A DNA stretch of 64,000 bases from positions 1,408,001 to 1,472,000 of the forward strand of contig OY762428.1 in the NCBI GenBank assembly GCA_963665665.1, given 5' to 3'. Position 1 is the first letter of the stretch, and every line of letters starts with the position of its first letter. A model generated the notes under the pieces. It did not search any database. It was given only the letters and a program-made list of their open reading frames with translations, and was not told the origin of the DNA. The stretch is from Candidatus Kapaibacterium sp. (GTDB lineage Bacteria; Bacteroidota; Ignavibacteria; Kapaibacteriales; UBA2268). Of this stretch, positions 1 through 64,000 are shown in pieces. A program made the translations under genes and the position numbers.

Positions 1-182
1 AAAAAATATTAAAATCAGATTAAAATTTTTAAGTCTAAAAATCACAATTAATTGAATTTTATAGAATCCTCTCCCTTGCCTTTTTCAAGAATATTAACGA
101 TATTGAAGCTGAATGTTCGTTAGGGAAAATTTCGCTTTTAGCTTGTACAAAATTGATAGTTCCATTTTTTTTGACTTTTATT

Positions 183-638
183 ATGCAAAAAGATAACAAA
201 ACTTATAGTATCACTGATCTGGTCGAAGCTTACAGGCAATTTATTAGGTATCAGAATAACGAGAACTTCCAGTATCATGTTGAAAATTATCGGGCAATGA
301 GCAAAGCTTTTGGGATATTCTTTGAAAATAAAATACCTGACAGGGTATTGGAAGATTACAGAAATTGGTTTGAAAGATCAATCATGGACAGCCTGAAAAG
401 CCTCAGCCCTTTCAATGGTCTTCTGGAAGCTCCGAAGCATATTATCAAGCTTTTCAAATCCCAAGGTGGTCACTTCAAGCAAATTGAAGATGATTTTATG
501 ATTGCACACAGAAATTTTCAAATACACCTGGTAGAATTGATGTTTGGAAAAGTTGAAAAATCTGTAACCTCGGATGACCTGCTGGAAAATGGTTTTGATG
601 ACAGACGTGAAGCTCCTGATCCATTTGATTATTCGTAG
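183..638 (+). CDS. Hypothetical protein
   Basis: Open ORF; ATG at 183 preferred over upstream TTG; no recognisable motif. Confidence 0.6.
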   Translation: MQKDNKTYSITDLVEAYRQFIRYQNNENFQYHVENYRAMSKAFGIFFENKIPDRVLEDYRNWFERSIMDSLKSLSPFNGLLEAPKHIIKLFKSQGGHFKQIEDDFMIAHRNFQIHLVELMFGKVEKSVTSDDLLENGFDDRREAPDPFDYS

Positions 639-894
639 AATTGTAGTACATTCGATTTTCTTTACCCCAAGTTAAAAAATTACTGTCATTTCTAAAATAT
701 CGGTACAACAATAACCATTCAGTCGGTAAACTTTGAATGTTTTATGCGCTAAACAAAAATGAAAACTGTTTGTAGGAAAATATTTGTTCAGATCATTGAA
801 TTACGCTCCCAATTGACTGATTTGTTATTTTGAAATAAATTCGTATATTAAATTGTTATTTCTACTTCTTTTGTTTGAAAAATCAGGTGCCATT

Positions 895-2022
895 ATGAAG
901 AGGTTCATACCATTTTTATTTATTTCCATTTTAACTTTAATTGAAGTTCAAGCTCAATGTGTTGAAGGAGATTGTCAGGACGGCTATGGTGTTTTAAATA
1001 CTCAGAGTGAAATTTATAAAGGAGAATTTAAGAACGGAAAGATGAATGGCAAAGGCAAATATATCTGGCCTAATGGAAATTATTTAGAAGGAATATTTGT
1101 TGACGATTATCTTGAAGGCCTTGGATATAGTTATTATGCATCTGATAGTACACTATACAAGGGGATGTTCCATAAAGACAAATTGCAGGACGGACATGTT
1201 GAAGTTTTTCGGAATGGAGATACAGTCTATGTAGGGGATATGGTTAATTCTAAATACAATGGTAAAGGAAAAATATTTCTACCGAATGGAGATATTTATC
1301 AGGGTGATTGGAAGAATGATAAAATGGATGGAAATGGTACATATTTTTATAAAAATGGGAATTATTATACTGGCGGGTTTCGAGACAATTTGTTTCATGG
1401 CAAGGGAAAATGCTTGAATGGAAGTGTTCTTTACGATGGCGATTGGGTCAATGATGTTATTGATGGAGATGGAATTTATATTTATCAAAATGGTGATAAA
1501 TATGAAGGAGGATGCTATAAATGGATGAAACATGGAAGGGGAACTTTGACATACAAAAGTGGTGGAAAAATGATCGGCCAATGGGAATTAGATGTTTTTG
1601 TAACCGGAAACGAAATTGATAAATATCAGACAAGTGTCGTTTTTTTGGAACATTCTGAATCCGGAATTTATTTTATTCCGGTAAAGCTCAATGACAAAAT
1701 TGAAATTAATATGATATTGGATACAGGCGCTTCAGAATTGTTTTTAACTCCTGATATTGTTCTAACTTTGATCAGAACCGGAACCTTAACAGAAGATGAT
1801 ATTTTGGAAGGTGGTACATTTACTGATGCCAATGGTGATTTAAACTATCATGTTCGGTTCAATATTAAAAGTGTTAAAATCGGAGATTTTACTTTTGATA
1901 ATGTTTCTGCTGCAATAGCTAACCAGGTAATGGCATCAAACCTATTAGGCCAAAATGTATTAAATCAACTAAAAAGGTTTACATTTGATTATGTCACTGC
2001 TACTATGATTTTGTATCGGTAA
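895..2022 (+). CDS. Secreted MORN-repeat protein with C-terminal retropepsin-like aspartyl protease
   Basis: Signal peptide MKRFIPFLFISILTLIEVQAQC; many YxGxWxxxxxxGxG MORN repeats; catalytic MILDTGAS and LLGQN. Confidence 0.85.
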   Translation: MKRFIPFLFISILTLIEVQAQCVEGDCQDGYGVLNTQSEIYKGEFKNGKMNGKGKYIWPNGNYLEGIFVDDYLEGLGYSYYASDSTLYKGMFHKDKLQDGHVEVFRNGDTVYVGDMVNSKYNGKGKIFLPNGDIYQGDWKNDKMDGNGTYFYKNGNYYTGGFRDNLFHGKGKCLNGSVLYDGDWVNDVIDGDGIYIYQNGDKYEGGCYKWMKHGRGTLTYKSGGKMIGQWELDVFVTGNEIDKYQTSVVFLEHSESGIYFIPVKLNDKIEINMILDTGASELFLTPDIVLTLIRTGTLTEDDILEGGTFTDANGDLNYHVRFNIKSVKIGDFTFDNVSAAIANQVMASNLLGQNVLNQLKRFTFDYVTATMILYR

Positions 2023-2085
2023 AAAATTTGACAAATTCAGATACTATTTCAATATAAAAAATTGTTCACATTATTGGGGTTAATT

Positions 2086-3255
2086 ATGCAAGATGATACT
2101 TATTCAGAACTCGAATTAAGAATTAAAAGTATTGAGAAGAAACAGAAAAGAAGCAAATTTACAAATCTATTCCTGTTACTAATAATCATATCCGGGTTAA
2201 TGTACGGTTTCCAAATGACTCAAAAATTTAAAACGCTGGAAGTTGAAAAACTTGTTTTAATAGACAGTCTTGGTAAACAAAGAGCTGTAATGATGTTTGA
2301 TGAAAAATTTGATCCTCAGTTCCAGATGTTTAATAAGAATGGAGATGAAGTATTTAATCTGTGTATATCTGAAGAAAAAGCGGCTATAGATATGCCGAAT
2401 ATTAATTATATTGGTAATTATTCAGGATTAAGGATAGCCCCAAATAGTATTTTATTAGCATCGGATACGATTGGACTTCTTCATTTAAATACAAGTTCAA
2501 AAAGAGGGCCATATATATATCTAAGCATGGAAGATAGTATTGGTTCTTCTTTTAAGTCAACTTATAAATCAACATCGATAAATTGGCTTCATAGCAAAAA
2601 CGGAAGTTTGAATAGTACTGTAAAAATTGAAAATTATGGCAGAAGTGATTCTCTGGGTATTTTGATTGGGAATATGTTTTCAGATCGAGATAGTTCTAAT
2701 GCGGAAATAATTGATTTGAAAATCACAGATTTAGGACCTTCTCTTGAAATGTATGATTTTAATAAAACTAATTTTAAGTTCCGGCAAAGACAATCATCAA
2801 CTATCTATGGAACAAAATTCAATTCTCATGATGGCCCTGACTTGATTTTTGGATATAATTGGTTTGATTTGGGAAACGTAATAAGAGTGAATGATCCTGA
2901 TCCTGGAATGAGAATTTTAGATAAAAATGATTCTGTTCGTTTAAAAACTTGTATTAGAAGCGATAATGATATGGTTTATACAGCTTTTTTTGGTAACTCT
3001 TGCTCTGAAGGAACATATATTGGTAATTTAAAAAACAATGGTTTTTTGGAATTTCATAAAAATGATCGAAAAAGGTTAACTTTGAACTTTACAGATTATG
3101 GCGTACCACGATTATCTATGTTTGACTATTATGGTAATATTCGATTAAACCTTGGAGGAATGGTAACTACAAGAAATGGCAGGTCAATTAATAATTACGA
3201 ATCTTCAATATTTCTATTTAATGAAAAAGGAAATAGTCTTTTTTCAGCCCCATAA
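2086..3255 (+). CDS. Hypothetical membrane-anchored beta-rich protein
   Basis: N-terminal coiled coil and TM helix, followed by repeated L.D..G..R motifs. Confidence 0.65.
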   Translation: MQDDTYSELELRIKSIEKKQKRSKFTNLFLLLIIISGLMYGFQMTQKFKTLEVEKLVLIDSLGKQRAVMMFDEKFDPQFQMFNKNGDEVFNLCISEEKAAIDMPNINYIGNYSGLRIAPNSILLASDTIGLLHLNTSSKRGPYIYLSMEDSIGSSFKSTYKSTSINWLHSKNGSLNSTVKIENYGRSDSLGILIGNMFSDRDSSNAEIIDLKITDLGPSLEMYDFNKTNFKFRQRQSSTIYGTKFNSHDGPDLIFGYNWFDLGNVIRVNDPDPGMRILDKNDSVRLKTCIRSDNDMVYTAFFGNSCSEGTYIGNLKNNGFLEFHKNDRKRLTLNFTDYGVPRLSMFDYYGNIRLNLGGMVTTRNGRSINNYESSIFLFNEKGNSLFSAP

Positions 3256-3271
3256 AAAAGAAAGCGAATAC

Positions 3272-4021
3272 ATGAAAATAGAAGAAATAAATAAAATGAT
3301 CGAAGAAAAGAAACAATCTGAAACGTTAATGTATTTTAGTGAAATTGATAATGCAGTTGATTCCTTAGAAACAGCTTTTTTTTTAATTGACAGAGATGAT
3401 TCCGGAAAGTGGAAATGGGTATCTTTGTGTATTTATCATTCTCTGTATAATTTTTGCATTGCTTCACTAACAAATGGATTTTCTGGTAATGTTCTTCAAG
3501 GTAAAAGAGGTAAAATATTTTATTCTCGTGATGAAGTTAATTGGAAAAAGGCAGTATGGAAAGAAATTGATGGTACAACGTTTGGAAGAATACAATGGAA
3601 TGATGTAACGGATAAGTCGGAACTACCGAAGATCAATAATAATATTCCAAATACTGATGAAGTGTTTTGCGAATATGAAAAGAAAGATTTGATTTCTTTT
3701 CAATGTGCCTTGTCCCGAGTAATGGATCAGGAATACTGGATGGGAAGGCATGAAAGACAGAAAGCGCTTATTTTATCCGATGAGGAAATTAAAGATATTG
3801 ATATAATTCATAAACTTAGGAATGATTTTATTCATTTTAAACCCAAACTGGTAATATATGGTATTGAAACAATTAAGAAAATTTTAGAAGTTTATTTGAA
3901 AGCTATAAAATTTCTCGTTTTTGATTCTAATTCAATATTGGAAATTGGAGAAACACCTTTTAGAGACAGAGTTGAGGAATTATTACATAAACTGAGTATA
4001 GAACTTGATATTCAGAACTGA
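3272..4021 (+). CDS. Putative HEPN-domain protein
   Basis: C-terminal LRNDFIHF fits the RxxxxH HEPN RNase motif; helical N-terminus. Confidence 0.6.
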   Translation: MKIEEINKMIEEKKQSETLMYFSEIDNAVDSLETAFFLIDRDDSGKWKWVSLCIYHSLYNFCIASLTNGFSGNVLQGKRGKIFYSRDEVNWKKAVWKEIDGTTFGRIQWNDVTDKSELPKINNNIPNTDEVFCEYEKKDLISFQCALSRVMDQEYWMGRHERQKALILSDEEIKDIDIIHKLRNDFIHFKPKLVIYGIETIKKILEVYLKAIKFLVFDSNSILEIGETPFRDRVEELLHKLSIELDIQN

Positions 4022-4046
4022 AATTTCGATTCGTTAGTTTGGTCAG

Positions 4047-4078
4047 AAAAAAAAAACCGGTAGCTTGTCACTGCCGGG
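4047..4078 (-). terminator. Intrinsic terminator hairpin (CCGGTAG...CTGCCGG) with U-tract on minus strand
   Basis: Inverted repeat preceded by an A10 run on plus. Confidence 0.55.
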
Positions 4079-4390
4079 GTTTTCGACTATCAGGCCAATG
4101 CTCTGTTTTTAACAATCCAAGAATATACCACAGGTTTTCTTTACACCAAGTTACGAAATTACTGTCTTTTCAAATATACTGGTACACTAACAACGGTTTA
4201 GCGGTACACACTACTGCCGGTTTGTGCAAATCGTGCTTGGCAACTCAGCTAACTATATAAATCACATCTGACTCCTGTTAGAAATTATATTCAAAAATAT
4301 TATGGCTTTTCTGTTCGATGTATCAAAGATTGAACTTTATAGAAACATCATCTTTTTATCATAAAATACCAATATATTAACAATCCCACG

Positions 4391-4419
4391 AAAAAAAGCC
4401 GGGAATTTCTTCCCGGCTT
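4391..4419 (-). terminator. Intrinsic terminator downstream of the XRE gene
   Basis: AAGCCGGGAA-ttc-TTCCCGGCTT hairpin with A-run on the left. Confidence 0.7.
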
Positions 4420-4544
4420 GCTAAGGAACGCATGGCAAACCATTAACTAATAGAAAATAAGGAGCTAAAGAACCTCTTTTGAGTACATTATGCCATGATA
4501 TTCCGTAAATTTTCAGCAGAAACGGCGTTGAATTGCGATTCTCG

Positions 4545-4636
4545 TGCAACTTTTTAGCAACTTTTTGTTGATTTTATGCAACAAAGAGCACTGCGCTGCA
4601 ACTTTTATCAACTTTCTGCAACATTCTGCAATTTTT
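4545..4636. repeat. Phased ~10-bp direct repeats TGCAACTTTT
   Basis: Copies at 4545, 4556, 4577, 4597, 4607, 4617 and 4627. Confidence 0.6.
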
Positions 4637-5612
4637 CGCCTGTTGCATCCGTATTTGTGGAACTATCTGCAACAATTGTATCAAAACCGTCATCAAAGTC
4701 ATCCAAATCGGGCAAATCAGGGTAAGTTGCATAGTCAATTGGCTCGGGTTGCTGATAGTTTGCCTGCTGTTGCATTTGTGTTGCAGCCTGTTGCTGTTTA
4801 CCGGCGAACATATTCGAAAATGTATTGACAAGTTTCGGCGCGATGCTTGGGCCGATGTTCTCGCCCAGGCTTTTAAGCAACTCGGACACACCCGGTTTGT
4901 CGAGCAGGCCGGAAAGTCCGCCGCTTTCTTTATCTGAGTTCTTACGCAGTTCTGCAATTACCCTGTCGATTTCTAATTGGATCTCGTCACCGAATTCAAT
5001 TATCCTGTTCTCAACCATCTCAGTAATCAAATTCCGGATTTCTTCCTTATTAGTTTTCAGCTTTTCATCCATTACAATTTCAAGATTCATAACCTGATCC
5101 TGAATTTTGCCGTTTACATTGTTCTGGAAGTTCTCGAAAAGGTATTTTAAATGGTCAACCTCGCGGATAACCTGCATATTCTTCAGCCTTTCGTCCTGAA
5201 GCTCCTGCGTCAGGTTATAGTTTCGGCTTTCCAGCTTATCCATCTTACTTTCGCCCTTACGCACTTCATTTGTCAGGTATCGCGTATATTCGTCGTCGTT
5301 TAATTGTTCCATCGGATTTTCCTTAGTTTTTGAGGCAGGTTTCAGTTGTTTCTCGTATTCCATTGTCTGCTTAATTCTGTTAATCGCGTCCGGGGCGTAT
5401 TCGGCAGCTCCGCCGGTTTCGGTAAGGCCCTGCACGAAGTTCTGCACAATGTTTGCCGGAACCAGTTCCTGCTTTTTTCGTTCCATTCTGGAAATCTGAC
5501 TTTTACTGCTCATGTTAAGAAGCCGTGCAGCATTTTCCTGGCTAAGCCCGAAATATTCCCTCAGCCGTCGGAATTCTTCTCCTGTCAGTGGAGGTAAGTT
5601 GTCGTGAAACAT
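4608..5612 (-). CDS. XRE-family HTH protein with long coiled coil and Q-rich/acidic tail
   Basis: LTGEEFRRLREYFGLSQENAARLLNMSSKSQISRMER is an XRE HTH. Confidence 0.75.
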   Translation of the reverse strand: MFHDNLPPLTGEEFRRLREYFGLSQENAARLLNMSSKSQISRMERKKQELVPANIVQNFVQGLTETGGAAEYAPDAINRIKQTMEYEKQLKPASKTKENPMEQLNDDEYTRYLTNEVRKGESKMDKLESRNYNLTQELQDERLKNMQVIREVDHLKYLFENFQNNVNGKIQDQVMNLEIVMDEKLKTNKEEIRNLITEMVENRIIEFGDEIQLEIDRVIAELRKNSDKESGGLSGLLDKPGVSELLKSLGENIGPSIAPKLVNTFSNMFAGKQQQAATQMQQQANYQQPEPIDYATYPDLPDLDDFDDGFDTIVADSSTNTDATGEKLQNVAES

Positions 5613-5874
5613 AATTTGTCTTTCTATTATTAATTATATGTTCGTGTTTCATGTTTGATTGAAGCTATTCATGAATATAACTATCTTATAGTTAAAAATA
5701 AGATAATTTATATTCGCTTTAAATAAATTGCGTTCATAATCGCTCTCAGTGCGGTTTTCAAAGGCTTGCACAACTAAAACCATTGCCGGAGCAACAAGTG
5801 CTGATAGCGGACGTATACGGCGCTAATTCCAAGTCCGGCAGTGATTTCCCGGATTATATCCCAAAAAACAGCTT

Positions 5875-6261
5875 TCATAGTTCCTCCTGGGCATTCGGGA
5901 ACAATTTCTGGGCTGATTCGAGGAAACGGAAAAGCTCGTCCGTGAGTTCTTTCAGCATATCATCACTGAGTTTGATTTCATTCATGCAGGCAAATGCCAA
6001 CATAAGAAAATCCTGAAGATAGCTGCGGTAGAAATCAGGGCTGGCAAGAACTTCGTGCTCCATGCTTAGGCGTTTTGTTTCGTGCTGCTTTCTAAGCATA
6101 TCGGCAAGGTGGTCAATGGCCTCTTTTTCCGGTGCGAGAGGGAAAAGTATTGCTGCCGGCAAATTATTTTTCGTCAGGCAGGCAAAACCCAGCTTTTCAC
6201 TTACCCTTACAAGCTGTGAAATTCCCATTTTCGAGGCTTCGTTCATTGCAAAATTTTGCAT
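5875..6261 (-). CDS. Protein with Phd/YefM-like N-terminal domain
   Basis: MQNFAMNEASKMGISQLVRVSEKLGFACLTKNNLPAAILFP follows the Phd/YefM pattern. Confidence 0.5.
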   Translation of the reverse strand: MQNFAMNEASKMGISQLVRVSEKLGFACLTKNNLPAAILFPLAPEKEAIDHLADMLRKQHETKRLSMEHEVLASPDFYRSYLQDFLMLAFACMNEIKLSDDMLKELTDELFRFLESAQKLFPNAQEEL

Positions 6262-6562
6262 AATGGTAAATCCTTGTCAATTGTTGTAAAATACTGTAAG
6301 TAATCATAAAATCAATTACTTATATATATATTAACCTATAAAAACGATATTTGTTACAATATATTATTGGATATAAAGGAAAATTTATTTTAAGATTTGT
6401 ATATATGTGTATTGCCTTTCTCCTGAAAATTTGCGATATTGGGAATTGAATGCTCGCGGGGGAGTATTCCGGCAATGGCAGAGCGAAGGGTAGAAAAAAT
6501 TTAATCAAAGCGGCAGTCAAGGCGACTGGTGTTTTTCGTGGTTTGAAATTAATGAGGCTGAT

Positions 6563-7684
6563 ATGTTTTTGATTGACAAAGATAAAAATGAGATACAGAA
6601 GATTGAAGAAAAATCCTTTACTGAGCTTGGCTTTAAGGAAAGAGCAAACTTGCAGGAATGGCTGGCAGGCAACCCGGAAGCTCTGGGCGAGGAATTATTG
6701 ATTATTCAGAAGGAATTTGCCGGATTTATTGATACCAGGGAAAGGCTTGATCTTCTGGCGCTTGATAAGCAGGGAAACCTGGTAATAATTGAAAATAAAC
6801 TTGACGACAGTGGCCGGGATGTTACCTGGCAGGTTTTAAAATACGCATCTTACTGTGCCAGCTTATCGAAATCACAGATAATAAAAATATTTCAGGACTA
6901 CCTGTCGCAAACAAGATCGGAAACAACGGCGGAAGAAGCCCTGACGGAGTTCTTCGATAATACTGAGATTGAAGATATTTCCCTCAATAAGGGCCTGACT
7001 CAGCGTGTTATGATGGTAGCAGGAAACTTCAGGAAGGAAGTAACATCTACTGTCCTCTGGCTCCTGAATTATAATCTGAGGATACAGTGCTTTAAAGTTA
7101 CTCCTTTCAAGCTTAATGACCAACTCCTGCTTAATATCGAACAGATCATCCCGATGAAAGATGCCGAAGAATATTCTATTAATATGGCGGAAAAAACACA
7201 GGAAGATATTAGTTCCCAGGAAGAAATGAAATCAAGGCATATTATCCGCCTTGAATTCTGGAAAATATTTCTTGATTACATTTCCGGAAAAGGTGAAATA
7301 TTTCAGAATATCAGTCCGTCAAAATACAGTTGGATAGCTTCCGGATCCGGTTTAGGAGGCGTTTCCTACAATGCCGTTGTTTCGAAGGCATATGGCAGGG
7401 CTGAATTATATATTGACCGTGGTGAAAAGGATGAGAATAAAAGAATTTTTGACTTCCTGTACGCCAGAAAGGAAGAAATAGAAGAGCTAATGAGAACAGC
7501 TCTGGAATGGCAAAGGCTTGATGAAAAAAGAGCCTGTAGGATAAAATACGAGCTTACAGGTGTTAATGTATTTCATAAGGAAGATTGGGACGAAATGATT
7601 AAATTTATATCCGATGCTATCCTTAGAATGGAAAAGGCATTCAGGAACAGCGTAAAAGAAGTTGGATATGAATTGAAGAAGTAA
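6563..7684 (+). CDS. NucS-like PD-(D/E)XK endonuclease fused to DUF4268
   Basis: ERANLQEWL, RLDLLALDKQGNLVIIENK; C-terminal FW...ELYID...W.RL pattern. Confidence 0.8.
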   Translation: MFLIDKDKNEIQKIEEKSFTELGFKERANLQEWLAGNPEALGEELLIIQKEFAGFIDTRERLDLLALDKQGNLVIIENKLDDSGRDVTWQVLKYASYCASLSKSQIIKIFQDYLSQTRSETTAEEALTEFFDNTEIEDISLNKGLTQRVMMVAGNFRKEVTSTVLWLLNYNLRIQCFKVTPFKLNDQLLLNIEQIIPMKDAEEYSINMAEKTQEDISSQEEMKSRHIIRLEFWKIFLDYISGKGEIFQNISPSKYSWIASGSGLGGVSYNAVVSKAYGRAELYIDRGEKDENKRIFDFLYARKEEIEELMRTALEWQRLDEKRACRIKYELTGVNVFHKEDWDEMIKFISDAILRMEKAFRNSVKEVGYELKK

Positions 7685-7710
7685 TATTGATAAAACATCC
7701 GGGAAGATAA

Positions 7711-9246
7711 ATGGCTAAGAAGAAAAAAGAAAAGAAAGAGGAACCTTTAGAAAAACAATTATGGAAAGCAGCGGATAAACTTCGTAAAAATATTGATGCT
7801 GCTGAATATAAGCATATCGTCCTGGGATTGATATTTTTGAAATATATTTCCGATGCCTTCGAAGAGTTATATGCTTCGCTGAAAGCCGAAGAAGCTCAGG
7901 GCGCCGATCCCGAAGATAAGGACGAGTACAAAGCCGAAAATGTCTTTTTTGTACCGGCGGAAGCCCGCTGGACTTTCCTGCTTTCCAAGGCTAAAGAGCC
8001 GCTGATAGGCAAAATTGTTGATGAAGCTATGGATGCCATTGAAAAGGAAAATAAATCGCTTAAAGGTGTGTTGCCAAAAGTCTTTGCAAGGCAGAATCTC
8101 GATCCGGCAAGTCTCGGTGAACTGATTGACCTGATTGGCAATATTGCACTTGGCGATACGAAGGCACGAAGCGCCGACGTTCTGGGGCATGTGTTCGAAT
8201 ATTTCCTTGGCGAGTTTGCTCTTGCAGAAGGGAAGAAGGGCGGACAGTTCTATACGCCGCGTTCCGTTGTGGAACTTCTGGTTGAAATGCTGGAGCCCTA
8301 CAAGGGCCGAGTTTTCGATCCCTGCTGTGGTTCAGGCGGTATGTTCGTACAGTCAGAAAAGTTTGTTACCGGCCACCAGGGCCGTATAAATGATATTTCC
8401 ATCTACGGACAGGAAAGCAACCAGACCACCTGGCGCCTTGCAAAAATGAATCTTGCTATCCGTGGTATTGATAGTTCGCAGGTAAAGTGGAATAACGAGG
8501 GTTCTTTCCTGAATGACAGTCATAAAGATTTGAAGTCTGATTATGTTATAGCTAATCCCCCATTCAATGACAGTGACTGGAGCGGTGACCTGCTTAGAAA
8601 AGACGGGCGCTGGAAATTTGGTGTTCCCCCTGCTGGCAATGCCAACTATGCATGGATTCAGCACTTTCTCTATCACCTGAACCCAGGTGGTCAAGCCGGT
8701 TTTGTACTGGCGAAAGGAGCATTGACTTCAAAAACATCAGGAGAAGGAGATATAAGAAAATCTCTCATTGAAGCCCATTTGGTAGATTGTATTGTGAATC
8801 TTCCTGCAAAACTCTTTTTGAATACACAGATTCCGGCCAGCCTATGGTTCCTGAGCAGGAACAAGGCCAATGGTAATTTCCGGAATCGTGTTAATGAAAT
8901 TCTGTTTATTGATGCACGAAACATGGGGCATTTGATCAACCGCAGGACAAGGGAGTTTTCTCAGGAGGATATTGACAAAATTGCTGAAACTTATCATAAC
9001 TGGCGCAACCCTGACGGCAATTACGAAGATGTAAAGGGATTTTGCAACTCTGCGAGTGTGGAAAGAGTCAGAGAACTGGACTATGTACTTACGCCGGGCC
9101 GATACGTGGGACTGGCTGCCGAGGAGGATGACTTCGATTTCAAGGAAAGGTTCAGCAGCCTTCAGAAGGAGTTTGAAGAGCAGCTTAAGGAAGAGGCCGT
9201 TCTGAACGAAAGAATAAAAGAAAACCTGAAAACGATAAAAATATGA
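7711..9246 (+). CDS. hsdM: Type I restriction-modification methyltransferase (M) subunit
   Basis: [29 protein letters not shown]. Confidence 0.97.
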
Positions 9247-10787
9247 GCTTTAACGATAAAATCAACCAGCCTGAAGGCCGCCGGCTTGAATTCAAATCTA
9301 AAATTCCGGCAGGCCCTGAAATTGCCAAAACGATCATTGCTTTTGCCAATGATGCCGGCGGAGAACTATACATTGGTGTTCAGGATAATCCCCGAAACGT
9401 TTTGGGCCTTGATGAAGACGATCTGCTGATGCTGGAAGAAAAGATCAGCAATATTGTCCATGACAATTGTAATCCCATTATCCTTCCCGAAATTTCCTTC
9501 TTCAGATTCCAGAATAAATATCTTATTAAAATTCAGATATATAAGGGCAACAATCCGCCGTATTATCTGAAAAGCAGAGGCATTGACAGCGGGACATTTA
9601 TACGTGTAGGATCGTCCAACAGGGCGGCAAGCCCGGAAATGATAGCAGAACTTGAAAGAAGGAAAAACAATATTTCCTTCGACAGCATTCTGATCTATGA
9701 AAAGGAACTGTCTGAAATTGATATTTCATCATTTGTCAGGCATTTTAAGGAGAAAACCGGTGAAAATGCTGGCATGCAGACACTTTCCAAACTAAGGCTT
9801 TTTGATTCCGACCAGGGAAAAGAACTGCCAACTAATGCCCTGATCCTTCTTTCCGATGATGATCTGCAAAGCCGCCTGTTCCCTTATGCAAAGATAGAGT
9901 GTGCAAGGTTCAAAGGTATTACTCCGGGTGATTTTATCGACCAGAAAACTATTTCCGGGCCGCTAAGTTTGCAGGCCGAATCTGCATATCAATTTATTTT
10001 GCGCCATATTTCGCAGGGGTCTTCCTACGATGGCGTTTACAGGATTGACCGCTGGGAATATCCTGTTACAGCTATCAGGGAAGCCATTCGTAATGCTGTT
10101 ATCCACAGGGATTATTCCCTGACGGGGAAAGATATTAAAATTGCCGTATTTGATAATAAAATTGAGATCACAAGCCCCGGCAAGCTTCTTCCTACCGTGG
10201 ATTATAACCAGATGGAAGCCGGGCAGTCCGATATTAGAAACATGGTGCTGGCGCCTGTCTTTAAGAAACTTGGTATTATTGAGCAATGGGGCAACGGCCT
10301 TCAGCTTATTTCAGATGAAATGAAGCAATATCCTGAAATTGATATAAAGTGGAACGAACCGGGCATGGCTTTTCGGATCAGCTTTATTAAGAGGGATTAT
10401 ATTGAGCAGCCCGAGTCAAGGCCTGAGTTGGAGCAAGAGCCAAGGCCCGAGTCGAGGCCCGAGTTGAGGCCTGAGTCGAGGCCCGAGTCGAGGCCTGAGT
10501 TGGAGCAAGATCAAAGGCACGAGTCAGGGCAAGAGTTAAAGCAAGAGTCTATATATGATGCAGTTATACTCAGTCTATTTAATATAGCACTTTCAAAGGG
10601 GAAATTAGCAAAAGCCCTGGGGCAGAAAAGCGTTTCCGGCGGATTGAAAAAAGTTATTAGCAAGCTGATGGAAGAAGAAATGATAGAATGGACTATTCCT
10701 GAAAAACCGAACAGCTCCAAACAAAAATACAGGCTGACAGAAAAGGGAAAAGGTTATTATAAGACTAAATTTGGAAATGATGAATAA
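9243..10787 (+). CDS. Schlafen/AlbA_2 domain protein with RecG-C-like/HATPase_c_4 domain and C-terminal HTH
   Basis: [49 protein letters not shown]. Confidence 0.88.
10407..10548 (+). repeat. 12-bp in-frame tandem repeats (AGGCCCGAGTCG-like) encoding RPES/RPEL
   Basis: Directly visible; protein reads [32 protein letters not shown]. Confidence 0.85.
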
Positions 10788-10910
10788 TGAGAAAATATTA
10801 AATATTTGCTTTTGCAAAAAAACAATAAAAGATGGTGCAGACACTGTCTGCACCATCTGAAATCAGCCAGGAAACAAAATCAGGCTGATATTAAAAGGAA
10901 ACTGATAATT

Positions 10911-11192
10911 ATGAAAAGAACAACGATAATACAGAAAAATGACGAATATATGGACGTGAAACCAAGATACACTGTAGGGCAGCTTATTGAAATGCTGCAA
11001 AAATTCCCGCGGGATATGCCGGTGGTGATGGATGCATTTGAAAGTGATTATAAAAATGTTATGCCGCCGCGAAGGCAGCTTGTAAATTACTGCCCCGATG
11101 ATGATTATTATATCGGGCAGTTTCAGTGGGTAACCGAGGGTGTGGACGGCGCATTCGAGGTTGTTGTGATACCGAGGGAAGTGAGGCTGTGA
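10911..11192 (+). CDS. Small phage-like hypothetical protein
   Basis: TVGQLIEMLQKFPRDMPVV; stop overlaps the next start (TGATG). Confidence 0.6.
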   Translation: MKRTTIIQKNDEYMDVKPRYTVGQLIEMLQKFPRDMPVVMDAFESDYKNVMPPRRQLVNYCPDDDYYIGQFQWVTEGVDGAFEVVVIPREVRL

Positions 11193-11725
11193 TGGTAACG
11201 GAAAAAAATTTGCATGAACTTGTTTGGATGCTGAAACGGGCAGTAGATACTGTGTATAATGAAGAACCAAAACTGCTGAAATACGAAGAAATATCCAAAA
11301 TGCTTGAACATAAAGATGATAATGAAAAAGAACTTAAAGGTTTGGAGCAGGCTTTTGCATTCAGGGCAGGGGTTTATTTTCAGGAATATTTAAATCGCAC
11401 TCCATATAGAAATTTGAATCTGGATATGGAATATACGAAAAAAGGGGCTGATCCAAAGAAACTTAACGATACAACCATTAGGCCAGATATGATATTGCAT
11501 GAGAGGCATATCAATGATAATAATATTTTGGTAGTTGAATTTAAAGGCTGGTGGAATGATAGATGTGGTGACAAAAAGAAGCTAGAATTTTTAACAAAAC
11601 AAAAAGAAGAAGAAGGCTTTAATTACCTGCTTGGGATATTTATACGTATAATAAAGGATGAAGCTAAATACACAATGTTTGAAAATGGAGAAATAGTAGG
11701 TAATGATGATGGGGAGGTCAAGTGA
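11192..11725 (+). CDS. Putative PD-(D/E)XK nuclease-fold protein
   Basis: LDMEY, IRPDMILHER...LVVEFK motifs. Confidence 0.6.
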   Translation: MVTEKNLHELVWMLKRAVDTVYNEEPKLLKYEEISKMLEHKDDNEKELKGLEQAFAFRAGVYFQEYLNRTPYRNLNLDMEYTKKGADPKKLNDTTIRPDMILHERHINDNNILVVEFKGWWNDRCGDKKKLEFLTKQKEEEGFNYLLGIFIRIIKDEAKYTMFENGEIVGNDDGEVK

Positions 11726-12933
11726 TTATAAAGGGGCTAATAAGTTTACTCGATCTCAAATGTGATTTTTTATCTGGTTTTGCTTTCAAAAGTAATGATT
11801 ATCAAGATCACGGAATACCATTAATAAAAATTGGAAATATGCATAATAGAATTGTAGAAATTGATGAAAATGGGAATTTTGTTGGAAAAAAGTTAATAAA
11901 TGAAAAAACTGAAAAATTTTTACTTTCAAATGATGATATTTTAATAGCTATGACTGGCCAAGGAAGCGTTGGGAGAATTGGGAAACTAAAATTAAATAAT
12001 GGACAGAATGCATTTTTAAACCAACGGGTTGGAAAATTTTTATGTGATGAAATCCATTTGAATAAAGAATTCTTGTATTATATTTTAACAACCGAACGTT
12101 ATCAAGATTATTTATTTAATACTGGAGCTGGAAGCGGCCAGCCAAATTTAAGTCCAGAATTAATATTGCAAACAGAAATCCCAATATGTGATTATAATAC
12201 CCAAAAGGCAATAGCCTCTGTTCTCTCCAGCTTAGACGATAAGATAGACCTGCTGCACCGCCAGAACAAAACCCTTGAACAAATGGCAGAAACCCTCTTC
12301 CGCCAGTGGTTTGTGGAGGAAGCACAGGAGGATTGGGAGGAAGGAGTACTTTCTGACTTGGGAGTTATCATTACTGGTAAAACACCAAGTAAAAATAATC
12401 CTAATTATTGGGGAGATGAATTTAGCTTTATCACACCTACTGATTTTAAATCATTTGGTATGTTTTCAAATTCACCCGATAGAAAATTATCAAAATTAGG
12501 ATGGAATAAAATGAAAACATTACAATTGCCCAAAAATTCAATATTGGTTACATGTATTGGCTCCGATATGGGAAAGGTTGTAATATCATCTCAACCGTGT
12601 ATTACAAATCAACAACTTAATTCAATCGTAATAAATAATCAGAAATATTTAGGTTTTGTTTTTCAATATTTGAAAAGTCAATATCTTTTATTAAGAAATA
12701 TGGCTTTTGGTGGTACAACAATGCCAATTATTAATAAGTATGATTTTTCAAATATAAAAATTCCTATTCCACCTGAAAATATTATAGAAGAATTTCAAAG
12801 TCTTTGGGTTTCTTTTAGTAAAAAAGTTTTAAAAAACCAAACTCAAATCTGCACACTTGAAAAGATGCGGGATACACTGCTGCCCAAGCTGATGAGCGGA
12901 GAGGTGAGGGTGGATTACAGGGAGGAAGAATGA
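11722..12933 (+). CDS. hsdS: Type I R-M specificity (S) subunit
   Basis: GFAFKS, LNQRV, QKAIASVLSSLDDKIDLL, LRDTLLPKLMSGE-like end; two TRDs. Confidence 0.95.
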   Translation: MIIKGLISLLDLKCDFLSGFAFKSNDYQDHGIPLIKIGNMHNRIVEIDENGNFVGKKLINEKTEKFLLSNDDILIAMTGQGSVGRIGKLKLNNGQNAFLNQRVGKFLCDEIHLNKEFLYYILTTERYQDYLFNTGAGSGQPNLSPELILQTEIPICDYNTQKAIASVLSSLDDKIDLLHRQNKTLEQMAETLFRQWFVEEAQEDWEEGVLSDLGVIITGKTPSKNNPNYWGDEFSFITPTDFKSFGMFSNSPDRKLSKLGWNKMKTLQLPKNSILVTCIGSDMGKVVISSQPCITNQQLNSIVINNQKYLGFVFQYLKSQYLLLRNMAFGGTTMPIINKYDFSNIKIPIPPENIIEEFQSLWVSFSKKVLKNQTQICTLEKMRDTLLPKLMSGEVRVDYREEE

Positions 12934-13039
12934 GAATTATTGACAATATAAGCGGAATTTTGCTGGGAGCGGGGACGATGGATTTGATAAAAATATAATG
13001 CAAATCAGTATTTTTGGCATTTTACTTTTAGGAGGAGTA

Positions 13040-15280
13040 ATGATAAAAAATATTTATATCAGAAATATTGCTACTTTTGGTGATACTGTTGTTAGTATGC
13101 AGAATCTAAAAAAAATTAATTTCATTTATGGCTCTAACGGCAGCGGTAAAACGACGATTAGCAATTTTATTAAAGAACCTGAAAATCCGGATTATGGTGA
13201 TTGTATTCTGGAATGGAAGTACGATATACAGATTAATACCCTTGTTTACAATAAAAAATTCAGAGAAGAAAATTTCGGACGGGGACTAATTCCTGGTATT
13301 TTTACCTTAGGCAGCGATTCAGTTGACGAAATGAACCTTCTAAATGATAAAACTGAAAAATTATCAGAAATTCATCAGGAAGGTATTCGCGAAAAAAGAA
13401 TTTTGGAAAAACAAAAAAATAAAAAAGAGGAAACCGAAGAGAGGTTTAAAGAAAATTTTTGGCAGGCTGTTTATAAAAAATATGAGCATCAATTTTACGA
13501 TGTTTTCAAAGGATGCAGGCAGAAGAAGTCTCTTAAAGACAAAATATTAAGGGAATTCGAAACAAATTCATCAAAGTTACTTTCCTACGAGGCTATCCTT
13601 GAGAAATATAATAATATTTTTGGACAAAGGCCGGAATGGTTGGATAAACTTAAAATACCGGATTTTTCCGACATAGGTGATATTGAAAAACATGATATAT
13701 GGAATAAAAAAATAATTGGAAAAGAAGATATTGATATAGCTGAATTAATAAAAAATCTTGGCATTAACGACTGGGTTTTTGAAGGCCGCAATTATATTCA
13801 GGAAGATAGCAAAAAATGCCCCTTCTGCCAGCAGGAAACGATTTCACCAGATTTTAGAAATCAGCTTGAAGAATATTTCGACGACAGTTTCCGAAATGAC
13901 ATCAGCAATCTGAAACAATATTCTGATCGTTATGAAAGCGCTTACAGCAGAATTATCAGCAACCTGAAACTGATTGAAACAAGAGAAAAGGATAATAATA
14001 AAACGCGGCTTAATATCGAAAAATTCTCGGGTTTACTTTATAATCTTGAAAAAACAATTTCTGCTAATTTGATATTAATAAATTCCAAATTGAAAGAACC
14101 AAGCAGAGCATTTGAAATTATTTCATCGGAAAGAATATTAGAAGGAATATTGGATACAATTGAAGATGCTAATAATGAAATTATCAGGTATAATAAAATC
14201 GTTGATAATTATCTAAACGAAAAAGTAGAATTAATTTCATTGGTCTGGAAGTATTTATCAAACGAGAATGAATCGTTGATTAATGAATATTTTGAACAGA
14301 TTAACGGATTGCAAACAGGTATTAATAACTTAATCCGAAAAATAGAAGAAAAACGTGTGGAATATAGAAATCTTGAGCAAGATATTCGGGATATTACAGC
14401 TGATATTACAAGCGTCAAGCCAACAATTGACAGGATTAATTCAATATTATTATCCTTTGGTTTCGACAATTTTCAAATTGAGCCTTCTTTGGAGAACAAA
14501 CATTACTATAAAATCAGGCGTAACAACGGCGAGCCGGCAGAAGATACGCTGAGTGAAGGTGAAATAACACTGATTACCTTTCTATACTTTATACAACTTG
14601 CTGAAGGTAGTCTCGATAAAGACAATATCACAACAGACAGGATCATTGTTCTTGATGATCCTGTATCAAGCCTTGACAGTAATGTATTGTTTCTTGTCAG
14701 TTCGCTACTGAAAAAAATAATTGATGATGTTAAAAGAGGTGATAACCACATAAAGCAATTTCTTCTTTTTACTCACAATGTATATTTTCATAAGGAAGTA
14801 ACATATATAAACGGCAGATCAGTCGAAAATCGGGATACAAACTTTTGGATATTGAGAAGAACAAATTCATTCACTTCTATAAAAAACTACTACATGAGCA
14901 ATCCAATCTGTAATTCTTATGAATTACTTTGGAAAGAATTGTTTACTCAGGAAAATACATCGGGTATATACATACAGAATATTATGAGAAGAATTATCGA
15001 AAATTATTTTAAGATATTGGGTAGGATTGATTATGAGGATATTATCAACAAATTCGATGAACCCGGAAATAAAGAAATTTGCAGGTCTTTGATAGGCTGG
15101 ATAAATGAAGGATCACACACAATACCGGATGATATATTTGTTGATGTTCAGGAAGATACAATCGGGAAATATTTTAATGTATTCAAATTGATATTTGAAA
15201 AAAATGGACAAATAGAACATTATAATATGATGAAACAGGGAGTATTATCCACAGGAACTGATGATTATTTAGTAAATTAG
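13040..15280 (+). CDS. rloC: RloC-like wobble-nucleotide-excising anticodon nuclease (AAA_13 ABC ATPase, zinc hook, HEPN-type C-terminus)
   Basis: Walker A YGSNGSGKT, CPFC zinc hook, LSEGE signature, Walker B LDDPVSSLD, THN, C-terminal MRRIIENYF...WINEGSH; located between hsdS and hsdR. Confidence 0.8.
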   Translation: MIKNIYIRNIATFGDTVVSMQNLKKINFIYGSNGSGKTTISNFIKEPENPDYGDCILEWKYDIQINTLVYNKKFREENFGRGLIPGIFTLGSDSVDEMNLLNDKTEKLSEIHQEGIREKRILEKQKNKKEETEERFKENFWQAVYKKYEHQFYDVFKGCRQKKSLKDKILREFETNSSKLLSYEAILEKYNNIFGQRPEWLDKLKIPDFSDIGDIEKHDIWNKKIIGKEDIDIAELIKNLGINDWVFEGRNYIQEDSKKCPFCQQETISPDFRNQLEEYFDDSFRNDISNLKQYSDRYESAYSRIISNLKLIETREKDNNKTRLNIEKFSGLLYNLEKTISANLILINSKLKEPSRAFEIISSERILEGILDTIEDANNEIIRYNKIVDNYLNEKVELISLVWKYLSNENESLINEYFEQINGLQTGINNLIRKIEEKRVEYRNLEQDIRDITADITSVKPTIDRINSILLSFGFDNFQIEPSLENKHYYKIRRNNGEPAEDTLSEGEITLITFLYFIQLAEGSLDKDNITTDRIIVLDDPVSSLDSNVLFLVSSLLKKIIDDVKRGDNHIKQFLLFTHNVYFHKEVTYINGRSVENRDTNFWILRRTNSFTSIKNYYMSNPICNSYELLWKELFTQENTSGIYIQNIMRRIIENYFKILGRIDYEDIINKFDEPGNKEICRSLIGWINEGSHTIPDDIFVDVQEDTIGKYFNVFKLIFEKNGQIEHYNMMKQGVLSTGTDDYLVN

Positions 15281-15417
15281 TTCTATAAAAACCGCAAAGC
15301 TCGGTATATATCCGGATATATCGAGCTTCGAAACTCCTTCTTCCTATAACGGAAAGATGAGCAACGACAATAAAGTAAAAATTAGAGATATAAGCAAACA
15401 ATTATTTTGAAAATATA

Positions 15418-18400
15418 ATGACTAAAATTACCGAAAATACTATTGAAGAATTTGCCCTGGAACTGTTCCGGGAGATGGGATATAAATATATTCATGCGCC
15501 TGAAATTGCCCCGGACGGCGACAGCCCGGAAAGAAAAAGCTATGACGACGTTATACTGGAGAGCAGGCTCAGGGATGCCATTAAGAGGATAAATCCCGGA
15601 CTTGCTCCCGGACTGACCGATGATGCTGTTAAAGAGCTGAGAAGAGCAGGAGCTCCCGACCTGATCTCCGCCAATGAGGAATTCCACAAAATGATGACAA
15701 TGGGCATTAATGTCAGCTATCAGAAGGACGGCAGCACCCGTGGCGAAATTGTCCGCCTGATTGATTTCGAAAACCCGGAAAACAATGAATTTTTAGCAGC
15801 AAACCAGCTAACCGTAATAGAAAATAACCGGAATCGCAGGCCGGATATAGTCCTGTTCGTTAACGGAATTCCGCTGGTTGTGATTGAGCTGAAGAACCCG
15901 GCAGACGAAAATGCAACTCTTAAAACGGCATTCGACCAATTACAGACATATAAAGTACAAATTCCTGTGCTGTTTACTTATAACGGTTTTATGATCATAT
16001 CCGACGGGCTGGAGGCAAGGGCAGGGTCACTGTCGGCAGGTTTCACCCGGTTCATGGCATGGAAAACAGCCGACGGCAAGTCCGAAGCCGATCCTCACAG
16101 CGGCCAGTTGGAAACACTGATAAAAGGAATGCTGAACAAAGAAACATTTCTTGATCTGATCAGGCATTTCATTGTTTTCGAGAAAAGTAAAAAAGAAGAT
16201 AAGAAGACAGGTATCATTACTATCAGCACTGTAAAAAAACTGGCGGCTTATCATCAGTATTACGCCGTGAATGCTGCTGTTGAGTCAACGCTCAGGGCTG
16301 CCGGTTTCAATAATGGGATCGAAGAAGATAGCATCTTCATGAAAATTCAGGCTGGATCAAAAGTTATGACTCCGCCGGAAACCTATGGAGTTCCCGGTGT
16401 AAAGAAACAGCCAGCCGGAGATCGGAAAGGCGGAGTGGTATGGCACACTCAGGGCAGTGGTAAATCACTTTCTATGGTGTTTTACACTGGTAAGATAGTT
16501 CTTGCTATGGATAACCCTACAATTGTTGTAATAACCGACAGAAACGACCTGGACGATCAGCTTTTTGATACATTTGCGGCATCAACTCAGCTTCTTCGCC
16601 AGGAGCCGGTACAGGCTGAAACCCGCGAGAACCTGAAGGAACTACTTAAAGTGGCATCAGGCGGGGTTGTATTTACAACAATCCAGAAATTCCAGATAGA
16701 CAGGAAGGACAATACTTCAGGGGCAGCTTATGAAATGCTGACTGATCGCGAAAACGTTGTTGTGATAGCTGATGAAGCGCACAGGACTCAATACGGTTTC
16801 AAAGCAAAAACCATAGACGCTGTTTCAAACGGCGAGGTTATCGGAAAGAAAATTGTATACGGCTTTGCCAAATATATGCGCGATGCCCTGCCAAATGCAA
16901 CTTACCTTGGATTTACCGGAACTCCGATTGAAAGTACGGATGTTAATACTCCGGCAGTTTTCGGAAATTATATTGATGTATATGATATTGCCCAGGCCGT
17001 TGAGGACGGCGCTACTGTGAAAATCTATTACGAAAGCCGTCTTGCAAAAGTAAACCTGAGCGAGGAAGGCAAAAAAATTGTAGATGATCTGGACGAGGAG
17101 CTAAAGTATGGCGACCTGTCGGAAACGGAAAAAGCCAAAGCAAAATGGACTCAGCTTGAGGCTCTTGTTGGTAGTGAGAACAGGATAAATAAAATTGCCG
17201 AGGATATTATCCTACATTTTGAAGAAAGACAAAAGGCCTTTATGGGCAAGGGCATGATAGTCTGCATGTCGCGAAGGATAGCAGCACAGCTGTATAAAGA
17301 GATAATAACTATCAGGCCGGAATGGCATTCCGACGAGCTTGACAAAGGCGCAATAAAAGTAGTAATGACCACATCAAGTTCCGACGGCCCGGACATAGCG
17401 AGGCACCAGACAACAAAAGCACAGAGAAAAGACCTTGCCGAAAGAATGAAAGATACTGATGACGATTTGAAGCTGGTTATTGTCAGGGATATGTGGCTGA
17501 CAGGGTTTGACGTACCCAGCCTGCACTCACTTTATATAGACAAACCAATGAAAGGGCACAACCTGATGCAGGCTATAGCAAGGGTGAACCGCGTTTATCT
17601 GGATAAGCCCGGCGGCCTGGTGGTTGACTATCTTGGCATTGCCTCCGACCTGAAAAAAGCATTATTATTTTATTCTGATGCAGGCGGCAAAGGTGATCCG
17701 ACAGAAATGCAGGCCAAAGCTGTTGCTCTGATGCTTGAGAAGCTGGAAGTAGTTTCCGAATTGTTCAACGGATTTGCCTACGAAGAATACTTCGATGCGG
17801 ATGTATCCCGGAAATTATCTATTATTCTCGAAGCAGAAGATTTTATTCTCGGGTTGGAAAACGGCAAGAAAAGATATATTGATGAGGTTACAGCCTTGTC
17901 AAAAGCATTTGCTCTTGCAATTCCCCATGAACAGGCTATGGATGTGAAAGACGAGGTAGCTTTTTTCCAGGCAGTTAAAGCCAGGCTGGTGAAATTCACT
18001 TCCGGCGGTGGTTCTTCATTTGGAAACGGTGATCTGGAAACAACAATCCGGCAGGTAATTGATAAGGCATTAGTTTCTGAAGAAGTTGTTGATATTTATG
18101 ATGCTGCCGGAATAAAAAAGCCGGATATTTCAATTCTGTCTGAAGATTTTCTGCTTGAACTGAAAGGAATGGAGCAGAAAAATGTTGCCCTGGAAGTGTT
18201 GAAGAAACTTTTGAACGATGAGATTAAATCCAGGTCAAGGAAAAACATGGTACAGGGTAAGACCCTGAAGGAGATGCTTGAAAATGCTATAAAGAAATAT
18301 CAGAATAAAATTTTGACGGCTGCCGAAGTAATTGAAGAATTGATCAAGCTGAGCAGGGAAATAACCGATAGTGACAGCCAAGCAGAGGAACTTGGCCTGA

Positions 18401-18681
18401 GTGACTTTGAATATGCTTTTTATACTGCTGTAGCCGACAATGAAAGCGCTAAAGAACTAATGGAAAAAGACAAACTCCGCGAGCTGGCAGTTGTACTGAC
18501 AGAACAGGTACGGCAAAATGCGTCAATTGATTGGACGATCAAGGAAAGTGTTCGCGCCAAATTGAAAGTAGTTATAAAAAGGACTCTGAGAAAATATGGC
18601 TACCCACCCGATATGCAAAAACTTGCAACCGATACAGTTTTAAAGCAGGCGGAAATGATAGCAGAGGAATTGACTGGATAA
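15418..18681 (+). CDS. hsdR: Type I restriction endonuclease (R) subunit
   Basis: RPDIVLFVNGIPLVVIELK, WHTQGSGKS, DEAHR, TGTP, QAIARVNR. Confidence 0.97.
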   Translation: MTKITENTIEEFALELFREMGYKYIHAPEIAPDGDSPERKSYDDVILESRLRDAIKRINPGLAPGLTDDAVKELRRAGAPDLISANEEFHKMMTMGINVSYQKDGSTRGEIVRLIDFENPENNEFLAANQLTVIENNRNRRPDIVLFVNGIPLVVIELKNPADENATLKTAFDQLQTYKVQIPVLFTYNGFMIISDGLEARAGSLSAGFTRFMAWKTADGKSEADPHSGQLETLIKGMLNKETFLDLIRHFIVFEKSKKEDKKTGIITISTVKKLAAYHQYYAVNAAVESTLRAAGFNNGIEEDSIFMKIQAGSKVMTPPETYGVPGVKKQPAGDRKGGVVWHTQGSGKSLSMVFYTGKIVLAMDNPTIVVITDRNDLDDQLFDTFAASTQLLRQEPVQAETRENLKELLKVASGGVVFTTIQKFQIDRKDNTSGAAYEMLTDRENVVVIADEAHRTQYGFKAKTIDAVSNGEVIGKKIVYGFAKYMRDALPNATYLGFTGTPIESTDVNTPAVFGNYIDVYDIAQAVEDGATVKIYYESRLAKVNLSEEGKKIVDDLDEELKYGDLSETEKAKAKWTQLEALVGSENRINKIAEDIILHFEERQKAFMGKGMIVCMSRRIAAQLYKEIITIRPEWHSDELDKGAIKVVMTTSSSDGPDIARHQTTKAQRKDLAERMKDTDDDLKLVIVRDMWLTGFDVPSLHSLYIDKPMKGHNLMQAIARVNRVYLDKPGGLVVDYLGIASDLKKALLFYSDAGGKGDPTEMQAKAVALMLEKLEVVSELFNGFAYEEYFDADVSRKLSIILEAEDFILGLENGKKRYIDEVTALSKAFALAIPHEQAMDVKDEVAFFQAVKARLVKFTSGGGSSFGNGDLETTIRQVIDKALVSEEVVDIYDAAGIKKPDISILSEDFLLELKGMEQKNVALEVLKKLLNDEIKSRSRKNMVQGKTLKEMLENAIKKYQNKILTAAEVIEELIKLSREITDSDSQAEELGLSDFEYAFYTAVADNESAKELMEKDKLRELAVVLTEQVRQNASIDWTIKESVRAKLKVVIKRTLRKYGYPPDMQKLATDTVLKQAEMIAEELTG

Positions 18682-19077
18682 AGATAAAAGCAGAATAATA
18701 AAATATTGAAATTATTCTCAGGCAGTTCAAAATTATTTAACTATATTTATTTCGAGTACATTGAAATCAATAATTATAATGGCAATTTTTTCCATTCTCT
18801 CTCTCTTTACTGGTTGTTTAGTGAATTAATTTTATTTTTACTTAGCAAAGCCTGTGTTTTATTTTTAGCCCTGCCTATTTTCGATTTCTATTAACATCCG
18901 TTATAATTTTTAACACTGTTAATGTTGCCTTATTAGATAACTTTTTGCTGAAAAACACCGGAAATTAGTTGTTAAAGTTACTATCGTTGTCAGTTTTGAC
19001 ATACCTTCAATGTATAAAAATGCTGTTTAAATAATATAAAGGTATGCGAGAACATACAACGTCTGTAACTTAAACAA

Positions 19078-19398
19078 TTATTTACATGACAAAAAATTCA
19101 TCATAAATTCATATAAGTCTTCTAAATTTCTCCTCTCGTGATCGTTTAGGATATTTTCATTATCCTTTATTGCTAATTGAATTCCTTCGGGTTTTAGCAG
19201 AAGGGCTTTTACATATTTTACTCCGTTTGGATGAGATATTATTTCTATATCAAGTGTTTTTAATTTATTGATGAAATAATCAATACTACGGGGTTTAAAG
19301 CCATCGCAGTTTTTGCAAAAAGACTGATAAACGGCATAGTGGACGTTCAGGCTAATGTATACAGTATCGTTAACGTTATAGACTATATCATAATTCAT
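19078..19398 (-). CDS. Hypothetical protein downstream of primase
   Basis: 106-aa ORF co-oriented with the primase, AGGAAG upstream. Confidence 0.55.
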   Translation of the reverse strand: MNYDIVYNVNDTVYISLNVHYAVYQSFCKNCDGFKPRSIDYFINKLKTLDIEIISHPNGVKYVKALLLKPEGIQLAIKDNENILNDHERRNLEDLYEFMMNFLSCK

Positions 19399-19415
19399 AA
19401 TATTTCTTCCTAAAA

Positions 19416-21779
19416 TTATTTAAACATGCTGTTATTTCCAGGATTCGGGTTGTTTTTGGGATCGTCAGCAACTTTTTTCCGGGCTTCCGGTTTAAATTTT
19501 AATCCGGTTATATATTTTTTATTTCCGGTACCTGTAATTTTTTTAAATCCTTTTTCTTCCAGTTTCCTGTAAAAAGTTCTGTTGCCGAGTATCCTTTCAG
19601 AATATTCCCTGCACCAGGTCTGGTATGATACGAAAACACTTTTCGCAAGTATCTTATCATTCGGATCATTTGTTATATCAAAAAATTCTTCAAGAAAATC
19701 CCGTATAACATCATTTTCATTGCGGTATTCGTTTGTGGCGGATAATACGATGCGTGGAGGCTTCAGCCCTGTCTTCTGGTATTTTTTCCATCCTTCTATC
19801 ATCCAGTTCAGGATCACGGATTTTTCGCTCTTAAGCTCTGCCATAATTTCGTCGGCGGGGCGGCGCTCTTCATCGGGAATGGTAACAGTAAAAGGAATAA
19901 TTAATATGCGCCGCCATATTCCTTCGTCAGTTCCTTTTATTATTGGTTTGTGATTGCCGTACATCCAAAGCGTATGTGTAGGAAAGAAATTAAAGTATTC
20001 CTTAAACAGGAAGCGTGCCGAAATTTTATCGTGGCCTGTCAGGTCTTTTATTTTTTCCTCATTCAGGCGGCGGCTTTCAGGAAGTTCCGAGCTTACCACC
20101 AGACGTTGTCCTACCAATTGGGCTAAATCATTGGAAACACCTTCGTTTTGCTTTTGCATCAGCGTTTCGGCATTAATCTTCATGCTGTAATCGCCAAACA
20201 TTTCATCCAGTACGTTGAAGAAAATAGATTTTCCGTTCTTACCGGTTCCGTAGCAGAAGAATAGCACCTCCTCGCTAACGTCGCCGCTCATGGAGTAGCC
20301 CACGGCCCTTTGCACAAAATCAATAAGCTCCTGGTTATCATCAAAAACTGTGGCAAGGAATAGATCCCATGCAACGCCCATATCCTCATCGGGTTTATAC
20401 TCTACATTTACAATTTTTGTAATATAGTCGTCCCGTTGGTGGGGGGTCTTGAAAACATTGTCCCGCAGGTCATAAGTTCCGTTTGCCAGGTTAAACAAGT
20501 GGTTATGTTTATTGTAATCGCTTTCCAGTGTGGCAAACCCGTTCCGGCCTTTAGACATTTTTATTGAATTATAAAAAGTGCTGGCGCTTTGGGATTTCAG
20601 GCTCCATTTGTAAAGTTCCTTTTTTTTCCCTCCGTTTTTTTCCTGGCTGGCCTCCAGCTTCAGCTTCATAACGGTTTTATCCATATAGCTTTCGTGTTTG
20701 TTTTCCTCGTCCGGCTTCCATATTTTGCCGTCCCATATCATCCACAATTTGCGGTTATGGTTAAAGCGCAGGGTATCTTTCCATTGTTCGTAAAACCTGA
20801 CGGAGTTTCCGCGTTCCGTCATATCGGGGCCTTCGTTCTTTGCGCGGTTGGCCTCGGCAATACCCGGAATTTTATTAATATCGTAGCCGTAATGCTTCGC
20901 AAAGTATATTAGCGTACCGATACTGATATTTCGCAGGCGGTATTTCATTTTTCGGGCTGTCCCCATATCTTCGTCGCGGCTCCAGTTTTCTACAATATCC
21001 ACGGCGGTTGTCATGTCCGATTCAAAATAATTGCCAATGGCGGAAATTATCTTCAGCCAAACATAGTAGCCGGGATAGGGGGGTATCGCGTCCAGCATTT
21101 CTTCTATGTGTTTGCGCCCGATTTCCCTGTCCGCGTACTCCCTGTAAAACTTTGTTTTGGGTTCCTCGTGGTGGTAGTCCTGCTTTGCTGCTTCCCAAAA
21201 AGATCGTGTCATCAGGTTATCAAAAATATAGAAGTCACCTTTCGAGCTGCCGTAATACATTCGGGAAACATCTTTGCACTGATCGTCCGCGTCGTATTTG
21301 CGGATAAAGAACAATACTGTTTCCTGGAACTGTGTGGCGCTCAGGCTTGTTTTTTGGAACGAAAGAACTATCCTGAACTTGTGATGCTCCGGCGTATGGC
21401 TTGCAGTGGTATAAATCATTACGGCATTATTTGTCAGCTCGGGATCGCTTATCGCATCATCTACCCGAAAGTATCCTTCGTGTTCTTTTTTGCATCTTAT
21501 TTCGCCGGTTTCCTTGTCAGTAATAGTGTTATCAATATCCAGGGCCACCAGCCGGGCTTTCAGGAAATTAGCCGCGCCGCGCCCTTCTTTCGGGTTTTTC
21601 CAATACGCACAGGAAAAGGCAAACCCTTTTGCAATATGCTCCTTCAGCTCTTCGGCAGTAAGCTCGGCATTTTCCCATTTATGCGTATCAGCAGCGCGGT
21701 TATGGGCCTTATCAATAATCCCCTTGTTAATACTGCAAGGGTATGTTCTTGGTTTTGTTTTTTTAACTAAGTCAATCAT
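19416..21779 (-). CDS. P4-family phage/plasmid primase-helicase (AEP-like N-terminus, PriCT-2, D5_N, SF3 helicase)
   Basis: LDID...YTTASH...KFRIV; Y..WLKI..A; WDGKIWK; YGTGKNGKS; KDLTGHDKISARFL; IWRRILIIPF. Confidence 0.93.
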   Translation of the reverse strand: MIDLVKKTKPRTYPCSINKGIIDKAHNRAADTHKWENAELTAEELKEHIAKGFAFSCAYWKNPKEGRGAANFLKARLVALDIDNTITDKETGEIRCKKEHEGYFRVDDAISDPELTNNAVMIYTTASHTPEHHKFRIVLSFQKTSLSATQFQETVLFFIRKYDADDQCKDVSRMYYGSSKGDFYIFDNLMTRSFWEAAKQDYHHEEPKTKFYREYADREIGRKHIEEMLDAIPPYPGYYVWLKIISAIGNYFESDMTTAVDIVENWSRDEDMGTARKMKYRLRNISIGTLIYFAKHYGYDINKIPGIAEANRAKNEGPDMTERGNSVRFYEQWKDTLRFNHNRKLWMIWDGKIWKPDEENKHESYMDKTVMKLKLEASQEKNGGKKKELYKWSLKSQSASTFYNSIKMSKGRNGFATLESDYNKHNHLFNLANGTYDLRDNVFKTPHQRDDYITKIVNVEYKPDEDMGVAWDLFLATVFDDNQELIDFVQRAVGYSMSGDVSEEVLFFCYGTGKNGKSIFFNVLDEMFGDYSMKINAETLMQKQNEGVSNDLAQLVGQRLVVSSELPESRRLNEEKIKDLTGHDKISARFLFKEYFNFFPTHTLWMYGNHKPIIKGTDEGIWRRILIIPFTVTIPDEERRPADEIMAELKSEKSVILNWMIEGWKKYQKTGLKPPRIVLSATNEYRNENDVIRDFLEEFFDITNDPNDKILAKSVFVSYQTWCREYSERILGNRTFYRKLEEKGFKKITGTGNKKYITGLKFKPEARKKVADDPKNNPNPGNNSMFK

Positions 21780-22084
21780 TATTTCAGTTCCTCATTATTA
21801 CATTTATCATCCTGAAATAACTTCATAACTTCTGATCGTTTAAAGAATATTCTTCCGCCAACTGGATGAACTTTGATTAGTCCTTTTTCTATCCAGTTAT
21901 AGATTGTTGGCCTTGACACCTTCAACAATGAAATCAAATCAATCATTGTCATAATATCGGATTCTGTTGAGCTTGATTCACTTTCATTATTTTTCGTGTT
22001 CAGATTATTTAATTCCTGTTTAATCATCGCACGAACTTCACTGGATTGAAAGTGTTTTGATTCCGGGGTTTCTTTCTTGTTCAT
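21779..22084 (-). CDS. Excisionase-like HTH_17 DNA-binding protein
   Basis: LLKVSRPTIYNWIEKGLIK.HPVGGRIFFKRSEV. Confidence 0.85.
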   Translation of the reverse strand: MNKKETPESKHFQSSEVRAMIKQELNNLNTKNNESESSSTESDIMTMIDLISLLKVSRPTIYNWIEKGLIKVHPVGGRIFFKRSEVMKLFQDDKCNNEELK

Positions 22085-22237
22085 AATAGATTCCATTATT
22101 ATTAATAACAATTATTATCAATATCTTACTTGTCTTGTCAAGATTTAATGGAATTTATCGTTTGAGCTATAATAATAAAAATATATTTATGAAAAGATTT
22201 TTCAAAACTTCTTAACTAATTGGGGAATATTCAGATA

Positions 22238-22477
22238 TTATTTTTGAAAAATTTCCTCTTTTATAATTTCCATCTCTTTATCAGTTAAATACTTTAAAAG
22301 TCGACGCTTTGCTTTTTGCATCGCAAGTATCCTGTCCCTATTCTTGTAATACCTTTCCCTCGCCTTAATTTTGATCCTTTCTTTATTATCCGGGTCAGAA
22401 TAATATGCCTTATTCATCGCCCTAATTTCCTCTTTAGAATAGCATTTTTTTCGCTGTGGCTGAAGCTTAATTTCCAT
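22238..22477 (-). CDS. Small basic helical hypothetical protein
   Basis: Y..N.ERI...ARERYYKNRDRI pattern common in phage proteins. Confidence 0.5.
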   Translation of the reverse strand: MEIKLQPQRKKCYSKEEIRAMNKAYYSDPDNKERIKIKARERYYKNRDRILAMQKAKRRLLKYLTDKEMEIIKEEIFQK

Positions 22478-22560
22478 AGGGATACCATGATAGTAGAACA
22501 TCAGTAGAACATTTTGTAAAAATACGCAAAATTTGACAAAAAACAGCACTTACTATTTAT

Positions 22561-22603
22561 CTGTTAATCAGAGGGTCCGCGGTTCAAGTCCGTGCTCAGG
22601 AGC
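22561..22603 (+). tRNA. 3' fragment of tRNA-Asn(GTT), attR-like duplication (not an intact gene)
   Basis: CTGTTAA anticodon loop, TCAGA, T-arm CGCGG-TTCAAGT-CCGTG, acceptor 3' strand CTCAGGAG; no 5' half upstream. Confidence 0.88.
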
Positions 22604-22611
22604 TTCAAAAC

Positions 22612-22645
22612 AAACCCGCTACAAATAGAACTGTAGCGGGTTTTT
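22612..22645 (+). terminator. tRNA-associated intrinsic terminator
   Basis: AAACCCGCTACA...TGTAGCGGGTTT followed by Ts. Confidence 0.85.
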
Positions 22646-22929
22646 ACGTTTTTTTTGTGGGGGGATGTGTGATTATCTCTTATTAATCATTATTTTTTGA
22701 CGGTTTTTATTAGAACTTTTTTGATACCATTCTATATCCAAATATTACAACAATGTTAATTTTCTCACGCATTTTTTCAGTATAGTCATTGCTAAATTCA
22801 TTCTCCTAAACTTGCCTTTCTCCGGAAAATTTGCGATATTGGAAATTGTAAATATTGGGGGTGCTCGACGATAGATTAAGGTTTTTATCAATCATTGGGG
22901 CGCTGAACATTTGGAAACCAGAGGAACAC

Positions 22930-25900
22930 ATGAAAAAAGCTATCCTTACACTATTATTCCTGCTGCCACTTGCAGCGCAGGCGCAAAGCCTTTCAGTATT
23001 CGATATTGACACAAGCAACTTTCCGGTTATGAAAGCCAAATTCTGGGCTTTTGATGAAAACGGAGAACAAATCAGGAACCTTTTAAATTCTGATTTTGAA
23101 ATCACCGAGGATGTTGAACAGAAAGATATGATTCGTGTTTCATGCCCGGATCAACCTGCGTTGCAGGCAATATCCAGCGTACTTACTATTGACATATCCG
23201 GTTCGATAACAGGGGACATACAAACACTGACCAGGAAAACGGCAGAAACATGGATCAATTTGCTGCCGTCCGGAGAATCGGAATGTGCAATTACTGCCTT
23301 CAATTCAAAAAATTATATGGTTCAGGACTTTACTAATGATAAATCCAGGCTGCTTGAAAAATTAAATTCCTTGAGCCAGGAAGGCAGTTCAAGTTTCGAT
23401 GCCGGTTTTATTAACCCGATGTCCGGAGCTTTGCTTGCGGCGGAAAAGGGTAAAAATAAAAAAGTTGTCGTGTTTATCACTGACGGTAATGCTGTTGGCG
23501 ATGAGCAGTCAATAATTCAAAAAGCAAATGAAGTTGACGCTCAGGTTTTCTGTCTTACGATCGGATCCGATAGTCCGGAAATTCTGAAAAACATCTCGGA
23601 ACAAACGGGCGGACAGTGGTTCGATAATATAAACACAATAGAAAAAGCAGAAGAAACTTGTTATAAAATATTACATATAGCACAAGGCGGCGAACCATGC
23701 GAAATTGAATGGGAAAGCAGCCTGAGATGCGATTATAGCAGGGTAGGTTTGCAGGTTTCAGTTCCGGCATTATCGCTACTAAGTTCTAATAGATATTTTC
23801 CCCCGGAAAGTTCAATAGCCGAACTAAAATTTTCTCCGATGGCAATTTATTTCAGAGATAAAGAACCGGGACAGACAGCGGATACTACAATAACAATTAC
23901 TGCAATTGGCAGCGATTATGTTATCACAGATATAATAAGTAGCTCCCCATATTTTGAAATTAATCCCAAATCTTTTACTCTGCCAGAAGGCGAGAGCAAA
24001 GAATTAACAGTTTCATATACCCCCGCCGACAGCTCATATACTTTTGTAAAATTTGCAATTGTAAATAATGTTTGCCCGGATAAATATTTTTATAGTTCCG
24101 GAGGTTTCAGCGGCATCCCGCCAAAGGAAAAGACCCTGAAACTTACACATCCGAATGGAGGAGAAAAATTTCTTGTCGGTAGCGATACTGTGATAACCTG
24201 GGAGGGCATTTTGCCATCTGATAAAGTATCATTGGATTACAGTATTGATAATGGCGAGAATTGGAATAAAATAACCGACAATGCTTATAATTTGAGATAT
24301 AGATGGGAAGATATTCCAAAAAAAGAATCAGACGAATGTTTAATCAGTATTTCTCAGGCAAGAAATCCGATTATTCCAGAAATTGAGTGGCAAAGATGTT
24401 ATGGTGGAAGCTCTGAAGATCAGGTAAGTTGTATAACCCAAACCGACGATAATGGATATATTTTTGCAGGTTTTACAAATTCTATTGATGGAAATGTATC
24501 AGGTAATCATGGTAAATTTGATTTCTGGATTACTAAAATTGATTTAATCGGAGCTATCAAATGGCAGAAATGTCTTGGTGGAAGTAATCGTGAGTATGCA
24601 AATTCAATAGAACAGACTATTGATGGGGGGTATATTGTTGCCGGATATACTTATTCTAATGATAATGATATATCAAGACAAAATGGTAAGGATGATTATT
24701 GGATCGTAAAGTTAAACGGATCAGGTGATATCGAATGGGAAAAATCTTTTGGAGGTAGTCATGAAGATATAGCAACTTCAGTAGCCCTAACTGACGATGG
24801 TGGATTTGTTATTGCAGGTCAATCAAGATCTAATGATGGTGATGTTACCGAAAATTACGGTTGGTTTGATATATGGCTTGTAAAATTGAGTAGTTCAGGA
24901 AACATGGTCTCCCAGAGAATATTAGGCGGCGATGAAAATGATATTGCCAGTTCGATACAGCAAACAAATGATAAGGGATTTATTCTGTCTGGGTACACAT
25001 ATTCGAATAATATTGATGTTAGTGGTTCTCACGGATGGGAAGATTATTGGATTGTTAAATTAAATTCCAAATTTGATATCCAATGGCAAAAGTGTTTTGG
25101 AGGAAGCGAGGATGATAAAGCAAAAAAAATTATTCAAACTACTGATAATGGATATATAATTATTGGTTCCACCCAGTCTCCAGATGGTGATGTAAGCAAT
25201 TGGAAGTCGGCAAGGGATTTTTGGGTAGTCAAAATAGATGAAAATGGTGAAATCCAATGGGAAAAATGTTTGGGAGGATTTAGTAATGATGTAGCATCAT
25301 CAATAATTCAAACATCTGATGGCGGATTTATTATTTTGGGTGTTTCTGAATCAGGTTTTATTGAGGGACCTAAAAATCATGGTGGTTGTGATTTTTTAAT
25401 TATCAAGCTCAGTTTTCAAGGTGAAATTGAATGGCAAAAATTTCTTGGAGGAACAGAATCTGATTGTCCAACATCAATTCAACAGACTAATGATGGAGGT
25501 TTTATTCTTTCTGGATATACTGAGTCTGATGATGGAGATGTATCAGGCAATCATGGGGATAGAGATGGTTGGATAGTAAAATTATCATCAGAGGGTAAAA
25601 TTGATCAATCCGACACATCCGATGCTGTTTTCTCCATTGTCGCTCCTCTCGCAGAAGCGCGAAGCATAGATATGGGCAGGGAAATAGTTGGCGATATGAA
25701 GGATTCCCTTTTCGTGGATTTTATTGTTAATACGGGAGAGTATAAGGTAAGGGTGGATTCTATATATTTCACAGGTGCTGATGCAAATGCTTTCGCGCAG
25801 GTTTCTGCTTTTCCTGTTTATGAAATTGATGTGAATAAAGCGCAATCTACTGAGTTCAGGTTTATACCCAATCGGGTTGGACTACATACTGCAAAGCTAA

Positions 25901-26580
25901 ATATAATTACACAGGCAGAAACACTGGAATATGATATTACCGGCATTGGCGAAGAAAGAAAACTGGAACTTGCCTGTGATATTCTGGACTTTGGCGAAGT
26001 AAAAACGGGTAGTGATAAGATTATTGCAGATACTGTGCTAATAAAGAATATTTCCTCGGAATCTATTAATATTACTAACGTTGGACAGCTCGGGCCGGAT
26101 ATGGATCAATTCCGGATTATCAGCGGGGGCGAAGCTTTTACATTGGCTCCCGGCGAAGAACAAGAAATGACTTTGCTATTCAAACCAATATATACAGGCA
26201 GAACTTCCGGCCAGATTGGGTTTGAATACGATGGTACAGGAAGCCCTGCCAAAGTGCAATTATTTGGTGAAGGTGTTAGCCAGACTGATATTGAAGAGGA
26301 TTACATCTTAACTGATGAGAATTGTCATTTACGTGTTTCGCCAAATCCATCGACCGGAATCCTTCAGGCTAAAATAAAATTATCAAATCCTGCCGAAATT
26401 GATTTGATAATTATTAATTCATTAGGTGAAAAAGTATCAGATATTTATTCCGGTTATGTCCAGGAAAAATCAGCTAATATATTCAAGGCTGATATCAGCA
26501 ACCTTGCCAACGGTGTTTATTATGTTATCCTGAAAACACCCAACCAGCATTTTTTTGAAAAGGTGTTGGTGATAAGGTAA
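22930..26580 (+). CDS. T9SS-secreted multidomain protein (VWA, Ig/choice-of-anchor-D-like, beta-propeller repeats, CTD)
   Basis: Signal peptide; DISGS and FITDG MIDAS motifs; seven WQKCxGGS-type repeats; SPNP...GVYYV...K CTD. Confidence 0.9.
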   Translation: MKKAILTLLFLLPLAAQAQSLSVFDIDTSNFPVMKAKFWAFDENGEQIRNLLNSDFEITEDVEQKDMIRVSCPDQPALQAISSVLTIDISGSITGDIQTLTRKTAETWINLLPSGESECAITAFNSKNYMVQDFTNDKSRLLEKLNSLSQEGSSSFDAGFINPMSGALLAAEKGKNKKVVVFITDGNAVGDEQSIIQKANEVDAQVFCLTIGSDSPEILKNISEQTGGQWFDNINTIEKAEETCYKILHIAQGGEPCEIEWESSLRCDYSRVGLQVSVPALSLLSSNRYFPPESSIAELKFSPMAIYFRDKEPGQTADTTITITAIGSDYVITDIISSSPYFEINPKSFTLPEGESKELTVSYTPADSSYTFVKFAIVNNVCPDKYFYSSGGFSGIPPKEKTLKLTHPNGGEKFLVGSDTVITWEGILPSDKVSLDYSIDNGENWNKITDNAYNLRYRWEDIPKKESDECLISISQARNPIIPEIEWQRCYGGSSEDQVSCITQTDDNGYIFAGFTNSIDGNVSGNHGKFDFWITKIDLIGAIKWQKCLGGSNREYANSIEQTIDGGYIVAGYTYSNDNDISRQNGKDDYWIVKLNGSGDIEWEKSFGGSHEDIATSVALTDDGGFVIAGQSRSNDGDVTENYGWFDIWLVKLSSSGNMVSQRILGGDENDIASSIQQTNDKGFILSGYTYSNNIDVSGSHGWEDYWIVKLNSKFDIQWQKCFGGSEDDKAKKIIQTTDNGYIIIGSTQSPDGDVSNWKSARDFWVVKIDENGEIQWEKCLGGFSNDVASSIIQTSDGGFIILGVSESGFIEGPKNHGGCDFLIIKLSFQGEIEWQKFLGGTESDCPTSIQQTNDGGFILSGYTESDDGDVSGNHGDRDGWIVKLSSEGKIDQSDTSDAVFSIVAPLAEARSIDMGREIVGDMKDSLFVDFIVNTGEYKVRVDSIYFTGADANAFAQVSAFPVYEIDVNKAQSTEFRFIPNRVGLHTAKLNIITQAETLEYDITGIGEERKLELACDILDFGEVKTGSDKIIADTVLIKNISSESINITNVGQLGPDMDQFRIISGGEAFTLAPGEEQEMTLLFKPIYTGRTSGQIGFEYDGTGSPAKVQLFGEGVSQTDIEEDYILTDENCHLRVSPNPSTGILQAKIKLSNPAEIDLIIINSLGEKVSDIYSGYVQEKSANIFKADISNLANGVYYVILKTPNQHFFEKVLVIR

Positions 26581-26613
26581 GAAGAGAAATCAATTAAACC
26601 AGAGGAACAGATG

Positions 26614-27299
26614 AGAAAAGCAATTATGGAATGCAGCGGATAAACTCCGTAAAAATATTTATGCAGCTGAATACTAACATATAGTTCAAAGGAATTACTC
26701 CAGGGGATTTTATCGACCAGAAAACTATTTCCGGGCCGCTTAGTTTGCAGGCCGAATCTGCATATCAATTTATTTTGCGCCATATTTCGCAGGGGTCTTC
26801 CTACGATGGCGTTTACAGGATTGACCGCTGGGAATATCCCGTTACAGCTATCAGGGAAGCCATTCGCAATGCTGTTATCCACAGGGATTATTCCCTGACT
26901 GGGAAAGATATTAAAATTACCGTATTCGATAATAAAATTGAGATCACAAGCCCCGGCAAGCTTCTTCCTACAGTTGATTTTGAGGAGATGGAAGCCGGTC
27001 AGTCCGATATTAGAAACATGGTGCTGGCGCCTGAATTTAAGAAATTTGGTATTATTGAGCAATGGGGCAACGGCCTTCAGCTTATTTCAGATGAAATGAA
27101 GCAATATCCGGAAATTGATATAAAATTGAACGAACCGGGCATGGCTTTTCGGATAAGCTTTATTAAGAGAGATTATATTGAGCAGCCCGAGTCAAGGCAA
27201 GAGTTGCAGCAAGAGACGGATGTAAATACGCCGGCATTTTTTGGGAATTATATTGATGTATATGATATTGCACAGGCCGTTGAGGACGAGGCTATAGTG
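26614..27299 (+). pseudogene. Mosaic relic of hsdM 5' end, AlbA_2 protein C-terminal half and hsdR internal fragment
   Basis: 26614-26682 resembles 7749-7817 (with internal TAA); 26684-27215 resembles 9908-10439; 27216-27299 resembles 16936-17019. Confidence 0.9.
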
Positions 27300-27300
27300 T

Positions 27301-27341
27301 GAACTGTAGCGGGTTTTTACGTTTTTTTGGGGGGGGATGTG
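27301..27341 (+). repeat. Direct repeat of 22628-22669 (right arm of the tRNA terminator plus T/G tract)
   Basis: GAACTGTAGCGGGTTTTTACGTTTTTTT...GGGGGGATGTG present at both positions. Confidence 0.9.
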
Positions 27342-27351
27342 ATAATATCAA

Positions 27352-28596
27352 CTAACCCAAAAGCCTGTTATAAGAATCGATATATTTCGATGCCACTACA
27401 GACATATCAAAATTTTCCTTCACACGGTATATACAATTAGAAGAAAACTGCCGATAAACATCTCCGTAAACAGCCAGGCGGGTTATTGCTTCAGCATATT
27501 TTTCATTATCACCGAAAGGAATCAGGAAGCCGTTTTTGCCGTCACGGATAATTTCTCGTGGGCCGTTAATATCGTATGATATAACCGGTTTTCCGGCAGC
27601 CAAGGATTCCAATGCCACAAGCGAGAAAGATTCCCATTCCGAACAAATTGCCGTTATATCCGAGGCAAAATATAACTGTTTCATCAGATCGGGATCGTTT
27701 ATCTGTCCCGTAAAAAATATTATATTACTCAATTCAGGAGTTACATCCGGTTGATTCCTCCCGACCGCAATTATTTTTGTTCTTGATTTTACATCCGGCT
27801 GGAGTAATTTAAAAATATCAATTAGCCGCTGAAAGCCTTTGTTCTGCCTTTGCAGGTCATCCGAAACAAAAAGAATAACAAAATCCTCCGGGCTTAGGCC
27901 TTTTTCCTGCCTGAATGAATTTCTGTTATTTTTATTGTATGCATTCAGATCAATACCATGGGGTATATGCTTATGTCCAGATCCGCTAAATACCACCGAG
28001 GCTCTTGACATATCCAATAAACCACGACTTGGAGAAGTGATAATTTTTTTATCATTTTTAGCAAACAATTCTATCTTTTTCTGTAATTGCTTTTGGGCGA
28101 GATATTTGCAAAACGCCCCTTCAATCTGCGGGCAGGGATAGCAGTTTCCGGTATAACCACTGCAATCAAAGGCTACGTGGCATCCGCCGGTAAAATAGTT
28201 CATATCGTGAAGCGTAATCAGCAGAGGTTTTTTATTCTTCTTCAGGAATGACGGCAGATCAATAAATTCAGATGTAAAATGCAGATGAATTAAATCGGCA
28301 TTCCTGTATTTGGCAGTAGAAGTCAGATCGAATAGTGAGTGGAGAAATGAAAATCCCTCGTAATCGTTTTTTCTTCCTAGAAGTTTCAGTCTGTCGAACT
28401 TAGGCCTGATATGGCGTTTGAAGAAACTGAGACCTGAGCCTTGATTTATATACTCAGTATTTTCAATACCCCCCGTATTTTTATCAAGCGCGAGAATATT
28501 TGATTCGATACCGTTCTTCAATAATTCACGGTGCAGCCTGATGCATGCAATCCCGGCGCCCCCTTTGTCTGAAGTTGTTATATGCAGAATATTCAT
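27352..28596 (-). CDS. Glycosyltransferase family 4
   Basis: GGAGIA, ITLHD...TGGCH, ESFSLVALESLAAGKPVI. Confidence 0.9.
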   Translation of the reverse strand: MNILHITTSDKGGAGIACIRLHRELLKNGIESNILALDKNTGGIENTEYINQGSGLSFFKRHIRPKFDRLKLLGRKNDYEGFSFLHSLFDLTSTAKYRNADLIHLHFTSEFIDLPSFLKKNKKPLLITLHDMNYFTGGCHVAFDCSGYTGNCYPCPQIEGAFCKYLAQKQLQKKIELFAKNDKKIITSPSRGLLDMSRASVVFSGSGHKHIPHGIDLNAYNKNNRNSFRQEKGLSPEDFVILFVSDDLQRQNKGFQRLIDIFKLLQPDVKSRTKIIAVGRNQPDVTPELSNIIFFTGQINDPDLMKQLYFASDITAICSEWESFSLVALESLAAGKPVISYDINGPREIIRDGKNGFLIPFGDNEKYAEAITRLAVYGDVYRQFSSNCIYRVKENFDMSVVASKYIDSYNRLLG

Positions 28597-28739
28597 TTTA
28601 TTTCCCAGTATTTTCCGCAATATAATGATTTGAAACCATATAATTGAATTAAAGGATTTGCGTGATAATTATTTCATTGTGATCAATAACGGAGAATTTG
28701 TCCATCGCGAAAAGCTGATAGTGATTTAACAAAAAAATT

Positions 28740-28772
28740 AAAGTCCGGCAGAATCAATCTGTCGGACTTTTT
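28740..28772. terminator. Terminator-like hairpin
   Basis: AAAGTCCGGCAGA-atcaa-TCTGTCGGACTTT. Confidence 0.6.
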
Positions 28773-28791
28773 GAATTTTCATTTTACGGAA

Positions 28792-29266
28792 TAAAAAAAC
28801 CCGGAATCTCAAGTATTCAATCAATTTGTTTTATTACATACCCAAACAAGAAATTTCCCCTTTTCTCTTTTCAAACAATTGAATAATTAATATTCCGGGT
28901 GAATCTTTATATTTCAAAGAATATTAGCGGATAAAAGCGGGCCGGACATCGTTCGATAAAGTCAGATTTTTCATTTTCAAGCGGAGACTTATATGAAAAA
29001 TAGGAGACACTTTCTCAACACAACCAATGACTAAATCAAAGTCAATCCGGACCATAATTAGAATGCCATCTATTACCCGGGGGATAATCAAATTTGAAAT
29101 TTTTAAATGCCTGAGACCTTAACCTACCCGAAGACACTCTGCCAATAAACTACTCATCAATCACCTATCACTTATCTCTCATCATGAGCCCCAGGCATTT
29201 ATAAAGTTTTTTCTTTCCCGAAGTAAATCCGCTGATTTATCCGTTTCGTACCGTGTTTTCAAATAA
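28792..29266 (-). ncRNA. Candidate ~470-nt structured ncRNA
   Basis: No ORF in the track; three ~100-nt stem-loop modules; TATATTTG promoter motif at 29273-29280 (minus); terminal stem plus U-tract. Confidence 0.45.
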
Positions 29267-29724
29267 CTGGTACAAATATACAGAACGAGGGTACGCAATG
29301 CTATAGCAGGAAACATGATTTGTTTGTAGTAATTTTACTACACAGGTGTAGAGCTAACATGACCCAATGCGTAACATGAGCGGAGAATTATTAAAAACAC
29401 AGCAAAAGACGCTGCGAATATAGTTCTATTGTATTAATTCCGTATTAATCAAATGTTAAAATTTCAGGTATTTAATATAATAGCTGAAATATATTTTTGT
29501 AATAACTAAAAATAACAGCTAAGAGAAATAATATTATGTTTGTTCTTACCTAATAATAAAATTATTACAGCCTTAATACCTTTTTTCCTTGAAAAAACCG
29601 CAATAATTACAATTCCCGATAAAACTTTTGCCATTGAAATAAGAAATTTTTGACATCAAGTCGTCCAATAAATAATAATTGCTGCCGTTTCTTGTCAGGT
29701 ATTTGAAAACTTTGAGAAAAAATT

Positions 29725-30345
29725 ATGCAGTTACCTGACTTCCTTCAGGAAAAATATACAGGATTAAAACCAGCTATTCAGAAAAGGCTTGCTGAATTTG
29801 CGACAGTTCCCGAAGAAGATTATTTTTATGAACTTTGCTTTTGTGTGTGTACTCCTCAGTCCAAAGCAAGAAGCGCCTATGCCGTGGAGCAAAAACTTCG
29901 GGCATCAGACTTCCAAAACAAGCCATACGACCCTACTCCTTTGCTCAGAGATCCCGAACATTATATCCGCTTCCATAATCAGAAAGCTGCACGCTTACTT
30001 TATGCAAGAGAATTTTTTCCTGTTATTAAGGAAAAACTTGATTCCGAAGAAACTCCTGAAGAAAAAAGATTATGGCTGGCAGATAATTTCAAAGGATTCG
30101 GGATGAAAGAATCTGCACATTACCTTAGGAATATCGGTTATCGGAATCTTGGTATCCTGGACAGGCATATTCTGAAGCATCTTGTTAGTTGCAGGGTTTT
30201 CGATGAAGTACCAAAAATTGGGAGCCGTAAAGCATACATGGAAACTGAAAAGAAGTATCTTGAATTTGCCAATAATGTAAAAATTCCTGTTGATGAACTT
30301 GACCTTCTTTTCTGGAGTTACGAGGCCGGAGAAATATTAAAATAA
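29725..30345 (+). CDS. ogg: N-glycosylase/DNA lyase (8-oxoguanine, Ogg2/thermostable type)
   Basis: ELCFC..TPQSKA, IRFHNQKA, KGFGMKESAHYLRNIG, ILDRHIL, ELDLLFW. Confidence 0.88.
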   Translation: MQLPDFLQEKYTGLKPAIQKRLAEFATVPEEDYFYELCFCVCTPQSKARSAYAVEQKLRASDFQNKPYDPTPLLRDPEHYIRFHNQKAARLLYAREFFPVIKEKLDSEETPEEKRLWLADNFKGFGMKESAHYLRNIGYRNLGILDRHILKHLVSCRVFDEVPKIGSRKAYMETEKKYLEFANNVKIPVDELDLLFWSYEAGEILK

Positions 30346-30475
30346 TACTGAATAAAAAAAAGTTCTTGAATTACAGGCTATTAAACCTTATTTTATTGCC
30401 GGATTAGGAGAAAATGAACGTTAGGAACTTGTACCTGCGCTTCTTACTCTGCTTTTATTTAATTCGGAGAAAGAA

Positions 30476-31624
30476 ATGGCTTGTAATTTTTTTAGTATAA
30501 TAAAAAAACTTGATAATCATTCGCCTTATTTTAAATCGGCAATATCAATATCTGAAATTTTTTTCGATTATGATTATGACTCCCAATTTCAACTTGCAGG
30601 GCTATTCTTCCCTGATTTTCTGAACGATAGAACCTGCAACGAAGAAATATCTTCAATTGCAGGTCAGGAAATAGCTGACCTGTGTGAACGCAGTATAATT
30701 GTTTTCAATAAAATCAGTGAGTCCGATCGTAGTTCAATCAGCACAAAAGAGTTCCCAATTGATGCTTTATTACTTATAAATGCACATTTGCTATCTGAAT
30801 TAAGAGAAATTTTCGAAAATTATATATCCATCGGCCGTGATGTATGGAAGGAATATAAAACCGGCAGCAAGGGTAAATTTGAACAGTTTCGTAAATTTGC
30901 CGATGTTCTTGAAAACAACAAAGATAGCAGGCTTGATATTCTAAGGGGGCCGTTCCAAAGGGAACTTGATGAATTCTATCTCAGGGTAAAAGATGATAAG
31001 TCGCGTCGCGGTGATTATATAGAGTGGGCGGACGTACTATCTATAATAAATTCCAACAAAAACAAAAATCCGTTGGCAATGGAAAAAATCGGGGAGAAAT
31101 TGTGGAATATTTTTGACGAGAAAGGCCTGACAAAATATGAGGATGAATTTGATAAAAAGAAAATTTTTCTGCGAATAATCACATTATTTGAAATTATCAG
31201 GGAATTTGAAAACCTCGCGGCTAATATCCTGATTACCGAGGCTGAAAACGATTACAGGTTGTACCTTTTAAATAATTTGAATATCGACTGTGAGTGCCTG
31301 CAAAGGATATCAGGAAATTATTATATTCAGTCCTCCGAATTGGAAACCCTGCTGAATTGTGCTATGAACAAAGAAAAAGACTGTATTGCTTCTGCCCTGA
31401 TCCAAAAATTCAACAAATACGAAATTTTTGAACTTCTCCTGTCCGGTTTTATCATCGATGATGATATTGAGGATGACGAAGAGCTGAGTGAAGAAGAAAT
31501 ACGTGAATTAACATTCGAGAATTGCTACAATCGTGTTCTTGCTGATGAAGACGGCCCCGGTGGCTACCGCGAAATGCGAATATTTGACTGGATAGGGAAT
31601 TCTTTTAAGTTAAAGGTATTATAG
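30476..31624 (+). CDS. Hypothetical acidic helical protein
   Basis: 382-aa ORF with no recognised motif. Confidence 0.65.
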   Translation: MACNFFSIIKKLDNHSPYFKSAISISEIFFDYDYDSQFQLAGLFFPDFLNDRTCNEEISSIAGQEIADLCERSIIVFNKISESDRSSISTKEFPIDALLLINAHLLSELREIFENYISIGRDVWKEYKTGSKGKFEQFRKFADVLENNKDSRLDILRGPFQRELDEFYLRVKDDKSRRGDYIEWADVLSIINSNKNKNPLAMEKIGEKLWNIFDEKGLTKYEDEFDKKKIFLRIITLFEIIREFENLAANILITEAENDYRLYLLNNLNIDCECLQRISGNYYIQSSELETLLNCAMNKEKDCIASALIQKFNKYEIFELLLSGFIIDDDIEDDEELSEEEIRELTFENCYNRVLADEDGPGGYREMRIFDWIGNSFKLKVL

Positions 31625-31719
31625 ATACTCGGAATAGAGTAAACTTTCTGGTAATATTTCTCTCTGAAAATTTAGCTATTTTTTTTATATTTATTTTTTT
31701 CAAAAACGGAGCTTAAGAA

Positions 31720-31995
31720 ATGGAACAGGAAAAAAAATATACTGCTAATCCAAATATTGTATTAAGAGTAGAATTTGATGACTGGGGAATATTATTTGAT
31801 CCTGATACCGGTAAAAGCAAAGGACTTTCTCCAACCGGGATTTTTATATGGCAAAAACTTGACGGCACAAGAACAAAAGATGAAATTCTGAAAGATCTTA
31901 ATGACGCATGCGAAGGCGGGATACCTGAAACAGCATCCGATGAATATGATGCTTTCATAGCCCAGCTACAGGAACTCGGGTATTTATCAGTATGA
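31720..31995 (+). CDS. scmD: PqqD-family RiPP recognition element (SynChlorMet ScmD-like)
   Basis: ANPNIVLRVEFDDWGILFDPDTG...LSPTGIFIWQKLDG...FIAQLQELGYL. Confidence 0.88.
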   Translation: MEQEKKYTANPNIVLRVEFDDWGILFDPDTGKSKGLSPTGIFIWQKLDGTRTKDEILKDLNDACEGGIPETASDEYDAFIAQLQELGYLSV

Positions 31996-33137
31996 AACCC
32001 ATATCCGAAAAACCTAAAAGAGTAATGTACTCCCCCAAAAAAGTTGACCTTACAATAACCGGAAAATGCAATCTTCGCTGCATATACTGCTTTCATTTCA
32101 ATAGTCCGGCGGATATTCCTAAAGATTTGACAACTGATGAATGGCTACAATTCTTTGAAGAACTAAACGCAGCAAATGTTCTCAGCGTAAGTGTCAGCGG
32201 TGGCGAAGCCTTTGTTCGCAAGGACTTCAATGAAATAATTGAAGGAATCGTACGAAACAGAATGCGCTTCAATATCCTTTCCAACGGAACTCTGATAACT
32301 GATGAAAAGGCTGAATTCCTTGCAAGTACTAAGCGCTGCGATTCCGTTCAGGTTTCTATTGACGGCCCGAATAGCAGTGTCCATGACCTTACCTGCGGGA
32401 CAGGTTCTTTCGAAAAGGCAGTCAGGGGACTCCAGGCATTAAAAAAATTTGGTATTAACCGTGCAGTAAGGCTGACGATAACCAAGCAGAACTACATGTA
32501 CTTAGAAGAAGCTGCCGATACTCTTCTCGGTGAACTTGGCCTGAGATCTTTCAGTACAAATTCGGCTTGTCCATTCGGTATGACGAAAAAGGATGCTGAA
32601 AACATCATGCTCGGACCTGATGAATTTGCCAAATCAATGGAATTGCATAGCCGGGTTATAAAAAAATATGGCAACAGAATATCAGCACAGGCAGGGCCTC
32701 TATCCTGCCACACTCATTGGAGTGAAAACGAGTATAAAGTAGAAAACAAGGTGGCTCCCAAACCGGGCGGAGGATACCTGACAAGCTGCGGAGGAGTTTT
32801 CAGCAAACTTTCTGTCAGGTCTGACGGTACAATAACTCCCTGCACTCAGATGCCCCATATTGAACTTGGCAGGATTAACCGGGATAATTTCCTGGATATC
32901 TGGCAAAATCATCCTGAACTGAAAAGGTTAAGAGAACGCAGGCTTATTCCGCTTTCTGATTTCGAGTATTGCCGGGATTGTAAATATATGCCTTATTGTC
33001 GGGGCGGGTGTCCTGCAAATGCTTATGAACTGCATGGTGATGAGAATCATCCGGTTTATTCAACTGACAGTTGTTATAAGAAGTTTCTTGAAGAAGGCGG
33101 TAAATTGCCTATAAAAGAAATTGAAGAAATTAAATAA
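31992..33137 (+). CDS. scmE: Radical SAM/SPASM peptide maturase (ScmE-like)
   Basis: CNLRCIYC, SGGE, QVSIDG; SPASM C...PC...CRDC.....CRGGCP. Confidence 0.88.
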   Translation: MKPISEKPKRVMYSPKKVDLTITGKCNLRCIYCFHFNSPADIPKDLTTDEWLQFFEELNAANVLSVSVSGGEAFVRKDFNEIIEGIVRNRMRFNILSNGTLITDEKAEFLASTKRCDSVQVSIDGPNSSVHDLTCGTGSFEKAVRGLQALKKFGINRAVRLTITKQNYMYLEEAADTLLGELGLRSFSTNSACPFGMTKKDAENIMLGPDEFAKSMELHSRVIKKYGNRISAQAGPLSCHTHWSENEYKVENKVAPKPGGGYLTSCGGVFSKLSVRSDGTITPCTQMPHIELGRINRDNFLDIWQNHPELKRLRERRLIPLSDFEYCRDCKYMPYCRGGCPANAYELHGDENHPVYSTDSCYKKFLEEGGKLPIKEIEEIK

Positions 33138-33163
33138 TCTGTGAAACTTAAAATATTAAATAG

Positions 33164-34339
33164 ATGTTTGAAACTAATGACCTATCGTGCACTGTACCTA
33201 ATAAATTATATCCAAAACCGGATTGCGGCTATTATCTTGGCTGTATTTATTTTTATATCCTTGAAGGTTGCAACCTGAAATGCAGGCACTGCTGGATTAA
33301 CCCTCCTTTTGAATCAGACAGCAAAAAGCCTAAATATCCATTCGTGGATATCGAACTTTTTAAGCATATCATAGAAGAGGCTACTCCACTTGGATTGAAC
33401 TCAGTGAAACTTACCGGCGGCGAACCACTTATCCATCCGGAAATTGAAAAAGTAATAAAACATGTTCATGAAAAGAACCTGAAATTAAATATTGAAACAA
33501 ACGGTGTTGCTATCACTCCTGCTTTGGCAAAATTAATTTTAGCTTCAAAGAAAAGAGTAAATCTTTCTGTCAGTATTGATTCTCACAAGCCGGAAGTTCA
33601 CGAATGGGTTCGCGGCGTTCCCGGATCATTCAATGATGCCGTACGCGGTGTGAAAACCATGGTGGCCGAAGGTTTCCATCCCCAGGTTATCATGTCTATC
33701 ATGAACAATACTTATAAGGACGTTGAAGGCCTTGTGCAGCTTGCCGAATCCATTGGTGCCGGCTCTGTAAAATTCAATCTGGTTACGCCCACAGCCCGCG
33801 GAGAAAAGATGCACGAACGCGGTGAAGTTCTTACAGTTGAGGAATTATTCAATCTCGGTAAATTTATCGAAGAAGAATTACAGCCGAAATCAAAGATCAG
33901 GCTGATATATTCATACCCACCGGCATTCAGGACGGTAAGAAATATTAAGCGAAGGCCTAATATTGCAGGCTGTGGGATATTCAGGATAATTGGCGTTCTT
34001 GGTACCGGAAAATATGCACTATGCGGAATTGGCGAAAGCCTTCCGGACTTTATATTCGGGGATGCGAAAACAGACAGCCTCAAAGAAGTCTGGAATAACA
34101 ACCCCATGTTGAACAGGATAAGGAAAGGCCTTCCATCCGAACTTACCGGAGTATGCTCTGACTGCATAATGAAACAGGGTTGCCTTGGTTCATGTATTGC
34201 AAATAATTACTATGATTCGGGAAATTTATTTGCACCTCACCGCTTCTGCCGTCTTGCTTATGAAGAAGGTTTCTTCCCGAAATCAAGGCTTGTACCAGGT
34301 AGCGAATATGATAAGAATTATTCAGAGATCAGAAAATAA
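33164..34339 (+). CDS. scmF: Radical SAM/SPASM peptide maturase (ScmF-like)
   Basis: IYFY...GCNLKCRHCWI, KLTGGEP, CGI...IGVL..G.YALCGIG, CSDC...CLGSCIANNY. Confidence 0.88.
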   Translation: MFETNDLSCTVPNKLYPKPDCGYYLGCIYFYILEGCNLKCRHCWINPPFESDSKKPKYPFVDIELFKHIIEEATPLGLNSVKLTGGEPLIHPEIEKVIKHVHEKNLKLNIETNGVAITPALAKLILASKKRVNLSVSIDSHKPEVHEWVRGVPGSFNDAVRGVKTMVAEGFHPQVIMSIMNNTYKDVEGLVQLAESIGAGSVKFNLVTPTARGEKMHERGEVLTVEELFNLGKFIEEELQPKSKIRLIYSYPPAFRTVRNIKRRPNIAGCGIFRIIGVLGTGKYALCGIGESLPDFIFGDAKTDSLKEVWNNNPMLNRIRKGLPSELTGVCSDCIMKQGCLGSCIANNYYDSGNLFAPHRFCRLAYEEGFFPKSRLVPGSEYDKNYSEIRK

Positions 34340-34405
34340 ACAAACCTTCCGAATATTCTGAATCTTAGGAAGGTTATACATCAAACTGAGAGAAAAAATT
34401 TTATA

Positions 34406-35314
34406 ATGCTCTACTATAAAGTATATAACCTGATTATCAAATCAGAAATGGAATTCCCTGAATTTAATTCCGTTTCTGCTGAACCTGTTGACAAGCCGGA
34501 TGTATTTATACATTTCGGCGAAGTTCGGGAAAGACTCCCCTACCCAACCAAACTTGGCGTTTGTTATACCTTGGGGAAAAATGTACTCCACCTGAATATC
34601 CCCGGTATAGCCCGATACCTGGTATGGAAAGGCAATGAGATAATTATTGATCCGGCAGAGGAAGCAGCAACTGATGCTGTCAGGTCTTTTATTTTCGATG
34701 CACCAATCAGTTGCATTATGCACCAGAGAAATATGCTGCCAGTTTACGGAGCCGCAATAAAAAATGGAGATCAGGCTTTTATGGTTATCGGAATTTCCGG
34801 CAACGGTAAATCCACAGCGGCCTTTGAACTGATTAAGCGTGGATATAAACTCATATCGGATGATATAAGCGTAATTTCTGATTTCGATGGGAAATTGACT
34901 GCCCTGCCCGCTTATCCATCAATAAAACTGCCTCTTGATACAATAAAAAGAGCGGATATGAATCCTGATGACTTTCCCACAATCAGGGATGGTATCGTTC
35001 AAAAAAGAATACCGGTAGATACAACAGATTTTTGTGATCAGCACCTTCCTATTGAAAAAATATATATTCTATCAGGTTGGAACAAAAGCGGTACTGAAAT
35101 AAAACAGCTTGAGGAAAATACAGCAAAATTCAACCTGCTTCATGATTCCATGCACAGGCAGTACCTGGCAGGTATGGGCGGAGGGTTTTCACTGGTAAAG
35201 ATCACGGCCAAACTGATGAGCACAATGCCGGCGGCACAGATTGTACATTCCAGGAATGTAAAAGATATCGACAAAATGATTGATATGATCGAGGAGGATT
35301 TGAAAAATGAATAA
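34406..35314 (+). CDS. HPr kinase-like P-loop protein (RiPP-cluster kinase type)
   Basis: YKVYNL.I.SE, GISGNGKST Walker A, LISDD, PAYPSIKL. Confidence 0.8.
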   Translation: MLYYKVYNLIIKSEMEFPEFNSVSAEPVDKPDVFIHFGEVRERLPYPTKLGVCYTLGKNVLHLNIPGIARYLVWKGNEIIIDPAEEAATDAVRSFIFDAPISCIMHQRNMLPVYGAAIKNGDQAFMVIGISGNGKSTAAFELIKRGYKLISDDISVISDFDGKLTALPAYPSIKLPLDTIKRADMNPDDFPTIRDGIVQKRIPVDTTDFCDQHLPIEKIYILSGWNKSGTEIKQLEENTAKFNLLHDSMHRQYLAGMGGGFSLVKITAKLMSTMPAAQIVHSRNVKDIDKMIDMIEEDLKNE

Positions 35315-36167
35315 CGTAACGTGGCTGGCCTCTTACCCCAAATCCGGAAACACCTGGACCAGGGCTTTCCTGACAGCCCTTATGGGCAATATCTGTGAAG
35401 TAAATATTAACGGCCTCGGCAATATTACTATAGCCTCGGCTATGCTGCCTTTTGAATTTGCAACCGGAGTAAGGGCATCCGACCTGACAGATGATGAGAT
35501 CGAAACACTCAGGCCCGAAGCTCACAGGTTTCTTGCAGAAATGAATGAAAATCATTATTTCCTGAAGGTACACGATGCCTACATCTATACTGCAAAAGAA
35601 GAACCAATGTTCCCCACGGACGCAACCCACAGTGCGGTATACCTCCTGCGAAACCCACTGGATGTGGCCGTTAGCTGGGCAAACCATAGTGGAATTACAA
35701 TTGAAAACTCCGTTAACCAGCTTTGCAATCCCAAACAGGCCTTATCCCAAACAGGCCCTGCCGGAAATATCGGAAACCAGCTAAGGCAAAGGATGTTTAC
35801 CTGGGGCGGACATGTGGAAAGCTGGATAAACGCTAAAGAGATAAAAGTACTTACTATTCGCTACGAGGATATGAAAGCAGATGCCGTCAGGGAATTCTCA
35901 AGGCTTGTTGACTTCACCGAACTCGGGAAAACGAAAGAAGAAATCATTGCCGCCGAAGAAGCCTGCCGTTTCGAAAAACTAAAAAAACAGGAAGAAGAAA
36001 AGGGCTTTCGCGAGAAGAGGGCCGGATGTGAAAACTTTTTTAATAAAGGGAAAACCGGCTACTGGAAAGATGAACTCACAGAAGAACAGGTAAAGAAAAT
36101 CATCGATACTAATTTCGATATGATGCTGAAATTCGGGTATATTGATGAGGATAGTGTTCCTGTTTAA
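35307..36167 (+). CDS. PAPS-dependent sulfotransferase
   Basis: WLASYPKSGNTW, KVH, YLLRNPLDVAVS, W..HVESW, RYEDM, FFNKG..G.W. Confidence 0.92.
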   Translation: MNNVTWLASYPKSGNTWTRAFLTALMGNICEVNINGLGNITIASAMLPFEFATGVRASDLTDDEIETLRPEAHRFLAEMNENHYFLKVHDAYIYTAKEEPMFPTDATHSAVYLLRNPLDVAVSWANHSGITIENSVNQLCNPKQALSQTGPAGNIGNQLRQRMFTWGGHVESWINAKEIKVLTIRYEDMKADAVREFSRLVDFTELGKTKEEIIAAEEACRFEKLKKQEEEKGFREKRAGCENFFNKGKTGYWKDELTEEQVKKIIDTNFDMMLKFGYIDEDSVPV

Positions 36168-36254
36168 CATTACATAGGATTTTATTTTTTATTTTTCATA
36201 ATTTTATTATTTTTAATAAATTATGGATTATCTTAATTCAAAGGAGTATTTAAG

Positions 36255-36494
36255 ATGGAAGAAACCAAAACAATACAATATTGCTCCCCGGAAGTAGTTG
36301 ATTTCAAGTGGATGGCTGTTTTAGGTGATTGTACTAATAATGGATCAGATCCGGGAGCATACTGTACTTCAAATGGAGGCATTGCAACGCAGGCATGCGA
36401 CTATAACGGATCTGGGGCTGTCGGAGGATGCGCTTCTAATGGTGCCAGTGCTACAACATGCGGGAACGGAGCCGGTACCGGCACCGGCGGATAA
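36255..36494 (+). CDS. RiPP precursor peptide 1 (79 aa; 11-mer CxxNG repeats)
   Basis: AAGGAG RBS; leader YCSPEVVDFKWM; core with five Cys. Confidence 0.85.
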   Translation: MEETKTIQYCSPEVVDFKWMAVLGDCTNNGSDPGAYCTSNGGIATQACDYNGSGAVGGCASNGASATTCGNGAGTGTGG

Positions 36495-36543
36495 ATTAAA
36501 TATCTCATGCTCCTCCACACAAGCTGCTGAAAATTATTTCCAG

Positions 36544-36578
36544 ACAACTCTGGAAAAATGATCATACCGGAGTTGTTT
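36544..36578 (+). terminator. Hairpin after precursor 1
   Basis: ACAACTCTGG...CCGGAGTTGT then TT. Confidence 0.45.
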
Positions 36579-36748
36579 ATTATTAACCTTGTACTTTAAA
36601 TTAACAATCAAGTATTAATATAATCAAATTTTTATTCTAATACATTTCACAATTACTCAAAACAACCAGTACTATCAAATTTTAATTGCAAAACTTCATC
36701 TTTTTCTTTATATTATTGATATAAATAATCTTATTAAGGAATATTATA

Positions 36749-36967
36749 ATGGATGAATTAGAAAAAATTCATTACTGCACTCCTGAAATAGTCGACTTTA
36801 AATGGATGAAAATATTTGGCGATTGTATATCCCATGGTACAGGGGATTCAACCCGGTGTTCTGCCAATGGGTCAACAGCAGGAGGTACAAAATCTGCAAC
36901 CAAAGGATGTACCAGTGTCGGTTTACTTGCAGATAATACCTGTAAAGCCGGACTAAAGGCTTTTTGA
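36749..36967 (+). CDS. RiPP precursor peptide 2 (72 aa)
   Basis: TAAGGA RBS; leader YCTPEIVDFKWM; four Cys in Cxx(x)G. Confidence 0.82.
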   Translation: MDELEKIHYCTPEIVDFKWMKIFGDCISHGTGDSTRCSANGSTAGGTKSATKGCTSVGLLADNTCKAGLKAF

Positions 36968-37020
36968 CCGATTATTAGAAACCGGTATAATTGCCTGAAT
37001 GATTATTTCGGTTTATTAAT

Positions 37021-38178
37021 TTACAACAAACCAACTTTTACGGATACCCCGAATTCTTCGCTGAGCTTAGAATAATTCTCGCCTGTTAGGTCGTCCCCGA
37101 ATCTGTCAAAGGGATTGTTTGGAAGAACAATATGGTCGATAGAAATTTTCTGGTCTTTATACTTTTCAAACGCCTTTATAAGTGCTTTCCTGAAGTCTTC
37201 AACCATTAACAGGCCTGAACAAATTATATTTCCTTCGTAGGTATAATTCTTTACACATTCCGAATAGTGATTGTTCGGCACAAAAGGCAGGTTTTTTTCA
37301 ATTATTTCTTTGCCCCTTGCGTATGCCGCTTCAGAAAACATCCAGAGAACATTTCTAAACCCCTTATTAAATGAGCCAATCATAAATTGATAAGGATCGA
37401 AATTCAAAGGTTTGTTCAAATCAGGACGTACATCCAGGTCGATTTTGTACTTCTTTCTCATTTTCGCAAAGAAATCACTCATTTCAACAAGATCAACATC
37501 CATTATCTCTTTTAGTTCAGGCCCCGCATTTTTGCTCCACCCGGGAAGATAAACCAATACTTTCTTCACATAGAACATCAGTGCCTGAATCGTTTTTTCA
37601 ATATCTTCATAACCTACCAGTTTCGGCAGCGGAACCATGGCGGCATCCACAAAGAAGCCTTCTTTCAAAAGCCTGTAAAAGGAATTCCGGGCTATTTGGA
37701 ATTTTTCTATCTTGTTTTTATAAATCCGGCTCCAGTTCCCGGGATTATCAGAGTGATAGGAGATAGTAAATTTCATTGGTTTAAAAGGCAGAAGCTCCTT
37801 TATAAATTCCTCTGTAAACAGGGTTCCGTTTGTATTAACCTGGATGACTCTGCCCGGAATTTTTTCGCGTATGAGCTTCAAAATAGTAAAAATGTCCGGA
37901 TGCAGAAGTGCCTCACCCTCGGATACTCTGCCCGGCAGGCTGTCCCCTATCCTGATATCGGCATTAGATTTTGTATCCAATATGGCAATACCCTTCTTAA
38001 TATCATCAAGTGAGCGAAAACCTTCCCTGTATATTTCAAATGGGTTCATATCGTTTGAACAGAAAAGACATTTGGCATTGCAAACAGAGGAAACAGGCAA
38101 TTGATTAGTATATCCGCCTGCAAGAGTTTCGTACATAAATTTACTTATCTCAATTCCGCCCATGATAATTCCTGACAA
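37021..38178 (-). CDS. Radical SAM protein with DUF512-like C-terminus (NifB/MoaA-related Fe-S oxidoreductase)
   Basis: CNAKCLFC, EGEALLHP, NTNG; C-terminal N..Y.GNI.CSGLL.VEDF, LP...FD..G.DL.G. Confidence 0.8.
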   Translation of the reverse strand: MSGIIMGGIEISKFMYETLAGGYTNQLPVSSVCNAKCLFCSNDMNPFEIYREGFRSLDDIKKGIAILDTKSNADIRIGDSLPGRVSEGEALLHPDIFTILKLIREKIPGRVIQVNTNGTLFTEEFIKELLPFKPMKFTISYHSDNPGNWSRIYKNKIEKFQIARNSFYRLLKEGFFVDAAMVPLPKLVGYEDIEKTIQALMFYVKKVLVYLPGWSKNAGPELKEIMDVDLVEMSDFFAKMRKKYKIDLDVRPDLNKPLNFDPYQFMIGSFNKGFRNVLWMFSEAAYARGKEIIEKNLPFVPNNHYSECVKNYTYEGNIICSGLLMVEDFRKALIKAFEKYKDQKISIDHIVLPNNPFDRFGDDLTGENYSKLSEEFGVSVKVGLL

Positions 38179-38401
38179 TAATACTATTCAAAGCCTGACA
38201 TATACTTCGCAACATATCTTTGGAATAAAATAAATAATTTTTTTTGCAGCAGCAAATTTATGTTTCCAGATAAAAAGAAAAAGTATTATTTGGTATTACT
38301 TCTTCAAACAAATTGCCATTTTAAATTTCCGCTACTAAATATCATCACAGGTTATTATTTTGTAAAAATTTTTGTTTTTGAATTTTCATAGGAACTTAGG
38401 G

Positions 38402-38593
38402 ATGGAAGGAACTGTGATATTATCTTATTGTACGCCTGAAGTTATTGATTTCAAGTGGATGGATTCAGTAGGCTTATGTAACCCCGGATCTGGGGACTCT
38501 TCAAATTGCTCTGATGGTAATGTTGCAAGTACGATTTGCAACCAGGGAAATACAGCAGGGGTTAATTGCTTTGTTGGCCCTGACTTTTCATAA
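38402..38593 (+). CDS. RiPP precursor peptide 3 (63 aa; 10-mer CxxG repeats)
   Basis: Leader YCTPEVIDFKWM; core CNPG, CSDG, CNQG, CFVG. Confidence 0.82.
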   Translation: MEGTVILSYCTPEVIDFKWMDSVGLCNPGSGDSSNCSDGNVASTICNQGNTAGVNCFVGPDFS

Positions 38594-38626
38594 TTAATTA
38601 TTGTTTTACAAATATTGAGTATTGTT

Positions 38627-38833
38627 ATGGAAGAGGCAGGAAGAATAAAATATTGCATACCGGAAGTTGTTGATTTCAGGTGGATGGGTGTTCTTGGTCA
38701 CTGTACAAATGGAACTTCCGCAGCTCATGCCGGAGGTTCGAATTGCTCTCAGGGAAGTAGTGCGGATTCAGTTTGTAATATTGGAAATGATGCATATAAC
38801 TGTGCTGCCAATGGTAATGTTGTTTCAAGTTAG
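38627..38833 (+). CDS. RiPP precursor peptide 4 (68 aa)
   Basis: Leader YCIPEVVDFRWM; core CTNG, CSQG, CNIG, CAANG. Confidence 0.82.
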   Translation: MEEAGRIKYCIPEVVDFRWMGVLGHCTNGTSAAHAGGSNCSQGSSADSVCNIGNDAYNCAANGNVVSS

Positions 38834-38924
38834 ATTCGTATCAATTAAAAAATTTCTGAATAATTGAATTAACAGATAAAATTCATTAATTTGGGTTTTA
38901 TCTGTTTTATTATTTAGATAAAGT

Positions 38925-39800
38925 ATGGAATATATTTTTAACCTGGCAAATGGCAGAAAATGGAAGCTAAAGTCATTATCCGAAAAAACTGATTTCGTAA
39001 CAGGAAATTATGCCCGTGTTTGTTCAATGAAAGAATCTTCAAACAACATCGACTGCGAAATTTCCTGTTTTGTGGATACAACTGAAGAAGTAAATGAATA
39101 TCGAAAGTACCATCCTGATTATATTGAAACCGGAAGAAAAGATTACGTTCGAATATTTTTCTCTCCCGATTATAAAGAAAGCATGGTATTCTTCAATCCG
39201 GAAAATCTTGATCACGAAAATCTGAAGTATTTATCTACAAATTATATTTCACGGGCATATCAGATACAGGCAATAAAAAACTACAAGGCTCTCCCCTGCC
39301 ATTGCGCACTGGTGGAAATTGAGGGCAAAGGCGCAGTGATCGGAGCCGTGGGTGATTGCGGAAAATCCACTTGCGCTACAAGGCTCCCCCATCCACACAA
39401 GGCCCTTGCCGATGATTATGCAATGATATTTCCCGTGAACGGGGATCTGATTGCACAGGCCATGCCCACCTGGAGCGTTTTCATAGGGGGCGACAGGGAT
39501 TACCGGGCAAACTGTTCTCAATCAACAATGGTAAAATCATTTTTCTTCCTTAAACAAAGTAAAACTGACTATGTAGAACGCACCAACGGAGTAATAGCCC
39601 ACCAGCATTTGAACAATAATTTTCAGGATCTGCTTGCCCTGAGGGTTTTGAAGGACCAACCTGAAGGCTTTGGCGAGGAAATACGCACTAAGATATTCGA
39701 TATGGCCGGGAAAATATCCGGGAAGTGGCCTACTTATTTTCTTCATGCCACACTTCATGGTGATTTCTGGAATAAAATGAATGAAGTGATGGAGGAATAA
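38925..39800 (+). CDS. scmC: SynChlorMet cassette protein ScmC-like (HprK-related P-loop)
   Basis: LANG..W, LPCHCALVEIEGKGAVIGA.GDCGKSTCA.RLP....ALADD, PTWS, GDFW. Confidence 0.82.
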   Translation: MEYIFNLANGRKWKLKSLSEKTDFVTGNYARVCSMKESSNNIDCEISCFVDTTEEVNEYRKYHPDYIETGRKDYVRIFFSPDYKESMVFFNPENLDHENLKYLSTNYISRAYQIQAIKNYKALPCHCALVEIEGKGAVIGAVGDCGKSTCATRLPHPHKALADDYAMIFPVNGDLIAQAMPTWSVFIGGDRDYRANCSQSTMVKSFFFLKQSKTDYVERTNGVIAHQHLNNNFQDLLALRVLKDQPEGFGEEIRTKIFDMAGKISGKWPTYFLHATLHGDFWNKMNEVMEE

Positions 39801-39804
39801 AGCC

Positions 39805-40413
39805 ATGCAGCGAATTACCGATTACGACTATACCGGCCCCAGTATGAAGCGGGTTTTCAAACCCGCCGACGGCCTGATTATTGATCAGAATACTGATTTC
39901 AATGCTCTAAAACCCGGGGATATAATAAATTTTAAACCACCCGGAAATATTCATCATATTGTTCACCGTATAATAAAAAAAACAGCGGAAGGATATATTA
40001 CCCGTGGCGATAATAACAGCGGTCCCGATCCATATATTATTACCCCGGAATTCAATCCCAGTCTGGTTGTTGCTATTCGCCGCGGAAAAAAAGACATAAA
40101 ACTATACCGTGGAAAGATTGGAGTGATGATACATCATAAAAACCTGATGTTAAAGAAACTGCAGGTCTATACTAAATCCCCTTTGAAAAGAATATTGGAT
40201 AGAATTTCAGATGCCGGTATATTTTATAAACTCCATTTGTATGACAACAAAATTGAAGTTAAGCAATACAGAAATAACAATTTCTCGCAGAAAATCCTTT
40301 TCCTTGGAAAAAAGCAGATTGGACGGAAGATTCAATCCGAAGAATGGAATATCCGGCAACCGTGGCGGCTTTTCATTGATCCGAAAATTCTGGATGAGGC
40401 AAACCAAAAATGA
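39805..40413 (+). CDS. S24/S26-family peptidase (putative leader peptidase)
   Basis: YTGPSM (catalytic Ser), PGDII.F, IVHRII, TRGDNN..PD. Confidence 0.82.
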   Translation: MQRITDYDYTGPSMKRVFKPADGLIIDQNTDFNALKPGDIINFKPPGNIHHIVHRIIKKTAEGYITRGDNNSGPDPYIITPEFNPSLVVAIRRGKKDIKLYRGKIGVMIHHKNLMLKKLQVYTKSPLKRILDRISDAGIFYKLHLYDNKIEVKQYRNNNFSQKILFLGKKQIGRKIQSEEWNIRQPWRLFIDPKILDEANQK

Positions 40414-40438
40414 GGCCGCGAAAATCCAGGCCTCATTT
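40408..40438. terminator. Bidirectional terminator between convergent genes
   Basis: AAATGAGGCC...GGCCTCATTT. Confidence 0.7.
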
Positions 40439-40458
40439 ATTCTGTCACTATTAAAGTA

Positions 40459-42027
40459 TCATTTTCCAATTATAAGCCTTTTCATAGCATGCTCTCCGGA
40501 TTCGGAGCTTATTGCCACAAGGTACATTCCGGTTTTAAGATTCCCCAGGGAAACTTTGATTTCTTTTGTTCCCAGATTATATTTCGAAGGTTGGATCAGG
40601 TTTTTAATAAATTTTCCGCTTATATCATGTAGTGAAACTGTGTAAGTGTTCTCCCGGAGAACTATAAAACTGACTGTTGTTTCATTTATTGCCGGGTTAG
40701 GATATAAATTCAATTCAGCAATTGATTCTGACTGCATACGGCAAACATCAAAGAATGATTCCTGATCAGACAGCCCTTTGCAGGCGCTTTCATAAGCAAT
40801 TTCATTTTTCTTGAGTTCACTGAGTATTTTCAGTTCCTTCCTGATAGGAGCAGCGTACCTTTCAGGAATAGCATTCAGGAACTCTTCATTGGGTATGAAC
40901 CAAAGATAGCAGTCAACAGACAGGTCTTTTTCCGGATTGTCCAGAAATTCAGACGGAGGGCTACTTAATTTCACAGGAACAAGATAATTAGAGCGCAACT
41001 CGGTTCTCATAGCCTCAAGTTTAACAAATTCTTTAGTATATTTTTCCTTAATTGCCAAATTTTCCGATGCACTTCGCCCGTAGCCATCCCTCATTTCATC
41101 TAATGCATTTTCTGTTTTTGCAAGCTGCCGGTAGTATTCACTTGTTTGTTCGTCCCCGAAATGAAGCAGAGGAGAGTATATCATATTTGAATGTAATTCA
41201 ATCGACCAAAGTACTGGCGCTACCCGGGAATAATCTTTATAGTCCCATCCTGTATATTCAATATCCTTATCTCCGAATTGAGCGGTATATTTATACCTGA
41301 TTTCATCGGTATCATTGAATTTCAGCGGATTCCGAACTGAACTCAGCCTGGTTCCTTCCACATCGAATTCATCGTACTTTTTCCAGGCTATAATACTTTT
41401 GGATCGAAATAGTACCGGTTCGGTGAAAGTAGTATCATATCCGGATTTTGCCATTCGTTTCTTCCAGTATCCGCGTTTAGGGGCCAGAAACAGTTCCTCG
41501 GTTATATAAGAATACGAGTTCCCGTTAAATTCAATATTAAGATTTTTCAACTCCTCGGGATTCAATTCTAATACGCTTAGGCCGGTTATATCCTGATCGG
41601 TATCTAACCTGCTTTTTACTTCTTCATTCGCAGGTTTGGTTTGTTTAAGTTTTTCAGCATATTCTCTCGCTAATTCATCCGCAGATACAGGTTTTTTCTC
41701 AGTGGTATCAGCTAAAATATACGATTCAGAAACTACGGGTTTATTGTTGTCATTTGTTTGAATTGTCTCGGTTTTCACAGTCTCTTCAGCCTGAGATTCC
41801 GTTACTTCATTATTGTTCAAAGTATTCAACAGCATTATCGCCGGGATTAAAATTGTTAACAGCATAACATACCAATATTTTTTAAACATTTTTTTGATTT
41901 TGTTTTGTTGATGACTATCAAGCGCTTGATTGGTATCCAACAATTCATCAATATCCTCTTTCGAGTAAATATTTTCAATTTTTAAACTTTTATTAGCGGT
42001 TTTCAGGTATTTATCTATATTTTTCAT
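40459..42027 (-). CDS. Anti-sigma-like membrane protein with C-terminal T9SS-type domain
   Basis: Overlaps the ECF stop; TM helix near residue 55; LYPNPA...GMYLV...KRLII CTD. Confidence 0.75.
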   Translation of the reverse strand: MKNIDKYLKTANKSLKIENIYSKEDIDELLDTNQALDSHQQNKIKKMFKKYWYVMLLTILIPAIMLLNTLNNNEVTESQAEETVKTETIQTNDNNKPVVSESYILADTTEKKPVSADELAREYAEKLKQTKPANEEVKSRLDTDQDITGLSVLELNPEELKNLNIEFNGNSYSYITEELFLAPKRGYWKKRMAKSGYDTTFTEPVLFRSKSIIAWKKYDEFDVEGTRLSSVRNPLKFNDTDEIRYKYTAQFGDKDIEYTGWDYKDYSRVAPVLWSIELHSNMIYSPLLHFGDEQTSEYYRQLAKTENALDEMRDGYGRSASENLAIKEKYTKEFVKLEAMRTELRSNYLVPVKLSSPPSEFLDNPEKDLSVDCYLWFIPNEEFLNAIPERYAAPIRKELKILSELKKNEIAYESACKGLSDQESFFDVCRMQSESIAELNLYPNPAINETTVSFIVLRENTYTVSLHDISGKFIKNLIQPSKYNLGTKEIKVSLGNLKTGMYLVAISSESGEHAMKRLIIGK

Positions 42028-42590
42028 GATTCAGCCTCAATGAAATTTCCTTTTGAATTTATATTTTCAGGAATTTCCGCCCCGAGTAATTTTCTTAGTT
42101 TTGTTTTCGCCCTGTGCAATCTTACCTTTACAGCCGGAAGTGACGCCTTCTGTATTTCACATATTTCTTTAAGTTTAAAGCCGAAAATTTCATGCAGCAC
42201 TACTACTTCTCTAAGTTTTTCACTCAATTTATCCAAAGCTGCGTAAAGTATCTTTATATCTGCAAGTTTTTCGGCATTTTCTGCATTCGAAAACATTTCA
42301 TCAATAACTTCATTAGTCATACTGTAAGTCTTACTGGATTTCCGGAAATATTTTATTTTTGTCCTTCTTGCTATTGTAAGAACAAAGCTGAGGAATGATT
42401 CATGTTTTTTCAGTTTTTCGAAGTTCTCGTAAGCCTGTAGTATTGTTTCCGAGATAATATCCTTTGCGTCATCCCTGCTGCCAGAAATTGAATATGCAAA
42501 CCTTTCCAGCTTTGGATATACCCCATCCAATAATTCCATGAAGAGTTGCTTTTTGTTTTCAAAGCCTGTCATTTCAATTCCTTGTTTCAC
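42024..42590 (-). CDS. ECF RNA polymerase sigma-70 factor
   Basis: DAKDIISET, F.SF.LTIARR, LREVVVL..IFGFKLKEI, VKVRLHRAK. Confidence 0.92.
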   Translation of the reverse strand: MKQGIEMTGFENKKQLFMELLDGVYPKLERFAYSISGSRDDAKDIISETILQAYENFEKLKKHESFLSFVLTIARRTKIKYFRKSSKTYSMTNEVIDEMFSNAENAEKLADIKILYAALDKLSEKLREVVVLHEIFGFKLKEICEIQKASLPAVKVRLHRAKTKLRKLLGAEIPENINSKGNFIEAES

Positions 42591-42601
42591 TTTCTGAAAG
42601 G

Positions 42602-42631
42602 GTAGTAGCCAATAGAGCCAAAAAGGTTACA
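42602..42631 (-). promoter_or_regulatory. Putative autoregulatory ECF promoter
   Basis: TGTAACC-N15-GCTACTAC just upstream of the sigma gene; AAC in -35 is typical of ECF promoters. Confidence 0.45.
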
Positions 42632-42753
42632 TTTACTTTTTAAATATTTTTCTTCATATCCAAAATAACTAATCTGCAAACAATTAAATAATGTCTCCCG
42701 TTATTTTATCAATATTATTAATTTGCAATTATGTAAACAGATAAGGAGTAAAA

Positions 42754-43446
42754 ATGTACCTGTGCGGAACAAATATTGATGTAGAAAAAATGATTGAATT
42801 TTTAAATGGCAACAATATTGCTGATAGTGATTTTGTACACACCGGCAATTTTCTTTTCCATAGCAATACAGTCTCAAGAAAAGAACTTAGCAGCCTATGT
42901 GTTGAACGAAATATAAATATTTTCATTATTAGGGGAAGTTTAGATGATCCGGATGAATTTATTTCCGGCAGCGGACTGAATAATTTAACATTCATGCAGG
43001 ACAATACTTTCCTGAAAATTGCGGGTAAAACAGCATTTGCCTGCGGGGGCGGTATTTCACCTGATAAAGACATGTTCGGCCCAAGAAAAGACGGCGAGCG
43101 GCTGGATAAAATCTATTTCGACAAAAAAGTTTTTTCCAAATCTAAACCTGAACTGATAATTACCCATTTAGCTAACCCGATAATATATCCCGAGAGGGCA
43201 GCCTTTATAGAAGGGCTTGAGCAATTGCAGGATTCGCCCTGCGTTTGCCGCCAGCTTGAAAACGAGGCTAACTTGCAAAATATAATGTACAGGGCAGTTA
43301 AAAGACAAAAATCCGTTAAGGCATGGCTGAGCAGCGGCAATTTCGGCATAAGAGAAAAAAATGATATCCAGTATATTGGCTTGGGAGATGAAGAGATAAT
43401 GAATATAGAATTGAAAATATTTTTCAATAGAATCAATAAAAAATAA
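42754..43446 (+). CDS. Hypothetical protein, degenerate metallophosphoesterase-like fold
   Basis: VHTGNF, IIRGSLD, GGGISPDK, IITH; catalytic residues appear lost. Confidence 0.55.
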   Translation: MYLCGTNIDVEKMIEFLNGNNIADSDFVHTGNFLFHSNTVSRKELSSLCVERNINIFIIRGSLDDPDEFISGSGLNNLTFMQDNTFLKIAGKTAFACGGGISPDKDMFGPRKDGERLDKIYFDKKVFSKSKPELIITHLANPIIYPERAAFIEGLEQLQDSPCVCRQLENEANLQNIMYRAVKRQKSVKAWLSSGNFGIREKNDIQYIGLGDEEIMNIELKIFFNRINKK

Positions 43447-43740
43447 AATAATTTTTGGTTTTTAAAATAATTAATGTTAAAATTGACCATAGAATCTTGA
43501 AAAAATTAATTGCGGGGAGGTATTATTATAGAATAATATTATTAACAAAAATTTAAAGCGTTGTCTTTATAACGTTCTTGATTGAAAATCGCCAATTTTC
43601 TTAATGAACGGAACGGTATTAAGGACGCGCCCCAGCTTGGGGCGTTTTCCTTTATGTTTCGTTCAAGGGTGTTTGGCGATACCTCAATCAGAGACATAAA
43701 TGTGAAAATGTCCCTTTTTCAATAATCTAAAGGTTTAAAA

Positions 43741-45573
43741 ATGTTTAAAAGAATTACTATCCTGATACTTTTTGTTTTTTCTGCTAATGTTTTATTCGCT
43801 CAATTTCCAATAAAAATTGAAGTCAATTCTGACGGATCAATATCAGAATCACCTGTTACAAAAGAAGGTGTGAAATATATTATTACAATTACGGGAACTT
43901 ATTCAATGTGGCCTCAGTTTGAAGATTGTCATGGAGCTGATGCCGGATATGTTTACGATGTACCACAGGAAGAAATCGATAATTTACGATGGCCACCTGA
44001 ATATATTGAAGTTGGTGGATTTAAAATTGAATTAGTAAAATTACCTCATTGGGTTGGTGACCCTAAAGTATGGTCTATCCCCCCTGAGGAAATTTCAACA
44101 CCAATGTTTAAAATGAGCTTTAGAGATTATAAGGGCTTTAGAATTGATGGAGAGCCAATTCCCAATACTGGATTTCAAGAATTAACTCATAGATATCAAA
44201 TTGAAAAAATTGGAACAGGAAACCCATTTATCTTCCAGATACTTGATTCTAACAGAAGTATTATCGAAGAAAGAACTGTCCCAAGGTATGAAGATAATTG
44301 TGGTTTTTTAACTATTGATATTGAAGAAGTGATTGTCAATAATGATGACGACGATGAAGAATTTGATATTTCTGTTGGAAATGTTGATTTCAGAAGAAAT
44401 AACGATGGAAAAATTGATGGCAGAAAGATTGAAGTTAGCATAGAAATCGAAGATTCTACAGAAATAGATGGTTCTAAAAACATCCTGGAAGATATCCCGA
44501 TTGACAATATTGGTATTATATATGATGGCAAAATTATTTGTGATATCGACTCAATAATTTGTAATGAAAGAACAGAACCCGTATCGATAGGTTTATTAAT
44601 CGATCGAACTGAAAGTATGGGAGGCCCTATAAGTGAAGAAGATATGACACAAAGAATGAGTGCCTCAAAAGAAGCATTAAAAAACTTTGTTGAAGTTTTA
44701 TTAGATGAAGATGAAGCTTTTGTTATGTCATTTTCTGAAGATACAAGAATGGATCAAACATGGACAAATGATAAGACACTACTAAAAGATGCAATCGACG
44801 GATTAGAACCCGACGCGCTTACTGCCGTGTGGGGAGCAATCAACACAGCTATTGATACATTATCACTAAGCGATGACCCCAATCGTTTTCTTGTTGTATT
44901 ATCAGATGGTGGTAATACATTCCCTCCAGAATGGGACGAAAGTCAAGTATTAATCAAAGCACAATCAAAAAATATCAAAATATTTATCGTTGCTTTAGGT
45001 TTTTCTCAATTGCAAATAGATCAGGATGGCAGAGCAAAGCTTGAACAGGTAGCTGAAGTTTCCGGTGGTAAAATATTCGATGTCTATAATTCTGAACAAT
45101 TAAATACTGTTTATGAAAATCTTAGCGAAGAGCTTACAACTGAAGAAGATTGTTTTATTTATTTTTCTGCTGATAGTTGTGAACCTGGAAAAGAAGGTTG
45201 GATCAGGATAATATATGCTCCTAACGACTCGACAATAGTTACTGAAGTAATTAAATACAAATGCCCTGATGAACCTAATTCTGTATTTTGGGAAATTAAA
45301 TCTGAATATAAAGATGTTGAAAATTTAAATATATTCCCTAACCCAACCGATAGTAAAATATTTATTGATTTTGATTCACAAAAAGCTGAAAATATCATTA
45401 TTAAAATTGTTGATCTGAATGGAAAAGAAATTCTGAATAGTGATTTGGGGTGGATTGATATCGGGAAAAACTCATTTGAGTTTGACGTTTCAAAGCTGGC
45501 TCAGGGAAGCTATCAAATACTTTTTATCAGCAACGAAAGTATTATCGCAAAGAAAATTCTTATAGTTAAATAA
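43741..45573 (+). CDS. T9SS-secreted VWA domain protein
   Basis: Signal peptide; DRTESM, TA...AI, VVLSDG; FPNP...GSY CTD. Confidence 0.88.
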   Translation: MFKRITILILFVFSANVLFAQFPIKIEVNSDGSISESPVTKEGVKYIITITGTYSMWPQFEDCHGADAGYVYDVPQEEIDNLRWPPEYIEVGGFKIELVKLPHWVGDPKVWSIPPEEISTPMFKMSFRDYKGFRIDGEPIPNTGFQELTHRYQIEKIGTGNPFIFQILDSNRSIIEERTVPRYEDNCGFLTIDIEEVIVNNDDDDEEFDISVGNVDFRRNNDGKIDGRKIEVSIEIEDSTEIDGSKNILEDIPIDNIGIIYDGKIICDIDSIICNERTEPVSIGLLIDRTESMGGPISEEDMTQRMSASKEALKNFVEVLLDEDEAFVMSFSEDTRMDQTWTNDKTLLKDAIDGLEPDALTAVWGAINTAIDTLSLSDDPNRFLVVLSDGGNTFPPEWDESQVLIKAQSKNIKIFIVALGFSQLQIDQDGRAKLEQVAEVSGGKIFDVYNSEQLNTVYENLSEELTTEEDCFIYFSADSCEPGKEGWIRIIYAPNDSTIVTEVIKYKCPDEPNSVFWEIKSEYKDVENLNIFPNPTDSKIFIDFDSQKAENIIIKIVDLNGKEILNSDLGWIDIGKNSFEFDVSKLAQGSYQILFISNESIIAKKILIVK

Positions 45574-45582
45574 TCTAAAAAA

Positions 45583-45615
45583 AACCTTCCGGATGTTCAT
45601 AACATTCGGAAGGTT
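45583..45615. terminator. Bidirectional terminator
   Basis: AACCTTCCGGATGTT...AACATTCGGAAGGTT. Confidence 0.75.
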
Positions 45616-45639
45616 AATAAAATCTGTATAATCAATCCC

Positions 45640-46068
45640 TTACTTCAGATCAACAATCAGCTCTGCATAAGCATCTTCGGTTTCGTAAACACGGAGGCAT
45701 AACCTGTGCAGGTTATCATACTTTTTAAACTCAGGAGAAAAAATATCCGCCAGATGCAGTGCAATATTTTCCGCCGTGGTGTAATCGTTAATAACGTAAT
45801 GTTTGAAGCCGTTAGCCTTAAGAAAATCTATCATCAGCTTATCGTTTTTATCACAGATAAAAGTATGATCCAGGATTTCAACCATCGGCTTAACAATTGT
45901 TTTAATAATATAATAATCCAGCACCATAGAATCATTCGTCGGCTCACCTTCAAGCTCCACCCTGATCCTATATGTATGCCCGTGGACATTTCGGCACAGG
46001 CCGTCGTGAAAAGGCAGCCTGTGGCTCATTTCCCACTGGAAATCCTTAGCAACCTTGATCATTTTCAT
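45640..46068 (-). CDS. queD: 6-carboxy-5,6,7,8-tetrahydropterin synthase
   Basis: SHRLP.H.G.C.N.HGH.Y, TAEN, YET; coupled to queF. Confidence 0.92.
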   Translation of the reverse strand: MKMIKVAKDFQWEMSHRLPFHDGLCRNVHGHTYRIRVELEGEPTNDSMVLDYYIIKTIVKPMVEILDHTFICDKNDKLMIDFLKANGFKHYVINDYTTAENIALHLADIFSPEFKKYDNLHRLCLRVYETEDAYAELIVDLK

Positions 46069-46415
46069 TATTTGTTTTCTTTTTTGTGAACAGCTCTTAC
46101 TGTTGAACGCATACCGCCACGGGTGCTCCACTCGGTAATAATTTCCATTTCAATCGGGTCGCAGGCTGCTACCAGGTCGTCAAGGATTACGTTTGTTACG
46201 GCCTCGTAGAAAATACCTTTATTGCGGAAATTCATAAAGTAATATTTAAGAGACTTTAACTCAAGGCATAATTCGTCCGGAACATATTTAATAAATACTG
46301 TTCCGAAATCAGGAAGTCCGGTTTTAGGGCATACTGATGTAAATTCGGGATTCGAATGTGTTATCTCGTAATATCTTCCGGGAGAAGGGTTTTCAAAAGT
46401 TTCTATTTTATCCAT
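46068..46415 (-). CDS. queF: PreQ0 reductase (type 1)
   Basis: PEFTSVCPKTGLPDF, ELKSLKYY, RGG. Confidence 0.95.
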   Translation of the reverse strand: MDKIETFENPSPGRYYEITHSNPEFTSVCPKTGLPDFGTVFIKYVPDELCLELKSLKYYFMNFRNKGIFYEAVTNVILDDLVAACDPIEMEIITEWSTRGGMRSTVRAVHKKENK

Positions 46416-46547
46416 TATATTTACCTTTATTCATCATCTTTAATTTCAGGACTTCAAATTTAATATAATAATTTGAAATAATTTAATGAATTTTTTGGAA
46501 TTTCTTCTTAGTTTGGATAATTGATTTAGTCATTAAACGGATTGAAA

Positions 46548-47321
46548 ATGAAGGAAAAAGAATTACACAGCAGCGGCGACAGATATATATACGGACGAAA
46601 CGCCGTAATCGAAGCCCTGAAAGCCGGAAACGAGATAGAAAAAATTTTTGTTATTCACGGTATCAAAGGAAAAAACGTGGATCAGATATTTTCTTCCGCA
46701 AAAAGGCAGGGAATATATATATCCATACAGGACAGGCGAAAATTCGTTGTAACAGAGGAAAAAGCAGGGGCCGATAAGACTAAATCACAGGGAGTTGTTG
46801 CATTACTTAAAAATGTGAAAACAATCAGCCTTCCTGAGTTGGTAAAAATTGCTAATAATAAAGAAGACAGGCCGGTGATAATCGCTCTTGACGAGATTAC
46901 CGACCCGCAAAACCTCGGTGCTATTGCAAGAAGCGCCGAATGTTCCGGAGCAGCCGGTTTGCTGATGGCTGAAAGAAACGCGGCTCCCTTGTCTTCCGTA
47001 GCAGTAAAAGCTTCCGCCGGCGCTTTGGAACACCTACCCGTTTGCAGGGTTGGCAATCTTGCCCGCGCCTTGGAAGAATTGAAAGACAAAGGATTCTGGG
47101 TACTCGGAACCGATATGGATGCAGAAAATACCTATGACGACAATGTTTATGACCGTCCCGTGGTTATAATAATCGGCAGCGAAGGCAAAGGCATGAGGCC
47201 CGTGATCCGCAAGCAGTGCGATTATTTTATCCGCATACCGCTGCACGGTAAAATATCATCGCTGAATGCTTCTGTATCGGCAGCAATTGTACTATTCGAA
47301 ATAAGAAGGCAGAGGAAGTAA
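46548..47321 (+). CDS. rlmB: 23S rRNA (Gm2251) methyltransferase
   Basis: YGRNAV.EAL, DPQNLGAIARSA, GSEGKG, SLNASV. Confidence 0.93.
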   Translation: MKEKELHSSGDRYIYGRNAVIEALKAGNEIEKIFVIHGIKGKNVDQIFSSAKRQGIYISIQDRRKFVVTEEKAGADKTKSQGVVALLKNVKTISLPELVKIANNKEDRPVIIALDEITDPQNLGAIARSAECSGAAGLLMAERNAAPLSSVAVKASAGALEHLPVCRVGNLARALEELKDKGFWVLGTDMDAENTYDDNVYDRPVVIIIGSEGKGMRPVIRKQCDYFIRIPLHGKISSLNASVSAAIVLFEIRRQRK

Positions 47322-47372
47322 TATCTTTTTTTTAGGTATCATTCATTTGAAAATCAAATACACAGGAATAAA

Positions 47373-50207
47373 ATGCAGACTTTATACTTAATAGACGGAA
47401 TGTCGATTGTTTTCAGGGCTTATCATGCAATGTTCCGCTCGGGCCTGACAAATCCCGCCGGCGAGCCAACCGGAGCAATTTTCGGTTTTGTAAATATTAT
47501 CACTTCCTTGCTCGAAAGAGAAAAACCAGAAAATATTGCTGTAGTTTTCGATACACGGGAACCTACGTTCCGCCACGAAATGTTCCCGGAATACAAGGCA
47601 AACAGAGCTGAATTCCCCGAAGACCTTGGCCCGCAGCTTGAAAAGATAAAAGAATTTCTCGACCTGGTAGGAATACCGCGTGTTGAGCAGCCCGGATTCG
47701 AAGCAGATGATATTATCGGCGCTATTGCCAAAAACGCTTCCTCCAGGAATGAAAAAGTTGTCTGCATTACTAATGACAAGGATTATTATCAGCTTGTTGA
47801 TGACAATATAAAAATAATGAAACCCGCAAAAGGCGGTGAATTTGAAATTGTATCTTATGATGAAGTAAAGGAAAAGTTCGGCGTAACCCCGGATAAGGTT
47901 ATTGACGTTCAGGCATTAATAGGCGATTCTGTTGATAATATCCCCGGAGTGAAAGGCGTTGGTGAAAAAACGGCCATTCCTCTGATAGTTGAGTTCGGTT
48001 CGCTGGAAGGACTTTATGAAAATATCGAAAAAGTTGAAAAGAAGGCAGCAAAGAAAAAATTGATTGAAAATAAGGAGATGGCATTCCTATCTAAAAAACT
48101 TGTGACTATTGCAACAGATATGGAAACCGAACTGCAGCCGAAACAATGTATTATATCAACACCAAATTATGAAGGCTTAGACAAACTTTTCGCCGAAGCA
48201 GGATTTAATACGATTAGAAAAAAATGGCATAACAAAGCAGTTGAGGCCGGACTTGACACTATACCTGAAGTTGATGAAACTCCGGCAGCTGAATTAAAAA
48301 CTATTGATAATACTCCCCACGAATATATTTTTGCCGACAGCTTTGAAAAAGTAGATGATTTGATTGATGAACTCTCCGGGAGTACTCTTATATCTTTTGA
48401 TCTGGAAACAGACTCGCTCGACAGGTTAACCTGCAACATCGTAGGAATAGCGCTTGCTTCGAAAGCGGGTAAGGCATGGTATATACCTACGGATGAAATC
48501 ACTGGTAATATCGAAAAGAAAACAGAAAACGAACAATTCAGCATGTTCGATTCAAATGATAGTAACGAAGAAAGTGAAACAAGGAAGATCCGCAGGGAAA
48601 AGAGCCTCCCAATCAGTGAAGTTCTGGAAAAAATCAGACCGCTATTGGAATCTGATAAATACGGGAAATGCGGACAAAATGCCAAGTTTGACTCATTTAT
48701 ACTTCGAAGATACGGCGTTTGGGTAAAACCAATAATATTCGATTCGATGATCGCTGCTAATCTTATTAACCCTGAAGGCAAGCATGACATGGATACCCTG
48801 GCGGAGATACATCTGAATTATAAACCTGTACCGATCAGCTCGCTTATCGGCGAGAAAAAATCCAACCAGCTTTCCATGGGCGACCTTGACCCGGAAAGTA
48901 TATCGGATTATGCATGCGAAGACGCTGATATAACATTACAGCTTTGCCAGATACTAAAGCAAAAGCTTGAAAACGAAGGAATGCTGGAACTCGCCGAAAA
49001 AATTGAGTTCCCTTTGATAGAAGTCCTTACAACAATGGAAATAAACGGTATAGCCATTGACGAGAACTCACTTAAAGAATTGACCGATAAAATTAAAATT
49101 GAAACAGTAAACCTCGTTAAAAAAATTCACGAGGAAGCCGGCACTGAATTCAATGTGGATTCGCCAAAACAACTCGGCCACATATTATTCGAAAAACTGA
49201 TGATTCCACCGATTAAGAAAACTAAAACCGGCTACAGCACAGATGTTCAGGTGCTAACCAAACTTGCAGATACCTGGCCGATAGCAGATTATATCCTGGA
49301 ATACCGGCAGTTGGCAAAGCTGAAATCCACCTATACTGAATCACTGCCGAAACTGGTTGATAAAAAAACCGGCAGGATACATACAAGCTATAACCAGGCA
49401 GTTACAAGCACCGGAAGATTGTCATCCACTGATCCTAACCTTCAGAATATTCCAATTCGTTCAGAACTTGGCAAGGAAGTCCGGAAGGCATTTATTCCGT
49501 CGAATGATGATTGCACAATTTTGGCCGCTGACTATTCTCAGGTAGAATTGAGGATTATGGCTCATATCTGCAAGGACGAGCACATGGTACAGGGTTTTCG
49601 TGAAGGCCTGGACGTACATTCGGCAACATCAGCCGTATTGTTCGACGTGCCTATTGAAGAAGTTGATCAGGATATGAGAAGAATTGCAAAGACTGTTAAT
49701 TTCGGGATAATGTACGGGCTTGGAGCATTCGGGCTATCCCAGAGGCTGAATATTCCCCGAAAAAAATCTTCGGAGATTATCGAAAATTACTTCAAAAAAT
49801 ATCCCGGAATAAAAAAATATATTGATATAACCATTGAAAATGCCAAAGAGAAGGGATATGCCGAAACATTATGCGGCAGAAGAAGGTATTTCCCGGAAAT
49901 CAAATCAAAAAATGCCAATGTTAGACGAGGAGCCGAAAGGGCTGCTATCAACATGCCGATTCAAGGTACTGCATCGGATATGATGAAAATAGCTATGATA
50001 GCAGTTCATAAAGAAATGATCAATAGGCAGTTTAAATCAAAAATGATGCTACAGGTTCATGATGAGTTGGTTTTCGAAGCTAAAAAAGAAGAACTGGAAG
50101 AATTGAAATCGATGGTAATAGAAAAAATGCAGGAAGCCCTGAGCCTTGGGGATGTACCAGTAAAAGTTGACGCCGGTATCGGCGCCAACTGGTTTGAGGC
50201 TCATTGA
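47373..50207 (+). CDS. polA: DNA polymerase I
   Basis: 5'-3' exonuclease (FRAYHA, EADD, GDSVDNIPGV), DLET, TGRLSSTDPNLQNIP, DYSQVELR, QVHDEL. Confidence 0.99.
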   Translation: MQTLYLIDGMSIVFRAYHAMFRSGLTNPAGEPTGAIFGFVNIITSLLEREKPENIAVVFDTREPTFRHEMFPEYKANRAEFPEDLGPQLEKIKEFLDLVGIPRVEQPGFEADDIIGAIAKNASSRNEKVVCITNDKDYYQLVDDNIKIMKPAKGGEFEIVSYDEVKEKFGVTPDKVIDVQALIGDSVDNIPGVKGVGEKTAIPLIVEFGSLEGLYENIEKVEKKAAKKKLIENKEMAFLSKKLVTIATDMETELQPKQCIISTPNYEGLDKLFAEAGFNTIRKKWHNKAVEAGLDTIPEVDETPAAELKTIDNTPHEYIFADSFEKVDDLIDELSGSTLISFDLETDSLDRLTCNIVGIALASKAGKAWYIPTDEITGNIEKKTENEQFSMFDSNDSNEESETRKIRREKSLPISEVLEKIRPLLESDKYGKCGQNAKFDSFILRRYGVWVKPIIFDSMIAANLINPEGKHDMDTLAEIHLNYKPVPISSLIGEKKSNQLSMGDLDPESISDYACEDADITLQLCQILKQKLENEGMLELAEKIEFPLIEVLTTMEINGIAIDENSLKELTDKIKIETVNLVKKIHEEAGTEFNVDSPKQLGHILFEKLMIPPIKKTKTGYSTDVQVLTKLADTWPIADYILEYRQLAKLKSTYTESLPKLVDKKTGRIHTSYNQAVTSTGRLSSTDPNLQNIPIRSELGKEVRKAFIPSNDDCTILAADYSQVELRIMAHICKDEHMVQGFREGLDVHSATSAVLFDVPIEEVDQDMRRIAKTVNFGIMYGLGAFGLSQRLNIPRKKSSEIIENYFKKYPGIKKYIDITIENAKEKGYAETLCGRRRYFPEIKSKNANVRRGAERAAINMPIQGTASDMMKIAMIAVHKEMINRQFKSKMMLQVHDELVFEAKKEELEELKSMVIEKMQEALSLGDVPVKVDAGIGANWFEAH

Positions 50208-50226
50208 TCGTAATACTATTTCACTT

Positions 50227-51162
50227 TTACCCGCGTATCAGCCCGAGAAATCCTGTTGGATTCTGATTGGCCTGCGCAAGGGATGTAAGTGAAGCCTGTT
50301 GCAGGAACTGTGACTTGACAAGTTCAAGCTGCTCCTTTGCAACGTCCGAATCTTCCAGCCGGGAAATGGCTGCATTATAATTTACAATTTGTTCCTGAAG
50401 CAAATCTTCCTGAGAAGACATCCTGTTAGCAATACCGCCAACCATGGAGGCGACTTTGTTAACATTATTTAGAGCTTCAGCAAGGCTCGTAAGGGTAACA
50501 TTAATTTCCTCACGGGCAAAAATACCGAGGTTATCAGAAGTAACTTCATCCAGGCGGGCTAAATCAAGGCTGGTAACACCGCCAAATATATCAGTTGAAA
50601 GTGCATTCAGATCAAAATTATTGCTGGAAACATTAAAATCCTCGTTTCCTTTTGTCATATCAACACTAACACTGATTGCAGTATTTGCAGCAGTAAATCC
50701 TATAAAGAAATCAGCGGAAAAACCACCCTTTAAGAGCTGTGCTCCGGCAAAAACAGTCGAATCGATAACCGTCTGTACCTGTTGAGCCATGCGGTAGGCC
50801 GCCTTGGCAAGTGCAACTTTCTCATCTGTTCCCATAGCGCCCGAGGAAGCAGTGGCTGTAGCATCCCTGATATTCGTTATCAATGAGTTAATATTATCCA
50901 GGCCATCCTGGAGAATATTGGTCATATTCAGAACATCACCCACTGTATTGAGAGCGCTTTTCAGGGCGCCATTCCTGGCCTGCAATGCTCTGGCAGTTAT
51001 GTATGCCGCTACATCATCCGCAGCATTATTGATTCTTTTACCTGTCGATAATCTCAACTGCCTGAGTGAAATATCCTGGTTAGCCGCATCAAGAGCATTG
51101 TATGCGTTCTCTGCAGGAGTATTTGTACGTATTCTTGCCTGTCCGCCTGTTGCAAATGGCAT
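50227..51162 (-). CDS. fliC: Flagellin (copy 2)
   Basis: RIRTN, RLSTGKRINNAADD, SRLEDSDVAKE...ILQQ-like end, AQANQ. Confidence 0.92.
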   Translation of the reverse strand: MPFATGGQARIRTNTPAENAYNALDAANQDISLRQLRLSTGKRINNAADDVAAYITARALQARNGALKSALNTVGDVLNMTNILQDGLDNINSLITNIRDATATASSGAMGTDEKVALAKAAYRMAQQVQTVIDSTVFAGAQLLKGGFSADFFIGFTAANTAISVSVDMTKGNEDFNVSSNNFDLNALSTDIFGGVTSLDLARLDEVTSDNLGIFAREEINVTLTSLAEALNNVNKVASMVGGIANRMSSQEDLLQEQIVNYNAAISRLEDSDVAKEQLELVKSQFLQQASLTSLAQANQNPTGFLGLIRG

Positions 51163-51206
51163 AATTTACCTCGGATTTACAATAAATGTCTTATATTTTT
51201 CTACTT

Positions 51207-52142
51207 TTACCCGCTAATCAACTGCAGGAATGACTGCGGATTCTGGTTGGCCTGAGCCAACGATACAAGCGAGGCCTGCTGCAGGAACTGAGCTTTAACC
51301 AATTCAAGCTGCTCCTTGGCAACATCTGCATCCTCAATCCTGGAAATTGCAGCGTTATAGTTAACAATCTGCTCGTTCAGCAGGTCTTCCTGTGATTGCA
51401 GCCTGTTAACAACACCACCAACATAAGATGCAACTTTGTTGACATTATCAATAGCATCTGCAAGGCTTGTAAGGGTTGTCTGGAGAGTATCAAAATCGAA
51501 TATACCCAGATTTGATGCCGTAACATTGTCAAGGTCTCTCAGATCAAGGCCTGTAACACCTGCAAAATTATCAATCGACATAGAATTAATATCGAAATGC
51601 CCGCTTTCAACATTGAAGTCCTCATTCTGCGGTGTCATATCCAATGCCAGTGTCAGCAGGTTATGAGATGCATTCGTACCGATAACAAAATCTGCCGAAA
51701 AAGTACCGTCAATAAGCTGCCTGCCACCAAATACGGTTGAATCAACAACAGTCTGAATCTGCTCTGACATTCTGAAAGCAGCCTTGGCAAGAGCAATTTT
51801 TTCATCAGTACCCATAGCGCCGGATGCTGCTGTTGCTGTTGCTTCTTTAATCTGGCCCAGCAGATTATAGATATTGTCCATAGCGTCCATAACTATGTAT
51901 GAAACGTTCGACGCGTCGCCAACGGCTTTTAATGCAGCTTTCAAAGCGCCGTTCCTGGCCTGCAGGGCACGGGATGTAATGTAACCGGCAACATCATCGG
52001 CCGCATTATTGATTCTTTTTCCCGTAGATAGTCTCAACTGCCTGAGCGAAATCGACTTATTCGCTGAATCCAACGAGTTATAAGCATTCTCCGCCGGCGT
52101 GTTGGTTCTTATTCTTGCATTTCCTCCTATAGCAAAAGGCAT
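51207..52142 (-). CDS. fliC: Flagellin (copy 1)
   Basis: RLSTGKRINNAADDVAG, SRIEDADVAKE, AQANQNPQ. Confidence 0.92.
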   Translation of the reverse strand: MPFAIGGNARIRTNTPAENAYNSLDSANKSISLRQLRLSTGKRINNAADDVAGYITSRALQARNGALKAALKAVGDASNVSYIVMDAMDNIYNLLGQIKEATATAASGAMGTDEKIALAKAAFRMSEQIQTVVDSTVFGGRQLIDGTFSADFVIGTNASHNLLTLALDMTPQNEDFNVESGHFDINSMSIDNFAGVTGLDLRDLDNVTASNLGIFDFDTLQTTLTSLADAIDNVNKVASYVGGVVNRLQSQEDLLNEQIVNYNAAISRIEDADVAKEQLELVKAQFLQQASLVSLAQANQNPQSFLQLISG

Positions 52143-52143
52143 T

Positions 52144-52161
52144 ATTCACCTCCATGTGAAT
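52144..52161 (-). promoter_or_regulatory. Putative CsrA-binding hairpin over the flagellin RBS
   Basis: ATTCAC-ATGGAG-GTGAAT: ANGGA in a hexaloop immediately before the ATG. Confidence 0.6.
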
Positions 52162-52333
52162 AGTATTACATAAATAGATCAATTGCCTGAAAATTTCCGG
52201 GCGAAGCAGGTTTCATGGTTATCGCTTTTATTTTAGCTCCGCCCCGAATTAAACTCAATCGTTAGTTTTCAAAATTATAGCACTTGTTCAAAACCCTGAT
52301 TCGGGTTTCGATATTTAAATGCTCTTTCCATTT

Positions 52334-52350
52334 TACAACTTGTGTGCCAA
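52334..52350 (-). promoter_or_regulatory. Putative sigma-54 promoter of the flagellin genes
   Basis: TTGGCAC-ACAAG-TTGTA; one mismatch to TGGCAC-N5-TTGC. Confidence 0.5.
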
Positions 52351-52682
52351 ACAGGAAAATCATCCTTTTTATCAACTTTTCAATAGTGCTTTATTTCCTT
52401 TATTACTTGTGCCATTCAATGATAATACCATGCCAAACTTAAGAGCCAGACTGCCTTTTGCCATAAATTCAAGCACGAGGGCATCTGCTCTTACTTTGTG
52501 AAATTTTATTATTTTCAGCCGTTACCTGTCAAATTTTAAAATGTCTAAAATAAACACATCCTTGAGTATAATAATCTACACTTGGCTAATCATGGTCATT
52601 AATGACCAAAAAATTCAACCCAACATTTTCTCATCTAAAGCGTATTTTTAGTATATTGCAATTGAAATTACAGGAAGAATTT

Positions 52683-52898
52683 ATGTTAAAGTTTTTATTA
52701 GTCATATTAATTATTTTCATTCTGTTCCTTGTTGGATCAAGTATGATACTTCGTTGGGCCCGAAAGATTGTTAACAGTTTCGGAACAGGAAGACAAACCA
52801 ATTCAAAAATGGGCAACGAAAAAAAAGATAAGGACGTACTATATAATAAAGACGATATTGTTGTCATGAAAGGCGACGCAGGGAAGAAAAAGAACTAA
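52683..52898 (+). CDS. Small membrane protein
   Basis: N-terminal TM helix and basic tail; upstream of ppx. Confidence 0.6.
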   Translation: MLKFLLVILIIFILFLVGSSMILRWARKIVNSFGTGRQTNSKMGNEKKDKDVLYNKDDIVVMKGDAGKKKN

Positions 52899-52931
52899 AA
52901 ATCTGGTATTAATGACAAAACGGATAATCTA

Positions 52932-54494
52932 ATGAACGATCAGGCTCCTCTAATTGCAGCTATTGACCTTGGCACTAATTCATTCCACATGGTAATTGCA
53001 AGTGTGAACCAGCGTGGAATGCTTGATATAAAATCCCGCGATAAAGAAATGGTGCGCCTTGGCAGGTCGCACAAAGATATGAAAAGGCTTCATCCCGACG
53101 CAATTGAGCGCGGTGTGGAAACATTGAAGAACTTTGTAAAAATTGCAAAAAGCGAGTTTGCACAAATTCGTGCAGTTGCTACCAGCGCTGTCAGGGAAGC
53201 TTCCAACCAGAAAGAATTCCGGGACAGGGTAAAAGAAGCTACAGGTATTAATATCGAGGTAATATCAGGTGCTGAAGAAGGCAGGCTTATTTACCAGGGT
53301 ATCATCCATTCTCTTCCTGTGTTTGACAAAACCACACTTTTGATTGATATTGGCGGTGGAAGTACCGAAACTGTAGTTGGCCTTAGTGGTAATATAAAAT
53401 ATGTTCACAGCGAAAAAATCGGGGCAATCAGGCTTACAAAAGGATTTTTCCCCAATGGAATCTCCAATCCTTACCGGGTTGAGGAATGCAGGGATTTTAT
53501 CAAAGGCGCATGGTCACCAACAATGAAAAGGCTGAAAGAATGTAATCTTGAAACTGTGGTTGGTACTTCAGGAACTATACAAAATATAGCGCTAATGGCC
53601 CTTGCTGCAAAAAATGTTGACATTCCGGATATTACTAACGGCCTGAAAGTATCCGCTAAAGAAATGCTTAAAACAATTGAAAAAATTGTCTCAACAAAAA
53701 CCCCCGAAGAAAGACTTAATATAAAAGGTATGGATCCGAAACGTGCTGATATTATCGTTGGCGGGGCTTTGATAATTGAGCATGCATTAAAAACCTTAGA
53801 TATTAAGGATATTGTAATTTCATCCTACGCCCTGCGTGAAGGAATCGTTTTTGATACTTACTCCAAAATGAAATCTATTAAGGAACACAGGAACCTTAAT
53901 AACCTGAGATATGAAACAATTTTGAACCTGTGCCAGAGATACAATGTTGAAATGATTCACTCACGCCACGTAAAAGAAATTGCCCTGGCAATATACGACG
54001 ACCTTCAATCCATGCACAAACAACCTGCCGATACAAGAGAAATGCTGGAAGCCGCTGCATTGCTCCATGATGTCGGATATCACATATCTCACGATCAGCA
54101 TCATAAGCACAGCTATTATATTATTAAAAATTCAGTTATGCCGGGGTTCACTAACAACGAATCCGACCTGATAGCAAATATTGCCCGATACCACAGGAAA
54201 AGCCACCCGAAGAAAAAACATGATAATTTCAATCGGCTTACTAAGGAAAAGCAGGAAATTGTAAAGCTGCTTGGCGGAATATTAAGAATTGCCGAAGGTA
54301 TCGACAGGCGTCAGCTTAAAGTTGTGAATAAAGTCAAAGCTGATTTCCACAACAATGAGATCAATATCTATTTGTACCATGCTGAAAATGAAATAATCCC
54401 TGATATTGAAATATGGGGAGCTAACCGAAGAAAATCACTGCTTGAAGCAACCTTCGATAAAAAAGTCAATTTCCACCTTGTTGCTGAAGGATAG
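52932..54494 (+). CDS. ppx: Ppx/GppA exopolyphosphatase with HD domain
   Basis: AAIDLGTNSFH, ATSAVREA.N, DIGGGSTE, LREG, LLHDVG. Confidence 0.95.
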   Translation: MNDQAPLIAAIDLGTNSFHMVIASVNQRGMLDIKSRDKEMVRLGRSHKDMKRLHPDAIERGVETLKNFVKIAKSEFAQIRAVATSAVREASNQKEFRDRVKEATGINIEVISGAEEGRLIYQGIIHSLPVFDKTTLLIDIGGGSTETVVGLSGNIKYVHSEKIGAIRLTKGFFPNGISNPYRVEECRDFIKGAWSPTMKRLKECNLETVVGTSGTIQNIALMALAAKNVDIPDITNGLKVSAKEMLKTIEKIVSTKTPEERLNIKGMDPKRADIIVGGALIIEHALKTLDIKDIVISSYALREGIVFDTYSKMKSIKEHRNLNNLRYETILNLCQRYNVEMIHSRHVKEIALAIYDDLQSMHKQPADTREMLEAAALLHDVGYHISHDQHHKHSYYIIKNSVMPGFTNNESDLIANIARYHRKSHPKKKHDNFNRLTKEKQEIVKLLGGILRIAEGIDRRQLKVVNKVKADFHNNEINIYLYHAENEIIPDIEIWGANRRKSLLEATFDKKVNFHLVAEG

Positions 54495-54899
54495 CTTTTA
54501 TTACTTTTTCAGTGGATATAAGGCCGGAGTATAATGGTAGTTTCATTATGAATATGAACTATCAGATCTTCGGAATAGACGTAATTTTTATATTCTCAGT
54601 TTTGATTGTTTCGATACAGTAAACGCCCGTTATTCTGAAATGCCTGGATATCCAACACCTCCGAAGGATGGGCTTGCTGAAAAACTGCAAAAATGCCGCA
54701 GCTACGCTGCTTTCGGTTTATACTCCTTCCCAAGCCCCGCTTGGGAAGGAGGGGAAACTCCCTCTCCAGCACTCTCCCTCCATTCTTCCACTTTAATGAA
54801 TCGAATAATTTCCTTGTTTCAATGCTGTTTTGAATCAGAATCCTGATGTTTGGGCTAATCGCTTTGCTGTCGGGGTTTTAAACTGCTATGTCCGGAGGT

Positions 54900-55655
54900 A
54901 TTGAAGCATTGTTTGGCCTTATTGTAGTGAAATCCGGCCTAATTGTACGCTTGTTCCGCCTCGTTGCTTGCTTGTTTCGCCTAATTGCTTGCTTATTCCG
55001 CCTCATTGCTTGCTTGTTTCGCCTCATTACACGCTTGTCTTGCCTCATTGAAGTCTTGTTCCTCTTCATTGCTTGCTTGTTCCGCTTCATTGCTTGCTTG
55101 TTTCGCCTTATTTCTTGCTTTTTCCGCCTTATTGCTCACTTGTTCCGCCTTATTTCTTGCTTGTTCCGCCTCATTGCTTGCTTGTTATACCTCATTGCTT
55201 GCTTGTTCCGCCTCGTTGCTTGCTTGTTCCGCCTTACTGCTCACTTGTTCTGCCCTATTGCTTGCTTGTTCTGCCTCATTGATGTCTTGTTTCGCTTCAT
55301 TACTTGCTTGTTCCGCCTTATTTCTTGCTTGTTCCGCCTCATTGCTTGCTTGTTATACCTCATTGATGTCTTGTTTCGCTTCATTACTTGCTTGTTCCGC
55401 CTTATTGAAGTCTTGTTCTGCTTCATTGCTCGCTTGTTCCGCCTCATTGATGTCTTGTTCCGCCTCATTGTTTGCTTGTTCTGCCTTATTGCTTGCTTGT
55501 TTCGCTTCATTGAAGTTTTGTTTTGCCTTATTGCCTGCTTGTTCCGCCTCGTTGCTCACTTGTTCTGCTTCATTGCTGTCTTGTTTTGCCTCATTGCTCA
55601 CTTGTTCGGCTTCATTGCTTGCTTGTTTGGCTTCATTGCTTGCTTGTTTGGCATT
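54900..55655. repeat. 21-bp tandem repeat array (~35 units, CTTGTTCCGCCTCATTGCTTG)
   Basis: Directly visible; produces heptad pseudo-ORFs in several frames. Confidence 0.95.
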
Positions 55656-55689
55656 GAAATCCCGAAGGTAGAGATGAGAATAGTCTTTA

Positions 55690-56175
55690 GATATAACTGA
55701 TAATCAAATATATAGCCCAAAATATTAAATAGTATACTAATTCTAACAAATATATAGTATTTATAATAATTTATATAATATATCCAAGCCTTGATATAGT
55801 TCATCTAACAAAACTTTTTATATAAATAACTAATTATCTTATATATATAATTAAATAATTGGTATGATTTATTAAATTAGTATTATAGACTATTAAATAT
55901 TAGTATTAACCTATTAATTAATTAGTATATCTAATTTGTTAGAACAATTAAATATATACTTGGATACTCAATATATTTTATAAATAAAGAATAATAAATT
56001 ATAAAATGGAGTGATTAATGACTTGTTTGAATTATTTATTTGATTAGTTATATTATTAATATTGTAAATCTATATGATTATTTAATAATTCTATAAATAT
56101 ATTTATTACAAATACTTAAATATTTACTAATTCTTATGATATATTTTATTATTCAAGTATTATAAATTATTCAAT
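55690..56175. other. Extremely AT-rich non-coding tract
   Basis: G+C visibly far below the flanks; no credible ORF. Confidence 0.8.
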
Positions 56176-56220
56176 CAGCAAAATATTTCGGATTCCAACG
56201 CTACACAAGCAATCATTACC

Positions 56221-56815
56221 ACCGACCAAGGCAGCAATTGAATCAAACATCTATGCAATAACTCCGACCCCTCCCAAACCCTCCCCGAAGGAGAGGGCTT
56301 TGAAGAAGAATAAAGCAGCAATAGAATAAACCATTGGTTCTTTGCTTTTGACCAAGGCAGCAATGACTCCGACCCCTCCCAAACCCTCCCCGAAGGAGAG
56401 GGCTTTGAAGTAAAACAAGGCAGCAATAGAATAAACCATTGGTTCTTTGCTTCCGAACAAGGCAACAATGGTTTAGACCAAGGCGGCAATAACTTAAAAC
56501 ATCTATGCAATAACTCCGACCCCTCCCAAACCCTCCCCGAAGGAGAGGGCTTTGAAGAAGAATAAAGCAGCAATAATGTCAAATATCAGTTCTTTGTCTC
56601 CAACCAAGGCAGCAATGACTTCGACCAAGGCAGCAATAACTTCGACCCCTCCCAAACACACGCGGTGTGGAACCCTCCCCGAAGGAGAGGGCTTTGAAGT
56701 AAAACAAGGCAGCAATAGAATAAACCATTGGTTCTTTGCTTTCGAACATTGGTGCATTGACTCCAACCAAGGCAGCAATGACTTAGAACATTAGTGCATT
56801 GCCTTCGACCCCTCC
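56221..56815. repeat. 21-bp-register array (GACCAAGGCAGCAATGACTCC-like) with four embedded 42-bp REP-like modules
   Basis: CCGACCCCTCCCAAACCCTCCCCGAAGGAGAGGGCTTTGAAG at 56264, 56369, 56516 and ~56642 (the last with an insertion). Confidence 0.9.
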
Positions 56816-56862
56816 AACCTTCCCACGACCGTATCTTTCATACATTATCTGCATAGTAAGAT

Positions 56863-56895
56863 GGATTCTTCAGTCGCAAGCTCCTTCAGAATGAC
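56863..56895 (-). repeat. Half copy of a GTCATTCTGAA...GAAGAATCC REP-like element
   Basis: Reverse complement resembles 63406-63431. Confidence 0.6.
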
Positions 56896-57042
56896 TTTTT
56901 TTTATCAGGGATGCCTGCCCCGATTTTACCGGGAACTACTGCTTTTCAGGTTTGTAAGTCAGGTTCTTAGTTGGGGGAAATAACTTGTATTGGAATAGTT
57001 AAGGCTATGGAATGAACAATTTCGTGGATTTCGGAGTTCTGA

Positions 57043-59496
57043 CTACTTGAATATTATCTTCAGCATTGTAAAGTCGTCATCAAGGGAATGATGGCCGCGC
57101 ATTTTCTTAACGTGTTTGTATAGTTTTATTATCTCGCTGCCACCGGGTTCGGTATTTTCTTTAAGGAATGATGTCATGTTATCCATTTCCCAGAACTGGC
57201 CGTTTGCATCCCTTATTTCATAAACTCCGTCAGAATATACAAATATGGTAGTGTTTTCCGGAATAGTTATTTCATCTGCTTTAAAATCAAAGCTTGCCAG
57301 CCCTGCAATAGCATAGTTTTTTACATTCAAATCGCGTGATTCGCCCCCGGGAATCAGCATAAGGGCCGGTGGATGGCCGGCGCTGGAATATCTGATAGTC
57401 CTGGTTTTCTTATTATAAACGCCGTACCAAATTGTGAAGAAAATATTATTATGTTTCTTCATCATGAATGATTTGTTTAGTGAAGTAAGCACTGACACAG
57501 GATCCCGGTAGTCCGTATCCGGAAGGTTCTCGAATCTAAGAACATTCAGAACTGAAACTGAGTGCAAAGCAGAACCCACACCATGGCCGGAAACATCAAG
57601 CAGATAAAAGGCAAAATGTTCATCATCCATCCAGTGGTAGCCGAAAGAATCGCCGCCAATCTTGGATGAAGGGATAAGTTCCCAGTTTGTTGTAATTGCA
57701 CCATTATTAATTCTTGGCGGGAGCAGTGATGCAACATAATCCGCAGCCCGGTTCAGGTCGTTATTAATAATATCAAGATAGCTGTCCTTCTCCCGATTGG
57801 AATTAGTCAGGTCATGTTCGGATTTTACCAGTTTCTCGTTTGCAATACCAAGTTCAACATTTTTCTCTTCCAGAAGGCGATTGGTTCTTTTGCTGAATAC
57901 AAATAGTCCGTACAATATTAATGCAATAAGAAGGATAAGAGTAAAACCTATTATCAGGTAGTTTTTCATCTCCTCCTGAATTTCCTTATCTTTGGACAGG
58001 GTCTTAATTTCAGTTTCCTTTTTCTCCAGCTCGTACATAAAGCGTACTTCAGAAACATCTTTGGAATTCCTGTGAGTACCCAGGCTGTCTTTCAATTTAT
58101 CATGAAGTTTTCGATATTTAAAAGCCTTATAATAATCCTGTTTATCGGAAAAAATATCCGACATAGCAGAATATATCTGAACCAGGGACTCGTTTACATT
58201 ACCGATAGTGGCAAGATTTTCAGCCTCGCTGATATATTTCAAAGCTGTTTCGTAATCACCCTTATTTCGGTATGCCTGACTCAGGCTATAGGCTGTTTGA
58301 GCTATAAGGGGGTACATCTCAAAATCCCGCCAGATAACAAGAGCATTATCATAGAGTTTAATAGCCTGGTCGGGTTTATCCAGGTTCAGGTTCACATTTC
58401 CGATATTCATCAAAGACCTGGCAATCAGAGATTTGTTCCCCATTTCCTTATATATCAGCAAGGCAAGTTTATAGTAATGCAGCGCCTTTTTATAATTCTT
58501 TTGCATTTCGGCATTCAGCGCTATCATACCAAAAGTTTCGGCTATCATCTGATTGTGTTCCATTTCGCGGAAAATATTCAGCGCCCTAAGCAGATAATCC
58601 ATTGCCTCGTCATATTTTCCAAGCCTTGTATTCAAATAACCGATATAAGAAAGTACCTGCGCTTCCTGAATTTTATCATTTTGCTTAAGAATAAGTTCAA
58701 GAGCTTTTAGATAATAAGATTTCGATTCGTCGAACCTTTCCCAGCTGTGATATATCGTACCCAATAACTTCAGATATGTTATTTTTCCTTCAAATCCTTT
58801 AATTTCATTTGCCCGCTTCGAGGCCATCACAAAATATTCAACGGCCTTCTCGTAATCTCCCCGGCTCTTATAAATATTACCCATATCCTGATAATTCCAT
58901 ACAAACAGGAAGGAATTGGCATCAAGCGAATCATATTTCAAAGCCTTGTTAAAATATTCAAGTGCTTTATCATAATGTCCGGCAGAATTATAAAGCCTTG
59001 CCATATTTGTATATGAAAAAGAGGCACATTCATAATAATCAATATCAACTGACAAATGTGCTGATTTTCTGAAATAATCGAATGCTTTTTCGTGCTTGCC
59101 CTGGTTTGTGGCACAAACACCGAGATATCTAAGTACAAAAGCCTTGCCCTTATCATAATTAGTAGCCATTGCCAGATCCCTGGCCTGTAATAACTTCTCT
59201 TTTCCAACTTCACATCTGCCAGAATGGCTGTATCCGGCACCCATATACATCAGGGCATCAATCATACCGACAGAGTCTTTTACTCCCCGGGCAATTTCCA
59301 ACGCCTCGGTGGATAACTTTATTGTTCTCTCGGGAAAAGTAGCCCTGTATTCATTGGCAAGTTTATTCAAAGGTTCAATCCTGTCTGCACCCTGTAGATT
59401 TTTCAGGCAAAGCTCCAGGCTGTCCGGTTTTTCATAAGATAATAGCGGGTTAATAATAAAAAGTAAAAGGATTAATATTTGAATATTTTTTTTCAA
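57043..59496 (-). CDS. TPR-repeat membrane sensor with SpoIIE/PP2C phosphatase domain
   Basis: Signal peptide, many TPRs, TM helix, GGDSF, DVSGHGV, SAGHPP, YSDG, DDFT. Confidence 0.92.
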   Translation of the reverse strand: MKKNIQILILLLFIINPLLSYEKPDSLELCLKNLQGADRIEPLNKLANEYRATFPERTIKLSTEALEIARGVKDSVGMIDALMYMGAGYSHSGRCEVGKEKLLQARDLAMATNYDKGKAFVLRYLGVCATNQGKHEKAFDYFRKSAHLSVDIDYYECASFSYTNMARLYNSAGHYDKALEYFNKALKYDSLDANSFLFVWNYQDMGNIYKSRGDYEKAVEYFVMASKRANEIKGFEGKITYLKLLGTIYHSWERFDESKSYYLKALELILKQNDKIQEAQVLSYIGYLNTRLGKYDEAMDYLLRALNIFREMEHNQMIAETFGMIALNAEMQKNYKKALHYYKLALLIYKEMGNKSLIARSLMNIGNVNLNLDKPDQAIKLYDNALVIWRDFEMYPLIAQTAYSLSQAYRNKGDYETALKYISEAENLATIGNVNESLVQIYSAMSDIFSDKQDYYKAFKYRKLHDKLKDSLGTHRNSKDVSEVRFMYELEKKETEIKTLSKDKEIQEEMKNYLIIGFTLILLIALILYGLFVFSKRTNRLLEEKNVELGIANEKLVKSEHDLTNSNREKDSYLDIINNDLNRAADYVASLLPPRINNGAITTNWELIPSSKIGGDSFGYHWMDDEHFAFYLLDVSGHGVGSALHSVSVLNVLRFENLPDTDYRDPVSVLTSLNKSFMMKKHNNIFFTIWYGVYNKKTRTIRYSSAGHPPALMLIPGGESRDLNVKNYAIAGLASFDFKADEITIPENTTIFVYSDGVYEIRDANGQFWEMDNMTSFLKENTEPGGSEIIKLYKHVKKMRGHHSLDDDFTMLKIIFK

Positions 59497-59502
59497 TTTA
59501 TA

Positions 59503-60705
59503 TTATAGCTTAAAACTTTCATAAAGAACTTTCACGGGAACCCTTCCCAGTTTTTTGGACAGGTAGCTGTCCTTGATATTTCTCGCGGCTTTTGTAAGGT
59601 CTTCGGATTTGATTCCCGCATTTATTGAATTATACGCTTCAAGAAATGCCGCCAGATGATCCGCCCCACGGATCAATTCACCGTCATAGGGATTAAAGAC
59701 GTCGCTGTTGTAATTATCGTTGATGATATCAACAGTAATTTTGCTTTTTAAAATATCTCCTTCAACGAAAACTTTATTGCTGAATTCATCCTGTGTAAAA
59801 TATTTAATTTCTTCGATCCATTCTTCTTCAAGCAGTGGGAATATTTCCTCTTCTGCAAGCTGTCTTTCAATATCTTTCAGAAATATATCGAATTCCGTAA
59901 CGGATTTTTTCAACGGCGAAATAATATCCCTTGTAACAGCTTCTGCAAGATCATGGAACAGTCCACCAAAAAAATCGTTATAAAGGCGCTTGAAGCAGGC
60001 TTTATTCTCCCGGGCAAAGAAATAAGATATTGCAGCAACAAGCATAGTATGCCCGAGTACAGAAGTAGAAGGGATCCTCGGAGTTTGAGCCCAGCGCACC
60101 TGAAAACGCAACTGCCCGAAAAGGTCGACAAAGTTTGAAATCGTATGTCTGTTGATCAGGCGGTAAACACCATCCAGATCTTTATATTTTTCAATTCTGT
60201 TCAGTAGTTCTTTTTCAATCCTGGTATTTTGATAATTATTCGGATTTGAGTTCTTAATAATCTGAAATTCCCAATAACTGGCATAAATATGAGCAGCATT
60301 CAGGCATTTGTCAGTCAGGTCTTCATCATCAATATCTGTGAAAAGATATTCTTTCAGTTCATTACTTATCTCTTCGTTCTCTATTTTTGATTCCAGAACG
60401 GAATAAACATATTCGTTCAGCTTTCTGAAAACCTCTTTATCCCTGGTAATCCTGGAATAAATCGGCGACTTTATGTCGGAAATGACTATTCTGCGCAATA
60501 ACTCGTAGATACCATTTTTTATTATCCTGTCCCAATCAATTTCGTGGCCGCGTTTCTCCTCATATTTACCAAGAACGTAGGCCACAATCATTTTATGGGC
60601 ATGTTTATCCATTTCGGTGATTTCCATGGGACGTATCCTGTCATTCCACCTTTGAATATAAAAACCTCTGAATAATTCGTTAACAAGTGAAAAATTTGCT
60701 ATCAC
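59503..60705 (-). CDS. HD-domain phosphohydrolase (YfbR-like, duplicated fold)
   Basis: IQRWND, SVLGH, FHDLAE...RDIISP, ADHLAAFLEA. Confidence 0.85.
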   Translation of the reverse strand: MIANFSLVNELFRGFYIQRWNDRIRPMEITEMDKHAHKMIVAYVLGKYEEKRGHEIDWDRIIKNGIYELLRRIVISDIKSPIYSRITRDKEVFRKLNEYVYSVLESKIENEEISNELKEYLFTDIDDEDLTDKCLNAAHIYASYWEFQIIKNSNPNNYQNTRIEKELLNRIEKYKDLDGVYRLINRHTISNFVDLFGQLRFQVRWAQTPRIPSTSVLGHTMLVAAISYFFARENKACFKRLYNDFFGGLFHDLAEAVTRDIISPLKKSVTEFDIFLKDIERQLAEEEIFPLLEEEWIEEIKYFTQDEFSNKVFVEGDILKSKITVDIINDNYNSDVFNPYDGELIRGADHLAAFLEAYNSINAGIKSEDLTKAARNIKDSYLSKKLGRVPVKVLYESFKL

Positions 60706-60774
60706 TTTAATATCCCGTTATAATGGATAAACCTTAAAAAAATTACGATACAACAATTACAATGTTTCGATATT

Positions 60775-62067
60775 TCAGAAGATACTGCTTATAGCCTGTT
60801 CAAATGCCTCGAGAGTTCTATCCAGGTCGGTCAGATGGTGTTCTGTTGATACAAACATCGCTTCGAACTGTGAAGGAGCCAGCCATATCCCTCTGTCCAG
60901 CATAGCATGGAAATATTTTGCATACATTTTTGTATCGGATGAAACTGCACCCCTGAAATCTATTACTTCTCCTTCGGTGAAAAACATACAAGACATAGAC
61001 CCAACGCGGTTCATTGTAAAGTTCTTCCCCGCTTTCGACCTAACAGCATCCTTCATACCCGATTCCAGGTACGCAGCTTTTTCTTCGATGAAGGAATAAA
61101 TATCGGGATGATCTTTTATATATTCAAGCATTGCAATACCCGCCGACATAGCGAGAGGATTCCCGCTAAGCGTACCGGCCTGGTATATTGATCCGAGCGG
61201 CGATATTTTTTCCATAATTTCTTTTTTTCCGCCAAAAGCCCCAACCGGCATTCCACCGCCAATCACTTTACCAAAAGTAACCAGGTCGGCATCGATACCA
61301 TAAATTTCCTGAGCTCCTCCGGCAGCCACACGAAATCCGGACATAACTTCATCGAATATCAATACTATTCCTTCGTTTGCACAAACTTCTTTTAATTGCA
61401 GCAGGAACTCTCTGTCTGCGGGCACAACACCCATATTACCTGCTATCGGTTCAATAATTAGCGCTGCAATTTCTCCTTTGTTTTCCCGGATAATATCTTT
61501 CACGCTGTTAATATTATTATATTCCGCAAGAAGAGTATCGGCAGCTGTAGCTTTAGTTACACCGGGAGATGTTGGAACGCCGAATGTAAGCGCACCTGAA
61601 CCGGCTTTTATAAGAAAGGAATCGCCGTGGCCGTGGTAGCAGCCCTCGAATTTTATAAATTTATCCCTGCCGGTATAACCCCTGGCAAGTCTTACAGCGC
61701 TCATTGTAGCTTCAGTTCCGCTGTTCACCATTCTTACCATTTCGATTGAAGGAACCAGGCTGCAGATCAGTTCCGCCATCTTAACTTCCTTTGCTGTAGG
61801 AGCACCAAAGCTCGTACCGTCTTTCATGGCTTCTGACAGGGCCTCGCGGATAAACCCGGGATTATTGCCAAACAAATGAGGCCCCCAGCTACCCACGTAA
61901 TCAATAAATTCATTTCCATCCTCATCGTAAATGTATGGCCCTTTTGCCGATTTCACAAACAAAGGATCGCCCCCGACAGACCCGAAAGCACGAACCGGCG
62001 AATTTACACCGCCGGGAATATATTGTTTTGCCTGCCTGAATAGTTCTTTACTTTTTTTGATTTCCAT
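60775..62067 (-). CDS. hemL: Glutamate-1-semialdehyde 2,1-aminomutase
   Basis: PGGVNSPVRAF, NSGTEA, GCYHGH, FDEVMSGFR, GKVIGGG, GTLSGNP. Confidence 0.98.
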   Translation of the reverse strand: MEIKKSKELFRQAKQYIPGGVNSPVRAFGSVGGDPLFVKSAKGPYIYDEDGNEFIDYVGSWGPHLFGNNPGFIREALSEAMKDGTSFGAPTAKEVKMAELICSLVPSIEMVRMVNSGTEATMSAVRLARGYTGRDKFIKFEGCYHGHGDSFLIKAGSGALTFGVPTSPGVTKATAADTLLAEYNNINSVKDIIRENKGEIAALIIEPIAGNMGVVPADREFLLQLKEVCANEGIVLIFDEVMSGFRVAAGGAQEIYGIDADLVTFGKVIGGGMPVGAFGGKKEIMEKISPLGSIYQAGTLSGNPLAMSAGIAMLEYIKDHPDIYSFIEEKAAYLESGMKDAVRSKAGKNFTMNRVGSMSCMFFTEGEVIDFRGAVSSDTKMYAKYFHAMLDRGIWLAPSQFEAMFVSTEHHLTDLDRTLEAFEQAISSIF

Positions 62068-62444
62068 TTCTCAACCTGTAATTATATAAATTTCAATACC
62101 AGAGGCATTAAATCATAATATTCGATAAAAATAACATTGTTCGAAGATAATAGCAAATCCTATTTATTATTATTTTATAAATATGCTATAAAACCCCAAA
62201 AAAAGCATATTCACAAAATAATTATTTCCATTCTCATTGCTTTTATCAAAATTATCATTTTTCAATAATACGAATAATAAATAAAATAATATTTTGTGCA
62301 ATTAAATTTGAAAAATATCAAATTTGAATGCTTATTTAAAACAAAATTGTAATATTCTAATAAATTCAGTGACTTTTTCCTTTTTCACGTGTTATAAATA
62401 GTACAGATCAGAATGGCATCTGGTTTGACGTTCTTTTTTAGCTC

Positions 62445-62480
62445 CGGGGCCCTGGATACTACCGGGCCCCATAGTTTTTT
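62445..62480 (+). terminator. Intrinsic terminator-like hairpin upstream of the SDR gene
   Basis: GGGGCCCTGG-atacta-CCGGGCCCC then a T-run. Confidence 0.55.
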
Positions 62481-62584
62481 AATTTATACAAAATATATAA
62501 AACATAACTACCCGGTAGTTTGATTTCTCATGTCTTTTTCCTAATTTATAATTCTTTTAACGAATATTATTCAAGAGGTTTTAA

Positions 62585-63355
62585 ATGAAATTAAAAGATA
62601 AAATCGTATTTGTTACAGGCGCTTCCGCCGGAATAGGAAAAGCCTGTGCCGATATGTTCGCCGAAGAAGGCGCAAAGCTGATTCTGCTTGCACGCCGTAA
62701 GGGTGAAATTGATCAACTGGCCGAAGAATTGAAATCAAAATACGGAACGGAATCACTCACATTCAAATGCGATGTTAGAATCTACGATGAAGTTGAAGCT
62801 ATAGTTAATCACTTGCCTGATGAATGGTCACATATTGATATTCTTATTAATAATGCCGGGCTTGCCAGGGGACTGGAAAAGCTCCACGACGGTGTTCTTC
62901 AGAATTGGGAAGAAATGATTGATACCAACATAAAGGGCCTGCTCTATGTTTCAAGGCTTATTATGCCGGGAATGGTGGAAAGAAAGAACGGCCACGTGAT
63001 AAATATTGCATCCATAGCAGGACGCCAGGTATATCCTAACGGGAATGTTTACTGCGCATCCAAGGCCGCTGTAAAAGCTATTTCCGAAGGAATGATGATA
63101 GATGCTAACGGCTCGGATATTCGCGTAACAAATATAGATCCCGGCCTTGTTGAAACTGAATTTGCAAAAGTTCGCTTCCATGGTGACGATGAAAAAGCCG
63201 CTACGGTTTACAAAGGCTACAAGCCGCTTACCGGCTGGGATGTGGCAGATATGGCATTGTTTGCAGCCACAAGGCCCGCCCACGTATGCGTACAGGACAT
63301 ACTGGTAACACCAACAGACCAGGCAAGCGCAACTATTGTGCATAAAGAATTATAA
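62585..63355 (+). CDS. NADP-dependent short-chain dehydrogenase (YdfG-like)
   Basis: TGASAGIG, NNAG, YCASK, PG.VETEF..VRF.GD. Confidence 0.93.
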   Translation: MKLKDKIVFVTGASAGIGKACADMFAEEGAKLILLARRKGEIDQLAEELKSKYGTESLTFKCDVRIYDEVEAIVNHLPDEWSHIDILINNAGLARGLEKLHDGVLQNWEEMIDTNIKGLLYVSRLIMPGMVERKNGHVINIASIAGRQVYPNGNVYCASKAAVKAISEGMMIDANGSDIRVTNIDPGLVETEFAKVRFHGDDEKAATVYKGYKPLTGWDVADMALFAATRPAHVCVQDILVTPTDQASATIVHKEL

Positions 63356-63405
63356 GAAAGACATTTTATATCGGGATGTCTCATTATTCTGATTTTTGTG
63401 AATTT

Positions 63406-63475
63406 GTCATTCTGAACGAAGTGAAGAATCCAGTATTCTTGCCAGTTATAGATGCTTCGCTACGCTCAGAATGAC
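63406..63475. repeat. Palindromic REP-like element
   Basis: GTCATTCTGAACGAAGTGAAGAATC...GATGCTTCGCTACGCTCAGAATGAC inverted repeat. Confidence 0.75.
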
Positions 63476-63718
63476 CGCTTTTCAGACTTCCCCGAGACAG
63501 CCTCGTTTTTAATTGAAATTATTAATGCAGCAAATCCAATTTTTTTGTTTATTCATCTACGGATTAATTATTAAGCATTTCAATTTACTTGACAGAGATA
63601 TCTAATTATTAATGAATTCATATCTCAGGTAACAATTTCAAATGGCCAGACATAATTTTTATATTGATGAAAATTCATTATCTTAATTTTTAAAAATTTT
63701 ATTCTAAAAGGATACAAT

Positions 63719-64000
63719 ATGAATATACTTAACATCAAGCATTACCGATTACATCTTTTATTTTTAGTATTCGCATTATTTACTTTAGCCTGTGAAAGCT
63801 CTAATGAGTCAACACCTGATAATACTACTAATTACGCTGATCCCTATAATTGGGCTCATATTGCTGAGTCTCCAGTATATGATGCTGATATTTTTTATAT
63901 ACACCCAACCACTTATTATGATGATTCTGATACCGCCAAAGCTAATTGGGAAATATCCAACAATGGCCAGCCAGCAGAATATGTAAATGGAGCATTATTC
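63719..64000 (+). CDS. DUF3089-like lipoprotein (alpha/beta hydrolase family), truncated by the window end
   Basis: Manually translated frame missing from the ORF track: MNILNIKHYRLHLLFLVFALFTLAC (lipobox), NYADPYNWA, ADIFYIHPTTY. Confidence 0.78.
   Translation, partial: MNILNIKHYRLHLLFLVFALFTLACESSNESTPDNTTNYADPYNWAHIAESPVYDADIFYIHPTTYYDDSDTAKANWEISNNGQPAEYVNGALF

Follow-up and report, generated by a model that had tools for sequence, protein, structure and literature searches.

Divergent ScmA-type precursor peptides with an extended leader motif in a predicted SynChlorMet cassette of Candidatus Kapaibacterium

Four short open reading frames (ORFs) in the window, i.e., the whole 64,000-nucleotide stretch of DNA that was analyzed, most probably encode ribosomal precursor peptides of the ScmA type that serve as substrates for the SynChlorMet (Scm) cassette around them. 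As judged from profile matches, they lie inside this cassette, between the genes for ScmD, ScmE, and ScmF and the gene for ScmC, a position that agrees with the initial annotation, where they were described as precursor-type peptides of scm enzymes. The cassette occurs in many anaerobes and archaea and is named in NCBI annotation, with NCBIfam models for ScmA (TIGR04252), ScmD (TIGR04248), ScmC (TIGR04249), ScmE (TIGR04250), and ScmF (TIGR04251); we found no paper on it. The radical-SAM peptide cluster type is already catalogued, and the four peptides, divergent ScmA-type precursors that by their sequences form a distinct "FxW-leader" lineage, are new members of it.

Precursor peptides

The leader motif of the four precursors reads YCSPEVVDFKWMAVLGDC, YCTPEIVDFKWMKIFGDC, YCTPEVIDFKWMDSVGLC, and YCIPEVVDFRWMGVLGHC, and the ORFs are located as follows:

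36255–36494, plus strand: precursor 1, 79 residues, ATG start, five core Cys modules
36749–36967, plus strand: precursor 2, 72 residues, ATG start, four core Cys
38402–38593, plus strand: precursor 3, 63 residues from the ATG, four core Cys
38627–38833, plus strand: precursor 4, 68 residues from the ATG, four core Cys

In the list of ORFs, precursors 3 and 4 begin at TTG codons (38372–38593 and 38615–38833); the ATG at 38402 is preferred for precursor 3 on the basis of the paralogue alignment, and the ATG at 38627 gives the length listed for precursor 4. Precursor 1 has an AGGA-like stretch on its 5′ side, and a hairpin with a U-rich tract (z −2.0) on its 3′ side.

All four precursors share the leader YCxPE(V/I)(V/I)DF(K/R)WM-x3-G-x-C, followed by four to five Cys modules, and the motif as first formulated, YCxPEhhDF[KR]WM-x3-G-x-C, is found exactly in each of the plus-strand ORFs. 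The leader can be described as an extended form of the [Y/W]xxPx[LVI] motif, lengthened to YxxPE(V/I)(V/I)(D/G)FxWM, and the core begins 14 residues past the leader Pro with modules of the type C-x2-3-G-x-x-(D/A)-x3-C. Invariant positions in the four peptides are M1, Y9, C10, P12, E13, D16, F17, W19, M20, G24, C26, G30, C37, G41, A44, and C59. Core Cys spacings are 11, 11, 11, and 10 in precursor 1; 11, 17, and 11 in precursor 2; 10, 10, and 10 in precursor 3; and 14, 10, and 9 in precursor 4, with 11 of 13 inside the range of 9–11 residues given earlier, and the units singled out at the time (CTNNG, CTSNG, CDYNG, and CASNG in precursor 1; CNPG, CSDG, CNQG, and CFVG in precursor 3) are present as described. 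A point absent from the initial annotation is that the leader Cys of YCxPE is not conserved (present in 1 of 16 FxW-type representatives); it is replaced by Ser in P0003, a near-identical homologue of precursor 2 from another assembly.

Genes in and around the cassette

Around the precursors, the following features were assigned:

30476–31624, plus strand: protein of 382 residues, family unassigned, upstream of ScmD (weak HD_4 match, 17.5 bits, cut-off 27.2)
31720–31995, plus strand: ScmD, discrete PqqD-type peptide-recognition protein, 91 residues (TIGR04248, 87.4 bits, cut-off 100)
31992–33137, plus strand: ScmE, radical SAM/SPASM enzyme (TIGR04250, 491.9 bits, cut-off 400)
33164–34339, plus strand: ScmF, second radical SAM/SPASM enzyme (TIGR04251, 461.4 bits, cut-off 400)
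34406–35314, plus strand: second HPr-kinase-like P-loop protein, accessory (Hpr_kinase_C, 31.7 bits, cut-off 33.3)
35307–36167, plus strand: sulfotransferase, accessory (Pfam Sulfotransfer_1, 89 bits, cut-off 22)
37021–38178, minus strand: radical SAM protein without SPASM domain (Pfam Radical_SAM, 48.1 bits)
38871–38906, plus strand: terminator-like hairpin after precursor 4, 15-pair stem and then a T-rich tract
38925–39800, plus strand: ScmC, HPr-kinase-like P-loop protein (TIGR04249, 117.7 bits, cut-off 125)
39805–40413, plus strand: anchor-less SipW/SEC11-type (S26) peptidase, candidate leader peptidase (TIGR02228, 50.6 bits, cut-off 51.85)

ScmC, ScmD, ScmE, and ScmF are thus all encoded within 31720–40413. 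ScmE and ScmF score above their curated cut-offs. For ScmC and ScmD, the respective model is the best match of the protein, with a score slightly below its cut-off. ScmD also matches Pfam PqqD (48.6 bits, cut-off 23.4), and the 3′ end of its gene overlaps the start of ScmE by 4 nt. In ScmE, the Radical_SAM and SPASM domains of Pfam cover residues 21–176 and 266–331, which leaves no space for a recognition domain fused to the N-terminus. The closest solved protein is SkfB (6efn, E 7e-21), and the reactions of the solved relatives differ: a thioether in SkfB, a Lys-Trp link in SuiB, an oxidation in anSME, and a C–C bond in PqqE. ScmF likewise has Radical_SAM and SPASM domains, with BlsE and PqqE as closest solved proteins.

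The ScmC profile matches HPr kinase (1jb1, E 5.7e-6), and its P-loop G-K-[ST]-T is invariant in 27 homologues. In profile alignment with ScmC (hhalign), the second HPr-kinase-like protein reaches a probability of 80% (E 1.4e-5, 193 columns); it has a weak match in 1 of 13 other Scm loci (L022, 20% identity, E 1e-10). The sulfotransferase, whose gene begins within the last 8 nt of the preceding one, was found in none of these 13 loci, and the 382-residue protein has no NCBIfam match and no counterpart in them. The peptidase, present in 8 of the 13, has a profile that matches SEC11C (7p2q, 5.7e-12) and residues S13, H54, D69, and D75 that are invariant in nine cassette copies; a Ser as early as residue 13 leaves no space for a membrane anchor at the N-terminus. 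No exporter is encoded in the cassette. The hairpin after precursor 4 has a folding energy of −23.6 kcal/mol (z −5.8), which was equalled by 0 of 200 shuffled sequences.

It is doubtful that the minus-strand radical SAM protein takes part in the pathway. Its family is wide, with 113 homologues; most of those with a similar length are 49–61% identical, a few are named as Omnitrophica, Acidobacteriota, or Elusimicrobiota, and some carry PF04459. The protein has no true counterpart in the 13 other Scm loci, and the position of its gene is unchanged in two close relatives.

Relationship to the ScmA family

A profile search among 1.84 billion proteins retrieved 123 representative relatives (E ≤ 0.001), and the aromatic-x-x-Pro-x-hydrophobic motif occurs in 110 of 121 retrieved relatives. 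The initial annotation did not mention that the precursor family has already been modelled, as ScmA (TIGR04252). Precursor 3 matches this model with 15.6 bits (E 0.014, cut-off 35; residues 9–53 on model positions 1–48), while precursors 1, 2, and 4 and two orphan copies elsewhere in the genome give no match even at E ≤ 10, so that all four precursors stay under 35 bits. Peptides from other Scm loci fare no better, since all 17 fall short (best 22.7 bits), and so do 56 of 56 representatives, 10 of which give weak matches at 14.9–22 bits. Since the cut-off is unreached by the four precursors, the 17 cassette-linked peptides, and the 56 representatives, the curated model is narrow, and misses most real family members.

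With the ScmA type, the four peptides share the surrounding gene set, a leader that starts at aromatic-x-x-Pro-x-hydrophobic, as the ScmA model does, and a Cys/Gly-rich core whose modules are built as in peptides next to the canonical cassettes of Deltaproteobacteria MAGs, Syntrophaceae, KSB1, and methanogens. The window differs from the canonical arrangement in several respects. Its leaders add an invariant (D/G)FxWM block, which is found in 16 of 119 representatives, its cassette has the extra kinase-like protein and the sulfotransferase, and its precursors are split by the opposite-strand gene. Its ScmC, furthermore, falls in a well-supported clade separate from the other ScmC of the genome, which belongs to a second cassette and to the canonical clade.

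Architecture of the core

The proposal that a conserved leader is combined with a diversified core holds for 27 of 28 pairs, where leaders are 38–96% identical and cores 21–43%; the one exception is the near-identical pair of precursor 2 and P0003. Core length and module number vary across the family, with a modal number of four core Cys (59 of 118 representatives). The geometry is more regular: the distance from the leader Pro to the first Cys is 14–15 in 90 of 118 representatives, the Cys spacing is 10–11 in 363 of 438 intervals (118 representatives), and in 276 of 355 modules the next Cys lies at a distance of 7 from the Gly.

Both CxxG and CxxxG had been interpreted as separate registers that might be divided between ScmE and ScmF. 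This does not hold up, since both forms are found at every Cys position and the C-to-G distance covaries with the Cys spacing across the family (distance 3 with spacing 10 in 104 cases, distance 4 with spacing 11 in 172). Because the C-to-G length tracks the Cys spacing and the next Cys mostly follows at a distance of 7, the two forms are one module with a one-residue indel. The fixed eight-residue segment G-x-x-(D/A)-x3-C is the probable reaction unit. The contrast that does emerge from the alignment is between module 1, G-S(81%)-G-D(57%)/A(26%), and the later ones, which follow a G-N-x-A pattern (G-[NS]-[ST]-A(87–89%) in modules 2 and 3), and it likely reflects a division of labor. Immediately upstream of the core, Gly stands two positions before the first Cys in 90 sequences out of at most 118, and Ala, Gly, or Ser stands four positions before it in 81, a small-residue pattern that fits a −1/−3 rule for the cleavage site.

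Proposed pathway and comparison with characterized systems

In analogy to lasso and LPP (linear polyphosphorylated peptide) systems, the stand-alone PqqD-type ScmD would bind the leader and hand the peptide over to enzymes without a recognition domain of their own. ScmE and ScmF would then act on the repeated Cys modules. By analogy, our preferred guess for their chemistry, although less likely than not, is the formation of thioether rings between a Cys and the conserved Asp/Ala four residues earlier. ScmC, the second HPr-kinase-like protein, and the sulfotransferase may place phosphate or sulfate on Ser/Thr of the core, where the Ser of the G-S-G-D module is the candidate site with the strongest conservation. 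Finally, the anchor-less peptidase would remove the leader, with a likely cut after the invariant Gly24. In a complex prediction of the type suggested in the initial annotation, ScmD with leader residues 1–40 scored 0.41 and the best of three controls 0.00, agreement between runs was 90% of contacts or more, and the partner pLDDT was at least 51. Of 80 solved complexes 58 pass the mark, as do 2 of 110 mismatched pairs, but passing scores up to 0.60 comprise only 7 of the 80 solved complexes together with both mismatches, and the pass may reflect likeness since similar recognition-protein/leader complexes have already been solved. The expected binding is weakly supported by this prediction.

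Experimental precedent is provided by the LPP clusters of Bacillota (LppA/LppB/LppS/LppK), where a discrete recognition protein was shown to bind a YxxP leader and to hand it to a SipW-like peptidase with a Ser/His/Asp catalytic set, and an HprK-like kinase to phosphorylate the core (PMC13381572; Nat Commun 2026). The same trio, with a peptidase of the SipW/archaeal type, is identified in the window by profile matches, the leader YxxPx(V/L/I) is shared, and the Tyr of the LppA leader YxxPxVLxHQxIxFET lies 16 residues before the cut after T−1 (PMC13381572), i.e., at −16 as it would in the window peptides if these are cut after Gly24. LPP precedent covers three of the five conserved proteins. 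The likeness is one of profile matches to solved relatives, among which the chain 9x8z_B, labelled "PqqD family protein", is presumably from the LPP work. The systems differ in that the LPP clusters have no Cys-module core and no radical SAM enzyme (0 mentions in the text of PMC13381572), whereas two radical SAM/SPASM enzymes are present here, and the NTP transferase and MsbA-like exporter of LPP clusters were not found among the scanned window ORFs.

The motif [Y/W]xxPx[L/V/I/F/A] is bound by discrete lasso-peptide recognition proteins (PMC13381572), which bears out the earlier description of YxxP as a lasso leader recognition motif. In line with this, the nearest solved relatives of ScmD are recognition proteins, namely the lasso B1 proteins TbiB1 (5v1u/5v1v, 6.9e-7) and TfuB1 (6jx3, 2.9e-5), and 9x8z_B (1.8e-6). 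Apart from these shared elements, the cores have no lasso features, and neither a macrolactam cyclase (C) nor a B2 cysteine protease is encoded among the 15 larger ORFs scanned at 22855–45573.

As in sactipeptide and ranthipeptide systems, radical SAM/SPASM enzymes would act on Cys-bearing cores, with the maturase SkfB as the nearest solved relative of ScmE. Substrates of PapB contain repeated CxxxD units, and the repeated short Cys-to-acceptor motifs in the window resemble them. The maturases of those systems carry a fused N-terminal recognition domain; ScmE and ScmF, in contrast, have the radical SAM domain right at their N-terminus and are accompanied by ScmD as a protein of its own. Furthermore, ScmE and ScmF score far below the cut-offs of the SkfB, AlbA, PapB, and StsB maturase models, there are two maturases per Scm cassette, and the conserved acceptor candidate precedes the Cys by four residues instead of following it.

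An alternative that deserves consideration, although we regard it as rather unlikely, is that the peptides do belong to this cassette but that the defining changes are LPP-like phosphorylation, here together with sulfation, and leader removal, while the radical SAM pair performs a reaction other than Cys thioether formation, such as epimerization, C–C or C–N crosslinking, or Cys oxidation. The trio shared with the experimentally studied LPP system (PMC13381572) fits this possibility, as do the second kinase-like protein and sulfotransferase, the conservation of the module 1 Ser, and the absence of a close characterized relative of ScmE or ScmF. However, Cys is the most regular feature of the core, a regularity that is hard to account for unless Cys reacts, and SkfB, the closest solved relative of ScmE, makes a Cys thioether.

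A role of the peptides as precursors of a small redox cofactor, comparable to PqqA for PQQ and MftA for mycofactocin and processed by a PqqD/PqqE-like pair, is very improbable. ScmD does belong to the PqqD family, and ScmE and ScmF do score on PqqE and mycofactocin maturase models, albeit far below the cut-offs. The precursors of PQQ and mycofactocin are single-copy with an invariant reactive end, which is at odds with six paralogues whose cores are 21–43% identical and variable in length and module number, and with the replacement of one precursor gene pair between close relatives.

Occurrence and coding potential

Among 13 loci identified by means of ScmC, seven have precursor-type peptides next to the cassette (L014, L015, L016, L020, L022, L023, and L024), with hosts among Deltaproteobacteria MAGs, Syntrophaceae, KSB1, and three methanogen families, and an eighth genome has such a peptide on another contig. 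Five loci have no such peptide beside the cassette (L013, L017, L018 with 2.5 kb only, L021, and L025), and a genome-wide search of four of these five genomes did not find one elsewhere either. In a phylum sample of 251 genomes, the peptide profile matches 4 of 5 genomes with ScmE above its cut-off and 0 of 246 without, a contrast that overstates independence because the genomes are kin and the four other positives come from one family. Within this one sample of related genomes, the peptides therefore occur solely where Scm enzymes occur, and homologues without scm genes, which the initial annotation had named as a refuting observation, did not appear. In the ScmE-positive genome G160 no peptide match was obtained in a search without 16,000 of its bases, and FxW-type peptides were found in 0 of 60 nearest relatives, counted irrespective of ScmE status.

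Given this distribution, it is also very hard to regard the peptides as chance neighbors of the scm genes that remain unmodified, i.e., as small Cys/Gly-rich proteins of the kind of metal binders or secreted peptides with disulfide bonds. Their cores are indeed rich in Cys, Gly, Asn, and Ser, but the N-terminus is a recognition-protein binding motif and not a signal peptide, and the co-occurrence with ScmE among genomes (even if these are kin) and the vicinity to the cassette in 7 of 13 distant loci speak against it.

Codon comparisons show that the four precursors are under purifying selection. For leader codons 1–26 of the six paralogues in the genome, pS is 0.40–1.00 and pN 0.05–0.39; differences in codons 9–20 number 41, 30, and 82 at codon positions 1, 2, and 3; and dN/dS is 0.02 for the two orphan copies. 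A profile built without the FxW-leader subfamily, from 95 representatives of the family in other organisms, gave E values of 7.1e-19, 2e-17, 2.5e-17, and 2.1e-14 for precursors 1 to 4, the representatives themselves having been collected with a profile that contained the window's own peptides. Among 1368 stop-to-stop ORFs of the window, this profile picked out exactly the four precursors (next best E 2.9). With the two orphan paralogues, there are six precursors in the genome, four of them in the cassette. As had been anticipated, such ORFs are easily missed by annotation, and only precursors 1 and 3 are among the called proteins of the 5,458,198-base contig. Their shortness and the two missing gene calls might suggest that the ORFs arose by chance in AT-rich DNA between genes. 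This is contradicted by the leader selection, by the E values of 1e-14 to 1e-19 that sequences of other organisms give in profile form, and by the 123 database relatives, and is practically untenable.

Leader specificity and replacement of precursors 3 and 4

The window is a convenient test case because it combines a full set of enzymes with four substrates that share one leader, and two further substrates are encoded elsewhere in the genome, and the second cassette provides a built-in control for leader specificity. A bolder reading, which we think is quite unlikely, is that the window contains a lineage of Scm cassette apart from the canonical one, with ringed, phosphorylated, and sulfated products under core-diversifying selection. 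The YxxPE(V/I)(V/I)(D/G)FxWM leader would in that case be read solely by its own ScmD, independent of the second, canonical cassette, whose precursors have KYxKPxL leaders, giving a natural example of two separate leader/recognition pairs in one cell. The products would combine several radical-SAM rings with phosphate and sulfate, which is undescribed for such peptides, and the replacement of precursors 3 and 4 in near-identical strains would be a sign of diversifying selection in microbe–microbe conflict.

The variable cores and multiple precursor copies suggest that a single set of enzymes acts on a small library of peptides, as proposed in the initial annotation, and the exchange of the precursor 3/4 stretch in close relatives fits this proposal:

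38265–38873, no strand assigned: replaced stretch holding precursors 3 and 4, different in close relatives

In X4 and X5, which are from one sample, the contig matches 30400–38264 (with 106 differing letters in X4), 642 other letters then replace 609, and the match resumes at 38874. In X6, 542 letters stand instead of 394, the segment 38659–38759 is kept, and 108 letters follow instead of 114. The flanks of the replaced stretch are ~98–99% alike in the close relatives.

Precursor genes and their putative expression signals

The four small ORFs named in the initial annotation are real genes, all on the forward strand, and the last is followed by a terminator-like element:

36255-36494, + strand, precursor 1, 79 amino acids
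36749-36967, + strand, precursor 2, 72 amino acids
38402-38593, + strand, precursor 3, 63 amino acids from ATG (start in the ORF list: TTG at 38372)
38627-38833, + strand, precursor 4, 68 amino acids from ATG (start in the ORF list: TTG at 38615)
38871-38906, hairpin and U-rich tract 3' of precursor 4 (z -5.8, equalled by none of 200 shuffles)

Alignment confirms a common N-terminus, M-E/D-x5-6-Y-C-x-P-E-(V/I)-(V/I)-D-F-(K/R)-W-M-x3-G-x-C, followed by four to five Cys modules with a Cys-to-Cys spacing of 9–11 residues in 11 of 13 intervals. None of the four peptides matches a Pfam or NCBIfam model at E up to 0.01. Among the six paralogues of this genome (the four precursors and two orphan copies elsewhere), leader codons 1–26 have pS values of 0.40–1.00 and pN values of 0.05–0.39, with a dN/dS of 0.02 between the two orphans, and differences in codons 9–20 number 41, 30, and 82 at the first, second, and third codon positions, respectively. 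When upstream DNA is compared, likeness among the copies starts at the start codon, and precursors 1–3 and one orphan are each preceded, within a few bases, by an AGGA-like stretch. Weaker hairpins (z about -2) follow precursors 1 and 2. A search for transcript data turned up no RNA run spanning 34400-40400. A profile of 95 relatives from other organisms only, leaving out this genome and the entire leader subfamily to which its peptides belong, retrieves the four precursors from the 1368 stop-to-stop ORFs of the window with E-values of 7.1e-19 to 2.1e-14, the next-best ORF having an E of 2.9. This test is not fully independent, because a profile containing the window peptides had served to find the 95 relatives in the first place.

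The surrounding cassette

The genes flanking the precursors constitute a SynChlorMet (Scm) cassette, with a PqqD-type protein (ScmD), two radical SAM/SPASM enzymes (ScmE and ScmF), an HPr-kinase-like protein (ScmC), and a peptidase:

31720-31995, ScmD (TIGR04248, 87.4 bits, cut-off 100; Pfam PqqD, 48.6 bits)
31992-33137, ScmE (491.9 bits, cut-off 400)
33164-34339, ScmF (461.4 bits, cut-off 400)
34406-35314, second HPr-kinase-like gene, between ScmF and precursor 1
35307-36167, sulfotransferase gene, between ScmF and precursor 1
37021-38178, opposite strand, radical SAM gene without SPASM, between precursors 2 and 3
38925-39800, ScmC (117.7 bits, cut-off 125)
39805-40413, peptidase of 202 amino acids (archaeal signal peptidase I model, 50.6 bits, just under the cut-off of 51.85)

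The Pfam radical SAM domain covers residues 21–176 of ScmE and 32–193 of ScmF. With this domain present from the start, neither enzyme has a fused recognition domain, and both would depend on ScmD. No exporter gene is present in the cassette. The second kinase-like gene and the sulfotransferase gene overlap by 8 nt; among 13 other Scm loci, the former has a single weak counterpart (L022) and the latter none.

The radical SAM gene at 37021-38178 is a doubtful member of the pathway, because it has no counterpart in the 13 other Scm loci and belongs to a wide, well-conserved family. Its 113 homologues, among which those of comparable length are mostly 49–61% identical, include none found at 90% identity; a few carry the name Omnitrophica, Acidobacteriota, or Elusimicrobiota. 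Absence of the gene from relatives was ruled out, since it occupies the same place in two close relatives. Just downstream of the cassette lies an ECF sigma factor gene (42024-42590, - strand), and three large ORFs in the region (22855-26580, 40459-42027, and 43741-45573) encode C-terminal sorting domains for type IX secretion, in two cases together with von Willebrand A domains.

Relationship to ScmA and distribution of the family

A model for the precursor of such cassettes already exists, the NCBIfam entry TIGR04252 (“SynChlorMet cassette protein ScmA”; 49 positions, cut-off 35 bits). Residues 9–53 of precursor 3, starting at the leader Tyr, align with model positions 1–48 (E 0.014, 15.6 bits), and no contact with the model was obtained for precursors 1, 2, and 4 or the two orphans. 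The model is narrow: its cut-off is reached by none of 21 cassette-linked peptides, the best of which, from Methanocellaceae, scores 22.7 bits, and by none of 56 representatives, with weak matches in 10. We therefore file the window peptides as divergent ScmA members, similar to ScmA in putative role and build and short of the equivalog cut-off. The window precursors are thus new and divergent, whereas the family itself is already catalogued and its chemistry unstudied; no paper on the Scm cassette was found in the open-access library searched.

An exhaustive search of 1.84 billion representatives returned 123 matches with an E of 0.001 or lower, 19 of which reach 1e-10 or lower, and the leader motif is carried by 110 of the 121 relatives fetched. 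Two unrelated repeat proteins, P0034 and P0096, were removed before all family counts. Ten ScmA-like proteins were checked for naming; four clusters are named, three as “hypothetical protein” and one as “glycoside hydrolase family 32 protein”. The last name is evidently a misannotation of a 62-residue ScmA-like peptide (P0140) from a Desulfobacterales MAG.

With the single ScmC protein as query no related loci were found; a ScmC profile of 27 homologues led to 13 loci from species genomes. Next to the cassette, seven of these (L014, L015, L016, L020, L022, L023, and L024) have between one and eight small ORFs whose leaders are of the form [Y/F/W]xxPx-hydrophobic and whose cores consist of Cys modules. 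The source genomes of the seven are Deltaproteobacteria MAGs, Syntrophaceae, KSB1, Methanocellaceae, Methanoregulaceae, and Methanolinea. An eighth genome has a ScmA-like peptide on another contig, none was found for L013, L017, L021, and L025, and L018 spans just 2.5 kb. In L014, a Deltaproteobacteria MAG locus with eight ScmA-like ORFs, two copies (9882-9971 and 11440-11964) are aberrant, one ending after 30 residues and the other entering unrelated sequence past the third module; these may be broken genes or assembly errors.

Within a phylum sample of 251 genomes, ScmE scores above cut-off in five, and the peptide profile matches four of these five and none of the 246 others. Both counts are taken as referring to one sample because the withheld genomes and the family tallies match. 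The four other positives are not independent of one another, being members of a single family. The peptides of those four genomes have WxxP leaders.

Two Scm lineages in one genome

The (D/G)FxWM block of the window leaders marks a subfamily, here termed FxW-type, comprising 16 of 119 representatives. When closer relatives were sought with the FxW profile, no match was obtained among genome contigs, and the metagenome sequences yielded a single fragment of 1070 bases (L026). The leader Cys of YCxPE, considered as a modification site, was judged unlikely in that role: it is Ser in the related protein P0003 and Glu in both orphans. It is present in one of the 16 FxW-type representatives and is not part of the subfamily definition.

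The same genome has a second, canonical Scm cassette near 3.06 Mb, with a ScmC scoring 225.5 bits and precursors with KYxKPxL-type leaders. Identity between the two cassettes is 51% for ScmD, 53% for ScmE, 53% for ScmF, 27% for ScmC, and 34% for the peptidase. Orphans of both leader types exist; those of KYxKPxL type are scattered through the genome, five of them 12–22 kb past the end of the window:

C1:1487584-1491326 (L044 3584-7326), five small ORFs with KYxKPxL- or KYxKLxL-type leaders and Cys-module cores
C1:5279438-5279959 (L008 9438-9959), two tandem FxW-type orphan paralogues, leader YEVPEVIGFEWM

The first group is of the type of the 3.06 Mb cassette and not of the window cassette. 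Between the two FxW-type orphans, identity is 96% over the leader and 29% over the core, and no scm genes lie within about 9 kb of them; by eye, a peroxiredoxin-like ORF and one of 483 residues are among the neighbouring genes.

In a ScmC tree, the window protein falls in a 12-row clade (support 100/99) apart from the canonical clade, within which the other ScmC copy of the genome is placed. The five ScmC rows putatively tied to FxW-type peptides, solely by the matching length (36,314, 54,106, and 1,873 bases) and source of their contigs, all belong to a 7-row subclade (support 95/86).

Architecture of the core

Across 118 representatives, the most common number of core Cys residues is four (59 of 118), and the first Cys is located 14–15 residues past the leader Pro in 90. 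Spacing between Cys residues is 10 or 11 in 363 of 438 intervals. The initial annotation distinguished two registers, CxxG and CxxxG, possibly divided between ScmE and ScmF. This distinction does not hold, as a C-to-G distance of 3 pairs with a spacing of 10 (104 cases) and a distance of 4 with a spacing of 11 (172 cases), while 276 of 355 modules have this Gly 7 residues before the next Cys. The core is consequently better described by one module, a fixed unit G-x-x-X-x-x-x-C with a linker of 2–3 residues after each Cys.

Modules do differ by position. The consensus of module 1 is G-S(81%)-G(51%)-D(57%)/A(26%), and that of modules 2 and 3 is G-[NS]-[ST]-A, with the Ala at 89% and 87%. Module 1 versus the later modules is thus a better candidate for a division of labour than CxxG versus CxxxG, provided that there is one at all, with ScmE set against ScmF or the kinase against the radical SAM enzymes. 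The last Cys is followed by a tail of 6–8 residues in 80 of 119 sequences.

Proposed maturation pathway

In silico evidence supports the proposal that a single enzyme set would process precursors with a shared leader. A precedent is provided by the linear polyphosphorylated peptide (LPP) clusters of Bacillota, where, according to an experimental study of 2026 (PMC13381572), the discrete recognition protein LppB binds the YxxP leader of the precursor LppA and is needed for cleavage by the SipW-like peptidase LppS, which requires S29, H68, and D93, and the HprK-like kinase LppK adds several phosphates to core Ser3. The same study states that SipW-like peptidases were previously undescribed in such pathways, and gives [Y/W]xxPx[L/V/I/F/A] as the motif read by lasso recognition proteins (PMC13381572). 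The precedent covers three of the five conserved Scm proteins, and the window proteins match those three roles.

For recognition, the best solved relatives of the ScmD profile are TbiB1 (6.9e-7), the PqqD-family protein 9x8z_B (1.8e-6), and TfuB1 (2.9e-5). A predicted complex of ScmD with leader residues 1–40 scores 0.41, the best of three controls scoring 0.00; at least 90% of contacts are shared between runs, and the partner pLDDT is at least 51. The mark applied is passed by 58 of the 80 solved complexes and by 2 of the 110 mismatched pairs; with scores of up to 0.60, those that pass are just 7 of the 80 solved complexes and both mismatches. The prediction thus lends weak support to the suggested binding of ScmD to the leader, and its pass may reflect mere likeness to solved complexes of a similar kind.

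The peptidase, present in 8 of 13 other Scm loci, has a profile that matches SEC11C (5.7e-12) and SEC11A (1e-10), and S13, H54, D69, and D75 are kept in all nine aligned cassette peptidases. The Ser lies so close to the N-terminus (residue 13) that a membrane anchor cannot fit ahead of it. Signal peptidases favour small residues at positions -1 and -3. Gly occupies the second position ahead of the first Cys in 90 of at most 118 sequences, and Ala, Gly, or Ser the fourth in 81, frequencies that fit this rule, and we therefore infer that the leader would be cut after the invariant Gly24. Such a cut would place the precursor Tyr at -16, as is the Tyr of YxxPxVLxHQxIxFET in LppA, which is cut after T-1 (PMC13381572).

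The ScmC profile matches HPr kinase (5.7e-6), and its P-loop is invariant. As for the radical SAM enzymes, our preferred guess is that ScmE and ScmF would form thioether rings, each between a Cys and the Asp/Ala at position minus 4 relative to it, based on the regularity of the Cys residues, the conservation of that position, and SkfB being the nearest solved relative of ScmE.

Divergence of the cassette among relatives

Among paralogues, identity is 38–96% in the leaders and 21–43% in the cores in 27 of 28 pairs. Contigs of relatives were compared at 80% likeness, such that “replaced” denotes sequence either diverged beyond that level or exchanged. In a relative sequenced in two runs of one sample (X4 and X5), window positions 30400 to 38264 are covered, with 106 differences in X4; 642 other letters then replace 38265-38873, which holds precursors 3 and 4, and the match picks up again at the hairpin. 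A more distant relative (X6) has 542 letters where the window has 394, retains positions 38659-38759, and then has 108 letters in place of the following 114. The kept segment corresponds to precursor 4 from Pro12 through the first two modules.

Divergence from X4/X5 is uneven over 30400-40500. The ScmD/ScmE stretch at 31155-33179 has 1–2 differences per 900–1100 bases, and 23–38 per 860–1280 bases are found from 33866 onward, which suggests past recombination inside the cassette. Within ScmC, a 110-base stretch (39430-39539) has diverged from X4/X5 with its length unchanged.
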